This document shows, in pieces, positions 1 through 32,000 of a stretch of 32,000 bases of DNA. This stretch comes from an uncultured archaeon. Its GTDB lineage: Archaea > Asgardarchaeota > Jordiarchaeia > Jordiarchaeales > Jordiarchaeaceae. The DNA is taken from the NCBI GenBank assembly GCA_964510585.1, contig CAZECW010000121.1:30001-62000 (forward strand), in the 5' to 3' direction. Position 1 is the stretch's first letter, and each line of letters begins with the position of its first letter. The notes beneath the pieces were generated by a model. It saw nothing but the letters and a program-made list of their open reading frames with translations. It searched no databases and was not told where the DNA came from. Both the position numbers and the translations under genes were made by a program.

Positions 1-1555
1 ACACGTCCAGCCTTGCCAAAAGCTTCTGTCTCAACTCCTTTGTAAGTTCAACGCTTGGTAGACCAGTATCAAAACTCATTACAGATGCGACGTCGGCCAA
101 GCTCCAAAACTCATGGATGTAGGCGGGTTCACCAAGTACGGTTATGGCTACGTCGCTCTCCTTAGCCTTCTCCTTTACTTCCTCCAAGTTGCCAAGCTCA
201 TTATAGTCTGCGCCCTTAACGTAGGAAACCTTGGTTTTAGGTGAGACCTTGCCCTTTATGGCTTCCAAAACAGTTACTGCTGAAGGCCAGGGGCCGAAGT
301 GGTTTGTCCACCCGCCTAAAAGTCCCTCCAAGTTGTCAGCGTTCGGCCCAGTCACCAGTACGGAGTTCAAATCCTTCGTGAGAGGCAGAAGACCCTCATT
401 CTTGAGCAGCACTAAGCTTTTCCTAGAAGCTTGCAGTGCTAACTCCTTATTCTGGTGGCTCCCCACAATTCTCTGTGTCTCTTCAGGGTCCACGTATACC
501 TTTTCAAATAGGCCCAGCCTAAACTTTACCTCAAGTATTCTCCTCACCGAAAGGTCTATTCTTCTCTCAGATATTTCACCACTGTTGACCAGTTCCAAGA
601 GTGCCTGGTAAAATCTAGCTCCTCCAATTGAGTCAATGTCCAAGCCGGCCAAAACCGCCTGTTTCACCGCATCCTTGTAGCTCTCAGCAGTCCTATGGTA
701 TCTGTGGAGCATCTCCACGCCACCCCAATCCGAAACCACTATTCCTCTAAAGCCAAGTGCGCCTCTAAGTAGCTCTGTAAGGTACTCGTAGGAACCATGA
801 ACTGGCTTACCATTTATCTCGTTGTAGCAGGGCATTATGGATAGTACTCCAGACTTCACGGCAGCTTCAAAGGAGGGAAGATGAACAGTGTAAAAAGTGT
901 ACTCTGATATGTCTACTGGTGCTGTGTCTTCTCCTCCCTCGGGAGCGCTGTAGGCTGGAAAGTGTTTAGCTGTGGCAGCCAAATGTTCTCCATCCACCCT
1001 GAAGCCCTCCCCTCCCTGGTAGCCCCGAACCATGGCAGCAGCCATAACAGAGCAGAGGTAGGGGCTTTCACCAAAGGTTTCAAATGTTCTCCCCCACCTA
1101 GGATCCCTAGCAATGTCGCATACTGGGTTGAGGTTCTGGTGTATGCCTGTGGCCCTAGTTTCTCTAGCTGAAACCTCAGCTACCTTTCTTGAAAATTCTG
1201 GGTCCCATGTTGAGGCCATACCTAGGTTGTGAGGGAAAACAGTGGTTCCCTTAACAAATGCGTGTCCGTGGTCAGCGTCAGTATATAGTAGGAGGGGTAT
1301 GCCTAGGCGGGTCTTCTCTAGGGCGTAGCTCTGGATTGTGTTTACGGTGTTAGCTAGGTCAGTGGCTTTTTCCCATAGGAGGAATGGGGCTCCGGCTCCT
1401 GCATGGTATTTTTCCACGGCTTCTAGGGCTATATCAGGTGTTATCATAAAGAAGCCCGACATTTGTCCCACTTTTTCTTCGACGGTCATTTTTGATAGGA
1501 GGTCTTCAACCCTTTCTTCGACTGTGCGATTTTTGTCGCGGTATATTTCACTCAA
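1..1555 (-). CDS. Glycoside hydrolase family 3 (beta-glucosidase/xylosidase, BglX-like), C-terminus runs off the window
   Basis: Absent from the ORF track because it has no stop in the window. Manual translation from TTG 1555 gives (M)SEIYRDKNRTVEERVEDLLSKMTVEEKVGQM, then TRLGIPLL, FPHNLGMASTWD, DIARDPRWGRTFETFGESP, ATAKHFP and GFRGIVVSDWGG (GH3 nucleophile Asp). Confidence 0.93.
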   Translation of the reverse strand, partial: MSEIYRDKNRTVEERVEDLLSKMTVEEKVGQMSGFFMITPDIALEAVEKYHAGAGAPFLLWEKATDLANTVNTIQSYALEKTRLGIPLLLYTDADHGHAFVKGTTVFPHNLGMASTWDPEFSRKVAEVSARETRATGIHQNLNPVCDIARDPRWGRTFETFGESPYLCSVMAAAMVRGYQGGEGFRVDGEHLAATAKHFPAYSAPEGGEDTAPVDISEYTFYTVHLPSFEAAVKSGVLSIMPCYNEINGKPVHGSYEYLTELLRGALGFRGIVVSDWGGVEMLHRYHRTAESYKDAVKQAVLAGLDIDSIGGARFYQALLELVNSGEISERRIDLSVRRILEVKFRLGLFEKVYVDPEETQRIVGSHQNKELALQASRKSLVLLKNEGLLPLTKDLNSVLVTGPNADNLEGLLGGWTNHFGPWPSAVTVLEAIKGKVSPKTKVSYVKGADYNELGNLEEVKEKAKESDVAITVLGEPAYIHEFWSLADVASVMSFDTGLPSVELTKELRQKLLARLDV

Positions 1556-1574
1556 TTTTGACACCTTTCGAATC

Positions 1575-2222
1575 TTATTCTCCTTCCACCCATTTTTTAC
1601 AAATGTTGACTCCTGCCACTGCGTCTGGGGCGTAGGCGTCTGCACCAATTTTTTTGGCGTATTCCTCAGTGAGTGGCGCTCCGCCCACGATGACTTTGAC
1701 CTGATTTCTCAAATTTGCCTTTCCAAGTTCTTTTATCACGTTTTCTAATTCTTGCATGGTGACTGTGAGTAGGGCTGAGATTCCTAAGATTCTGGGTTTA
1801 TGGTTACGCACTGCTTCTACGAATTGTTCGGGAGAAATGTTTACTCCGAGGTCTACTACTTCGAATCCTGCCGCCATCATTAGGGTTGCGAAAATGTTTT
1901 TTCCAATGTCGTGGAGGTCTCCTTTGACTGTGCCCACGACCGCCTTGGCCATTTTTTTAACGTCTGAGTCTTTGAGGTGTGGGCTTAGGATTTTCATTCC
2001 TTCCTTCATGACTTCTCCGGACATTACGAGTTCTGCTAGGAAGTATTCTTTTGCCTCATACTTTTGTCCCACAATATCCATGCCCTTAGCCATTCCCTCT
2101 GTAATGGCTTTAATTGGCGGTATTCCCTGATCTAGAGCGTCCTGACAGGCTTTCTTCACTCCTTCAATATCCAGGTTTACTACGCTTTCCCTTAGCCTCT
2201 CCAAAATTTCTGCTTCGTTCAT
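1575..2222 (-). CDS. Corrinoid (cobalamin-binding) protein of a methyltransferase system, MtaC/MtbC-like
   Basis: N-terminal four-helix cap followed by the B12 motif GTVKGDLHDIGKNI, plus GISALLT and VIVGGAP; 215 aa. Confidence 0.95.
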   Translation of the reverse strand: MNEAEILERLRESVVNLDIEGVKKACQDALDQGIPPIKAITEGMAKGMDIVGQKYEAKEYFLAELVMSGEVMKEGMKILSPHLKDSDVKKMAKAVVGTVKGDLHDIGKNIFATLMMAAGFEVVDLGVNISPEQFVEAVRNHKPRILGISALLTVTMQELENVIKELGKANLRNQVKVIVGGAPLTEEYAKKIGADAYAPDAVAGVNICKKWVEGE

Positions 2223-2228
2223 TTCGCC

Positions 2229-2534
2229 TCACCAATAAACCGAGTCTAGGGGCTTATTCTTCAAGACAGCCTCAGTCTCTTCGGGTTCCAGTGTTTTTCT
2301 TACTCCTGTTTTGTAGTGCCAGTCAAAGCAACACCACCTAACAAGCTTAACCTTTTTACCCTTAAGTTCGGAAGGCAACTCTTCGCCTGGGGTTCTTTTA
2401 GAAAAGCCAGTTAGTTCAAGGTTGAAGATACACTTCTCCCAAACATTTCCTTCCTCATCTTTTTTGGTCTCGCCAGTTTTCTCAACACTGAGAACCGTTC
2501 CCTGCAAGACTCTAATTTTCTGTTTAGACGCCAT
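2229..2534 (-). CDS. Hypothetical 101-aa protein, first gene of the corrinoid/GH3 operon
   Basis: ATG start, 6-bp gap to the corrinoid gene, beta-rich charged sequence with RWCCFDWHY. Confidence 0.8.
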   Translation of the reverse strand: MASKQKIRVLQGTVLSVEKTGETKKDEEGNVWEKCIFNLELTGFSKRTPGEELPSELKGKKVKLVRWCCFDWHYKTGVRKTLEPEETEAVLKNKPLDSVYW

Positions 2535-2837
2535 TACTTTTCCCCAAATTTCTTTTTAGAACTTTTTCGACCATTCCCCCTTTTATTATTTTTCCAAAAA
2601 TCAGCACCAATTTATGGTTATCCAACAATTTACTCTCAAAGTAAACTTATGCCTTTTTGCAAATATTCGTCCCACTTAAAGTAGTAAACGTGTAGGACTA
2701 AGGGTATAGAGAGAGTATTTAATTGTGGATTACCATTAAACTTATCAATTATATTTAAAACCTTCATATAATAAGTGTATGGATAATTGTTGAAAAGTGG
2801 AAGTTTTTATGAGCAGATGGTTTAAGGGGCATAAGCT

Positions 2838-3917
2838 GTGAAGCCGCGTGAACGAGTTCTCAGAGCCCTAATGCACGAGGAACCGGACAGAGTGCCACTT
2901 TTTGAATTGGCAGTTAGCCCCATTGTTTTGGGCAAGATTTTCAATAAGAAACCCGAAGAATGCCTCTCCATATTCGCGGGTTGGGAAAAAGAGTTTGACC
3001 TCTACGAAAAATTGGGGTTGGACAGCTCCACCGTATACACCCTAATGTTTAGCCCCAAAAATTCTAGAGGACTGGATAAGGACAGGTACGTTGACTCTTG
3101 GGGGCGAATCTACAGCGCCAATATTTCCGCGGGCTACATTTCCCATTTCTATTTGGGTGGATACCTAACAACTCCGGAAAGGTATGAGGAGTTTCCCAGA
3201 CTTGACCCCCTAGACTCTTGGGGCATTGAACAATTTAAAATTGCAGTAAAAGCCGCAGGCGACCGCATACTCCCAGTAGCCGCAGTAGGCTCAATCTGGG
3301 AAGTTCAGGGCGAGGCTCTGGGATGGGAGAACATGTTCCGCTACATTTTCACCAACCCACAATTCGTAAAAAGGGTTCTTGCAGACTCAACCAAATTCTT
3401 AATAGAGCTGGGAAAAGCCTGCATAGATCTGGGGGCTGAAGTTCTCCTAGACTGGGACGACTACGGCTACACACATGGACCCATGATTTCTCCCAAACAT
3501 TTCGAAAAGTTCGTCTATCCCTGCCTAAAAAAGGCGGCCGACACATTCCATAAGAAGGGAGCGTTTCTCATGGTACACTCCGACGGAGACATACGCCTCC
3601 TCATGGACCTCATAATAAAAGCGGGTGTGGACGCCATCCAACCCTTGGAGCCCAAAGCAGGTATGGACATAGAGGAGGTGGCTGAGAAGTGGGGAGACAA
3701 AATTTGCCTGGTCGGAAACATCGACGTTTCCCACCTTCTACCCTTCGGAACCCCTGAAGAGGTCGCAAGAGAAGTGAAAAGAGCCATAAATGCGGCTGCC
3801 CCCGGCGGAGGCTACCTTCTGGGTTCAGGACACCAGATTAACGATTGGTGTAAACCAGAAAATTTCTTAGCCCAAATAAAAACAGCTAAAAAGTTTGGAG
3901 TATATCCCTTGCACTAA
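2838..3917 (+). CDS. UroD/MtaA-superfamily protein, probable corrinoid-dependent methyltransferase
   Basis: RERVLRALMHEEPDRVP N-terminus, DDYG..GPMISP, HSDG, GNID, AAPGGGYLL; lacks the HemE MRQAGR motif. Confidence 0.88.
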   Translation: MKPRERVLRALMHEEPDRVPLFELAVSPIVLGKIFNKKPEECLSIFAGWEKEFDLYEKLGLDSSTVYTLMFSPKNSRGLDKDRYVDSWGRIYSANISAGYISHFYLGGYLTTPERYEEFPRLDPLDSWGIEQFKIAVKAAGDRILPVAAVGSIWEVQGEALGWENMFRYIFTNPQFVKRVLADSTKFLIELGKACIDLGAEVLLDWDDYGYTHGPMISPKHFEKFVYPCLKKAADTFHKKGAFLMVHSDGDIRLLMDLIIKAGVDAIQPLEPKAGMDIEEVAEKWGDKICLVGNIDVSHLLPFGTPEEVAREVKRAINAAAPGGGYLLGSGHQINDWCKPENFLAQIKTAKKFGVYPLH

Positions 3918-4029
3918 AAATTATTTCCTACTTAAGGGTGCCAAAATTGGTAATAGAACCAAGCCATGTTCTGATAAAGTTTCGTTGAGAAATTGTGAAT
4001 GGTAATTCGTCTGTGAAGTGGTGGAATTT

Positions 4030-5070
4030 ATGGACTCTAGGGAGAGGATTTTAAGAGCGTTGTATGGTGAGGAGCCGGACGCTGTTCCTCTTTTCGAGAT
4101 TGAAATTAATGTTCCCATAGTGAGGCAAATTTTGGGCAGAACTCCTAGCGACGCTTTGGACTTTTATGAGGTTTACAGTAGCTGTGGGTTGGATGGGATA
4201 AATTTTTGGGACAATTTTAGGCTCGTGAAGCCTCTGGACGAGAAGTCCTTCATTGATGATTGGGCCAGAATATGGTCAATTGAGGAGAACGAGGTTATCT
4301 ATTACGTGAGGGGAACAATTGATAGTGAGGAAGATTTTGAAAAGTTCAACCCACCCGACCCATTCGATTATGATAGGTTGGACAGGCTCAGAAAGGTGAT
4401 AAAAAATAATAAAAACAGGTTGGCGGTTGTGGGCGGAATACATGACGCCTTTGAAATACCATCCCAGATGAGGGGCGTAAACAATTTCCTGATAGACCTT
4501 TATAAGAATCCAGGCTTTGCAAAGAGACTCATTGAAGCCTCCGTAAATTATAACATTGAGCTGGCAAAAGCCATGATTGACCTGGGAGTAGACGCCCTCA
4601 TATCGGGAGACGACTACGCCTATAAACATGGACCATTTATGTCGTTGAAACTTTTCCGAGAATTCATAGCTCCCTATTTGAAAAAAATCGTCGATGAGGT
4701 ACACCGGAGGGGAGTTCCCTTTATTAAGCACTGTGACGGCTACATCTGGCCAATCCTAGACGACATTGTGAACACCGGAATAGACGCTCTACACCCAATA
4801 GAACCCCAGGCGGGAATGAGCTTAAGGGAAGTCAAAGAAAAATATGGTAACAGGATATGCGTAATGGGCAATGTGGATGTGACCAATGTGCTGCCCCTCG
4901 GAACAGTTGAAGACACGGTTAAAGATGTTAAAAGATGCATAGAAGAAGCAGCAAATAGTGGCGGGTACATCCTAAGCTCCAGCAACTCAATCCACAACGC
5001 AGTCAAAATTGAAAACTTCAAAGCCATGATTAAAGCCACAAAAAAATATGGAAAATATCCCCAAATTTAA
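4030..5070 (+). CDS. Second UroD/MtaA-superfamily protein, paralogue of 2838-3917
   Basis: RERILRALYGEEPDAVP, DDYA..GPFMS, HCDG, GNVD, SGGYILSSSNSI; ATG 4030 follows a GGTGG RBS-like stretch. Confidence 0.88.
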   Translation: MDSRERILRALYGEEPDAVPLFEIEINVPIVRQILGRTPSDALDFYEVYSSCGLDGINFWDNFRLVKPLDEKSFIDDWARIWSIEENEVIYYVRGTIDSEEDFEKFNPPDPFDYDRLDRLRKVIKNNKNRLAVVGGIHDAFEIPSQMRGVNNFLIDLYKNPGFAKRLIEASVNYNIELAKAMIDLGVDALISGDDYAYKHGPFMSLKLFREFIAPYLKKIVDEVHRRGVPFIKHCDGYIWPILDDIVNTGIDALHPIEPQAGMSLREVKEKYGNRICVMGNVDVTNVLPLGTVEDTVKDVKRCIEEAANSGGYILSSSNSIHNAVKIENFKAMIKATKKYGKYPQI

Positions 5071-6164
5071 GTTAAGTCCGAGTTAAGTATATATCTACGT
5101 TTCTCATATTTATGTATTATGTTGCCGCAGAAGTTAACCTTATCTAGGAAAGAAGAGGCGGAAATCAGGAAATTCATGGCAGAAACCAAAAGCAAGGAGG
5201 AGTATAGAAGGGCGGAGGCAGTCCTTTACAAGGCGGAGGGACTCTCCTACAGAGCCATCGCAAAGAAGATGAACGCAGCATACCTCTCCGTCTACAAGTG
5301 GATCCAGAGATACAAGGAGGGAGGGGTGAAAGCCCTCCGCACCAAAACCCGCCCAGGAAAAAAGCCCAGAATAACCCCTGAACAGAGGAAAGCCATAGTT
5401 CAAACCGCCCTCCAAAGTCCCCAGGCCTTCGGCTACCTCAAAAACGAGTGGAGCGTAAGGCTCCTTGCAAAACACCTCACCCAGAAGATGGGAATCCCGA
5501 TAAGCAAGACCCACGTGTGGGAAATCCTCCACGAGCTAGGCATAGCCTACAAGAGAGCTAAAGCTGTGGTTGAGAGCCCCGACCCCGAATACCCGGAGAA
5601 AGCCCGCCGAGTGGAGGGCTACAAGAAAATTGCTCCCGCGCTCCTTAAAAAGGGGTTGCAGTAGCCTTTGAGGACGAGAAGTGGCTGGAACTCAACCCCA
5701 TAATAGGGTCTGGGTGGATGCCCCGAGGAGAGCAAAGGAGGGTTCCCACGCCAGGCGTTAATCGGAGGATAAACACCTTCATAACCTTGCTCTGGCCCTC
5801 CAAGAAGAAGCTCCACCATATCCGCAGGAGGAGGAGAAGCCGAGAATTCAAAGAGCACCTACAACAGCTGCTAAGGTACATAAAGAGGCACAGACTAAAG
5901 AGGATCATCCTCATCATGGACAATGCAACAATCCACCGTAGCCGGGAGACCATGCAGTTCCTTGAGAAACACGCGGAGAAAATAACCCCCTTCTATCTGC
6001 CGAAGTACGCCCCGCGGCTCAACGAGGTTGAAGGCCGGGTGAACAGACACCTCGCACGCGACGTGTGCACAAACCACAACTATCAAAGTATTGAAGACCT
6101 AGAGAAAGCAACAAGAAAATATATAAGAAAGCTCAATAGATATCACAAATAATCGGACTTAACT
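5070..6164 (+). mobile_element. IS630-family insertion sequence, apparently intact
   Basis: Perfect inverted repeat AATTTAAGTTAAGTCCGA (5064-5081) / TCGGACTTAACTTAAATT (6153-6170), which includes a TA target duplication (5068-69, 6165-66). HTH ORF followed by a DDE ORF in the -1 frame. Exact boundary (TA vs TTAA duplication) is inferred. Confidence 0.9.
5119..6152 (+). CDS. IS630 transposase split over two frames (orfA 5119-5664 HTH; -1 frame DDE domain), about 344 aa if fused
   Basis: orfA has tandem HTH domains (GLSYRAIA, VYKWIQRY, RPGKKP). The -1 frame gives VAVAFEDE...IMDNATIH...PKYAPRLNEVE, the IS630 DDE triad. Confidence 0.88.
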
Positions 6165-6231
6165 TAAATTATAAAGAACACCCTTCTTTGGGTCAGATTT
6201 GCTACATATGGTCCTGAAACATTTAATGCAC

Positions 6232-6621
6232 TTATTTTTTCGTCTTCTTTACTTTTTGGACAAAGTCACTTACAACCTCAAGCAGTTCCACCATTTCTAG
6301 CAGTTCCCCCTCTCCGATACGGTAAAATTCATGGACTTTCATATATCTCAAAAAAATTAGTCTTTTAGCATGGTTAAAAACTTCGCTGGATATTATTCCC
6401 TCGTTTTTGAGAATTTCAAAAATTTCCCTGTAGGTTGACGGAAACCCTAACTTTTCCTCTGATACTATGTGTTCTACTATTTCTATAAGAGCGTTTACTG
6501 CTTGGAAACACTCCATTGCCAGTGTGTTATAGATAAGATAGTCTAAAACATTTTTGTCCCTCAATTTTTGGGCGTTAGCAAAGTGTTTTTCAAATCGTAG
6601 TATGTTCTCGACAAGCCTCAT
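6232..6621 (-). CDS. hepT: DUF86/HepT-type HEPN ribonuclease toxin with an atypical active-site motif
   Basis: PSTYREIFEIL..GII and R-YMKV-H motif. The likely start ATG 6621 forms an ATGA overlap with the upstream MNT stop. Confidence 0.82.
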   Translation of the reverse strand: MRLVENILRFEKHFANAQKLRDKNVLDYLIYNTLAMECFQAVNALIEIVEHIVSEEKLGFPSTYREIFEILKNEGIISSEVFNHAKRLIFLRYMKVHEFYRIGEGELLEMVELLEVVSDFVQKVKKTKK

Positions 6622-6992
6622 TTCAGCATATCCATTGCTATCCTTTGATATAGCCATGAAGTTTCAAGGTAGTTTCTCAACACAATCCTTTTTATGTTGA
6701 GTAAGAAGTCTTCGTCCCTACAAAAAATTTCTCGCCCATATTTGAGAACTTCAAATTGAATGTGAAGAGGAAGACGGTGAAAAAGAACAACGTCAAATTT
6801 CTCAGAGTACATACTGCCTACCTCAGCCTCTATTTCCGCATCGGGTTCCTTCAAAACAACCGCTAAGTCTATATCTGAAAGCGGTTTTTCAGCCCCCATC
6901 ACGTAAGAACCAAAAAGAAAGATGGCAACAACCTTGGGGTAAGCCTTCATCTGATTAATTAAAGTCTCTAACTTTTCACTGTTCTTCTTCAT
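6618..6992 (-). CDS. mntA: Minimal nucleotidyltransferase antitoxin (MNT)
   Basis: FLFGSYVMGAEKPLSDIDLAV (GS-x10-DxD); translationally coupled to the DUF86 gene. Confidence 0.9.
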   Translation of the reverse strand: MKKNSEKLETLINQMKAYPKVVAIFLFGSYVMGAEKPLSDIDLAVVLKEPDAEIEAEVGSMYSEKFDVVLFHRLPLHIQFEVLKYGREIFCRDEDFLLNIKRIVLRNYLETSWLYQRIAMDMLK

Positions 6993-7064
6993 TCAAACAA
7001 CACCTATGCGTGCTTGTTCAACGTTGCGGAAGTTCTTTAATGTTTAGTTTCTGTTTTTTGGGAA

Positions 7065-7520
7065 TTAGAGGTCTTCTTTAAGGTAGGTTTCTTTAAGGAA
7101 CTCTGAAACTGTTTCTAAGGTTTTCTCCGCTATGTCCACCGCTTCTTTAGCATCTTTCTCAGAGTATAGGTCCATAGGGGTGACTACTCTCCCTGCTTTC
7201 ACTTTTGGATACCTGGCAAGGTAGTATTGGTCCATAAGCCAAGCCAAATCGTGAAGCATTTCTCGCAGGGGCTTCACCCATTTTTCTGGAGCGGTTACTA
7301 TTATGTCTGATGCGAAGAATGCCGAGGGATCGTGCTCCGCTATTTGGGTTACCCCTTCACATGCTAGGGCTGCCTTCATTGCCTTTTCGGCGGTTTGTTG
7401 CGCTTCTAAAACGGCCTTGTGGTATCTTTTCTCCCTGAGGTGAGTTTTTGCCGATTCTAGGTCGATTCCAGCTTCTCTTAGAAGTGCCTTTGCCATCTCA
7501 CGGGTGATTCCAGAAACCAT
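7065..7520 (-). CDS. HEPN-domain protein (archaeal HEPN type with the RYP motif)
   Basis: AVLEAQQTAEKAMKAAL, EHD and LARYP motifs; TAATG overlap with the upstream MNT. Confidence 0.88.
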   Translation of the reverse strand: MVSGITREMAKALLREAGIDLESAKTHLREKRYHKAVLEAQQTAEKAMKAALACEGVTQIAEHDPSAFFASDIIVTAPEKWVKPLREMLHDLAWLMDQYYLARYPKVKAGRVVTPMDLYSEKDAKEAVDIAEKTLETVSEFLKETYLKEDL

Positions 7521-7930
7521 TATTTAGCCACCCACACTCTTGAGTGAGAGTATCTTTTTATCTCTCCCCTCTTTTCCATATCTTCAAGGATATTCGTCTG
7601 CTCTCTGAAGAAGCCATTGTCAAATAGGACTTTATATGAGGAGTAGACTCCGAGAGCGAAGGGGAACTTTTCTTTAACCATGAAGTGAAAGTCATCCATA
7701 GAGCAGACTTCCACACTTATCTTTTTCCTCACCTTTAGAGAGGCCCTAAACGCAACTTCACTTATTGTTTTAGCCACATCTTGAGAATAGTCTGGCAAGA
7801 TTACCAGGATATCAATGTCACTGTCCGGCAGAGCGTCACCCCTAGCTTCAGACCCATATACCACAATGGAAACAGCACCCAAACCAACCAACTCTTCAGT
7901 AAAACCGCGTAACTCTGCCTCTCTTAGCAA
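7520..7930 (-). CDS. Minimal nucleotidyltransferase (MNT), partner of HEPN 7065-7520
   Basis: VYGSEARGDALPDSDIDILV; TTG start. Confidence 0.88.
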   Translation of the reverse strand: MLREAELRGFTEELVGLGAVSIVVYGSEARGDALPDSDIDILVILPDYSQDVAKTISEVAFRASLKVRKKISVEVCSMDDFHFMVKEKFPFALGVYSSYKVLFDNGFFREQTNILEDMEKRGEIKRYSHSRVWVAK

Positions 7931-8220
7931 AACCTCACAACCTCACAATATTAGCTTCAAATCTATTACTTAAACCTAGTGAACACGACACTAGCACAGC
8001 CTATACACAAAAGATCCCCCTTTTTAAACTAATTTTTCCAGACTCATTCTTCGAGATCCTTCGCAGCTTTAAATCCTCCTCTCGTAGAGGATAGATCTCA
8101 TGCATTTTCTTGAAAAGGGAGATACCTAAAACAGTTTCAAAAAAGGGTGCAGTCAACAGTTAAAGGGAGCCAAATATCCCAGCTGCATTCACAAATATGT
8201 GAAACGAGTTTCAATAGTAT

Positions 8221-8337
8221 TTATGGTGCTTTCCTGTGGTTCCAACCCTTTTCTTCTATGAATAGTCTTGAAAAACATTTTGTAGCAAACACTGGGAAGC
8301 TCTCTGTCTTTTAATTTTTTTATGGTAATGTGCCTGG
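8221..8337 (-). pseudogene. Frameshifted 3' remnant of a paralogue of the 9752-10564 gene
   Basis: Aligns to 9752-9867. It reads ITIKKLKDRELPSVCYKMF/SRLFIEEKGWNHRKAP* versus ITIKNQDKELPSICYKMFSRLFIKEQGWNHRKAP*, with an extra base in GAAAAAC. Confidence 0.85.
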
Positions 8338-8754
8338 CACAATTTACTCAGCGTTACCTACTGTGGGTGGTGTAGTTTTGTGACTTCCACTCACCCTTTT
8401 TTATGCCTAGAATAGTATTTTTTCCACGCCAAATGCAGATTTTAAGGACTAGTTTGAAGCAGTTTTTACGCTAACCGAAACCCCCAACAGGTGAAGCCCA
8501 GTGAAGTGTTCCATGTGTCTGAGAGCATGATTAGCTGAGGAATAATTTAATTAGCCAAATGGTACTGTACAGGGCGTTTCTGTGTAAGTCGACCGGCTTC
8601 AAGGTGTAGTGGTAAGGTACAGGCTACCTGCACATTTCCATTCTAACCATAGAAAAAGGGTGTATTCCCTAAAAAAATAGAATTTTTTTGGGCGATTTCG
8701 CTTGGAAAAATTTAAAGCCACGCTTCAATAATAGTCACTCAACTGGTGGTTTTG

Positions 8755-8970
8755 ATGGGTGAAGTTATCGAAGTCGTATATGAGAATGGGGTTTTTAAAC
8801 CTCTCAAAAAAGTGAGGTTGAGAGAGGGTGAGTTCGTGAAAATAGAGATTAAGGAAACTAAAAAAGTTACTAAGAGATTTTTCAAAAAGCTGGAAGAGTT
8901 GGAGAAAAGAATCGAGAAGGTTGAAGGTGCCTACAGAGTGCTTGAGGAGTTAAGGAATGCTCGTTGTTGA
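8755..8970 (+). CDS. vapB: DUF104/AF2212-like antitoxin (VapB)
   Basis: [26 protein letters not shown] signature; overlaps the PIN gene start. Confidence 0.9.
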
Positions 8971-9397
8971 TTCCTCTGTTTTTGTCGATTCTCTATTTGA
9001 GAAGAATGCAACCAGAAACAGAATGGCTAAAGAACTATTGAAGTCAATTGAAGGCTTACCCATATTCATCCCAAGAGTTTTTCTCCTTGAACTGGTTTCC
9101 GTCGCAGGAAGGCTTAACATAAGCCTCACCAAAAGGGATGTCGAAGAACTCACCGGCGACTTCGAAATTCTATCTGAAGATTTCTTATTCGAAGAGGCTT
9201 TCAAAATAGTTGAAAAAACCCACTCCAGAGCAGTTGACTCATACTTTATTTTCGCTGCAAAATTAACGAATTCAGCCCTAGTTTCCTGCGATAAAAAAAT
9301 GATTGAAAATGCCAAAAAAATTGGTGTAGAAGCGTACTATCTACTTGAAGAACTAGACAAAATCATAAAAATTATCAAAGAATTCAAGAAAAGGTAA
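8957..9397 (+). CDS. vapC: PIN-domain toxin VapC
   Basis: [32 protein letters not shown] acidic PIN motifs. Confidence 0.9.
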
Positions 9398-9751
9398 AAC
9401 CCAAAAACATTAAACACCAAAGAACAACGAGTATATTTCAGGTAACCATTTTCTACATTGTTTCCCACACAAACCCCAGATTTCCTCTCAACACCCCTTA
9501 AACAAGTTAAAACGGGCATAAACCTGTTGATAGAAGCTATCTCAACATTTGGTTCCTCCAACAAAATCTCTGGAAGACACCCCTACCAATTGGGGGCACA
9601 AACACATCAAAGATGAAAGAGTGCGCACGCATAACCACAGCCTGCACGAACCCCTAAAACACATGAAAATTTACACTTAAACACCTTTGGCTATTTGTAG
9701 AACCCCAAATACTACAATATTGAAAAATGTACTTAATACATTTTAATAGAT

Positions 9752-10564
9752 TTATGGTGCTTTCCTGTGGTTCCAACCCTGTTCTTTTATGAATAGTCTT
9801 GAAAACATTTTGTAGCAAATACTGGGAAGCTCTTTGTCCTGGTTTTTTATTGTAATATACCTGAGAATGTGGTTTATGGTAAATGTTCCAATCAGCTCAA
9901 TATGGTACCTTCCTATTTTAGTCAAATTTTTACCCGAATATGATGTGTCTAAAATGTTTTTATCCTTATCAAAGGTTACCTCGACGAATATTTCGGGGAA
10001 CACTCTTTTCTTTATTCTCCATTTTGAACCAGTTTTAGTTACCTCGCCGCCAATAAATTTCCCTAGCCCATCTATGTCTTCCTCCACCAAAAGGTTGAAT
10101 GGCTCTTTACGTTGTTCCAAAATCTTCTTCATAAGATCTGTTTTTTCGCCATACTCTTTATCAGATGGCTCCTCATTCTTAATTCTGCGTCCAATGAAAT
10201 CCAAAATTATTCCCGTATAGGTGACTGTGTCCTCTCCGGGAATCATGTGGACTCGTTCCCCTGAGAACAGGAATTTTAGTTCACCCTCCACATCCCCGAA
10301 CTCATCTCCATAATAGAAGTAAGAGATGTGCCCATTTGCTTCGGGGAAAAATTCGATGGTAATTGTCCAGTCCTCATTCAACCCCACATCGTCAAATCTT
10401 GCCCCAAGATCCTCATATACTATCCTGTGAAGCGTAGCCTCCTCCAAACCCTTAAACAATGAAAATTTATTGGCACTGTATTCCTCCAATTCCTTCTGAT
10501 GAGGACTACCCACACCAGTTGCATCAATCTGGTTCACAGTAAAAAACCTTCTAGCCCCAACCAT
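9752..10564 (-). CDS. Hypothetical protein, DUF3786-like with a probable internal duplication
   Basis: FFPEANGHISYFYYGDEFG...KFLFS...IPGED resembles the DUF3786 F.LP...W..DEEF...LLFD...ED pattern. A second VFPEIFVEV segment suggests a repeat. Recognised by eye only. Confidence 0.55.
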   Translation of the reverse strand: MVGARRFFTVNQIDATGVGSPHQKELEEYSANKFSLFKGLEEATLHRIVYEDLGARFDDVGLNEDWTITIEFFPEANGHISYFYYGDEFGDVEGELKFLFSGERVHMIPGEDTVTYTGIILDFIGRRIKNEEPSDKEYGEKTDLMKKILEQRKEPFNLLVEEDIDGLGKFIGGEVTKTGSKWRIKKRVFPEIFVEVTFDKDKNILDTSYSGKNLTKIGRYHIELIGTFTINHILRYITIKNQDKELPSICYKMFSRLFIKEQGWNHRKAP

Positions 10565-11812
10565 ACACAACACCAATTACCATGTCTATAAATTAGTACA
10601 AGCATTCCTAAGTTAACAAATGTAAAAAGTCTTTGTACTACTCAAAGAATAATTTTGAAAACGAAAATAAAAAACGTTTGGTTTGAGGCTAAGTCAAATT
10701 CGTACTTTATGTGGCTTGAATGGTACACGACTATCAGGATACCAAAGCTTTGTACTGAAAATTTTGTAGCTCTCCATTTCCAGGTGGATCATAGTCCTTG
10801 GCTAATTGCACATCCTATGGTAGTTCCTATCTTTTCCTCCACTGCAGTACAAACAATTTCTGAAATATGGTGAAACCAAACATAACATACAATGTATCCA
10901 AGGCTGATATAATTAAATGGCATGTAGTTCCACGCCGTTTGTAGCAGGTTCGACCTATTTTCCGCACATTTGTGAGTGTTATGATAGTGTTTGTTGTTTT
11001 CTCAAGTGTTTAACCGTAACTTTTGAGTTAAATATATTATGAAGCTTAGAATCCGTAGGAAAAATGGCTGCTCATGCTTGGAGGGACTAAACCCTGAGGA
11101 AAACATCAGAATCTGAAAATGGATTTCAAACCAACTAGATATAATGCTTCAAATACTGAGTTTAGTAGCTCCTATTATTTTAAGGTGCAGCTGGTTTGGA
11201 GTGGGGTTTACTGAATCAAGAAGAGGCGTATACACCTCATAATAAAGACCCCGGGTTACTACACGATACATGAGTTAGCAGTTACAATACTTGAAAGCTT
11301 CAACCTAGATCTGGACCACCACTTTGAATTCTATGACACATTGATTGGCCTGTAGCTTCCATCGCCTTTGAGAGGGCGGAAGCAAGCCTCCTTATCGTAG
11401 ACATGATATGTAGCACAATGTTCTCCAAGGGACGCAAAAACAATTGTACACAATATAGATGAAATTACGATATCAAGGGGCCTTCAGAAATATCGGGGAC
11501 TACCTTTTGCTAATTTTTGACTACGGAAACTTCTGGATCTTTCTAGTAGAACTGGTGCAAGTGCAAGATGAAGGGTTAAAGAGACCGGAGATAATCGAAT
11601 CTGTGGGTGCCTCACCGGTTCAATATCCTGAATGCAAGCCCAAATAGAAATTGAGAAGGACTTTCCTGAAATTGAAAAACATTCGGAGCTGAAGAATGAG
11701 CTGAAGTTATGAGGAGAGAACCTCAAAAATAATAGAAGAAATGATGAAAAAGGGAAAAAGGATAAACGAAGCCAGAAAATTTCACCCAAGACCTAAATGA
11801 AATTGAGTGACG

Positions 11813-11949
11813 TGCTTTGTTGCACAATTTTACTTTTTCGAATGGATTTATTTAATATTCCTAATTTTTTCAGATTAATATTGTGAAATTGCAAAAAATT
11901 CATCAAAATATATAAATAAATAAAAAAAATAAAATTATGCAACACAGCA
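11813..11949. mobile_element. MITE copy 1 (137 bp), IS1595-type ends
   Basis: TIRs TGCTTTGTTGCACAATTTT / AAAATTATGCAACACAGCA; 8-bp flanking repeat GAGTGACG (11805-12) / GACTGACG (11950-57); interior homologous to 30796-30934. Confidence 0.9.
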
Positions 11950-12163
11950 GACTGACGGAAAAGTTTTTACGCAAATTATATCGATAACATTTAAGAAATG
12001 CTGACTGACTGGGCCAATTATATTTTAATATTACACTATTCCATCAATAATTTTAATATGCACTTTAGAAAAATAATCTTGGAGGAGTAAGTGTCTTTGC
12101 GTCATCATTCACTTTGTCTGAAATAATTGATGAGGCAGTTAGTTTTTGTGGAGTGTTGTTTTT

Positions 12164-15130
12164 ATGGGTGCCGTGAATTTTTCTGGTTTGGTTGACTTAA
12201 CTCCTAGTTATCATGTTAAGGTTTGGCTGGTTAATTGTTTTGTTAAGGGCTTGACTGAAATTGGAAATGTTGATGAGGCGGTTAAGGTTGTTTCTGCTTT
12301 GCCGGACTCTGCGTGGCGACTGCAAGTTTTATCGGAATTAGCTTACCGTCTGGCTGAAAAGGGAGATTGCGAGGGCGCCTTGAAAATTTTTGTGGATTTC
12401 AAGGACGATGACATTGTACTGGATCATCTCCTAGATATTGGAAAGTGTGTTTATGAGAATGTTGAGAAGGTGCTGAATACTTACAATATTAATGGTGAAA
12501 GGGTGAGGCGGGCGGTCACCAGACTTGGAAATTATTGGCTACTTGAGTGGTTTAGACTTATCGCTAGGGCGGGAAGAGTGGATGAGGCACTGGAAGCTTT
12601 GCGAAAGTTTGAGGAACACCACTACCGCGCAGAGGGTTTGTTAAAGGTAGCAACAGCCTTGGCGGAGAAGGAAGATCAACGATATGGAGAGGTTTTGGAT
12701 GAAGCCCAGAGGGTTGCCGATAGCATTTCCAATACAGATTATGATGACATAATCTCTGATGCGGCTGAAGAATTAGCATCTGTAGGGAAGAATGACAAGG
12801 CTCTTGATTTGGCTTACAAGATTTTTGACGATTTCCGGTTAGCTGAAACCCTAACTTACTGTCTTAAGTATTTTGAAGGAGAACTATTCGAGAGTACTGT
12901 TAATGAAATTCTTGAAATTGTTGATCCACTCCCCTGGGCAGATAGAGATTACCTTTTAACTAACCTTTTCTCTATTGCTGCCACGAAGAAGGAGTTAAAT
13001 AAGTCTCTTCTTAAAAGGATTATTGAGAAAACGGAACCTGAAACTCTTCAAGGCGCAATGCAAGTTGTTTACGCCTCTAGGCTTGCGAAAGGGGGTGATG
13101 AAGAGGCGGCAAAACTATACAGGGAGGGTATGGAAAAGTTGAGGAAGATGAAGTGGGAAGAACGAGCCGACATAGCTATTACTTTAGTACCGCTTATACC
13201 TCCCGCCTTCGTAGATGAGTTTGTTAAGTTTGTAAAAGAGATTCCAGATATCAGAAACCAAGCCATAATTCTCCGCGAAGTATCTTTGCTTCAAACTGCC
13301 ATGGGAGAGATTGATAATGCTTTGAAGATAGCTAGAAGCATACCTGTGTCATCGGATAGTTCCGCATCCCTATTTGGTATAGTTCGAGCCCTATCTAAGG
13401 AGAATTTTGAGAAAGCCCTAAACATTGCTGGAGAGATACAGGATAAGAATTGGCGTGTGGCCGCATTATCCATAATCTTCGCCGATGCATTAGAAAGGGG
13501 AGAGTTCAAAGAGGAGCTTTTCAAAAAAATTCTATCCAGTCAAATCAGGGGAAATGAGAGAGACGCACTCTTAATCCTTGAGCAAGTAGTTATTGCTCTA
13601 GTTAAGTCTGGGAGGAAAGAGTTGGAGGAAGTAGTTAAACTAGTGTGTGGGCTCGACCAGCTGAAAACCTTGGAAAATACCTTAAAATTTTTATCCAAAG
13701 ATAGTTTGGAAGATGCCCTAAAGGAAGCCAGAAAGGGGCTGGGAGTTATAAAGCCGCTGGCTCTCTCTGCAGTAGCTATAAAGGCTTACAAGTCTAGGGC
13801 GGCCGTCTCCCTAAAGAGGATTTTTGAGGAGGCTATGAAGGAGGCTAAGAAGATCAAAGTCCTGTATGAGATCGAAGCGGTCTACACCGTGATAGCCTCA
13901 GTGTTAGCAGCGACTGGAAAAGTTGAGGACGCTATTGAGATAATCATAGATAAAATTCCTCCAAATGCACAGATACAAACTCTATCCACTCTCCTCACTC
14001 TCATGCCCGTGGTTGGAAGAGTCGATTATCCGGTTAGATTCCTTTCCAGAGCCACTGAGAAAATGGATTTGCCCCTATTCCGAATCCTTACCTACACTTT
14101 TGAGGAGGACCGCACAAGGGAATTTGAAGAACTAGTGGACTCCTTAATATCCTATGACTTCTTCCCCCTCGACGAGTTAATAGACTATTTTGAAATAAGG
14201 GGGGAGACTGAGTGGTTTCAAAAACTGATTGAGAAAGAGAAGGATGCCAATGAACGACTTGATGATTTTCTGACATTAGGCCTCACACTTTCTGTTAATG
14301 GGAAAATCGACCAAGCTAAAAAGTCCTTTGAAAAAGCAATCGAAGAACTTGACAAAATATCAGAAGAGGAGGACAGAAAGTACGCAGTATATTCCTTAAT
14401 GGCGAACGTTTTAAGTTCGACTGATAAAAATTGCATAGACCTAGTAAAAGACCACATAGATCCTGAGAAAGGTAGGCTACTCTCCACACTTTTTGAAGCC
14501 TACAAACATGCCTCAGAAGGACACGTGGAAAAAACACAGGAAATCTTCAAAGAAATCATTGACAGACACCCAGACTTAGAAGACATTTTAGAATCTATGG
14601 TCACAGTAGCGGGATTAGCAAAAGGCAAAACTTCCACAGTACTCCTCCAACAGCTAGAACCGGAAATACTAAAATTTTTCGACGAAGATAGTGTTTCTAC
14701 AATTTTGTGCCGCTTCATAATCGCCGGCGGCGATCCTGAGGCAACTGTAAAAATGGTTGAAAAAAATTGGGAAGGAAGCTCAGAAATACTAAAAGAAATA
14801 GCATACTATTTGGCACTATCAGGAAAAATGGAGCCACTAATAAAAATAGTGGAAAGCGCAAACCAAAAAAATAAAGAAGCCATACTCGAAACAGTCGCTT
14901 GGCGAATGGCAAAACAGAACCCAGATAAAATCCTAGAATTGGCAGAAACCCTACCAGCCCATACCAAAGACCGAATCCTACACATGATCGTGGAAGTACT
15001 CACCAGAAAGGGAAGGGTCGAAGAAGCGATAAATATCACAAGAAAAATAGCAGCTCATGAAGACTACATTCAAGCCCTGACAAACATCCTCCTAACCTAC
15101 ATAGAAAAAACAGCAAAAATACAAAAATAA
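12164..15130 (+). CDS. Large TPR-like alpha-solenoid protein (~990 aa), function unknown
   Basis: Long open frame with recurring G..DEAL.IA..I.D...R..AL..IA helical repeats and no recognisable catalytic motif. An alternative TTG start lies at 12146. Confidence 0.85.
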   Translation: MGAVNFSGLVDLTPSYHVKVWLVNCFVKGLTEIGNVDEAVKVVSALPDSAWRLQVLSELAYRLAEKGDCEGALKIFVDFKDDDIVLDHLLDIGKCVYENVEKVLNTYNINGERVRRAVTRLGNYWLLEWFRLIARAGRVDEALEALRKFEEHHYRAEGLLKVATALAEKEDQRYGEVLDEAQRVADSISNTDYDDIISDAAEELASVGKNDKALDLAYKIFDDFRLAETLTYCLKYFEGELFESTVNEILEIVDPLPWADRDYLLTNLFSIAATKKELNKSLLKRIIEKTEPETLQGAMQVVYASRLAKGGDEEAAKLYREGMEKLRKMKWEERADIAITLVPLIPPAFVDEFVKFVKEIPDIRNQAIILREVSLLQTAMGEIDNALKIARSIPVSSDSSASLFGIVRALSKENFEKALNIAGEIQDKNWRVAALSIIFADALERGEFKEELFKKILSSQIRGNERDALLILEQVVIALVKSGRKELEEVVKLVCGLDQLKTLENTLKFLSKDSLEDALKEARKGLGVIKPLALSAVAIKAYKSRAAVSLKRIFEEAMKEAKKIKVLYEIEAVYTVIASVLAATGKVEDAIEIIIDKIPPNAQIQTLSTLLTLMPVVGRVDYPVRFLSRATEKMDLPLFRILTYTFEEDRTREFEELVDSLISYDFFPLDELIDYFEIRGETEWFQKLIEKEKDANERLDDFLTLGLTLSVNGKIDQAKKSFEKAIEELDKISEEEDRKYAVYSLMANVLSSTDKNCIDLVKDHIDPEKGRLLSTLFEAYKHASEGHVEKTQEIFKEIIDRHPDLEDILESMVTVAGLAKGKTSTVLLQQLEPEILKFFDEDSVSTILCRFIIAGGDPEATVKMVEKNWEGSSEILKEIAYYLALSGKMEPLIKIVESANQKNKEAILETVAWRMAKQNPDKILELAETLPAHTKDRILHMIVEVLTRKGRVEEAINITRKIAAHEDYIQALTNILLTYIEKTAKIQK

Positions 15131-15365
15131 AATAAACACCAATTCTAGCCCAACAAAACAACACAACATCCACAAATTAGAGTCTATAACTAAATCTCCT
15201 CCTAGCAAATTTTTTTGAACCACCTCCACCAAAAACGAGTTCACATCATTTATTGAATTCAGCAAGGCATTTTGTCCAATTCAAGAGTCCTCTACGCACA
15301 ACCACCCCGATTACTCTTATCCGAAAATGTAGTCCCGGTAACAGCACAATAAAAACATTTCGCTC

Positions 15366-15631
15366 AGAGGATCATCCTCATCATGGACAATGCAACCATC
15401 CACCGCAGCTGGGAAACCAGGCAGTCCCTTGAGAAACACGCGGAGAAAATAACCCCCCTCTTCTATCTGCCGAACTACGCCCCGCGGCTCAAAGAGGTTG
15501 AAGGCCATGTGAACAGAAACCTTGCACGCGACGTGTGCACAAACCACAACCATCAAGGTATTGAAGACCTAGAGAAAACAACAAGAAAATATATAAGGCT
15601 CAATAGACATCACAAATAATCGGACTCAACT
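15366..15631 (+). mobile_element. 5'-truncated degenerate copy of the IS630 element (3' DDE part and right end)
   Basis: Collinear with about 5899-6164 (AGAGGATCATCCTCATCATGGACAATGCAAC...AATCGGACTCAACT), with substitutions and two 3-bp indels. Confidence 0.92.
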
Positions 15632-15671
15632 TGAGAGCGAAATATTTAATACAAAACAATATAATAGAGAA

Positions 15672-15945
15672 GGTAACGCCCGGTATTGGACAAGAATGAT
15701 GGTGAAAACCAAGCCAGCCAATTAGCCTAAAAAGGGGCCTGAACGTAGGTTGGGATGCTAAAGAAGCTCAAAAACGCAACCTGCGTTGAGTAGTACTTCC
15801 GCCGTCGCCAGTTGGTTGCAGTACACAAAACGTCTGCAGGAGTGAAGAGGTTTATGCCCTAAAGGGCATGTGCCTAGTGGGCGGAAACCGGGGACCACCA
15901 AGGAATGTTCAAGAAGTTTCGGACAACGGCAGCCCTCAGTGGTGT
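15672..15945 (+). ncRNA. Candidate structured non-coding RNA or intron-like relic, family unassigned
   Basis: Mutually compatible nested helices in a non-coding gap, including a TGGT-GAAA-ACCA GNRA hairpin, an 11-bp stem and ATGCCC-TAAA-GGGCAT. Strand and transcription are not proven. Confidence 0.45.
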
Positions 15946-16131
15946 GAAGAATGGGAGTATACTAAGGGTGGTGGGGATTTGTGTTATTGCTGACTGCTGG
16001 CAGACAAAGGGGATTGTGTAGTTGTTCACAGAGGAAAAATGAGGAGGATGCGGCGAATACTTTGGTTAGATGTCCAGTTTGATGCGGAGTTTTGGGGAAG
16101 TTTATGAAATGTTTTGGAGGAGGCATAGTTT

Positions 16132-16614
16132 ATGGTTGATAAAGAAGAGGGATTGACTGGAGAAGATGTGAAGGTCCCCATCCGTGAATTAGTCATTAAT
16201 GATAGTAAACGGGTGAGGATAAGAGATATGGCGGACTATAGTGACATATTTTTTGCCATAGAGTTTACCATTTTAACCTATTGGGAGGATTGTTGTACCA
16301 CTTTAAAGGATAGAGATGTTATTAAATCTCTTTACAGTCTACTTGGAAATTTTGATGGCCAAGAAGAGGGAACACTAGCTTCAGAAATAGCAAAAGCCTT
16401 GAAGGCGACTCTAATATGGAGGAAGAGAATCAGAAGAAGAAAATATAAACTTGGAGAGATTCTTTCCTGCATTTCACTACTTATATCTGTGGCTAGAAAC
16501 CATCAAAGCCCAGACGGCATAGGATATCTAAAATGGATTAAAAACTTCTTTGAAGGAAAAATGCCCTTAACCATAGAGGAAATATTAGATTACATGTGGG
16601 AAAATGAAATGTAA
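16132..16614 (+). CDS. Hypothetical 160-aa protein
   Basis: ATG after GGAGG, helical protein-like composition, co-oriented with its neighbours. Confidence 0.75.
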   Translation: MVDKEEGLTGEDVKVPIRELVINDSKRVRIRDMADYSDIFFAIEFTILTYWEDCCTTLKDRDVIKSLYSLLGNFDGQEEGTLASEIAKALKATLIWRKRIRRRKYKLGEILSCISLLISVARNHQSPDGIGYLKWIKNFFEGKMPLTIEEILDYMWENEM

Positions 16615-16842
16615 ACCTGTCCTTCATAGATGCTATAATATTAGTGGTTGTACTCTAACTCATGTGGAATACATGTATCTGTTGGATTAATCATGATAAT
16701 GAGTATATGGAAGATAAAAACAAGTTAACTGCAATATTTATGGATGGTGTTTGGAAATATGTGTGGAGATTTAAAACTGGTTCCAAGAGTGGAGGTTCAG
16801 ATATGTATCCAACCTGGTTCTAAATGAGCAAGGGTGAGATAA

Positions 16843-18780
16843 ATGTTTACTTTTGGAGATAAAGATAGGTTTTTGAAGATGAATTTATCCCCCACATTTA
16901 TTCAGCTTCTCGGCTTGGATTTGTTATTAACCCTTTATGCAAAGAAGAGGAATGCTTGTACACTGAGTGAGGTTGAAAAGGAGCTTAGAGGAATACTATC
17001 GGAATCTTCGAAGCAGGAGATTCTGACTTTTTTTATGGAAATGGAAAAAAGAGGCTACATTGAGATGGAAGAAGTTGAAATCGCTGGAAAAAGAGACTTC
17101 CTCTTAAAACCTACCGACAAACTCTTAAAAGAGTTTAATATAAGCGATCTTTTACTAGATCGAATGGCTATGATTAAAGATATGGTGGATATGTCTCTCC
17201 CAATGCCGGGTCAAATTAGAATTTATGAACCCGGTCCGAGCAGAATTTATGGCCTGATAGTTTCCTCTGTTGAGGATAGTATGCCGGAAGGCGTTGAGAA
17301 GGAGGTTGTGTGCAGACTGTTGGAGGGAGTGGAGGACTACGCCCTCGAAGAAGATTTTGGATTTATAGTATGTTCCTTACTTCTACATCTAATTGTTCTA
17401 CTTGGGGTGAGAAGCTCGAAGATTGGAAGAGCACTGAACATGTTAGAGGTGTTTGAGGAGAAGATGATGAATGGTGAGAACAGTCTTTTCTGGTCAAAAG
17501 TCATGATAGAAGCCGCTGAGGCGAATATACTCTACGGTGGAAGGAGGATAAATAGAGCTGAAAAAATATTCGAGAAATTGGAGAAGTATCCTAATTTCCC
17601 ACTAGAAAATAGGCTTCTCCTTAAAGCGAAAATAGCCTCTCTAAAAATGCTAACTAGCGTCAACTCCTGCATGGAAAAGTTTCGGGGGATAATACATTAC
17701 ATAAAGGAGAATTACTCAGGGATTGGTAAAGGCCCCTACATTAAAGATCCCGGACTTGTTCTTATAACTGTGCTTAATAGAATCGGTGACTGCATGAAGA
17801 TGGAAGGCGGTTTTCCGCTGAGAACACTCTACTTCGGCTTTTTCAGCTTCTTGAGGAGCCGACTCAAAGGTCAAGACCTTTATGGTCTATACCACTCACT
17901 TGGAAGTTTACTGGTCAAAAATAGATACACTCTTTCGAACCCAAGTCTTGTTGAGGAGGTTTTCAAGTTTTGGGATAAAGAAATGGATAATTTAGAGCAG
18001 AAGGCTGCAGAGTCCGGACTTGATGCGTTTGGATACGTTTCAGAATTTATTTTTTATGCCTTGCGGTGTTTCTCAGGGAAACCAGAGGTAATTGAGCAAA
18101 TGCTTCAAGTTGATGTCAAACGCTTAGGAATAGATATGGATGATCCTTCAAATATTATTGTTATGTTGCTTGTTGAACTGTATATCGAAGATAAAAAAGT
18201 AAATCTTGAAAAACTATTTGTGGCGTTAGAGAGTTTTGTCAGTGAAACAAAAAGTTCTCGAGGAACCAAGAAGAGAGAGTGGCATCCGCCTGAAAATATA
18301 TTTTTTTCACTCAGAGACCTAATATTAACCTGTGACTCACTGGGAAAAATGGATGTTCTAGAGGAAATAGAAGAGAAATTTGACGGCTACCCTTCCTCAT
18401 TCGAGAAACTTGTCGTATTAACTGATATTGCCTATGCCTATGCGCTCCACGGAGTAGGAAAATATAAACAGGTTGTTCTAAAAGTTGTGGAATCCGCAAA
18501 GCAGATGGTGAAAAAAATTCGGGTACCTTCCTACCCTGAAGAACTCAACCCCAAACAGATAAACAAGTTATCGAAAATCGTCGCTATAGTGGACACCCTA
18601 GGAAAAATCTTAGCCGTAACTATGAACCCAGACATTGTAGAACCCATAGTGGAACTATGCTCAAATATTCCGCTAAATTATGACTATTTTAACATAAGGA
18701 ACCTTCTACAAGCAATGATTTGGCAGATAAAATCAACAAAACAGGGAATAGAATACAGCAGATGCACAGAATATGGCTAA
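16843..18780 (+). CDS. Hypothetical 645-aa protein, possible N-terminal winged helix followed by a helical region
   Basis: Long ORF after GGTGA. TLSEVEKEL...FFMEMEKRGYIEMEE...FLLKPTDK resembles a wHTH; no enzyme motif seen. Confidence 0.8.
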   Translation: MFTFGDKDRFLKMNLSPTFIQLLGLDLLLTLYAKKRNACTLSEVEKELRGILSESSKQEILTFFMEMEKRGYIEMEEVEIAGKRDFLLKPTDKLLKEFNISDLLLDRMAMIKDMVDMSLPMPGQIRIYEPGPSRIYGLIVSSVEDSMPEGVEKEVVCRLLEGVEDYALEEDFGFIVCSLLLHLIVLLGVRSSKIGRALNMLEVFEEKMMNGENSLFWSKVMIEAAEANILYGGRRINRAEKIFEKLEKYPNFPLENRLLLKAKIASLKMLTSVNSCMEKFRGIIHYIKENYSGIGKGPYIKDPGLVLITVLNRIGDCMKMEGGFPLRTLYFGFFSFLRSRLKGQDLYGLYHSLGSLLVKNRYTLSNPSLVEEVFKFWDKEMDNLEQKAAESGLDAFGYVSEFIFYALRCFSGKPEVIEQMLQVDVKRLGIDMDDPSNIIVMLLVELYIEDKKVNLEKLFVALESFVSETKSSRGTKKREWHPPENIFFSLRDLILTCDSLGKMDVLEEIEEKFDGYPSSFEKLVVLTDIAYAYALHGVGKYKQVVLKVVESAKQMVKKIRVPSYPEELNPKQINKLSKIVAIVDTLGKILAVTMNPDIVEPIVELCSNIPLNYDYFNIRNLLQAMIWQIKSTKQGIEYSRCTEYG

Positions 18781-18987
18781 CCACCAGCAGGAGAACAACC
18801 AACTACGAGAAAAAAACCAAAAAATGGCAAACCCTCTAGCACTATTCCTCATCCATTTGACAAGAAGCTGTTTGAAGCACAATCCTTATTTTCAGAATCC
18901 TCGGCGAGACAAACCACCAAATCTATTCTAGCGGGGCGTCAACAAATAAAGCCTTGCGCTTTTCGCAAGTTATGGAGGGAGAATAGT

Positions 18988-19896
18988 CTATCTACCTTTT
19001 CTGTTTTTAAGGTTCCACAATTCTTCAGCCAACTTTTCTATGTAGTCTATCTTTTCCAGCCTGTTTTTCCACTCTTCTGGAATCTTCTCCACTCCGTGAT
19101 ATGCTCCGCTTATCGCCCCAGTCATGGCTCCTATAGTATCAGTATCTCCACCAAGGCTTATCGCATAAGTAACAGCATCCCTAAAACTATCCACATTTCG
19201 CGAAAAGGAGTAAATGGCTGCCGGCACCGAATTATATGCCTCTACTCCATTTCCAAGCTCCCTAACAACCCTTCTTTTGTTCGTTTCATTCAGCAACTCG
19301 AAACATTTTTCAATTTTCTGCCTGTAAACTTCACTTCTTGTAAAGTCTTTTATTTTGCCTAAGAAGTCGTATGGATCCAGTTTGATGGATGGGTCGGCTT
19401 TAACCGCTAGTGCTACACTATAGGCCTGTATGGCCGCCCCCTCCATTCCCAGCCCGTGAGCATGTGTAATTTGGCTTTGAGCATAGGCTACTGAACGCAG
19501 CTCTTCCTGATCATCGTAATAGAGAAGCCCCACAGGAGCAACCCTCATAGCCGCACCATTCCCATAGGAACCCAATCCATTAAACAACTGCTTTGAAGCC
19601 TCACTCCACGAATAACCCCTCTTTATCATCCTAAAAACACGAGGCGGACCACTCGCATAGCCCCTCCAAGGCTCCTCCTCATAATTCCTGATAAAAGTCT
19701 GAGCCATGTGGCCCCCATCAAAACCCCCACACGAAATTAAAGATTCCGCCACACCAATCATCATGTGAGTATCGTCCGTCCACCTCCCAGAATAGCCACC
19801 AAACTCCAAGTCCGAAACCCAAAAACCCTCAAAACTGCTGCCTAACGCGTCACCCACAGCATTCCCAACTAGACATCCTAAAAACTTCGTCAACAT
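18988..19896 (-). CDS. ADP-ribosylglycohydrolase (DraG/ARH family)
   Basis: GDALG, WTDDT, GNGAAMRVAP, THAH and GGDTDTIGAMTG motifs. Confidence 0.95.
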   Translation of the reverse strand: MLTKFLGCLVGNAVGDALGSSFEGFWVSDLEFGGYSGRWTDDTHMMIGVAESLISCGGFDGGHMAQTFIRNYEEEPWRGYASGPPRVFRMIKRGYSWSEASKQLFNGLGSYGNGAAMRVAPVGLLYYDDQEELRSVAYAQSQITHAHGLGMEGAAIQAYSVALAVKADPSIKLDPYDFLGKIKDFTRSEVYRQKIEKCFELLNETNKRRVVRELGNGVEAYNSVPAAIYSFSRNVDSFRDAVTYAISLGGDTDTIGAMTGAISGAYHGVEKIPEEWKNRLEKIDYIEKLAEELWNLKNRKGR

Positions 19897-20234
19897 AGCA
19901 ATCAAATTAAAACTAAATGCTACAAATTTTTAAAAGTTTAGCCTATCTTAAATATCGATAAGTTCAATTTTAGAAACTGGCAAACCAATCATATTGAAAA
20001 AGGGCATCCAACCAAGACAGATCCAATTGTGGAAAATTACATCAAAATGGAAATGATATTGAGGCCGCAAATCCGAAACGAAATTTTTTGAGAGAAGCAT
20101 TCCCCGAATTCCCGCATGAAAAGGGCTGGGTAGTTGAATAACACTGAGAAAGTGAAGGAAGAGAGCATGGATGAGTGAAGGAAGTAGGAGACTAACAGAA
20201 AACGAAGCCTTAAATTTAGAATGGAGGTTCAATC

Positions 20235-20429
20235 ATGAACTTGGAGGAAGCAGAGAAGGTTGTTAGAATATTGCTTACAGCCGATGGAGGATGTGAGTGC
20301 TGCGTGTCAAGTTTGCTGGAACTATTCTGTGAAAACTTCCCCCAATTCAAGGAACGCGCGCAGAGAGCCTTTAGAAAAAGGTTTAACATGGAACTTGAGG
20401 ACTTTATAAGGGAAAAAGAGCTTTGCTAA
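20235..20429 (+). CDS. Small hypothetical protein (64 aa) with an ADGGCxxC motif
   Basis: GGAGG RBS before the ATG; a decayed second copy at 21209-21424 supports that it is real. Confidence 0.72.
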   Translation: MNLEEAEKVVRILLTADGGCECCVSSLLELFCENFPQFKERAQRAFRKRFNMELEDFIREKELC

Positions 20430-20497
20430 TTTTCATCAAAACAGCTAAGATTAAAATCACGGTAAGAAATATAATCTGTGGAGGTGTCGTAATACCT

Positions 20498-20731
20498 ATG
20501 ACTGAGTTGAAAATTAAAATTCCCGAGGAACTAAAGAGGGAGATGGAGAAATTTGGAGTCGACTGGTCACCAGCAATAAGGAGAATGATCAAAAGGGAAA
20601 TTCAAAACTTGACCGAGATCGAGAGAATAATCTCTAAAAGCAAAATGACCGAGGAGGAGGCCTTAGAACTAGGCGGAAAAGTGAGCAAATCGGTTGCAGA
20701 GAGGTTTAGAAAGCATGCTACTGGTGACTGA
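20498..20731 (+). CDS. Ribbon-helix-helix-type antitoxin (VapB-like)
   Basis: MTELKIKIPEELKREM...VDWS..IR; GGAGGTG RBS; overlaps the PIN gene. Confidence 0.82.
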   Translation: MTELKIKIPEELKREMEKFGVDWSPAIRRMIKREIQNLTEIERIISKSKMTEEEALELGGKVSKSVAERFRKHATGD

Positions 20732-21134
20732 TGCCAATGTGGTATTTGCTGCTCTCATAACTGGGGGAGGGACGTTTAGAGTTTTTGTGACAAACAGGCT
20801 ATTGAGGAATTTCCGTTTCATAGCTCCAGAGTATCTGTTCATCGAAATTCATGAGTACTCTGATGAAATAATGGAAAAGGCAAAACTCCGTCAAGAAGAA
20901 TTAGAAGTTGTTTTGAACTTTCTGGAGGAACAAATAGAGATAATTCCGTTTGAAGAGTTTGCAGAAAAGTACAATGAGGCAAAAAACATTTCACCAGACC
21001 CCGACGATGTACCTTACTTCGCGCTTGCACTAAAGTTAAACTGTCCAATTTGGTCGAACGATAGGAAACTAAAAGAACAGAATGCTGTTAGAGTTTACAC
21101 GACGCAGGAAATCATACGAGCGCTTGGAATTTGA
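20715..21134 (+). CDS. vapC: PIN-domain toxin (VapC-like)
   Basis: LVTDANVVFAAL, APEY..IE, DPDDVPYFALAL..NCPIWSND. Confidence 0.9.
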   Translation: MLLVTDANVVFAALITGGGTFRVFVTNRLLRNFRFIAPEYLFIEIHEYSDEIMEKAKLRQEELEVVLNFLEEQIEIIPFEEFAEKYNEAKNISPDPDDVPYFALALKLNCPIWSNDRKLKEQNAVRVYTTQEIIRALGI

Positions 21135-21208
21135 GATTTTTGCTCTCTCGTAACCGGAGAGAGGTGGACTTATTTAATGCTTGCATGTCCGCAAAGAAGT
21201 TTTTAAGG

Positions 21209-21424
21209 AATTTAGAGTAGAGGTTCCGTTACGAACCGGGAGGAAGTAGAGAAGGTTGTTAGAATATTGCTTACAGCCGATGGGAGTTGCGAGTACTGCT
21301 TGTCAAGTTCGCTGGAACTATTCTGTGAAAACCTGCCCAATTATAAAAACTCGCAAAACAAGCTTTTAGAAAAAGGTTTAACGTGGAACTTGAAGAGTTT
21401 ATAAAAAGGAAAAAGATGCTTAAT
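21209..21424 (+). pseudogene. Decayed copy of the 64-aa gene and its RBS
   Basis: Collinear with 20213-20429. The start ATG has become ACG (21231); it reads EKVVRILLTADGSCEYCLSS.LELFCEN and then frameshifts. Confidence 0.88.
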
Positions 21425-21440
21425 GGAAGGAGATAGAAAC

Positions 21441-21773
21441 ATGGAAGATTTGAAGGTTCTATGGAGGGAGACTAAGGAATTTGTTGAGGAACAGGAGAGA
21501 CGAATAGCCGAAAAATATATCCATTTCCTCCGAAGAGTAGCAGAAGCCTACATTAGAAGCGGAAAACGAGTATTTTTCAGGGAGAACACAGTTGTCCACT
21601 ACGGAGAAGGAGGATTCGGATGGATGATCATTGAAGCTCAGGAAGACCCATACCAAGTTTTCGGCGGCTATGTTCAAGAAATCCACTTTGAAACCAAAAT
21701 AAGCGAGAGAGAAAAAAGAAACTATAAAGAGATAACAGAGCAAAATATCCAAGAGATAAAATACGAAATTTAG
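21441..21773 (+). CDS. Hypothetical protein (~110 aa)
   Basis: GGAG RBS before ATG 21441; soluble protein-like composition with HYGEGGFGW. Confidence 0.7.
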   Translation: MEDLKVLWRETKEFVEEQERRIAEKYIHFLRRVAEAYIRSGKRVFFRENTVVHYGEGGFGWMIIEAQEDPYQVFGGYVQEIHFETKISEREKRNYKEITEQNIQEIKYEI

Positions 21774-22049
21774 AATCACAAGAAGTTCTTCCCTATATCT
21801 TAAAAGTAGGAGTTTTTTTGAATAGAATTACGTTGAGAGACCGCTGAATCTTTGAGCTCTTATTTTGCTTTTAAAATTCGGATAACCGTTAGAAATAATA
21901 TTAGCGAAATTTAAACATTGCTAAAATTAATAGTGCTCCTATGGAAAAATTATTATAAATACCCTATCATCCAGTTTTCGCCATCAGAACGGGAGTCTAA
22001 ATCTAGGAAATATTCATAACCCAAATAGAGTTAGATAATCAGTAAAGAG

Positions 22050-22093
22050 AGGTATCTCGTATTAATACCTGTGAATACGAGAATTCCTATAAA
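22050..22093 (+). promoter_or_regulatory. Putative operator and TATA box of the HEPN-MNT operon
   Basis: Inverted repeat TCTCGTATT (22055-63) / AATACGAGA (22074-82) directly upstream of TATAAA (22088-93), which starts 24 bp before the ATG. Confidence 0.5.
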
Positions 22094-22111
22094 CGGGATT
22101 GGTGCCCATTA

Positions 22112-22516
22112 ATGAGAGGCGAAGCAAGAAGATGGTTGGAGGAGGCGGAGTGGGACTTCGAAACCGCTGAATATCTTCACAGGAGCGGAAGATTCAACGC
22201 TGCTTGCTTCTATGCTCAGCAATCCGCGGAGAAAGCGGTAAAAGCATTACTATACTCCATAAATGAGTCACCCTGGGGGCACTCTGTAAGAGAATTGATC
22301 ACCCGATTCGCAGGTGCCGCGAAAAACAATGTTGAACATCTTCTCTCCTACGCGAGGGAACTCGATCGACACTACTTCCCGTCACGCTACCCAAATGCGC
22401 ATCCCTCTGGAACTCCCCACGAAGCTTATGATGAGGCCACCTCCAAAAGAGCACTAAGCTACGCAAAAGAGATTTTATCCTTCGCCAAAGACAGGATTGA
22501 GAGGAAGGAGCCTTGA
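22112..22516 (+). CDS. HEPN-domain protein
   Basis: ACFYAQQSAEKAVKALL, WGHSV and YFPSRYP motifs. Confidence 0.92.
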   Translation: MRGEARRWLEEAEWDFETAEYLHRSGRFNAACFYAQQSAEKAVKALLYSINESPWGHSVRELITRFAGAAKNNVEHLLSYARELDRHYFPSRYPNAHPSGTPHEAYDEATSKRALSYAKEILSFAKDRIERKEP

Positions 22517-22932
22517 AAGCCGATGTTCCAGAAGCTGTAAAAAACTACGTAGACAAAATTGCTAGGAAATTCGAAGCGCGGTGCATCATTCTGTGGGGTT
22601 CAAGAGCAAGAGGTGACCACACACCCAGCAGCGACTATGATATAATAGTTATCGCAGATTTTAAGGAGAAATTCCTCGATAGGCTCACAACTTTGATGGA
22701 GCTTGCCCCACTCCAGCCCAACATAGAAGTACTCGGCTACACACCTGAGGAGTTTGAAACCATGTTTCAACGCGGCAACGTAACCGCCCTAGACGCAATC
22801 CATGAGGGAATCCCCCTGCACGGCGAAGAATACTTCAAACAATACGCGAAACGTTTAAGGGAGCTTTTTGAGAGAGGACTTGAAAGAACAACCTGTACAT
22901 GGAAACTGCCCGAACCTCAACGAACCCATTAA
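22513..22932 (+). CDS. Minimal nucleotidyltransferase (MNT)
   Basis: LWGSRARGDHTPSSDYDIIV, GYTPEEF; 4-bp TTGA overlap with the HEPN gene. Confidence 0.92.
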   Translation: MKADVPEAVKNYVDKIARKFEARCIILWGSRARGDHTPSSDYDIIVIADFKEKFLDRLTTLMELAPLQPNIEVLGYTPEEFETMFQRGNVTALDAIHEGIPLHGEEYFKQYAKRLRELFERGLERTTCTWKLPEPQRTH

Positions 22933-23180
22933 ACCCACAGTAAGCCATCCGCTCCCAACACAGTTGGTTTTAGTGTTTGGGCAATTGAATGAGTTGACAG
23001 CCCCCCTTGGATTTGTACAAAAGCATTTTCTAGTTCTTGGCTTCTTCTCCTTCGCTTAAGCTCAGACCTCTGAGTTAAACGCATTGCCCTTTTTAGTGGA
23101 GAAGAATTTACGTTTCTTGTACATTCAATCCACAACTCTGGAAATTCAAATTCGCTTCCATCCTCAAAAGTTATCTTCAT
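22929..23180 (-). CDS. Possible small hypothetical protein or frameshifted remnant
   Basis: ATG preceded by GGAGAAGGT; the N-terminus MKITFEDGSEFEFPELWIEC looks genuine, the C-terminus is doubtful. Confidence 0.35.
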   Translation of the reverse strand: MKITFEDGSEFEFPELWIECTRNVNSSPLKRAMRLTQRSELKRRRRSQELENAFVQIQGGLSTHSIAQTLKPTVLGADGLLWV

Positions 23181-23505
23181 TCCTTACCTTCTCCTTTATC
23201 CTTTAAAGCGCTTCAAACATTTTCCGATTCGATACTCTCTTTGATGAATCCTACTAGATTGAGACCAAAACTAACGCAAATTGACGCAATTATTTCTGAA
23301 TGACGCTTTGTCCGGTTTCTTTTGGCAAGAGAACTCCACGAATACTTCTTTGCTACTCTCATTTTTATCTCGCATTTAAGCTATATAAACCACCCTTCTA
23401 TCTGAAAAAACGCGTATGCATTTTTTGTGGTAGGTGCATCCTTTCCGGTCATATGCGTCATTTTTAAATAAAGCCACACTAATATGTTATCAAAAGGGAA
23501 ACAAA

Positions 23506-23916
23506 ATGTCACTGGACGATAGGGCTAAACTACTCGAAACCATCTCGCAGAATTCCCTCGGCATAAGAGAGCTGATAAAGAAATTGAGGTGGAACCCTTC
23601 ACGAGTAACCCAACTACTGAACAGAATGAGTGAAGAGGGACTCCTAGAGTTAAAACCAGTTAAAAATGAGACGCGGGGCAGACCCAAAAAAACAGTGGTT
23701 TTAACAATTTTAGGCCTTGATTTTCTGGAAACCCACAGAGAGTTAAGAGCGAAACCACTCAGGGCAAGAAAAGAAGACTTTGAACATGCAGTTAAGGACG
23801 CCCTATACGCTGAAAGACTAGCTGCAAAGGGCCAATCACTTTTTAGACTGTTTCTGGAGCTGAACCAAATTGTCCACAATATTAGGAGTTCTTCGGAAGC
23901 TTCTCAGCCTACTTGA
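23506..23916 (+). CDS. Winged-helix DNA-binding protein, putative antitoxin or regulator
   Basis: LGIRELIKKLRWNPSRVTQLLNRMSEEGLLE...RGRPKK...LT..G wHTH pattern. Confidence 0.78.
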   Translation: MSLDDRAKLLETISQNSLGIRELIKKLRWNPSRVTQLLNRMSEEGLLELKPVKNETRGRPKKTVVLTILGLDFLETHRELRAKPLRARKEDFEHAVKDALYAERLAAKGQSLFRLFLELNQIVHNIRSSSEASQPT

Positions 23917-24412
23917 AGAAAAAAACCTTCCATACATGATAATTGGAGGCTACGCCCTTCCCTTCTATGGAAGAGTCAGAGCCACACTCGATATTGATGT
24001 AGCCGTTATGGTAGAGATGGAAGAAGAGTTGGAGAAGCTTCGTGAGTATTTACTCTCAAAAAACTTCAAAGTTGAACTTTACTCCCCAAGGAACCCCTGC
24101 TTTGTAGCGGTTGACCGTGAAAGTGGCGTTGAAGTGGAAGTTTGGCTGAGACCCGACGGAATAGTTTTCGACCAAGAAACTCTAAAAAGGAGAAAAAGAG
24201 TCAAACTGGACAAAGACCTAGAAGCATGGATTGTTTCCCCAGAAGACTTCATAGTAAACAAACTTGCCAGCCCAGACAGAGGAGCGGTCGACGAACAAGA
24301 CGTAAAAAGCGTACTAACCAGACAAAAAAACAGTTTAGATGAAAGCTACCTCAAAAAAAGAGCGAAAAACGCCGGAGTACTAAAGGTCCTGGAAACCATC
24401 CAAAAAATTTGA
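23870..24412 (+). CDS. Nucleotidyltransferase of AbiEii/DUF6036-like type
   Basis: YMIIGGYAL..YG..RAT.DID and SPEDFIVNKL...R..D..D motifs; overlaps the wHTH gene by 47 bp. Confidence 0.8.
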   Translation: MSTILGVLRKLLSLLEEKNLPYMIIGGYALPFYGRVRATLDIDVAVMVEMEEELEKLREYLLSKNFKVELYSPRNPCFVAVDRESGVEVEVWLRPDGIVFDQETLKRRKRVKLDKDLEAWIVSPEDFIVNKLASPDRGAVDEQDVKSVLTRQKNSLDESYLKKRAKNAGVLKVLETIQKI

Positions 24413-24577
24413 AGCACCATCTTTGGTTCCCGTCCGTCAAAAACCTTCTTTGCCTTGGGATGATGCGGTACACTAAACCATTCAGTTTTCCTCAAAGGGG
24501 AATTAGTTATTCTTTTTCTTCTATGCTTGTTTCTCTTCAAATTTTTCCTTTAGATGGTGTTTCTTGGTTTTTCTACG

Positions 24578-27322
24578 CTACGCCATAGTGTACCTTTTAT
24601 AGAACCATTTTTTAATAGCTTCAACCAGCAATAGGTAGGCGCCTATTAAACCCACTAAGACTATGTAGAATAAGAGGGGTGGGGGTTCGAATCCGAATAG
24701 TTCGCCTAGTGGTGTGAATGGTATTATCAGTGCGAGGGCAACAACGGCTAATGTGCTTATGAGCAGAGGCTTGCTTGGCTTGCTTTTATAGGAGGGTGTT
24801 TTGCTGGTTCTAATTATGAATATAACCAGGGCCTGAGTACATAGAGACTCTATGAACCATCCAGTTTGAAAAAGTGATTCAGACGCGGCAAAGACGGATA
24901 ACATTATGAAGAAGGTTAGGAAATCAAAAATGGAGCTTATGGGTCCAATGAGTAGCATGAATCTTCTTATGAAGGAAATGTTCCATCTCTTGGGTTTTTC
25001 GGTATATTCTGGATCAACATTGTCAGTAGGTATGGTTGACTCGGACAAATCGTAGAGGAGGTTGTTTAGGAGTATTTGTACTGGCGCCATGGGTAGGAAG
25101 GGCAGGAATAGAGATGCGCCTGCGGCGCTGAACATGTTACCAAAATTGGAACTCGTGCCCATAAGAATATACTTCAGTGTGTTGCCAAAGGTTTTTCGCC
25201 CCTCTAAAACTCCCTCAACCAACACCGTTAAATCATTACGTAGAAGTATTATGTCCGCAGACTCCTTTGCAATGTCTACTGCGTTGTCAACCGAAATGCC
25301 GACATCCGCGGTCCTTAAAGAAGGAGCATCATTAATACCGTCACCAAGAAAGCCTACAACATGCCCATTACTTTTTAAGGCATTCATTATCCTATCCTTC
25401 TGTTGGGGAGTCACCCTCGCGAAAACATTTGCTTCCTCCACAACCACCCCGAGAGCATCGTCAGGCATTCCCACAATTTCGCTTCCAAGAACAATTCCCT
25501 TAATTTTGAAACCCAACTGCTCACACAACTTTCTTGTCACTATTTCATTGTCGCCCGTGAGAATTTTTAGTTCTACACCAGCCTTGCTCAACAGTTGCAA
25601 AGATTCTTTAGCAGTTTCTTTGGGCGGATCTAAAAACACCAAATAGCCCAAAAACACTAATTCGCTCTCATCGTTGACGGAGTATACCTTCTTTTCCTCT
25701 CTAACCCACTTATAGGAGATTCCCAAAACCCTGTATCCTTCACTGCTAAACTCGATATGTTTCTGCTCAACCTTTTTTCTCAAATCTTGTGTCATATCAA
25801 TTATCCTACCTTCAAACTCACAGTAGGAACACACTTTAACTATCTCCTCAAGAGCCCCCTTCGTAATAAAAAGCCGTTCGCCCCTCACATCATCAACAAC
25901 AACTGAAACCCGCTTCCTCGTAAAATCAAATGGAATCTCATCCACCTTCCGGTAACCCCTAGCATTAACATCCACATTCTCATGTCTAAGTATTGCCTCA
26001 TCAAGAGGACTCCTCAAACCAGTCTGATAATAACTATTCAAAAAGGAATACAACAAAACTTTTTCATACTCGTTCCCCTCAAAATCCACGTGGAAAACAA
26101 GCGTTACCTTATTCTCCGTAAGCGTTCCCGTCTTATCAGTACATAAAACATCCATGCTTCCAAAATTCTGAATCGCTGCCAAACGCTTAACTATAACTCC
26201 CCTCTTAGACATTGCCAGAGCCGACTTTGAAAGGTTTACAGAGAGAATCATAGGCAAAAGTTCAGGAGTCAAACCAACTGCCAAAGCCACAGCAAAAAGA
26301 AGAGACTCAAGAACTTGAGCACTAATAGCAGTATTTAAAGAAAAAATCGTTGGCAAAAGCTGAGGCAGCAAACCAGCCCCCTCAGGAGTCAAACCAACTG
26401 CCAAAGCCACAGCAAAAAGAAGAGACTGCTCTGCTTGCAGGGTTTGCCCCTTGAGTAAAACATTCATAAAAAAGACAAACAGCACAAGGAAAAAAGTGAC
26501 CTGCATTATTAGAAAACCAAATCTTCTAAGCCCCCTCTCATACTCCGTTTCCGGATGCCTCTCAACAAGCCTCTTAGCAATTTTCCCATATTCTGTATGG
26601 CTTCCAGTCCTCACCACAACAACAGTTGCCGAACCGCTCACAACAGAAGTGCCCAGAAAAACATTGTTACCCATCTCAGTAAAATTTCCACGTTTCCCCT
26701 TAGGCTCCAAGGCCGTTTTTTCCACCGGAAAAGACTCCCCCGTTAACGCTGACTGATTAACAAAAAAATCCTTGGCCTCAATCACCCTGGCATCCGCCGG
26801 AACAATATCCCCCGCCGAAAGAAATACAATATCCCCCGGAACAATCTCGGAAAGCCTTACCTCCCTCCTGACACCATCCCTAAGCACCATCGCAGTAGTA
26901 GCCACCCTCTCCTTAAGCATCTCAGCAGCCTTCTCAGCTTTAGACTCCTGATAAAAGTCAAGAACCACACTAAACATCACAATCGAAAATATAATACCCG
27001 CATTCACTACCTCCCCCAGAAAAACCGAAATCAAACCCGCAAACAACAAAATAATTAACAAAGGATTCCTAAAGTGAGAAGCAAACTCAACAACAGCCGC
27101 CCGCCTCTTCCTCCTAGCAACCTCATTATAACCATAAATTTCAAGACGCCTCCCCGCCTCCTCAGATGAGAGACCCGACCGAGAAGTACCCAAACGAGCA
27201 AGAAAATCATCAATCGGAAGATCCAAAAGCTCCTCTGTCTCCACCACTAACTGCGCCTGGCTTGAAACCCCCTTCTTGCTCTTCTCCCTCGAAACGCTTA
27301 AACGCCTCATCGCTCTCACCAC
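24578..27322 (-). CDS. mgtA: Mg2+-transporting P-type ATPase (MgtA/MgtB-like)
   Basis: TGES, GLTPELLPMI, DKTGTLT phosphorylation site, TGD, GDGINDAP, NFGNMFS. The start may be a few codons downstream. Confidence 0.9.
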   Translation of the reverse strand: MVRAMRRLSVSREKSKKGVSSQAQLVVETEELLDLPIDDFLARLGTSRSGLSSEEAGRRLEIYGYNEVARRKRRAAVVEFASHFRNPLLIILLFAGLISVFLGEVVNAGIIFSIVMFSVVLDFYQESKAEKAAEMLKERVATTAMVLRDGVRREVRLSEIVPGDIVFLSAGDIVPADARVIEAKDFFVNQSALTGESFPVEKTALEPKGKRGNFTEMGNNVFLGTSVVSGSATVVVVRTGSHTEYGKIAKRLVERHPETEYERGLRRFGFLIMQVTFFLVLFVFFMNVLLKGQTLQAEQSLLFAVALAVGLTPEGAGLLPQLLPTIFSLNTAISAQVLESLLFAVALAVGLTPELLPMILSVNLSKSALAMSKRGVIVKRLAAIQNFGSMDVLCTDKTGTLTENKVTLVFHVDFEGNEYEKVLLYSFLNSYYQTGLRSPLDEAILRHENVDVNARGYRKVDEIPFDFTRKRVSVVVDDVRGERLFITKGALEEIVKVCSYCEFEGRIIDMTQDLRKKVEQKHIEFSSEGYRVLGISYKWVREEKKVYSVNDESELVFLGYLVFLDPPKETAKESLQLLSKAGVELKILTGDNEIVTRKLCEQLGFKIKGIVLGSEIVGMPDDALGVVVEEANVFARVTPQQKDRIMNALKSNGHVVGFLGDGINDAPSLRTADVGISVDNAVDIAKESADIILLRNDLTVLVEGVLEGRKTFGNTLKYILMGTSSNFGNMFSAAGASLFLPFLPMAPVQILLNNLLYDLSESTIPTDNVDPEYTEKPKRWNISFIRRFMLLIGPISSIFDFLTFFIMLSVFAASESLFQTGWFIESLCTQALVIFIIRTSKTPSYKSKPSKPLLISTLAVVALALIIPFTPLGELFGFEPPPLLFYIVLVGLIGAYLLLVEAIKKWFYKRYTMA
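26262..26427. repeat. 46-bp perfect direct repeat with a 120-bp period inside mgtA
   Basis: TCAGGAGTCAAACCAACTGCCAAAGCCACAGCAAAAAGAAGAGACT at 26262-26307 and 26382-26427. Confidence 0.95.
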
Positions 27323-27418
27323 CCATTCATAAACAACTCACTTAGCTTGAATCGTATTCCTCTAACATAGAGAAAAGGCACTTGCTTATAAGACTTGTTA
27401 AAAAATTGTTGTTTCAGG

Positions 27419-27900
27419 TGCTGTGTTGCACAATTTTTATTTTTTCAATTTTTTTTATCTAATGATGAATTTTTTATAATCGCCCTTAAATAAGAATTTT
27501 GTGGCTGGCTGACCCTTTTTTAGGTTTGGTTCCAGGGCTTTGGAAGCATCCCAGTACACCGCCCACAAAAACCAAAAAATAACCATAGCCAGAACATCCT
27601 TCAGGGCCTCCAAAGGATTCCTTCGCCTCAAACTTCTACACACCCTAAATGCTACAATGTAGAACCTCAGGTTATCCTTACACACACCTTCCGTGGCAAG
27701 CAAACCACACCCGGATTATAAGAGCCTCGGCTCTCACACACATTCACGTGAGCCTCACCCCTGACATACTCGCCCGCCGAGTGGTTAACCCCCACATGCC
27801 GGTATCCTAACTCATCCAGGAAAGAGTAGGAGGTAAAGGCATCCGTGTAAACCGTGGAATCCTTAGAACGTGTATAAAAATGTTCAAAAAAAGGGGCGCT
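27419..27900 (-). mobile_element. IS1595-family transposase relic (frameshifted, 5'-truncated) with one terminal repeat
   Basis: Minus strand reads STVYTDAFTSY..LDELGYRHVGVNHSAGEYVRGEAHVNVCES, then shifts to GVCKDNLRFYIVAF (IS1595 DDE motifs). The end TGCTGTGTTGCACAATTTT (27419-37) matches the MITE TIRs. Confidence 0.85.
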
Positions 27901-28182
27901 CTGGAGGCACACCAGTAGGAAGCTACAACCAAAAACTAGCATCTGGAGTACTGTTTGAATATATGGTTTCAAAAACTTTTACAAACACTATACCCGGCTA
28001 GTACTTTTGCGTCGTCGCTCGGACTGGAGTGTTTAGCAACATTTCCATTTTAGGCTTTTTACAGCCACCTACGCGTAGAGGGTTTTAACACATTCTTACT
28101 AAATGTTATCCTTGGTCGTGTGGCTTCTGGATTGAAGAGAAAGGGGGTTTTGAAGTTTTACCTCGTGTCTTGAAGGGTGGAG

Positions 28183-28593
28183 TTAATAGGCTTCTACCTT
28201 TAGCCCTGTGATCTCTTCGATCCATTTGAAGTGTTTTTTGTTTCTTGTGACTACCGCTTTGCAGCCGTTGTTTATGGCGATTGCTGCTACGACCGCGTCG
28301 GCTCCAACGCTCTTCCCGTTTCGCGCCAGTTCTCCTGCTATTTTTGCGGCTAGAATCGCGTCGCTGTATTTAAAGCTTAAGACTTCTAACCTTTCAAAGG
28401 CGCTTCCCAGTTTATGTATTATTTTTTCCCTTTTCATGTTGTCTATCAAAACGTAGGCACCGAAGAGTGCTTCGTAAACGTTGAGAGCGGTGGTTGCGTG
28501 GATGCCTTCGTTGTCTAGCTTTTTGGTGAGTTCTCTAATGGTGCTCGGCCTTCTGATCAAATCTACGAAGTAGGTTGTGTCAATACATTTCAT
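28183..28593 (-). CDS. vapC: PIN-domain toxin VapC
   Basis: CIDTTYFVDL, TALNVYE, DAVVAAIA, VVTRNKKHF. Confidence 0.92.
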   Translation of the reverse strand: MKCIDTTYFVDLIRRPSTIRELTKKLDNEGIHATTALNVYEALFGAYVLIDNMKREKIIHKLGSAFERLEVLSFKYSDAILAAKIAGELARNGKSVGADAVVAAIAINNGCKAVVTRNKKHFKWIEEITGLKVEAY

Positions 28594-28807
28594 GCTCTAG
28601 CCTTCTATCAATTTCTTTCCGGATGGAGCTTACAGCTTCCTCGTAACCCTGCACATCGCTCAGTTCGGGGTAGAGATCTAGCACTTCAATTAGTTTACCT
28701 TTCTTCCCCACCAGCCTCTTTATGACATCTGAGAAACTTTCATCGTTTCTTTTTATGCTCTTCAAAAGTTTGTACGCCTCATCTGAGAGAGATATTGTTT
28801 TGGTCAT
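28580..28807 (-). CDS. vapB: DUF217-type antitoxin (VapB)
   Basis: MTKTISLSDEAYKLLKSIKR.DESFSDVIKRL signature; overlaps vapC. Confidence 0.9.
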   Translation of the reverse strand: MTKTISLSDEAYKLLKSIKRNDESFSDVIKRLVGKKGKLIEVLDLYPELSDVQGYEEAVSSIRKEIDRRLEHEMY

Positions 28808-28836
28808 ATGTGCACATATGTGTACAAATATTTAAA
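28805..28836 (-). promoter_or_regulatory. Leaderless promoter with a palindromic operator for vapBC
   Basis: TTTAAATA (28836-28829) centred about 26 bp upstream of the ATG; perfect 16-bp palindrome CATATGTGCACATATG (28805-20) covering the start codon. Confidence 0.65.
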
Positions 28837-29023
28837 TTTGATGGGATGCCAGAAGTTGTCCCATAATTCTCTTGGATTTTAACAGGTTTGAGGTGGCAAA
28901 GCCGACCGCCAAGCGTGACGCCACCTATATTATCTCCATTGAACCAAAACACCGAGAACATAACTCCTGCAGAGAAATGTTTTAGAGTGGAGGAAGCTTC
29001 CAAATTCCTACCCAGGTTATTCC

Positions 29024-29383
29024 ATGAAAAGGGTTCACAGACGTAGGGATAGCTACACCAAGACTACTTCAATGGCGAAGTCCCACTTCCTCCGGCTGAT
29101 AATGTTTCTCGTCGAGATGCTCTTCAAACAATTCGAGGACGCCCAGCTTGAATGTCCACGAGGAAGGGGAAGACGGCACAGCCACCCTCTAGGAAAGCTG
29201 GTCACCCCCGCCGTAATAAAACAGACCATTCACTTCTCTCACATTTTTCTAGAGATAATGACCCCCTCACCCGTAGGCATATCGCCAAACGACAACACCA
29301 TATGGCGTGCCGCCACAAACCCAAGGCTGAAGCCCATCATAGACGAGATGAGCAAACATGTAGTTCCAAATAAAAATGTTTAG
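29024..29383 (+). pseudogene. Probable N-terminal transposase remnant (IS4/IS5-like)
   Basis: PRGRGRR..HPL...VIKQ...S...LE...GISPNDNTIWR resembles the GRP.Y...PD..TI.R N-terminal domain; no DDE domain follows. Confidence 0.4.
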
Positions 29384-29569
29384 AACTCTGTTCATGTTAG
29401 AAAACGGATCGAAATTCTCAGATAAGTTCCAGAAGATCTTGAAAATTGTTAATTGTGTTAAAAGGATTGTTGGAAAACAAAAGTTACCTAGCAATATTAC
29501 CACAAAAGTTTGACAGCGAAGATACAACTCAAAAGAGGCTACAAGATATAATTCACGCAGAAACACTAG

Positions 29570-29846
29570 TTGACACTCTCCGCGACTAAAGTCGCGGGGA
29601 TTCTTCTGACTCATCGGGAGCCTTAGGAAGCAATGGGTGTGCCATCACCCAGTTAACACGCCCTTCCCTCAGGGGAACGGCGTCTGTGTTGGTACCCTCA
29701 TGGGGGCTGCGTCTTGTTTAGCCCCTTAAAGCCCAAGCTAAACCCTTCAGCTACCAACAACTATTGGTATACCCTACTTTCAAATAAGCTTTTTGGCGAT
29801 TCATCCCCACGACTTGAAGTCGAGGCTATCTCGCCAAGGTTTTGTG
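29570..29846 (-). mobile_element. Miniature non-autonomous IS200/IS605-family element (ends plus putative omega/reRNA scaffold, no tnpA or tnpB)
   Basis: Right-end hairpin TCTCCGCGACT-AA-AGTCGCGGGGA (29577-600) ending GTGTCAA on the minus strand. Left-end hairpin 29793-29837 centred on CGACTTGAAGTCG. The TnpB-tail-like peptide KNPRDFSRGECQ lies over the right end; the interior is densely helical. Confidence 0.78.
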
Positions 29847-29868
29847 ATAAGTGAACACTCATTCATAT

Positions 29869-30141
29869 TCACGAACCGAAACATACCATTGTATAGAATC
29901 CATATTGGTAGCCCCATTCCCAAGCGTCATTCCTTAATCCGCTAAGTAACCAATTGTTATAAATCGCATAGCCTAGTAAACCACCCACTGTTATTATGGG
30001 AACGTATTGAGTATAGGGGTTGGGTAATCCCTGAACGAAGACACCATTATAAAGAACATAGCCAATTAAATAAATGGAGCATGTTGCCAATATTCTTCTA
30101 AACTTAATATTACGATTTCTGCGTAGACCTCTCCTTTCCAT
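29869..30141 (-). CDS. Hypothetical membrane protein (may be the frameshifted tail of 30110-30640)
   Basis: Two hydrophobic segments; 32-bp overlap with the upstream ORF. Confidence 0.45.
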   Translation of the reverse strand: MERRGLRRNRNIKFRRILATCSIYLIGYVLYNGVFVQGLPNPYTQYVPIITVGGLLGYAIYNNWLLSGLRNDAWEWGYQYGFYTMVCFGS

Positions 30142-30640
30142 CTCTGGGTCCTAGGATTATCCAAGTGGCGTATAAAATAACATATACTGATAGTCCAATT
30201 AGAAGCATTGCTCCTACAATAATTATTGGTGTTACCGGTGTGAAAGTGATGATGAAACTCAGGATAGCTAGAAAAACCAAAGGTATCAAGAGGTATCCAA
30301 GCACTCCAACCTCACCCTTTTTCTTCCAGATAAGAGCGCCAACCGCCGATATCATAAAAGCAAAAATGAAAGGAAGAAAGACGAGGAGAAATGAACCATT
30401 CAATAGAGAATTCAGCACATAAGAAATTTGGGGAAAGTCACTTGCAAAAATAACCAAACTGCTAGGATCCAAACCCACATCAAAAGGGATAAGATATAAC
30501 ACGGATATGAAACCTGATAACCCGCTGACATCCGACGAAAACAAGTAGTAAAAGTAACCGAGAAAGCCGCCAAACATAGCCACACCCGCAAGAGACACAG
30601 ATCGGCCCAACTCTTCAATCGTATATTTTCTCTCAACCAA
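30110..30640 (-). CDS. Hypothetical multi-pass membrane protein
   Basis: GGAGGG RBS, TTG start, 4-5 hydrophobic helices. Confidence 0.7.
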   Translation of the reverse strand: MVERKYTIEELGRSVSLAGVAMFGGFLGYFYYLFSSDVSGLSGFISVLYLIPFDVGLDPSSLVIFASDFPQISYVLNSLLNGSFLLVFLPFIFAFMISAVGALIWKKKGEVGVLGYLLIPLVFLAILSFIITFTPVTPIIIVGAMLLIGLSVYVILYATWIILGPRDGKERSTQKS

Positions 30641-30795
30641 ATTTTCAACCCTCCTAGACTTTTTTCATAACCAAAGCAAAACCATTAACCATCAGTAAAA
30701 AAACTAAATGAGTTTAAAAGTACTCATATCAAATTTTACACCTTAAACACTTGTTTCTATCATGCTCCTCGATAATAAAAATATTATCAACTCGA

Positions 30796-30934
30796 TGCTG
30801 TGTTGTATAATTTTACTTTTTCTAATAAATTTATTTAATTTTCTTAAATTTTTTCAAATTAACAATGTGAAATTGCAAAAAATTCAAAATAATATATAAA
30901 TAAATTAAAAAAATAAGAATTATGCAACACAGCA
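30796..30934. mobile_element. MITE copy 2 (139 bp), IS1595-type ends
   Basis: TIRs TGCTGTGTTGTATAATTTT / AGAATTATGCAACACAGCA; perfect 8-bp target duplication CAACTCGA (30788-95 and 30935-42). Confidence 0.93.
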
Positions 30935-30953
30935 CAACTCGACCACTTATTTT

Positions 30954-31561
30954 TTAACTCGTTTTGAAGGCACTTAATATTTTTCTGAATAGAGCCATAT
31001 TTAAGCTGATAATTGGGCCGTATCCAGTTAAAAATGACACCAATAAGACGAAGTAAATGGGATACAGACTTATGTTCCCAAAAAAGGATACGTGAAAAGT
31101 GAAATAGGAGGCTAGTACTATGACCAGATACAGCGTTATAACAATCACTGCAATGAGATATACTAGCAGTCTATGTTTTTTAGGTGCTTCGGCAATCGAA
31201 TATTTAATGTTCCTCCAGTCCTCCGAAAATTGTTTGTACCCTCTTACCCTGCCCAGTGAAACGAAAAAGGATAGAATCCAAGACAAAACAATGGAGGGGT
31301 AATAAAGAGTAGGAAAAGAAACATAAGTATCAGAAAGAACTGTGTACCAATCGGATAAACTATCACATCTCTTACTACCAATCCATAGGGGGAATAGCTC
31401 ACCACATCATACGGGGCATCAGAATACATAATTAAAGGTATAGAATACGAGGAAAAAGCCATCGCATATACAAGTAGGGGTACAGCCGCGATTATAATGA
31501 AAGTGAGGTCTAACCCCAACAATATGTTAACCACATATTGGGTATTGCTATTACCAAACAA
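30954..31561 (-). pseudogene. Membrane protein gene split by a frameshift near 31290 (ORFs 31244-31561 and 30954-31286)
   Basis: Two overlapping hydrophobic ORFs that read continuously (..FLLFITP / IVLSWILSFF..) if one base shifts; could be a sequencing error. Confidence 0.5.
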
Positions 31562-31785
31562 AGTTAAAACCTTCTCTTCCTTTGATTTTTAAAACCTACA
31601 TAGGCTACGCTTCTTAGAAGAAAGAAGCCCAAAAAACAATAAACACCTTGCTTCCTGCCTAATACGTATCATTCGGGTAGATCAGGGTGGAGTAATGGGA
31701 CCCACACCCATCTGTTGGTACCGCTGTTGGCGTTAAACCATAAACAGGCCGAGAACAGAAGGGGAGTTTTTTATGATAAGTTGCA

Positions 31786-31980
31786 CTATTCTCCACCCTG
31801 TGGCACTAGTCTTGTTTTAAAGTGTTTATGGCTAAAGTACCAGCAAAGAAACGCGAAGACCGCAAGTAACATTACAGAGGGTGCTATCATGGAAGTTGGA
31901 CAAACCTCTACAAAGCCCAAATATGCCACTATAAACGCTATTGTTATAGCTATTATACCCATTTTGCTAGTGAGGAGCAT
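31786..31980 (-). CDS. Small membrane protein or the tail of a gene entering from outside the window
   Basis: Two hydrophobic helices; the start is uncertain at the window edge. Confidence 0.4.
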   Translation of the reverse strand: MLLTSKMGIIAITIAFIVAYLGFVEVCPTSMIAPSVMLLAVFAFLCWYFSHKHFKTRLVPQGGE

Positions 31981-32000
31981 GGTTTTGTCTTTTTTTGACC

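Follow-up and report, generated by a model that had tools for sequence, protein, structure and literature searches.

A GH3 glycosidase gene in an operon-like arrangement with corrinoid methyltransferase genes in a Freyarchaeia/Jordarchaeia archaeon

The window, a 32,000-nucleotide stretch of DNA, comes from a Freyarchaeia/Jordarchaeia (Asgard) archaeon from hot springs. At its left end, three closely spaced minus-strand genes and two plus-strand genes diverge from an AT-rich intergenic region of 303 bp, delimited by reading the sequence (positions 2535..2837). The minus-strand group begins with small101 (2229..2534), recognized by the conservation of its homologues and encoding a conserved OB-like protein of 101 amino acids. 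It continues with the gene for a 215-amino-acid corrinoid protein (CoP; 1575..2222) and ends with a gene for a GH3 exo-beta-glycosidase, the 5′ two-thirds of which fill positions 1..1561 (Pfam Glyco_hydro_3, 2.4e-72). The plus-strand genes are UroD_A (2838..3917; 359 amino acids; PF01208, 6.7e-35), a candidate substrate:corrinoid methyltransferase (MT1), and UroD_B (4018..5070; 350 amino acids; PF01208, 3e-42), a second MT1 candidate. Profile searches and the sequence bore out exactly what the initial annotation had described, namely five genes of these families, a tight minus-strand trio, and a 303-bp divergent gap. The small101/CoP junction measures 6 nt, with a GGTGAGG Shine-Dalgarno-like element spanning the stop codon, and the CoP/GH3 junction measures 13 nt; such spacing would be compatible with co-transcription of the three genes. 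The 303-bp spacer presumably holds putative promoters for both transcription units. It is dispensable to the layout, as the complete congeneric genome G005 has 9 kb inserted there, with two giant Ig-like surface-protein genes on it. Downstream of GH3 are genes for a PaaK-like aryl-CoA ligase and an ADP-forming acyl-CoA synthetase. An IS630 element adjoins the cluster.

The full GH3 gene (G000:C121:29288-31561) encodes 757 amino acids, and 713 nt of it lie to the left of the window edge; the listed open reading frame reaches position 1648, with a likely GTG start at 1561. Three Pfam profiles matched the N, C, and Fn3-like domains end to end (5e-72, 2e-45, and 3e-23, respectively), which is the three-domain (BglX-type) architecture of family 3, made up of an (alpha/beta)8 domain, a sandwich domain, and an Fn3-like domain, and the translation contains the nucleophile Asp motif as GIVVSDWGG (SDW). 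The protein scored under the cutoffs of the NCBIfam equivalog models for BglX and for exo-1,3/1,6-glucosidase. Its closest solved structures are named beta-xylosidases (7zb3 and 8c7f; E ~1e-155), followed by beta-glucosidases. Since no N-terminal hydrophobic signal was found, we read the enzyme as cytoplasmic. It is the only GH3 among the ~3,900 genes of this genome. For the complete congeneric genome, the supplements to a published study list the sole GH3 (gene _1_116) among cytoplasmic proteins, the value given being 14; according to the accompanying text, metatranscriptomes from wetlands contained >10 transcripts of GH3 (PMC11291895).

CoP has the domains of the cognate corrinoid protein of Mto/Odm/Mtv-type systems (PF02607, B12-binding_2, 1.5e-21; PF02310, B12-binding, 5.8e-29), and its DxHxxG base-off/His-on motif is intact as GDLHDIG. 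It scored 194.5 bits with TIGR02370, was matched by MtgC/MtbC-like NCBIfam models, and matched PDB entries 1y80, 7xcn, 4jgi, and 3ezx at 1e-43 to 1e-51. CoP shares 56-78% identity with the corrinoid proteins encoded beside small101 in other phyla, and none of its 16 paralogues in this genome exceeds 48%.

The third minus-strand gene, left as unknown in the initial annotation, is no incidental open reading frame. Pfam and NCBIfam profile searches with small101 gave no match, and 165 homologues (58-98% identity) were found in Bathyarchaeia, Thermoprotei, Brockarchaeota, and Jordarchaeia, with R66, C68, D71, W72, and H73 invariant. An AF2 model (pLDDT 85) is a beta-barrel whose best structural matches are generic OB folds at a Z score of only ~5. 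In ~28 of 74 species-representative loci, small101 directly adjoins a gene for CoP, MtrH, UroD, or RACo. Judged from these homologues, small101 is a conserved partner of one CoP orthogroup across all four groups, and it would represent an unstudied component of archaeal methyltransferase systems.

UroD_A and UroD_B are 38% identical to each other. Neither protein came nearer to a characterized MT1 than to MtaA or true UroD. Both scored below the HemE cutoff (TIGR01464; 32.5 bits for UroD_A and 39.3 bits for UroD_B versus a cutoff of 303). Neither protein reached the 235.4-bit cutoff of TIGR01463 (MtaA/MtbA/CmuA), with 77.3 bits for UroD_A and 111.2 bits for UroD_B, and both were far under the cutoffs of the MtaA and MtbA equivalog models. 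Among solved structures, the pair comes closest to CdmB from the chloromethane system CdmBCA of Acetobacterium dehalogenans (9rui; PMC13222342) and MtaA of Methanosarcina mazei (4ay7), which for UroD_B match at 2e-11 and 6e-13, respectively. The C-terminal two-thirds of the TIM barrel is shared with these proteins, but with E values of no better than 1e-11 to 1e-15; the zinc ligands of MtaA are lost, and the MtaA/CmuA NCBIfam scores are 77-111 bits versus 235. Alignment to 4ay7 places HSDG (UroD_A) and HCDG (UroD_B) at HICG and His (UroD_A) and Asn (UroD_B) at the distal Cys; an MtaA-type thiol-activating zinc site, HxC...C, is therefore replaced in both. HSDG and SGH are kept across UroD_A orthologues (44-96% identity). 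The UroD_B motifs are HCDG and SSSNS, and the replacement of the zinc ligands is likewise kept across its orthologues.

These features bear on what the two proteins do. MT2 enzymes and thiol methyltransferases are among the members of the UroD superfamily, and a part in methyl-S/Se metabolism has been proposed for the widespread mlp clusters, which combine several UroD paralogues with a CoP and an activase (PMC10418091). A similar methyl-S/Se function, an MT2 role, or a non-methyl-transfer reaction on a sugar derivative nevertheless seems improbable for UroD_A and UroD_B, given that the site used by MtaA for thiol activation has become HSD...H and HCD...N, respectively. Further, with CoP encoded here and with RACo and MtrH, a dedicated MT2, encoded in related clusters, MT1 is the role left over. 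In the type 1 mlp clusters of Kountz and Balskus, Mlp2 and Mlp3 are close relatives of soluble CoM methyltransferases and occur with a CoP and a RACE activase (PMC10418091). Set against this description, the distance of UroD_A and UroD_B from MtaA and their loss of the HxC motif would make them less likely members of such clusters. Both fold and context agree with the UroD-superfamily MT1 found beside CoP in Mto/Odm/Mtv-type systems: the pair of PF01208 genes begins just across the 303-bp spacer from the minus-strand trio.

The window holds half of a methyltransferase system; an MtrH-like MT2 and the activase are encoded on other contigs. Four to five MtrH homologues (contigs C29, C208, C99, and C71) and two RACo homologues (C99 and C33; 43-45% identity over full length) are present in the genome and none in the window, so that the MT2 and ATP-dependent reductive activase of Mto/Odm/Mtv-type systems are available in trans. 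In three related loci (L043, L123, and L125), MtrH and RACo (Fer2 and RACo domains) are encoded in cis with orthologous genes.

The initial annotation knew of no characterized archaeal pathway of this kind. That view has to be narrowed, since an archaeal corrinoid O-demethylase is known: the Mto system of Methermicoccus shengliensis, with a counterpart in Archaeoglobus fulgidus, comprises the MT1 MtoB, the CoP MtoC, the MtrH-like MT2 MtoA, which transfers to H4MPT, and the 2Fe-2S activase MtoD (PMC8630106, PMC8359953). Only coupling to a glycosidase is undescribed. Mto resembles the system here in being archaeal and in having a multi-paralogue UroD-superfamily MT1, a ~22-kDa CoP, an MtrH-like MT2, and a RACo-type activase, all four of which are held in cis by related clusters. 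It differs in that the MT1s here are shorter, at ~350-360 amino acids versus the ~420 (47-48 kDa) of MtoB, and probably make up a subfamily of their own. Further differences are that MT2 and activase are in trans here, that GH3 is co-operonic with CoP, that the OB-like small101 is an extra component, and that related clusters carry sugar ABC importers whereas Mto has MFS aromatic transporters. The Odm/Vdm systems of A. dehalogenans, MtvABC of Moorella thermoacetica, and the systems of Desulfitobacterium hafniense also combine three components and an activase with a UroD-superfamily MT1, but the substrates of these bacterial aryl O-demethylases are free phenyl methyl ethers. We know of no glycosidase described as a member of their operons, and a literature search likewise found none.

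A synteny survey, which the initial annotation had proposed as a check, found the small101-CoP-GH3 operon in all four congeneric or related genomes with contigs reaching the locus (G003, G004, G005, and Ca. Jordarchaeum madagascariense); the GH3-CoP link is thus kept at every Jordarchaeia/Freyarchaeia locus that reaches it. Retention of the operon in G005 despite the 9-kb insertion beside it counts in favor of a functional link. In other lineages, GH3s of the same clade (58-63% identity) occur in differently ordered clusters together with orthologues of UroD_A, UroD_B, CoP, and small101 and with MtrH, RACo, sugar ABC importers, a sulfatase, and GH94. In L109/L123, the order is UroD, RACo, MtrH, and, after a 46-nt gap, GH3, accompanied by a CUT1 sugar ABC importer, a UroD, a UroD_A orthologue (61% identity in L109), CoP (61%), and small101 (63%). 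The left part of L038/L125 holds GH3 (62%), an Opp-type ABC transporter, a sulfatase, orthologues of UroD_B (68% in L125) and UroD_A (79% in L125), and another UroD, and the right part runs UroD, small101, CoP, RACo, MtrH, and GH94. L126, from another sample, repeats the left half of this layout (UroD_B orthologue, 65%). The importers in these clusters are of oligosaccharide type (CUT1 and Opp/SBP_bac_5), and in two clusters the gene immediately after MtrH, 43-46 nt on, is GH3 or GH94. With a DNA ligase just 55% identical to that of the genome studied here, the L038 contig represents a different lineage; among the contigs that support the survey, many are pieces of unbinned metagenomes whose taxonomy is uncertain. 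In a GH3 tree, methyltransferase-linked members fall in four sub-branches of one 30-member clade. The adjacency, which could have proved unique to this genome, instead recurs in at least three other rearranged contexts in which a same-clade GH3 stands with UroD, CoP, RACo, and MtrH, and a functional link is favored.

A second UroD/CoP cluster, on C90 and conserved within the genus, contains the genome's sole sulfatase, whose SGSH_C domain is of carbohydrate type, together with its sole true GH38 alpha-mannosidase. The three deconjugating enzymes present in single copy (GH3, GH38, and sulfatase) are therefore all within UroD/CoP clusters, and a GH1 gene on C39 lies 1.4 kb from a UroD. By a rough post hoc estimate, the chance of the single GH3 falling within two genes of one of the ~35 CoP/UroD genes is 3-4%. 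The GH3-CoP/UroD arrangement exceeds chance, and the adjacency also recurs in other genomes.

GH3 might nevertheless be a conventional enzyme of the cytoplasm, a beta-glucosidase or beta-xylosidase acting on cellodextrins or xylo-oligosaccharides, that shares a transcript or a mobile island with an unrelated methylotrophy module. The Freyarchaeia genome paper puts GH3 in cellodextrin breakdown, the same-clade GH3s P0147 (L039) and P0137 (L042) have no methyltransferase neighbor, an IS630 element abuts the cluster, and with ~35 UroD/corrinoid genes in the genome some adjacencies are expected by chance. We regard such an uncoupled arrangement as rather unlikely. The 6-nt and 13-nt junctions are too short for a separate promoter, and orthologues of all five genes cluster together in at least three different arrangements, in lineages that share only ~55% identity in housekeeping genes. 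The placement of GH3 or GH94 directly after MtrH in two clusters and of the three deconjugating enzymes in UroD/CoP clusters also argues against it.

We favor the reading, with a probability of roughly 0.4, that the region encodes the substrate-side half of an Mto/Odm-type three-component corrinoid methyltransferase system, joined in an operon to a cytoplasmic GH3, with an O-methyl sugar as the most likely methyl donor. The initial annotation had proposed coupled deglycosylation and O-demethylation; the survey supports the functional link, the window lacks the MT2 and the activase, and the pathway itself is one that we infer. What was observed is the identity of the genes, their operon-like spacing, and a gene set that stays together across lineages despite rearrangement; from these, the catalytic steps and substrate are deduced as follows. 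A methylated glycoside or oligosaccharide would be taken into the cell, where GH3 would trim beta-linked glucosyl or xylosyl residues, freeing or exposing the methylated unit. UroD_A or UroD_B, presumably with different specificities, would move the O-methyl group to the Co(I) form of CoP, and small101 may assist this transfer in some manner. An MtrH-like methyltransferase encoded elsewhere would hand the methyl group to H4MPT or folate for entry into the Wood-Ljungdahl pathway, and a RACo-type activase, also encoded elsewhere, would repair oxidized Co(II).

An O-methyl sugar is more likely to be the donor than a methoxy-aryl glycoside. GH3, GH94, GH38, the GH1 on C39, and sugar ABC importers accompany the clusters, and methyl sugars therefore fit better than aryl glucosides. 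In the alternative, the pathway is coupled in the same way but the donor is a methoxylated aromatic aglycone: GH3 or sulfatase deconjugates phenolic beta-glucosides (coniferin, syringin) or phenolic sulfates, and the UroDs O-demethylate the methoxy-phenol, as in Mto, Odm, and Mtv. This is the sole demonstrated chemistry for ether-cleaving UroD-superfamily MT1s, archaeal ones included (PMC8630106). Glycosidases and sulfatases are the two classic phenolic-deconjugating enzymes, and use of lignin-derived compounds was predicted in the Freyarchaeia genome paper. The PaaK-like ligase and ADP-forming acyl-CoA synthetase downstream of GH3 hint at aromatic acids, and PaaK-like genes also occur near other corrinoid clusters (C34, C158, and C208). 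Still, a GH94 disaccharide phosphorylase, GH38, an SGSH_C sulfatase, and CUT1 and Opp/SBP_bac_5 importers would be unexpected for aryl glucosides, UroD_A and UroD_B are no nearer to any characterized MT1 than to MtaA or true UroD, and an aromatic transporter of the Mto-operon type is absent. We consider an aromatic donor unlikely, if still a serious contender.

Beyond the PaaK-like and acyl-CoA synthetase genes, other observations count against the O-methyl sugar reading. Close homologues of the ABC importers of related clusters are absent from the genome, which leaves uptake unexplained. P0147 and P0137, without methyltransferase neighbors, and the small101 loci, most of which lack sugar genes, also weigh against it. 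To our knowledge, characterized UroD-superfamily MT1s all act on aryl methyl ethers, chloromethane, or methyl thiols, and none is known for an alkyl (sugar) methyl ether. Cleavage of the latter is chemically harder because an alkoxide is a poor leaving group. It is consequently only a tentative suggestion, and somewhat on the unlikely side, that UroD_A and UroD_B are the first corrinoid-dependent enzymes to cleave sugar (alkyl) methyl ethers, feeding, with small101, the Wood-Ljungdahl pathway of Asgard and TACK archaea from O-methylated, partly sulfated glycans.

Polysaccharides of plants, algae, cyanobacteria, and bacteria commonly contain O-methyl sugars. Marine porphyran-degrading bacteria demethylate 6-O-methyl-d-galactose oxidatively by means of a cytochrome P450 whose gene neighbors those of glycosidases and sulfatases. 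The system here is similar in the removal of a sugar methyl ether within polysaccharide use and in gene neighborhood, but the P450 route depends on O2 and on an unrelated family and mechanism; the route through UroD_A and UroD_B, if real, would be its anaerobic, methyl-conserving counterpart. A literature search found no corrinoid-dependent route described for demethylating O-methyl sugars without oxygen. Archaeal corrinoid O-demethylases have already been characterized, and what would be new here is only the coupling of a glycosidase to such a system. The recurring association of GH3 with B12 methyl-transfer genes in archaea points to a possible undescribed, oxygen-free route of glycoside demethylation, for which the locus supplies a concrete set of ~six genes for expression and assay. 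If this is true, anaerobic methylotrophy would gain a new class of substrate through a B12 system genetically tied to the import and hydrolysis of glycosides, and in Asgard archaea and Bathyarchaeia the degradation of polysaccharides would be connected with acetogenic C1 metabolism.

ORF listing and Pfam scans confirmed the five genes described in the initial annotation. On the minus strand lie a 101-aa ORF (small101; 2229-2534), a corrinoid protein gene (CoP; 1575-2222) and a GH3 glycosidase gene, which has a likely GTG start at 1561 and continues left of the window. An AT-rich spacer of 303 bp (2535-2837) separates them from two plus-strand UroD-family (PF01208) paralogues, UroD_A (2838-3917) and UroD_B (4018-5070), which are 38% identical to each other. 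The gaps read from the sequence are 6 nt for small101/CoP and 13 nt for CoP/GH3, and a Shine-Dalgarno-like GGTGAGG element spans the first of these stop codons, at the small101/CoP junction. When the DNA left of the window was included, the complete GH3 was a 757-aa protein of three domains, and no N-terminal hydrophobic segment was found in its translation. The sequencing runs that contain the window DNA are hot-spring metagenomes; a look-up of runs for 1-5100 and for 1000-2600 gave no RNA data set.

A frameshifted IS630 transposase abuts UroD_B (HTH ORF, 5119-5664, and DDE ORF, 5718-6152, both plus strand). Another fragment of the DDE ORF, with 84% identity, is found ~9 kb rightward at about 15383-15616, and related copies occur on contigs C196 and C65. 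Beside the element are two adjoining HEPN/nucleotidyltransferase (MNT) toxin-antitoxin-like pairs (6232-6992 and 7065-7930, both minus strand). A 994-aa TPR/PPR-repeat protein (12146-15130, plus strand), an ADP-ribosylglycohydrolase (18988-19905, minus strand) and a P-type cation ATPase (24578-27322, minus strand) appear unrelated to the finding.

CoP carries both B12 domains and a GDLHDIG motif and is similar to MtgC, MtbC and MttC, carriers that serve methyltransferases. UroD_A and UroD_B score far under the NCBIfam cut-offs for MtaA/CmuA and HemE. Their closest solved relatives, at about equal distances, are MtaA (4ay7), the chloromethane methyltransferase (MT1) CdmB (9rui) and true UroD, and a PDB profile search with the UroD_A/UroD_B alignment returned nothing nearer than these three. 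Where MtaA has the zinc ligands HxC...C, the UroD_A orthogroup has HSD...H and that of UroD_B has HCD...N, and the replacements are kept across orthologues. The sub-cut-off scores and replaced ligands rule out a true HemE or MtaA for either paralogue, so that the two are neither CoM methyltransferases nor haem enzymes. The role left open to them is that of the MT1, the substrate:corrinoid methyltransferase. The mlp gene clusters (PMC10418091) probably differ in comprising an MtaA-like set, and we retain them as a rival explanation.

With these assignments, the gene roles of the cluster correspond to those of Mto, an archaeal system already characterised: MtoB serves there as the MT1 and MtoC as the corrinoid protein, the MtrH-like MtoA is the methyltransferase (MT2) that transfers to H4MPT, and MtoD is an activase of 2Fe-2S type (PMC8630106). 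The remaining roles are covered in trans, since elsewhere the genome encodes two RACo reductive activases and four to five homologues of MtrH; genome-wide there are ~17 carrier-type corrinoid proteins and ~18 UroD-family genes. Our main reading is that the cluster couples glycoside hydrolysis to demethylation, with either a sugar or an aromatic methyl donor; we give it a probability of about 0.65. Downstream of GH3 on the same strand are genes for an isochorismatase-family hydrolase, a 231-aa protein, a PaaK-like ligase and the alpha subunit of an ADP-forming acyl-CoA synthetase. What the superfamily is known to catalyse, and the presence of the PaaK-like ligase, point to methoxy-aryl glycosides; we consider them the less likely of the two donors that would suit the coupled pathway.

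The 231-aa protein (unk231; L008:17570-18265, equivalent to 27570-28265 of contig C121, minus strand) belongs to a multi-copy Asgard family. It had no Pfam or NCBIfam match, and the ESM atlas returned only hypothetical proteins from Asgard archaea, together with weak leads resembling V4R or ATC hydrolase. The family has ~16 copies in this genome, with relatives only in Asgard archaea, and copies repeatedly lie near PaaK-like ligases and corrinoid-protein genes (contigs C34, C158, C62, C99 and C105).

The layout of the window is identical in the related genomes G003 and G004, and small101-CoP-GH3 is retained in G005, a complete congeneric genome, and in Ca. Jordarchaeum madagascariense. In G005 the divergent arrangement is split by two giant Ig-like (Big_13) surface-protein genes (1854 and 463 aa) between small101 and UroD_A (L030:4216-11152, minus strand, corresponding to C1 ~116.2-123.2 kb). 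For comparison outside the clade, we located the contigs that encode GH3 proteins with 58-63% identity. On contig Ga0123519_10006289, GH3 follows UroD, RACo and MtrH genes on one strand with a 46-nt gap; the contig also carries a CUT1 sugar ABC importer, another UroD gene, and orthologues of UroD_A (61%), CoP (61%) and small101 (63%). On ENA scaffold_526, the left part contains GH3, an Opp-type ABC transporter with SBP_bac_5, a sulfatase, a UroD_B orthologue (68%), a UroD gene and a UroD_A orthologue (79%), followed by a run of UroD, small101 (77%), CoP (76%), RACo, MtrH and GH94 genes; the left half of this layout recurs in a second sample. On scaffold_526 the DNA ligase shares only 55% identity with that of the genome under study, so the cluster genes there are better conserved than housekeeping genes.

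In a further, weak case (L127), an Opp ABC transporter lies beside a GH3 gene followed by a wHTH regulator, a 99-aa ORF that proved not to be small101, and a distant UroD paralogue (27%). The GH3 relatives P0147 and P0137 are negative cases, with no methyltransferase neighbour at their loci, and the contig of P0139 breaks off just at the point expected for the start of the sulfatase/UroD block. A locus chosen independently of GH3 for its UroD_A orthologue (L128; 63%) has a second UroD adjoining and a GH29 fucosidase and PIG-L deacetylase within 6 kb, without a corrinoid protein or transporter, and so is an ambiguous case. In the GH3 tree, methyltransferase-linked genes fall in four sub-branches of a 30-member clade, and the haloarchaeal relatives lie outside that clade.

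A second glycosidase/corrinoid cluster is present in the same genome on contig C90 (about 2900-11820; L129). It comprises UroD, a 160-aa ORF and a GH38 alpha-mannosidase on one strand, then sulfatase (with an SGSH_C domain), CoP and UroD genes on the other, and a further CoP gene in the first orientation. The sulfatase is the only one in the genome, and together with the one true GH38 and the one GH3 it lies inside UroD/CoP clusters (three of three). Overall, four of ~13 located glycosidase or sulfatase genes are within ~2 kb of UroD or CoP (the sulfatase, GH38, GH3 and a GH1 on contig C39), versus ~0.5 expected by chance from our own background estimate of roughly 3-4% per gene. The GH13, GH57, GH94 and GH29-like genes and the other GH1 genes are not near UroD or CoP. 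Across the genus the C90 sulfatase cluster is retained in rearranged form, and in the two more divergent species GH38 is directly beside the sulfatase. O-methyl sugars, which we tentatively propose as the likelier methyl donor in the coupled pathway, are the better fit to the variety of glycosidases (GH3, GH94, GH38 and GH1), the sulfatase of carbohydrate type and the ABC importers of oligosaccharide type.

Homologues of small101 numbered 165, at 58-98% identity. In a profile search of 1.8 billion representatives the family amounted to just 34 clusters at 50% identity, with almost every member a free-standing protein of ~100 aa, and no informative fusion emerged. R66, C68, D71, W72 and H73 are invariant. 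AF2 models small101 as an OB-like barrel (pLDDT 85); Foldseek against the PDB returned nothing at E <= 0.001, a wide VIA-align search gave a best Z of 5.4, to CsaA, eS28 and Mop-type OB barrels (common-fold level), and the AFDB clusters search recovered the family itself alone. In these searches small101 belongs to no known family and lacks an informative structural relative.

Among 74 species-representative small101 loci, ~15 had an adjacent CoP, 5 a divergent MtrH, ~6 a UroD and 4 a RACo, and ~40 were without any methyltransferase gene. CoPs adjoining small101 elsewhere are 56-78% identical to the window CoP, versus at most 48% for its 16 in-genome paralogues, indicating that small101 and this CoP form a conserved orthologous pair. 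The pair occurs at L043, L046, L063, L078, L093, L101, L109, L110, L119 and L125 as well as in the window, and spans Jordarchaeia, Bathyarchaeia, Thermoprotei and Brockarchaeota, with small101 58-80% identical between phyla. The protein is a candidate for a so far unrecognised part of the methyltransferase machinery of archaea. Sugar genes were near small101 only at Jordarchaeia loci and L109 among the 74; other "MalK" matches were generic ABC ATPases (27-30% identity). Since sugar genes are rare there, the sugar link belongs to the GH3/UroD_A/UroD_B set and not to small101 itself. The otherwise archaeal family also occurs on L109/L123 (DTPJ01000832.1) and L103 (CALMWN010000141.1), from MAGs labelled Poribacteria and Clostridia; both may be mis-binned archaeal contigs.

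Source names of near-identical proteins assign the genome under study to Freyarchaeia, an Asgard group that is Jordarchaeia in NCBI naming, and it is congeneric with a complete genome (CP147778.1, "Candidatus Freyarchaeum deiterrae"). The Freyarchaeia genome paper reported MttB-like and MtrH genes, mentioned "yet unknown methylated substrates" and gave the BglX-type enzyme a role in breaking down cellodextrins; in the supplement, one cytoplasmic GH3 alone is listed (gene _1_116; value, 14), and the supplementary text gives >10 GH3 transcripts in situ (PMC11291895). That paper contains no description of the GH3/CoP/UroD cluster, and literature searches on the corrinoid-dependent removal of methyl groups from methyl sugars or glycosides found nothing relevant. 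The gene arrangement recognised initially was borne out, and its interpretation as coupled deglycosylation and demethylation was supported in part, by comparative genomics. Relative to Mto, the new elements are the glycosidase in the putative CoP operon, the OB-like partner and, in related clusters, importers for sugars, a sulfatase and further GH families. Demethylation of glycosides by this cluster would be a plausible, still unproven, novel chemistry carried out by a known kind of system.

What the first reader, a model, noticed from the sequence alone, without database searches (positions are those of the whole stretch)
15672..15945. Nested multi-helix non-coding element: candidate new structured RNA or group II intron-like relic
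The compatible pairings are as follows. CCCGGT 15679-84 / ACCGGG 15887-92 closes a ~215-nt domain. Inside it lie TGGT-GAAA-ACCA 15700-11, AACGTAGGTTG 15742-52 / CAACCTGCGTT 15777-87 (one G-U), and TTCCGCC 15797-803 / GGCGGAA 15880-86. That last helix encloses TGCAG/CTGCA 15817-38 and ATGCCC-TAAA-GGGCAT 15854-69. A second domain follows: CACCA 15896-900 / TGGTG 15940-44 with TGTTC/GGACA inside. The CGCCCGG start, early GAAA hairpin and CCGGGGA closure recall group II intron domain I, but no domain V or RT is present. No listed feature explains this region.
Basis: partly seen in the sequence, partly recalled or inferred. Interest (0 to 1): 0.7.

Follow-up and report, generated by a model that had tools for sequence, protein, structure and literature searches.

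The report
Decayed gene-less mini-transposon with TnpB guide-RNA scaffold
The "multi-helix RNA" is an old, partly decayed, gene-less miniature IS607-type transposon in an Asgard archaeon that kept the guide-RNA (omega-RNA) scaffold of its parent's TnpB nuclease gene; such elements are already known, and this is not a new RNA class or a group II intron relic.

Summary
A covariance model of the 3' end of intact 400-500-aa tnpB genes from Asgard archaea matches window 15776-15928 (94 bits, E 1e-24). That module is the omega-RNA (reRNA) scaffold plus transposon right end. It stops at an invariant AAGTTTCGGACAACG, after which flanks differ.

The window element is a composite:
- a left end (15337-15360 and 15639-~15670), split by an IS630 fragment;
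- tnpB codons ~275-306;
- a ~200-nt deletion whose junction is shared with three copies at other sites and the G003 ortholog;
- tnpB codons ~377-423, which are the scaffold and right end.

It is therefore a MITE-like mini-IS607, a "standalone omega-RNA".

This copy looks dead. It keeps only 24 of 42 consensus pairs, and one hairpin arm is deleted. No cognate TnpB or TnpA was found in the 96%-complete genome. The orthologous copy in a sister species has diverged more (67% identity) than the neighbouring intergenic DNA (75%).

Earlier notes of this scan describe a different, high-copy omega-RNA mini-element elsewhere in this genome.

The parts
15337..15360 (+). Start of the left end (LE) of the mini-IS607, cut off from the rest by a later insertion.
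   Evidence: It is collinear with the uninterrupted LE of the orthologous copy in G003:C140 and resembles the LE upstream of tnpA in the full G005 element.
15364..15635 (+). 5'-truncated fragment of an IS630-family element (C-terminal part of a DDE_3 transposase plus its end), lying inside the LE. It is not part of the mini-IS607.
   Evidence: Pfam DDE_3, E 1.5e-7. It is 90-93% identical to window 5899-6165. It is absent from the G003:C140 ortholog.
15639..15670 (+). Remainder of the LE, including the most conserved LE block GAAATATTTAATAC. The TTTAATA at 15645-15651 is a candidate archaeal TATA box of the former tnpA promoter (inference).
   Evidence: It aligns with the LE of the full IS607-type element of G005 (L024 3345-3284) and with the LEs of the other mini copies.
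15671..15766 (+). tnpB fragment 1: decayed codons ~275-306 (QHKAT..ESLNLAGLLK, the RuvC-II glutamate region).
   Evidence: The mini copies match the G005 tnpB gene at L024 1946-1859 with 74-78% identity (E 2e-15 for G002:C12). The multiple alignment shows the shared deletion junction after ..GCTAAAGAA.
15767..15928 (+). tnpB fragment 2 (codons ~377-423), which is the omega-RNA (reRNA) scaffold plus the right end (RE). It ends in the invariant AAGTTTCGGACAACG (15914-15928).
   Evidence: The covariance model R1 matches 15776-15928 at 94 bits, E 1e-24. The motif is invariant in all copies, and flanks diverge immediately after it. In this copy 24 of 42 consensus pairs are formed.
15929..15948 (+). 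Position where the ~16-20-nt guide of the omega-RNA would lie. This is flanking host DNA, not part of the element (inference from the TnpB mechanism).
   Evidence: Sequence after the RE motif is unrelated between copies. The first 16 nt match only their own site in the genome, with no other place at 2 mismatches or fewer.

Best explanation
Window ~15337-15928 is an ancient, now inactive, non-autonomous miniature derivative of an IS607-type transposon (serine-recombinase tnpA plus tnpB). It is interrupted by an IS630 fragment at ~15364-15635. Two internal deletions removed tnpA and most of tnpB. What remains is the left end with the old promoter region, about 95 nt from the middle of tnpB, the last ~45 codons of tnpB and the right end.

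In intact relatives that last part doubles as the ~160-nt omega-RNA scaffold. The RNA is transcribed across the 3' end of tnpB and ends with a ~16-20-nt guide copied from the DNA flanking the right end. It loads TnpB, which then cuts the empty donor site.

The mini-element was presumably moved in trans by a cognate TnpA, and while young it could supply a standalone guide RNA to a cognate TnpB. These steps are inferred. Some are surviving scaffold hairpins. Others are fortuitous pairings, including one between two joined coding fragments.

Shown here: homology, anatomy, shared deletion junction, covariation in the family, decay of this copy. Inferred: transcription, mobilisation in trans, past guide function.
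For: 1. In the complete genome G005 the homologous DNA overlaps the 3' end of an intact 423-aa TnpB (Pfam HTH_OrfB_IS605, OrfB_IS605, Cas12f1-like_TNB). This protein matches the solved ISDra2 TnpB at E ~1e-62. A serine recombinase lies directly upstream (Resolvase, E 7e-20). The same tnpA-tnpB pairing is seen in other Asgard lineages.
2. Of the 47 model matches examined, 16 have a 399-500-aa TnpB frame running into the module.
3. The family structure is supported. 79.8% of cells are paired against 32-45% when partners are slid. 34 of 42 pairs show compensatory changes, and 0 of 500 shuffles reach the observed values. This alignment was fitted to the model.
4. The window matches the model at 94 bits.
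5. The left end and the tnpB-internal fragment were identified by similarity to the G005 element. The same ~200-nt deletion junction occurs in the window, G002:C12, G000:C61a and G003:C140. These are four sites, since G003:C140 is the window's ortholog.
6. Signs of decay in this copy: 24 of 42 consensus pairs formed, against 28-40 in the TnpB-linked copies with enough upstream sequence to judge. The 3' arm of the last hairpin is deleted and 4 nt are missing from the middle stem.
7. The ortholog in G003:C140 is 67% identical in the scaffold, 75% in the adjacent intergenic DNA and 81% in the neighbouring gene, and its RE motif is mutated.
8. None of the 7 copies in G000 has a TnpB frame upstream. 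The closest TnpB in G000 is 31% identical over most of its length (42% over a 59-aa stretch), and the closest serine recombinases are 32-49% identical and mostly broken.
Against: The assembly has 217 contigs and is 96% complete. A cognate IS607 copy could therefore sit in unassembled repeats.

The closing helices of the middle stem (UCUGC/GCGGA) and of the 3' stem (CCGGG/UUCGG) still pair in this copy, the first through a change on both sides relative to the consensus CCUGC/GCAGG. The RE motif is intact. Weak residual constraint therefore cannot be excluded from one ortholog pair.

Mobilisation by TnpA and loading onto TnpB are inferred from other systems, not shown for this family.
Confidence: 0.88

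Rival explanations
1. The element is a still-functional standalone omega-RNA gene. It would be transcribed from the left-end promoter and used in trans by a TnpB encoded elsewhere, to cut the site matching 15929-15948 or as a guide reservoir.
For: Standalone, mobilised omega-RNAs that work in trans are documented (PMC10691335, citing Altae-Tran 2021). The RE motif and two closing helices are intact here. A TATA-like box lies in the left end. Better preserved mini copies exist in sister genomes.
Against: No cognate TnpB was found in the genome. Only 24 of 42 scaffold pairs are formed, and the last hairpin has lost its 3' arm. The left end is split by an IS630 fragment, which separates the start of the LE from the rest. 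The scaffold has diverged faster than neighbouring intergenic DNA from its ortholog. The guide has no second target in the genome.
Confidence: 0.07
2. The element is a new class of structured non-coding RNA, or a relic of group II intron domain I.
For: A nested fold with z = -2.08 on the plus strand only. No Rfam family explains it.
Against: The sequence is homologous to tnpB gene 3' ends and IS607 left ends. No group II intron model, domain V or reverse transcriptase is present. Half of the fold is built from juxtaposed coding fragments.
Confidence: 0.01
3. The element is a cis-regulatory leader or 5' UTR of the downstream 160-aa gene (16132-16614).
For: It has the same orientation as that gene and lies ~200 nt upstream of it. 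Both are present in G003 and both are absent from G004.
Against: Paralogous copies sit at unrelated loci with different downstream genes. The DNA between the element and the gene is better conserved than the element itself.
Confidence: 0.02

Closest known systems
reRNA / omega-RNA of TnpB (ISDra2 of Deinococcus radiodurans; Karvelis et al. 2021, PMC8612924)
   Same: The RNA is about 150-160 nt, is encoded by the 3' end of tnpB plus the right end, and is followed by a guide copied from flanking DNA. Here the scaffold overlaps the last ~45 codons of tnpB and stops at an invariant motif ~20 nt past the stop codon. The linked TnpB matches ISDra2 TnpB at E ~1e-62.
   Different: The parent element is IS607-type, with a serine recombinase rather than a Y1 transposase. 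The scaffold sequence matches no Rfam 15 family. The host is an Asgard archaeon. The window copy has no tnpB and is decayed.
Standalone, mobilised omega-RNAs of OMEGA systems (Altae-Tran et al. 2021, as summarised in PMC10691335), and PATE/MITE-like gene-less IS200/IS605 derivatives
   Same: These are gene-less units that keep the transposon ends and the guide-RNA scaffold and occur at several loci. Here the left end plus scaffold plus right end carry one shared deletion junction at four insertion sites in three genomes. A second, shorter mini family exists in G002.
   Different: This unit derives from an IS607-type rather than an IS200/IS605 Y1-type parent. It has few copies (7 scaffold matches in this genome) that are old (68-79% identical). 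No compatible effector was found in the same genome, so the trans function shown for the published cases is unlikely here.
IS607 TnpB systems guided by RAGATH-18-derived reRNAs (Cell Res 2024, PMC11061315)
   Same: An IS607-family tnpB with a conserved structured RNA at its 3' end (abstract seen).
   Different: No RAGATH-18 or other Rfam match, either in the window or in intact relatives. This is a different scaffold family.
Group II intron domain I
   Same: Only a superficial resemblance: a nested multi-helix fold with a GAAA loop.
   Different: No match to Rfam group II models, no domain V, no reverse transcriptase. The homology lies elsewhere.

Membership tests
TnpB omega-RNA / reRNA scaffold | Encoded by the 3' end of a tnpB gene and the transposon right end | tested here: met
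   Sixteen model matches have a 399-500-aa TnpB frame running into the module. In G005 the stop codon lies ~20 nt before the end of the motif. The window matches the same model at 94 bits.
TnpB omega-RNA / reRNA scaffold | Conserved secondary structure supported by covariation | tested here: met
   For the family: 34 of 42 pairs show compensatory changes, 79.8% of cells are paired against 32-45% when slid, and 0 of 500 shuffles reach the observed values. The alignment was fitted to the model. The window copy itself keeps only 24 of 42 pairs.
TnpB omega-RNA / reRNA scaffold | Scaffold ends at the element boundary and is followed by a variable guide | tested here: met
   AAGTTTCGGACAACG is invariant in the copies collected through that motif, and downstream sequences are unrelated between copies.
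TnpB omega-RNA / reRNA scaffold | A compatible TnpB is present in the same genome | tested here: not met
   The best TnpB in G000 is 31% identical to the cognate type over most of its length (42% over 59 aa). None of the 7 scaffold copies has a TnpB frame upstream. The genome is 96% complete in 217 contigs.
TnpB omega-RNA / reRNA scaffold | The RNA is expressed, binds TnpB and guides TAM-dependent DNA cleavage | not testable with these tools
IS607 family | Serine-recombinase TnpA encoded upstream of tnpB in the autonomous element | tested here: met
   In G005 a 191-aa ORF with a Resolvase domain (E 6.7e-20) overlaps the tnpB start. Homologues lie upstream of tnpB in Atabeyarchaeia, in G145 and, as a remnant, in a Thorarchaeota genome.
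IS607 family | Insertion next to or between GG dinucleotides (recalled from Kersulyte et al. 2000, not read here) | tested here: inconclusive
   Mini copies in G002 begin at ..AG|GGTTGACAAC and end at ..CAACGG|. Most right ends read ACAACGG. There are too few clean empty sites to decide.
Non-autonomous mini-element (MITE/PATE-like, standalone omega-RNA) | Both transposon ends retained, with no protein gene | tested here: met
   The LE matches the LE of the G005 element, the RE motif is present, and there is no ORF of 60 aa or more.
Non-autonomous mini-element (MITE/PATE-like, standalone omega-RNA) | The same deletion derivative at several unrelated loci | tested here: met
   An identical junction occurs in the window, G002:C12, G000:C61a and G003:C140 (four insertion sites, since G003:C140 is the window's ortholog), with unrelated flanks between sites.
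Non-autonomous mini-element (MITE/PATE-like, standalone omega-RNA) | Evidence of recent mobility (near-identical copies) | tested here: not met
   Copies of the window's family are 68-79% identical. The insertion predates the split of G000 and G003. Only the second mini family, in G002, has near-identical copies.
Group II intron | Domains I-VI with a conserved domain V; often an intron-encoded reverse transcriptase | tested here: not met
   No Rfam match at gathering score in the window, and none at E up to 10 in 15200-16400 apart from a chance lncRNA hit. No RT among the neighbouring ORFs.

The most novel reading that the evidence does not exclude
Asgard archaea may maintain families of gene-less mini-IS607 elements as dispersed reservoirs of TnpB guides. 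These elements arose at least twice independently in this genus by fusing the left-end promoter to the omega-RNA scaffold. Under this reading even old copies such as this one are still transcribed and loaded in trans, by a TnpB missing from the assembly or by a more distant one.
Probability: 0.05. Interest if true: 0.5.

Novelty: new member of a known kind. Interest (0 to 1): 0.22.

Why it matters
For this locus the result is mainly a correction. An apparently novel structured RNA turns out to be transposon debris, and part of its fold is an accident of two joined coding fragments.

The work has three modest by-products:
- A covariance model of an omega-RNA scaffold with no Rfam match. It was found in 39 of 151 sampled genomes of the phylum, and about half of the examined matches were linked to intact TnpB genes.
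- Evidence that IS607-type elements, not only IS200/IS605, give rise to gene-less derivatives that carry a guide RNA, at least twice in this genus.
- An example of such a derivative outliving its nuclease and decaying at or above the neutral rate. This argues against assuming that every orphan scaffold is functional.

Tried and rejected
- **Rfam.** Nothing was found at gathering score over the whole window, or at E up to 10 around the element. Intact relatives also gave nothing at the scaffold.
- **tblastn of the G005 TnpB against the window.** No significant hit. The coding remnants are visible only at the DNA level, through intermediate copies.
- **RNAalifold on a plain MAFFT alignment.** It gave a poor consensus (-8.4 kcal/mol) with long-range pairs that compete with the hairpins. 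I replaced it with a structure taken from the folds of TnpB-linked copies.
- **15-mer scan of genome contigs.** Most returned loci were chance matches in bacteria. About a dozen archaeal loci were real.
- **Small hydrophobic peptide on the minus strand (LAGLVF...).** I considered whether the conserved 5' part encodes one. This was dropped once the region proved to be the reverse complement of decayed tnpB codons.
- **First reading of the ~37-nt extra segment.** I initially took it for an insertion in the RuvC-III motif. The alignment shows it is the RuvC-II region brought next to RuvC-III by a deletion.
- **Second target for the would-be guide.** None with 2 mismatches or fewer in the genome.

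Full report
**Observation**

The region 15672-15945 has no ORF of 60 aa or more. RNAfold reproduces nearly the whole nested fold on the plus strand (-92.3 kcal/mol).

The signal is weak, however. The z-score is -2.08, with 8 of 200 dinucleotide shuffles folding as well. On the minus strand z is -0.79. Rfam 15 has no match at gathering score in the window. At E up to 10 in 15200-16400 there is only a chance lncRNA hit, so no group II intron model fits.

**What lies around it**

Directly upstream, ~15364-15635 is a 5'-truncated copy of an IS630-family element. It carries a DDE_3 domain (E 1.5e-7) and is 90-93% identical to 5899-6165. The genome is a 3.78-Mb, 217-contig assembly, 96% complete.

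**Homologues identify the element**

DNA searches found partial copies elsewhere in the genome and in four of the five same-genus genomes searched. In one of them nine copies lie mostly at contig ends, which is how a repeat behaves in an assembly.

In the complete genome G005 the homologous stretch overlaps the 3' end of an intact 423-aa ORF. This ORF has the three TnpB Pfam domains and matches the solved ISDra2 TnpB at E ~1e-62. Immediately upstream, overlapping the tnpB start, is a 191-aa serine recombinase with a Resolvase domain (E 7e-20). The parent is therefore an IS607-type element. The same tnpA-tnpB arrangement recurs in Atabeyarchaeia and other Asgard genomes.

All copies collected through the motif end in an invariant AAGTTTCGGACAACG, which lies at window 15914-15928. 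After it the sequences are unrelated. In G005 the tnpB stop codon lies about 20 nt before the end of this motif. This is the anatomy that defines the reRNA/omega-RNA of TnpB: a ~150-nt RNA matching the 3' end of tnpB and the right end, followed by a ~16-nt guide from flanking DNA (Karvelis 2021, PMC8612924).

**The family is a structured RNA**

I took the common fold of the TnpB-linked copies: three hairpin domains followed by an ACAACG tail. I checked it on a 16-sequence alignment and built covariance model R1 from it.

R1 finds the module in 39 of 151 sampled genomes of the phylum, with up to 19 or more copies per genome. On 45 distinct matches:
- 79.8% of cells are paired, against 32-45% when partners are slid;
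- 34 of 42 pairs show compensatory changes;
- no shuffle out of 500 reaches the observed values.

One caveat applies: this alignment is fitted to the model. Sixteen matches have a 399-500-aa TnpB frame running into the module. About twenty with enough upstream sequence have none. Even the intact scaffolds match no Rfam family.

**Anatomy of the window copy**

R1 matches 15776-15928 at 94 bits, E 1e-24.

- **Left end.** Sensitive comparison with the G005 element shows that ~15639-15670, together with 15337-15360 on the other side of the IS630 fragment, is the transposon's left end. This is the DNA just upstream of tnpA, including the conserved block GAAATATTTAATAC.
- **tnpB fragment.** ~15671-15766 is a decayed piece of tnpB codons ~275-306, the RuvC-II region.
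- **Shared deletion.** A ~200-nt deletion then joins this piece to codons ~377-423, which are the scaffold. The window, its ortholog G003:C140, G002:C12 and G000:C61a share the same junction, and the flanks are unrelated between these sites. They therefore descend from one deletion derivative that spread as a unit. It is a MITE-like mini-IS607 carrying a standalone omega-RNA.
- **Second family.** A second, shorter mini family has the left end fused almost directly to the scaffold. It is present as near-identical copies with different flanks in G002, so such derivatives arose at least twice in this genus.

Gene-less, mobilised omega-RNAs that act in trans have been described (PMC10691335, citing Altae-Tran 2021).

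- **ATGCCC-TAAA-GGGCAT.** This is the apical hairpin of the scaffold's middle domain, and it is conserved.
- **TTCCGCC/GGCGGAA.** This extends a weaker UUCC/GGAA pairing possible in many copies, but it competes with the conserved closing helix of the middle domain (UCUGC/GCGGA here).
- **ACCGGG.** In the family the corresponding segment (consensus CCGAAC) belongs to the closing helix of the 3' domain and pairs with GUUUCGG. It does not pair with the upstream CCCGGT.
- **AACGTAGGTTG/CAACCTGCGTT.** These arms come from the RuvC-II and RuvC-III coding regions, which lie about 220 nt apart in the intact gene.
- **CACCA/TGGTG.** This helix crosses the element boundary into flanking DNA.

**Is this copy alive?**

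The evidence says no.
- It forms 24 of 42 consensus pairs, against 28-40 in the TnpB-linked copies with enough upstream sequence to judge and 33-39 in the better mini copies.
- The first hairpin is disrupted, 4 nt are missing from the middle stem, and the 3' arm of the last hairpin is deleted.
- Its left end is split by the IS630 fragment.
- None of the 7 scaffold copies in this genome has a TnpB frame upstream.
- The genome's TnpB-like genes are at most 31% identical to the cognate type over most of their length (42% over 59 aa). Its IS607-like recombinases are 32-49% identical, and most are broken.
- The same insertion is present at the orthologous site in G003:C140, without the IS630 fragment, so it predates that speciation. 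There the scaffold is 67% identical with 13 gap columns, and its RE motif is mutated. The adjacent intergenic DNA is 75% identical and the neighbouring gene 81%. This gives no sign of purifying selection.
- The would-be guide (15929-15948) matches only its own site.

**Limits**

The assembly is fragmented, so a cognate element could be hidden in unassembled repeats. One ortholog pair is a thin basis for a selection test. Transcription from the left-end TATA-like box, mobilisation by TnpA and loading onto TnpB are inferences from characterised relatives.

**Context from this scan**

Earlier notes, seen only after my reading was formed, describe a different 276-nt IS200/IS605-type mini-element with an omega-RNA scaffold. 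It is present in about 70-80 copies elsewhere in this genome. One note describes another orphan of this kind with no matching TnpB. I did not test those notes. They fit the picture of a genome rich in gene-less guide-RNA carriers.

**Verdict**

This is an ordinary, well-explained feature: a decayed member of a known kind of element, from a scaffold family with no Rfam match. It is not a new RNA class and not a group II intron relic.

Noticed in passing
window 15337-15650: A 5'-truncated IS630 fragment (~15364-15635) sits inside the left end of the mini-IS607. It is flanked by similar octamers: AAAACATT just before the insert (at ~15352-15359) and GAAATATT (15639-15646). The G003:C140 ortholog has the uninterrupted sequence.
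   Followed up: partly
window ~15215-16815: This whole 1.6-kb segment is replaced by about 46 bp at the orthologous site of G004:C176. The segment holds the mini element, the 160-aa ORF at 16132-16614 and the 53-aa ORF at 16662-16823. It is present in G003:C140. Whether this is an insertion or a deletion was not resolved.
   Followed up: partly
L210, L211, L212 (G002:C174, C369, C474): A second, shorter mini-IS607 family of about 215 bp. Its left end GGGTTGACAACAGCAGAAAGATTTAATAC is fused almost directly to the omega-RNA scaffold, and its right end is the variant TTTCGGGCAACGG. The copies are near-identical with different flanks, which suggests recent mobility.
   Followed up: partly
G000:C61 (L002 971-1700), G000:C130, G002:C12 (L153 1820-1943): Scaffold copies cluster. 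Two lie 460 bp apart on C61 and two lie 1.2 kb apart on C130. On G002:C12 a truncated scaffold abuts the left end of the next copy. This may reflect insertion of IS607-type elements next to existing ends.
   Followed up: no
window 15929-16131: The intergenic DNA upstream of the 160-aa ORF is better conserved with G003 (75%) than the scaffold (67%). It contains long identical blocks and may hold that gene's promoter or leader.
   Followed up: no
L141 (MAG labelled Chloroflexia, CAVYMC010000006.1) and L049 (Hadarchaeota): The Asgard-type scaffold, with the exact 15-nt right-end motif, also occurs outside Asgard archaea. It is in a Hadarchaeota MAG (144 bits, no TnpB upstream) and, weakly (43 bits), in a MAG labelled Chloroflexia. 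This could be transfer or mis-binning.
   Followed up: no
window 11813-11949, 27419-27480, 30796-30935: An AT-rich ~140-bp repeat family with terminal inverted repeats was seen in the repeat scan.
   Followed up: no

What the first reader, a model, noticed from the sequence alone, without database searches (positions are those of the whole stretch)
29550..29850. Protein-less IS605-type mini-element that appears to keep a TnpB guide-RNA scaffold
About 277 bp hold both IS200/IS605-like end hairpins and no transposase or nuclease. On the minus strand, TTAT (29850-47, candidate target-adjacent motif) precedes the left end. Internal hairpins include GGGGCT/AGCCCC 29703-25, ACGCC..TTCCC/GGGAA..GGCGT 29658-83 and TGGGTG/CACCCA 29634-51. 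The element ends at ...GAGAGTGTCAA. TnpB omega-RNAs are known to derive from this right-end region, with the flank acting as guide, here CTAGTGTTTCTGCGTGAATT. Inference: a mobile guide-RNA cassette that borrows TnpA and TnpB in trans.
Basis: partly seen in the sequence, partly recalled or inferred. Interest (0 to 1): 0.75.

Follow-up and report, generated by a model that had tools for sequence, protein, structure and literature searches.

The report
Decayed copy of guide-RNA mini-transposon
This 274-base stretch is one worn-out copy of a gene-less jumping element, present about 70-95 times in a hot-spring Asgard archaeon, that keeps both transposon ends, a promoter-like box and the folded scaffold of the TnpB guide RNA. 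Elements of this kind are already described, so it is a well-documented new example and not a new principle.

Summary
Window 29570-29843 (minus strand, left end to right end) is a protein-less IS200/IS605 mini-element (PATE). The genome has 27-28 full copies plus about 86 part-copies at contig ends. The family uses the IS608 code: target TTAC, guide AAAG, guide GAAT, terminal TCAA.

tnpA and tnpB elements with matching ends exist in the genome. A covariance model built only from tnpB-linked 3' regions hits every mini-copy over its full length (69-92 bits). The stems covary. Three occupied-versus-empty site pairs (metagenome versus this genome) show insertion exactly 3' of TTAC.

Two corrections are needed. 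The adjacent motif is TTAC, not TTAT. This copy is the most decayed full copy (92.5% to consensus): TCAC in place of TTAC, left guide ATAG, a mutated TATA-like box, and a 3-nt deletion that removes the outer stem of one scaffold hairpin.

Expression and TnpB use could not be tested because no RNA run was listed. The concept is published (Meers 2023; Gomes-Filho 2015). This scan already reached the same reading on other copies of the family (e1-5396259) and on a sister genome (e1-5394212). Verdict: new member of a known kind, modest interest.

The parts
29570..29843 (-). The whole mini-element (PATE), 274 nt, read from left end to right end on the minus strand
   Evidence: Borders come from the alignment of 28 full copies with flanks and from three occupied/empty site pairs. 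This copy is 92.5% identical to the family consensus, the lowest of the full copies.
29844..29847 (-). Position of the target / left cleavage tetranucleotide (C_L, which is also the expected TnpB TAM). It reads TCAC here and TTAC in the family.
   Evidence: 86 of 94 left-end flanks read TTAC, and only this copy reads TCAC. The empty sites in G000 end in TTAC exactly at the junction.
29826..29829 (-). Left guide tetranucleotide G_L, directly 5' of the left hairpin. It reads ATAG here and AAAG in the consensus.
   Evidence: Alignment. AAAG is the IS608 G_L (PMC5934647).
29793..29837 (-). Left-end structure: an outer stem TTGGCGA/TCGCCAA encloses G_L and the bulged left hairpin (about 29805-29825, loop TTCAA here)
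   Evidence: Inverted repeats I3 and I5. The structure is conserved in the tnpA-bearing elements on C169 and C162.
29762..29771 (-). TATA-like box. It reads TATACCAATA here and TATATAAATA in the consensus. It is homologous to the block about 29 nt upstream of the tnpA ATG in the full-length elements.
   Evidence: Alignments. All other contigs laid on this place read T and A at 29767/29766 on the minus strand (table 3). This is the most variable part of the family. A promoter function is inferred.
29703..29725 (-). 5' hairpin GGGGCU..AGCCCC of the putative RNA. Most copies read GAGGCU, which gives one mismatch.
   Evidence: It aligns to the first hairpin of Rfam HgcC only in a sub-threshold match.
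29570..29715 (-). Omega-RNA-like scaffold, homologous to the 3' end of tnpB plus the right end. It contains P1 (29658-29683), P2 (29634-29651), P3 (29603-29633, outer stem lost here through a 3-nt deletion), G_R GAAT (29600-29603), the right hairpin (29577-29600) and C_R TCAA (29570-29573).
   Evidence: Model R1, built from tnpB-linked sequences only, hits at 69.7 bits, E 2e-17, model positions 1-135. Covariation is shown.
29550..29569 (-). Flank that would serve as the guide (CTAGTGTTTCTGCGTGAATT) if the RNA is made and used
   Evidence: Assigned by position only. The flanks of all copies differ, and the first 16 nt of this flank do not occur a second time in the genome.

Best explanation
The stretch is one copy of a non-autonomous IS200/IS605 element (a PATE) of the IS608 type in a hot-spring Asgard archaeon.

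Shown:
- The family has about 70-95 copies, sharp borders and the IS608 tetranucleotide code (TTAC / AAAG / GAAT / TCAA).
- It inserts 3' of TTAC without a duplication and is polymorphic in natural populations.
- Y1 transposase genes with the same left end are present in the genome.
- The family consists of the left end (about 90 nt, including the block that sits where the tnpA promoter should be) fused to the last 125-185 nt of a tnpB-bearing element.
- That second part keeps four covarying helices found downstream of, or overlapping, tnpB in many Asgard genomes. This is the place from which TnpB omega-RNAs are known to derive.

Inferred:
- TnpA supplied in trans moves the element as single-stranded DNA.
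- The TATA-like box drives an RNA of about 170 nt that ends in the right-end hairpin and runs into the flank.
- A TnpB supplied in trans loads it. The TnpB here is of the type whose RuvC-II glutamate is replaced by glycine, the 'rearranged' class of Altae-Tran 2023.
- TnpB then cuts the empty site (TTAC + flank), so that the copy is restored by recombination (homing).

This particular copy is decayed: C_L reads TCAC, G_L reads ATAG, the TATA box reads TATACCAATA, and the outer stem of P3 is deleted. It is probably fixed in place and a weak or dead RNA source.
For: - Copy number and borders.
- TTAC at 86 of 94 left flanks.
- The IS608 code is as published.
- tnpA (three intact, 113-129 bits) and tnpB hits in the genome. 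Their left ends are 83-96% identical to the mini-element and their right ends 75-93%.
- The interior translates as EGANIDAVPLREGRVNWVMAHPL against TnpB AGALNIGAVYNGGHVNWAMAHPL. tblastn of TnpB aa 326-362 gives 65-71% identity on metagenome copies.
- A model built from 10 tnpB-linked regions, with no mini-element in it, hits all mini-copies over positions 1-135 at 69-92 bits.
- Pairing: 94.6% of cells are paired against 37-53% when partners are slid. Twelve pairs change on both sides against 1-4. None of 500 shuffles reaches the observed values. In the wider alignment 14 of 20 pairs are compensatory.
- The P3 hairpin is kept with different sequences in every lineage.
- A sister species has an independently derived 206-nt mini-element from a different parent that keeps the same modules: about 91 nt of left end plus the last 123 nt.
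- Three occupied/empty site pairs.
- The lesions of this copy.
Against: - No RNA evidence is available, so transcription, RNA ends and TnpB loading are untested.
- The nearest tnpB-linked scaffold in the genome is only about 75% identical over 124 nt. A parent with the same P1 and P3 sequences was not found, so cross-recognition by the resident TnpB is uncertain.
- The resident tnpB cannot be shown intact, because the assembly lacks about 83 codons of it. One copy (C7) is frameshifted, and so is the sister-genome copy.
- The TATA-like block is the most variable part of the family, and the sigma-70-type scan does not apply to archaea.
- The copies are young (93-98% to consensus), so intact stems need not reflect selection.
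- A perfect TTAC + 38-nt match to the flank of the C12 copy persists elsewhere in the same assembly. This argues against efficient cleavage, unless the two sites belong to different cells.
- Homology of mini-element positions 88-136 to tnpB is collinear but not significant.
Confidence: 0.8

Rival explanations
1. The element is a PATE moved by TnpA, but its omega-RNA-like interior is a young, functionless leftover of the deletion that created the family. It is not transcribed into a working guide and TnpB does not use it.
For: - Full copies are 92.5-98.2% identical to the consensus, so there has been little time for decay.
- The promoter-like block is the most variable segment.
- The closest tnpB-linked scaffold is only about 75% identical.
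- A perfect TAM + target for one copy's flank survives in the same assembly.
- Empty sites persist in the population.
Against: - In IS608, RE substrates of 45-56 nt and LE substrates of 60-100 nt were enough for TnpA complex formation (PMC3201880). Two independently derived families in sister species nevertheless both keep about 90 nt of left end and at least 123 nt of tnpB 3' end.
- All four helices remain paired in nearly all copies.
- Variation is lowest in positions 126-275.
Confidence: 0.3
2. The family, or some of its copies, acts as a host-used small RNA or as a mobile promoter. It would be comparable to the PATE-derived RNA VNG_R0052 of Halobacterium salinarum or to HgcC RNAs, and independent of TnpB.
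For: - Overexpression of a PATE-derived RNA carrying the right-end tetraloop improved growth of H. salinarum (PMC4615843).
- There is a weak full-length match to Rfam HgcC (14.7 bits).
- Copies sit mostly between genes or at gene ends, and one lies exactly between a ribosome-binding site and an ATG, pointing into the gene.
Against: - The HgcC score is far below the gathering score of 50 and did not recur on other copies.
- Insertion sites are polymorphic and are not conserved in sister species. That pattern fits a selfish element better than a host gene.
Confidence: 0.07
3. One reading: this copy is an active guide cassette with TAM TTAT and guide CTAGTGTTTCTGCGTGAATT.
For: TTAT is present at 29850-29847, and the flank is as stated.
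Against: - The motif next to the left end is TTAC in the family and TCAC here. TTAT is three bases further out.
- This copy also has G_L ATAG, a mutated TATA box and a broken P3 stem. It has one of the lowest model scores of the G000 copies searched: 69.7 bits, with two others at 68.7 and 69.4.
Confidence: 0.03

Closest known systems
Omega-RNA-encoding PATEs of IS200/IS605, as noted for Geobacillus stearothermophilus (Meers et al. 2023, PMC10055086)
   Same: A protein-less element with both transposon ends. [quoted passage not shown]
   Different: The host is an Asgard archaeon. Copy number is much higher (about 70-95 against a handful of PATE-like elements). The partner TnpB is of the RuvC-II Glu-to-Gly type. 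A left-end promoter-like block is fused directly to the scaffold. No RNA or biochemical data exist here.
IS608 of Helicobacter pylori (IS200/IS605 family)
   Same: The cleavage and guide tetranucleotides are identical: C_L TTAC, G_L AAAG, G_R GAAT, C_R TCAA. Both have bulged subterminal hairpins and insert 3' of TTAC without a duplication (PMC3201880, PMC5934647).
   Different: This element has no tnpA or tnpB, it lives in an archaeal host, and TCAA lies closer to the right hairpin than the 10 nt of IS608.
PATE-derived RNA VNG_R0052 and sotRNAs of Halobacterium salinarum, and PATEs of Haloquadratum walsbyi (Gomes-Filho et al. 2015, PMC4615843; Dyall-Smith et al. 2011, PMC3119063)
   Same: These are archaeal gene-less derivatives of IS200/IS605 / IS1341 ends. 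Their RNA carries the right-end hairpin with a UUCA/UUUA-type loop, and transcription was shown there.
   Different: Those elements are fused left and right ends of haloarchaeal ISs. Here about 125-185 nt of the tnpB 3' scaffold are retained and expression is untested.
Rfam HgcC RNA (RF00062)
   Same: The hairpin order is similar, and the 3' end (hairpin, then GAG..GUCA) resembles an IS right end.
   Different: The score is 14.7 bits against a gathering score of 50, so the element is not a member by Rfam's criterion.

Membership tests
IS200/IS605 non-autonomous element (PATE) | Subterminal imperfect hairpins at both ends on one strand, and no terminal inverted repeats | tested here: met
   Bulged hairpins at 29805-29825 and 29577-29600, conserved in all copies.
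IS200/IS605 non-autonomous element (PATE) | Cleavage sites read by guide tetranucleotides located 5' of each hairpin (IS608 code TTAC/AAAG and GAAT/TCAA) | tested here: met
   Met for the family consensus. In this copy C_L is TCAC and G_L is ATAG, which is not a Watson-Crick compensation in either simple register, so this copy probably fails.
IS200/IS605 non-autonomous element (PATE) | No transposase or accessory gene inside | tested here: met
   The element is 274 nt. No Y1_Tnp or TnpB hit lies in the window region, and overlapping ORFs have no Pfam match.
IS200/IS605 non-autonomous element (PATE) | Many copies at different sites, and insertion 3' of the target tetranucleotide without a target duplication | tested here: met
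   27-28 full copies and about 86 partial copies with different flanks. Three occupied/empty pairs show ...TCAA|flank against ...TTAC|flank.
IS200/IS605 non-autonomous element (PATE) | An autonomous relative with matching ends that encodes the Y1 transposase in the same genome | tested here: met
   tnpA on C7, C162 and C169, with left ends 83-96% identical and flanked by TTAC.
TnpB omega-RNA (OMEGA guide RNA) | The scaffold derives from the tnpB 3' end plus the right end and stops at the transposon boundary | tested here: met
   A model built from tnpB-linked regions alone hits 29570-29715 at 69.7 bits and other copies at up to 92 bits. A TnpB C-terminal remnant is readable.
TnpB omega-RNA (OMEGA guide RNA) | Conserved secondary structure supported by covariation | tested here: met
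   The terminal hairpin is also a TnpA DNA site, so its covariation is ambiguous. P1, P2 and P3 are not known TnpA sites.
TnpB omega-RNA (OMEGA guide RNA) | Transcribed as a stable RNA that extends about 16-20 nt into the flank | not testable with these tools
   No RNA run was listed for this organism.
TnpB omega-RNA (OMEGA guide RNA) | Bound by a cognate TnpB and directs TAM-dependent DNA cleavage | not testable with these tools
   This needs biochemistry. The resident tnpB is incompletely assembled, although a metagenome contig covers aa 149-358 without stops.
Rfam HgcC (RF00062) | Covariance-model score at or above the gathering score (50 bits) | tested here: not met
   14.7 bits, E 0.36, on this copy only.

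The most novel reading that the evidence does not exclude
The roughly 70-95 copies are not passive hitch-hikers. They are selected, self-contained 'promoter plus guide RNA' cassettes that exploit a catalytically rearranged TnpB made elsewhere. Each copy would protect its own locus by homing, and guide-only parasites of TnpB would have arisen independently in sister Asgard species. Where a flank is duplicated (C12 flank = C154 site), such guides could also drive targeted breaks or rearrangements in the host genome.
Probability: 0.3. Interest if true: 0.5.

Novelty: new member of a known kind. Interest (0 to 1): 0.3.

Why it matters
The family is a clean natural system for testing whether guide-only derivatives of IS200/IS605 elements really use TnpB in trans. 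It offers many copies with unique flanks, natural empty and occupied alleles, a second independently derived family in a sister species, and a TnpB of the 'rearranged' RuvC-II type whose activity is not known to me to have been tested. There is also a practical point: this repeat accounts for about 86 contig ends, so it is a main cause of the fragmented assembly, and it should be masked in gene calling. The principle itself is already in the literature.

Tried and rejected
- RNA evidence: no RNA holder was listed for 29300-30100 or 28800-30700, so expression is untested.
- Laying contigs of four hot-spring DNA runs on the locus gave no joint across this copy. It showed only that summed contig depth over the element is roughly 50-400 times that of the flanks.
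- Orthologous empty site for this copy: the sister genomes are about 80% identical, and synteny breaks about 200 nt from the element.
- An exact-pattern scan for the empty site of a young copy in JGI metagenomes found nothing.
- Parent element: a scan with a 31-nt core motif found only mini-copies, plus one contig that also carries a C8-type tnpB. No tnpB with the mini-element's own P1 and P3 sequences turned up.
- Rfam at gathering thresholds gave nothing. At relaxed thresholds it gave only a sub-threshold HgcC match on this copy, which did not recur on 12 other loci.
- Homology of mini-element positions 88-136 to the tnpB coding region is collinear but not significant (nhmmer 0.2 bits).
- The bacterial promoter scan found nothing and does not apply to archaea.
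- The idea that the resident TnpBs are dead because the RuvC-II glutamate is missing was dropped. Glu-to-Gly clades are described as rearranged and probably active (PMC10691335).
- A compensatory reading of the C_L and G_L changes in this copy was considered and rejected, because neither register gives Watson-Crick pairs.

Full report
**What is there.** On the minus strand, window 29843 to 29570 reads as follows:
- AAAACCTTGGCGAG..., enclosing a bulged hairpin within an outer stem TTGGCGA/TCGCCAA
- an A-run
- a TATA-like block
- a hairpin-rich 180 nt
- GAAT, a second bulged hairpin, and GAGAGTGTCAA

No ORF of the region has a Pfam match, and the genome's Y1 transposase and TnpB hits all lie on other contigs. 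The neighbours are a P-type ATPase and a PIN-domain gene.

**It is a high-copy mobile element.**
- The window's genome (3.78 Mb, 217 contigs) gives 137 blastn hits.
- These are 27-28 full copies inside contigs, plus 44 left-side and 42 right-side part-copies. In the hit list these part-copies lie almost all at contig ends.
- That amounts to roughly 70-95 copies, and this repeat is a major cause of the assembly breaks.
- In the alignment with flanks, similarity starts and stops abruptly and the flanks are unrelated.
- The four bases outside the left end are TTAC at 86 of 94 ends. The other odd cases are alignment shifts. Only the window copy reads TCAC.
- The family consensus carries AAAG directly 5' of the left hairpin, GAAT directly 5' of the right hairpin, and ends in TCAA.
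- These are exactly the C_L, G_L, G_R and C_R of IS608 (PMC3201880 and PMC5934647).

**Mobility is recent.** JGI metagenome contigs carry the same family at 96-100% identity to the consensus. In three cases a metagenome contig reads ...GAGAGTGTCAA|flank, while this genome reads ...TTAC|the same flank (98-100% identity) with no element:
- L101 against C105:985
- L114 against C125:18937
- L110 against C9:3640

This fixes both borders. It shows insertion 3' of TTAC without a duplication, and it shows that occupancy is polymorphic in nature. For the window copy itself no empty site was found.

**Autonomous partners.**
- Three intact Y1 transposase genes (C7, C162, C169; 113-129 bits) sit behind left ends that are 83-96% identical to the mini-element and are flanked by TTAC.
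- TnpB C-termini followed by a related right end (75% over 124 nt) lie on C8, C54, C152 and C45.
- C81 holds a complete but degenerate element whose last 42 nt are 93% identical to the mini-element.
- The middle of the C8-type tnpB (about 83 codons) is missing from the assembly, and the C7 copy is frameshifted.
- A metagenome contig covers aa 149-358 without stops.
- These TnpBs have Gly where the RuvC-II Glu normally sits (VVGNL, VLGRL). That matches the 'rearranged' clades described by Altae-Tran et al. 2023 as probably active through an alternative Glu. Whether that holds for these proteins was not tested.

**The interior is a tnpB 3' end.**
- The mini-element still translates as EGANIDAVPLREGRVNWVMAHPL, against AGALNIGAVYNGGHVNWAMAHPL in the resident TnpB.
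- tblastn with TnpB matches aa 326-362 on metagenome copies at 65-71% identity.
- I built a covariance model from ten tnpB-linked 3' regions of different Asgard genomes, with no mini-element in the training set.
- It hits every mini-copy searched over model positions 1-135 at 69-92 bits.
- The window has a single hit, 29570-29715 on the minus strand, 69.7 bits, E 2e-17.
- On the resulting alignment 94.6% of cells form pairs, against 37-53% when partners are slid.
- Twelve pairs change on both sides, against 1-4 with slid partners, and no shuffle of 500 reaches the observed values.
- An independent RNAalifold run found compensatory changes in 14 of 20 pairs.
- A fourth hairpin (P3) runs from just after P2 to just before GAAT. 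It is present in nearly every lineage with different sequences: TTGCTTC..GAAGCAA in the mini-element and C81 type, TTGGAGG..CTTCCAA in the C8 type, and TCGGTTG..CAACCGA elsewhere.
- The terminal hairpin is also a TnpA DNA site, so its covariation does not separate DNA function from RNA function. P1 to P3 are not known TnpA sites.
- Homology further upstream (mini-element positions 88-136) is collinear with the RuvC-III region but is not significant.

**Architecture and a second origin.**
- The family equals about 90 nt of left end fused to about 185 nt of 3' region.
- The left-end part includes a block (consensus GGGTATATAAATAG) that is homologous to GGTATATTGATAG. In the full-length elements that block lies about 29 nt upstream of the tnpA ATG, which is the expected place for an archaeal TATA box of a leaderless tnpA.
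- From this I infer that the mini-element transcribes its scaffold from the former tnpA promoter, starting near mini-element position 100-105.
- The sister species G004 has a different, 206-nt family. It combines the same about 91 nt of left end with only the last 123 nt, and its P3 is of the C8 type, so it comes from another parent.
- In IS608, RE substrates of 45-56 nt and LE substrates of 60-100 nt sufficed for TnpA complex formation.
- Two independent families that both keep the promoter-like block and the scaffold are therefore the best argument that the RNA module matters. This remains an inference.

**Evidence that tempers the functional claim.**
- No RNA run was available.
- The copies are young, at 92.5-98.2% identity to the consensus.
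- The TATA-like block is the most variable part, at 14-18% per site.
- The closest tnpB-linked scaffold in the genome is only about 75% identical.
- The flank of the C12 copy has a perfect TTAC + 38-nt match at C154:2119 in the same assembly. An efficient TnpB-guide complex should not tolerate that match, unless the two contigs come from different cells of the population.

**This copy.** It is the most diverged full copy (92.5%) and carries lesions in each functional module:
- TCAC instead of TTAC at the cleavage / target position
- ATAG instead of AAAG in the left guide
- TATACCAATA instead of TATATAAATA (all other contigs laid on this place carry the consensus bases)
- a 3-nt deletion that removes the 3' strand of the outer P3 stem (fold energy -5.1 against -15.6 kcal/mol for a consensus-like copy)

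Its model score of 69.7 bits is among the lowest of the family; two other copies score 68.7 and 69.4. I read it as an old, immobilised copy.

**Comparison with what is known.**
- Meers et al. [quoted passage not shown]
- Gomes-Filho et al. 2015 showed a transcribed, phenotypically active PATE-derived RNA in Halobacterium and linked the right-end tetraloop to Rfam HgcC.
- The weak HgcC match here (14.7 bits against a threshold of 50) is a lead only.
- Earlier follow-ups of this scan reached the same reading on other copies of this family and on the sister genome's family. My tests were run before I read those notes, and they agree.
- The finding is a new, large archaeal member of a known kind.

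Noticed in passing
G000 contig C12:8678-8955 and C154:2119-2321 (outside the window): The 3' flank of the C12 mini-copy (ATGGATCAGGG..., the start of an ORF; the element sits between a GGAG-type motif and the ATG) recurs on C154 at 98% identity over 198 nt. There it is directly preceded by TTAC, carries no element, and has an unrelated left side. It is a natural TAM + target for that copy's putative guide.
   Followed up: partly
G000 C75:18685-18870 and at least 7 other contigs (C207, C90, C213, C25, C47, C193, C66): A second, unrelated repeat family of about 185 nt. Its last 49 nt also follow the right end of the C62 mini-copy, and in the repeat they are preceded by TTACAA.
   Followed up: no
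G000 C130:323-372: A roughly 50-nt 'nano' element that looks like a left-end start fused to a right-end terminus (AGGAATCTTTGACGAG...GCCGTGGCGATTGTCAA). It lies directly after TTAC, at a site whose left flank matches that of the C98 copy. A metagenome contig (L125) has a full mini-element inserted at that same TTAC.
   Followed up: partly
G000 C81:5075-6830 (minus strand): A complete IS605-type element in which a tnpA remnant lacking the HUH motif and tnpB lie in one 571-codon open frame. The frame runs to the very last base of the right end (...SSRGECQ*).
   Followed up: partly
G000 C8, C81; G004:C141 (L052): All TnpBs of this clade have Gly in place of the RuvC-II catalytic Glu (VVGNL / VLGRL), like the 'rearranged' clades of Altae-Tran 2023. 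The G004 copy and the C7 copy each carry a frameshift near the N-terminus.
   Followed up: partly
window 29557-29727 (-): A sub-threshold but full-length match to Rfam HgcC (RF00062). Its 3' end (hairpin, then GAG..GUCA) looks like an IS200/IS605 right end, which suggests that HgcC RNAs of methanogens and Thermococcales may themselves be omega-RNAs.
   Followed up: partly
window 28183-28593 (-) and 24578-27322 (-): A PIN-domain protein (36.9 bits) and a P-type cation ATPase flank the region. The small ORFs next to the element (29869-30141, 30110-30640, 29024-29383) have no Pfam match.
   Followed up: no
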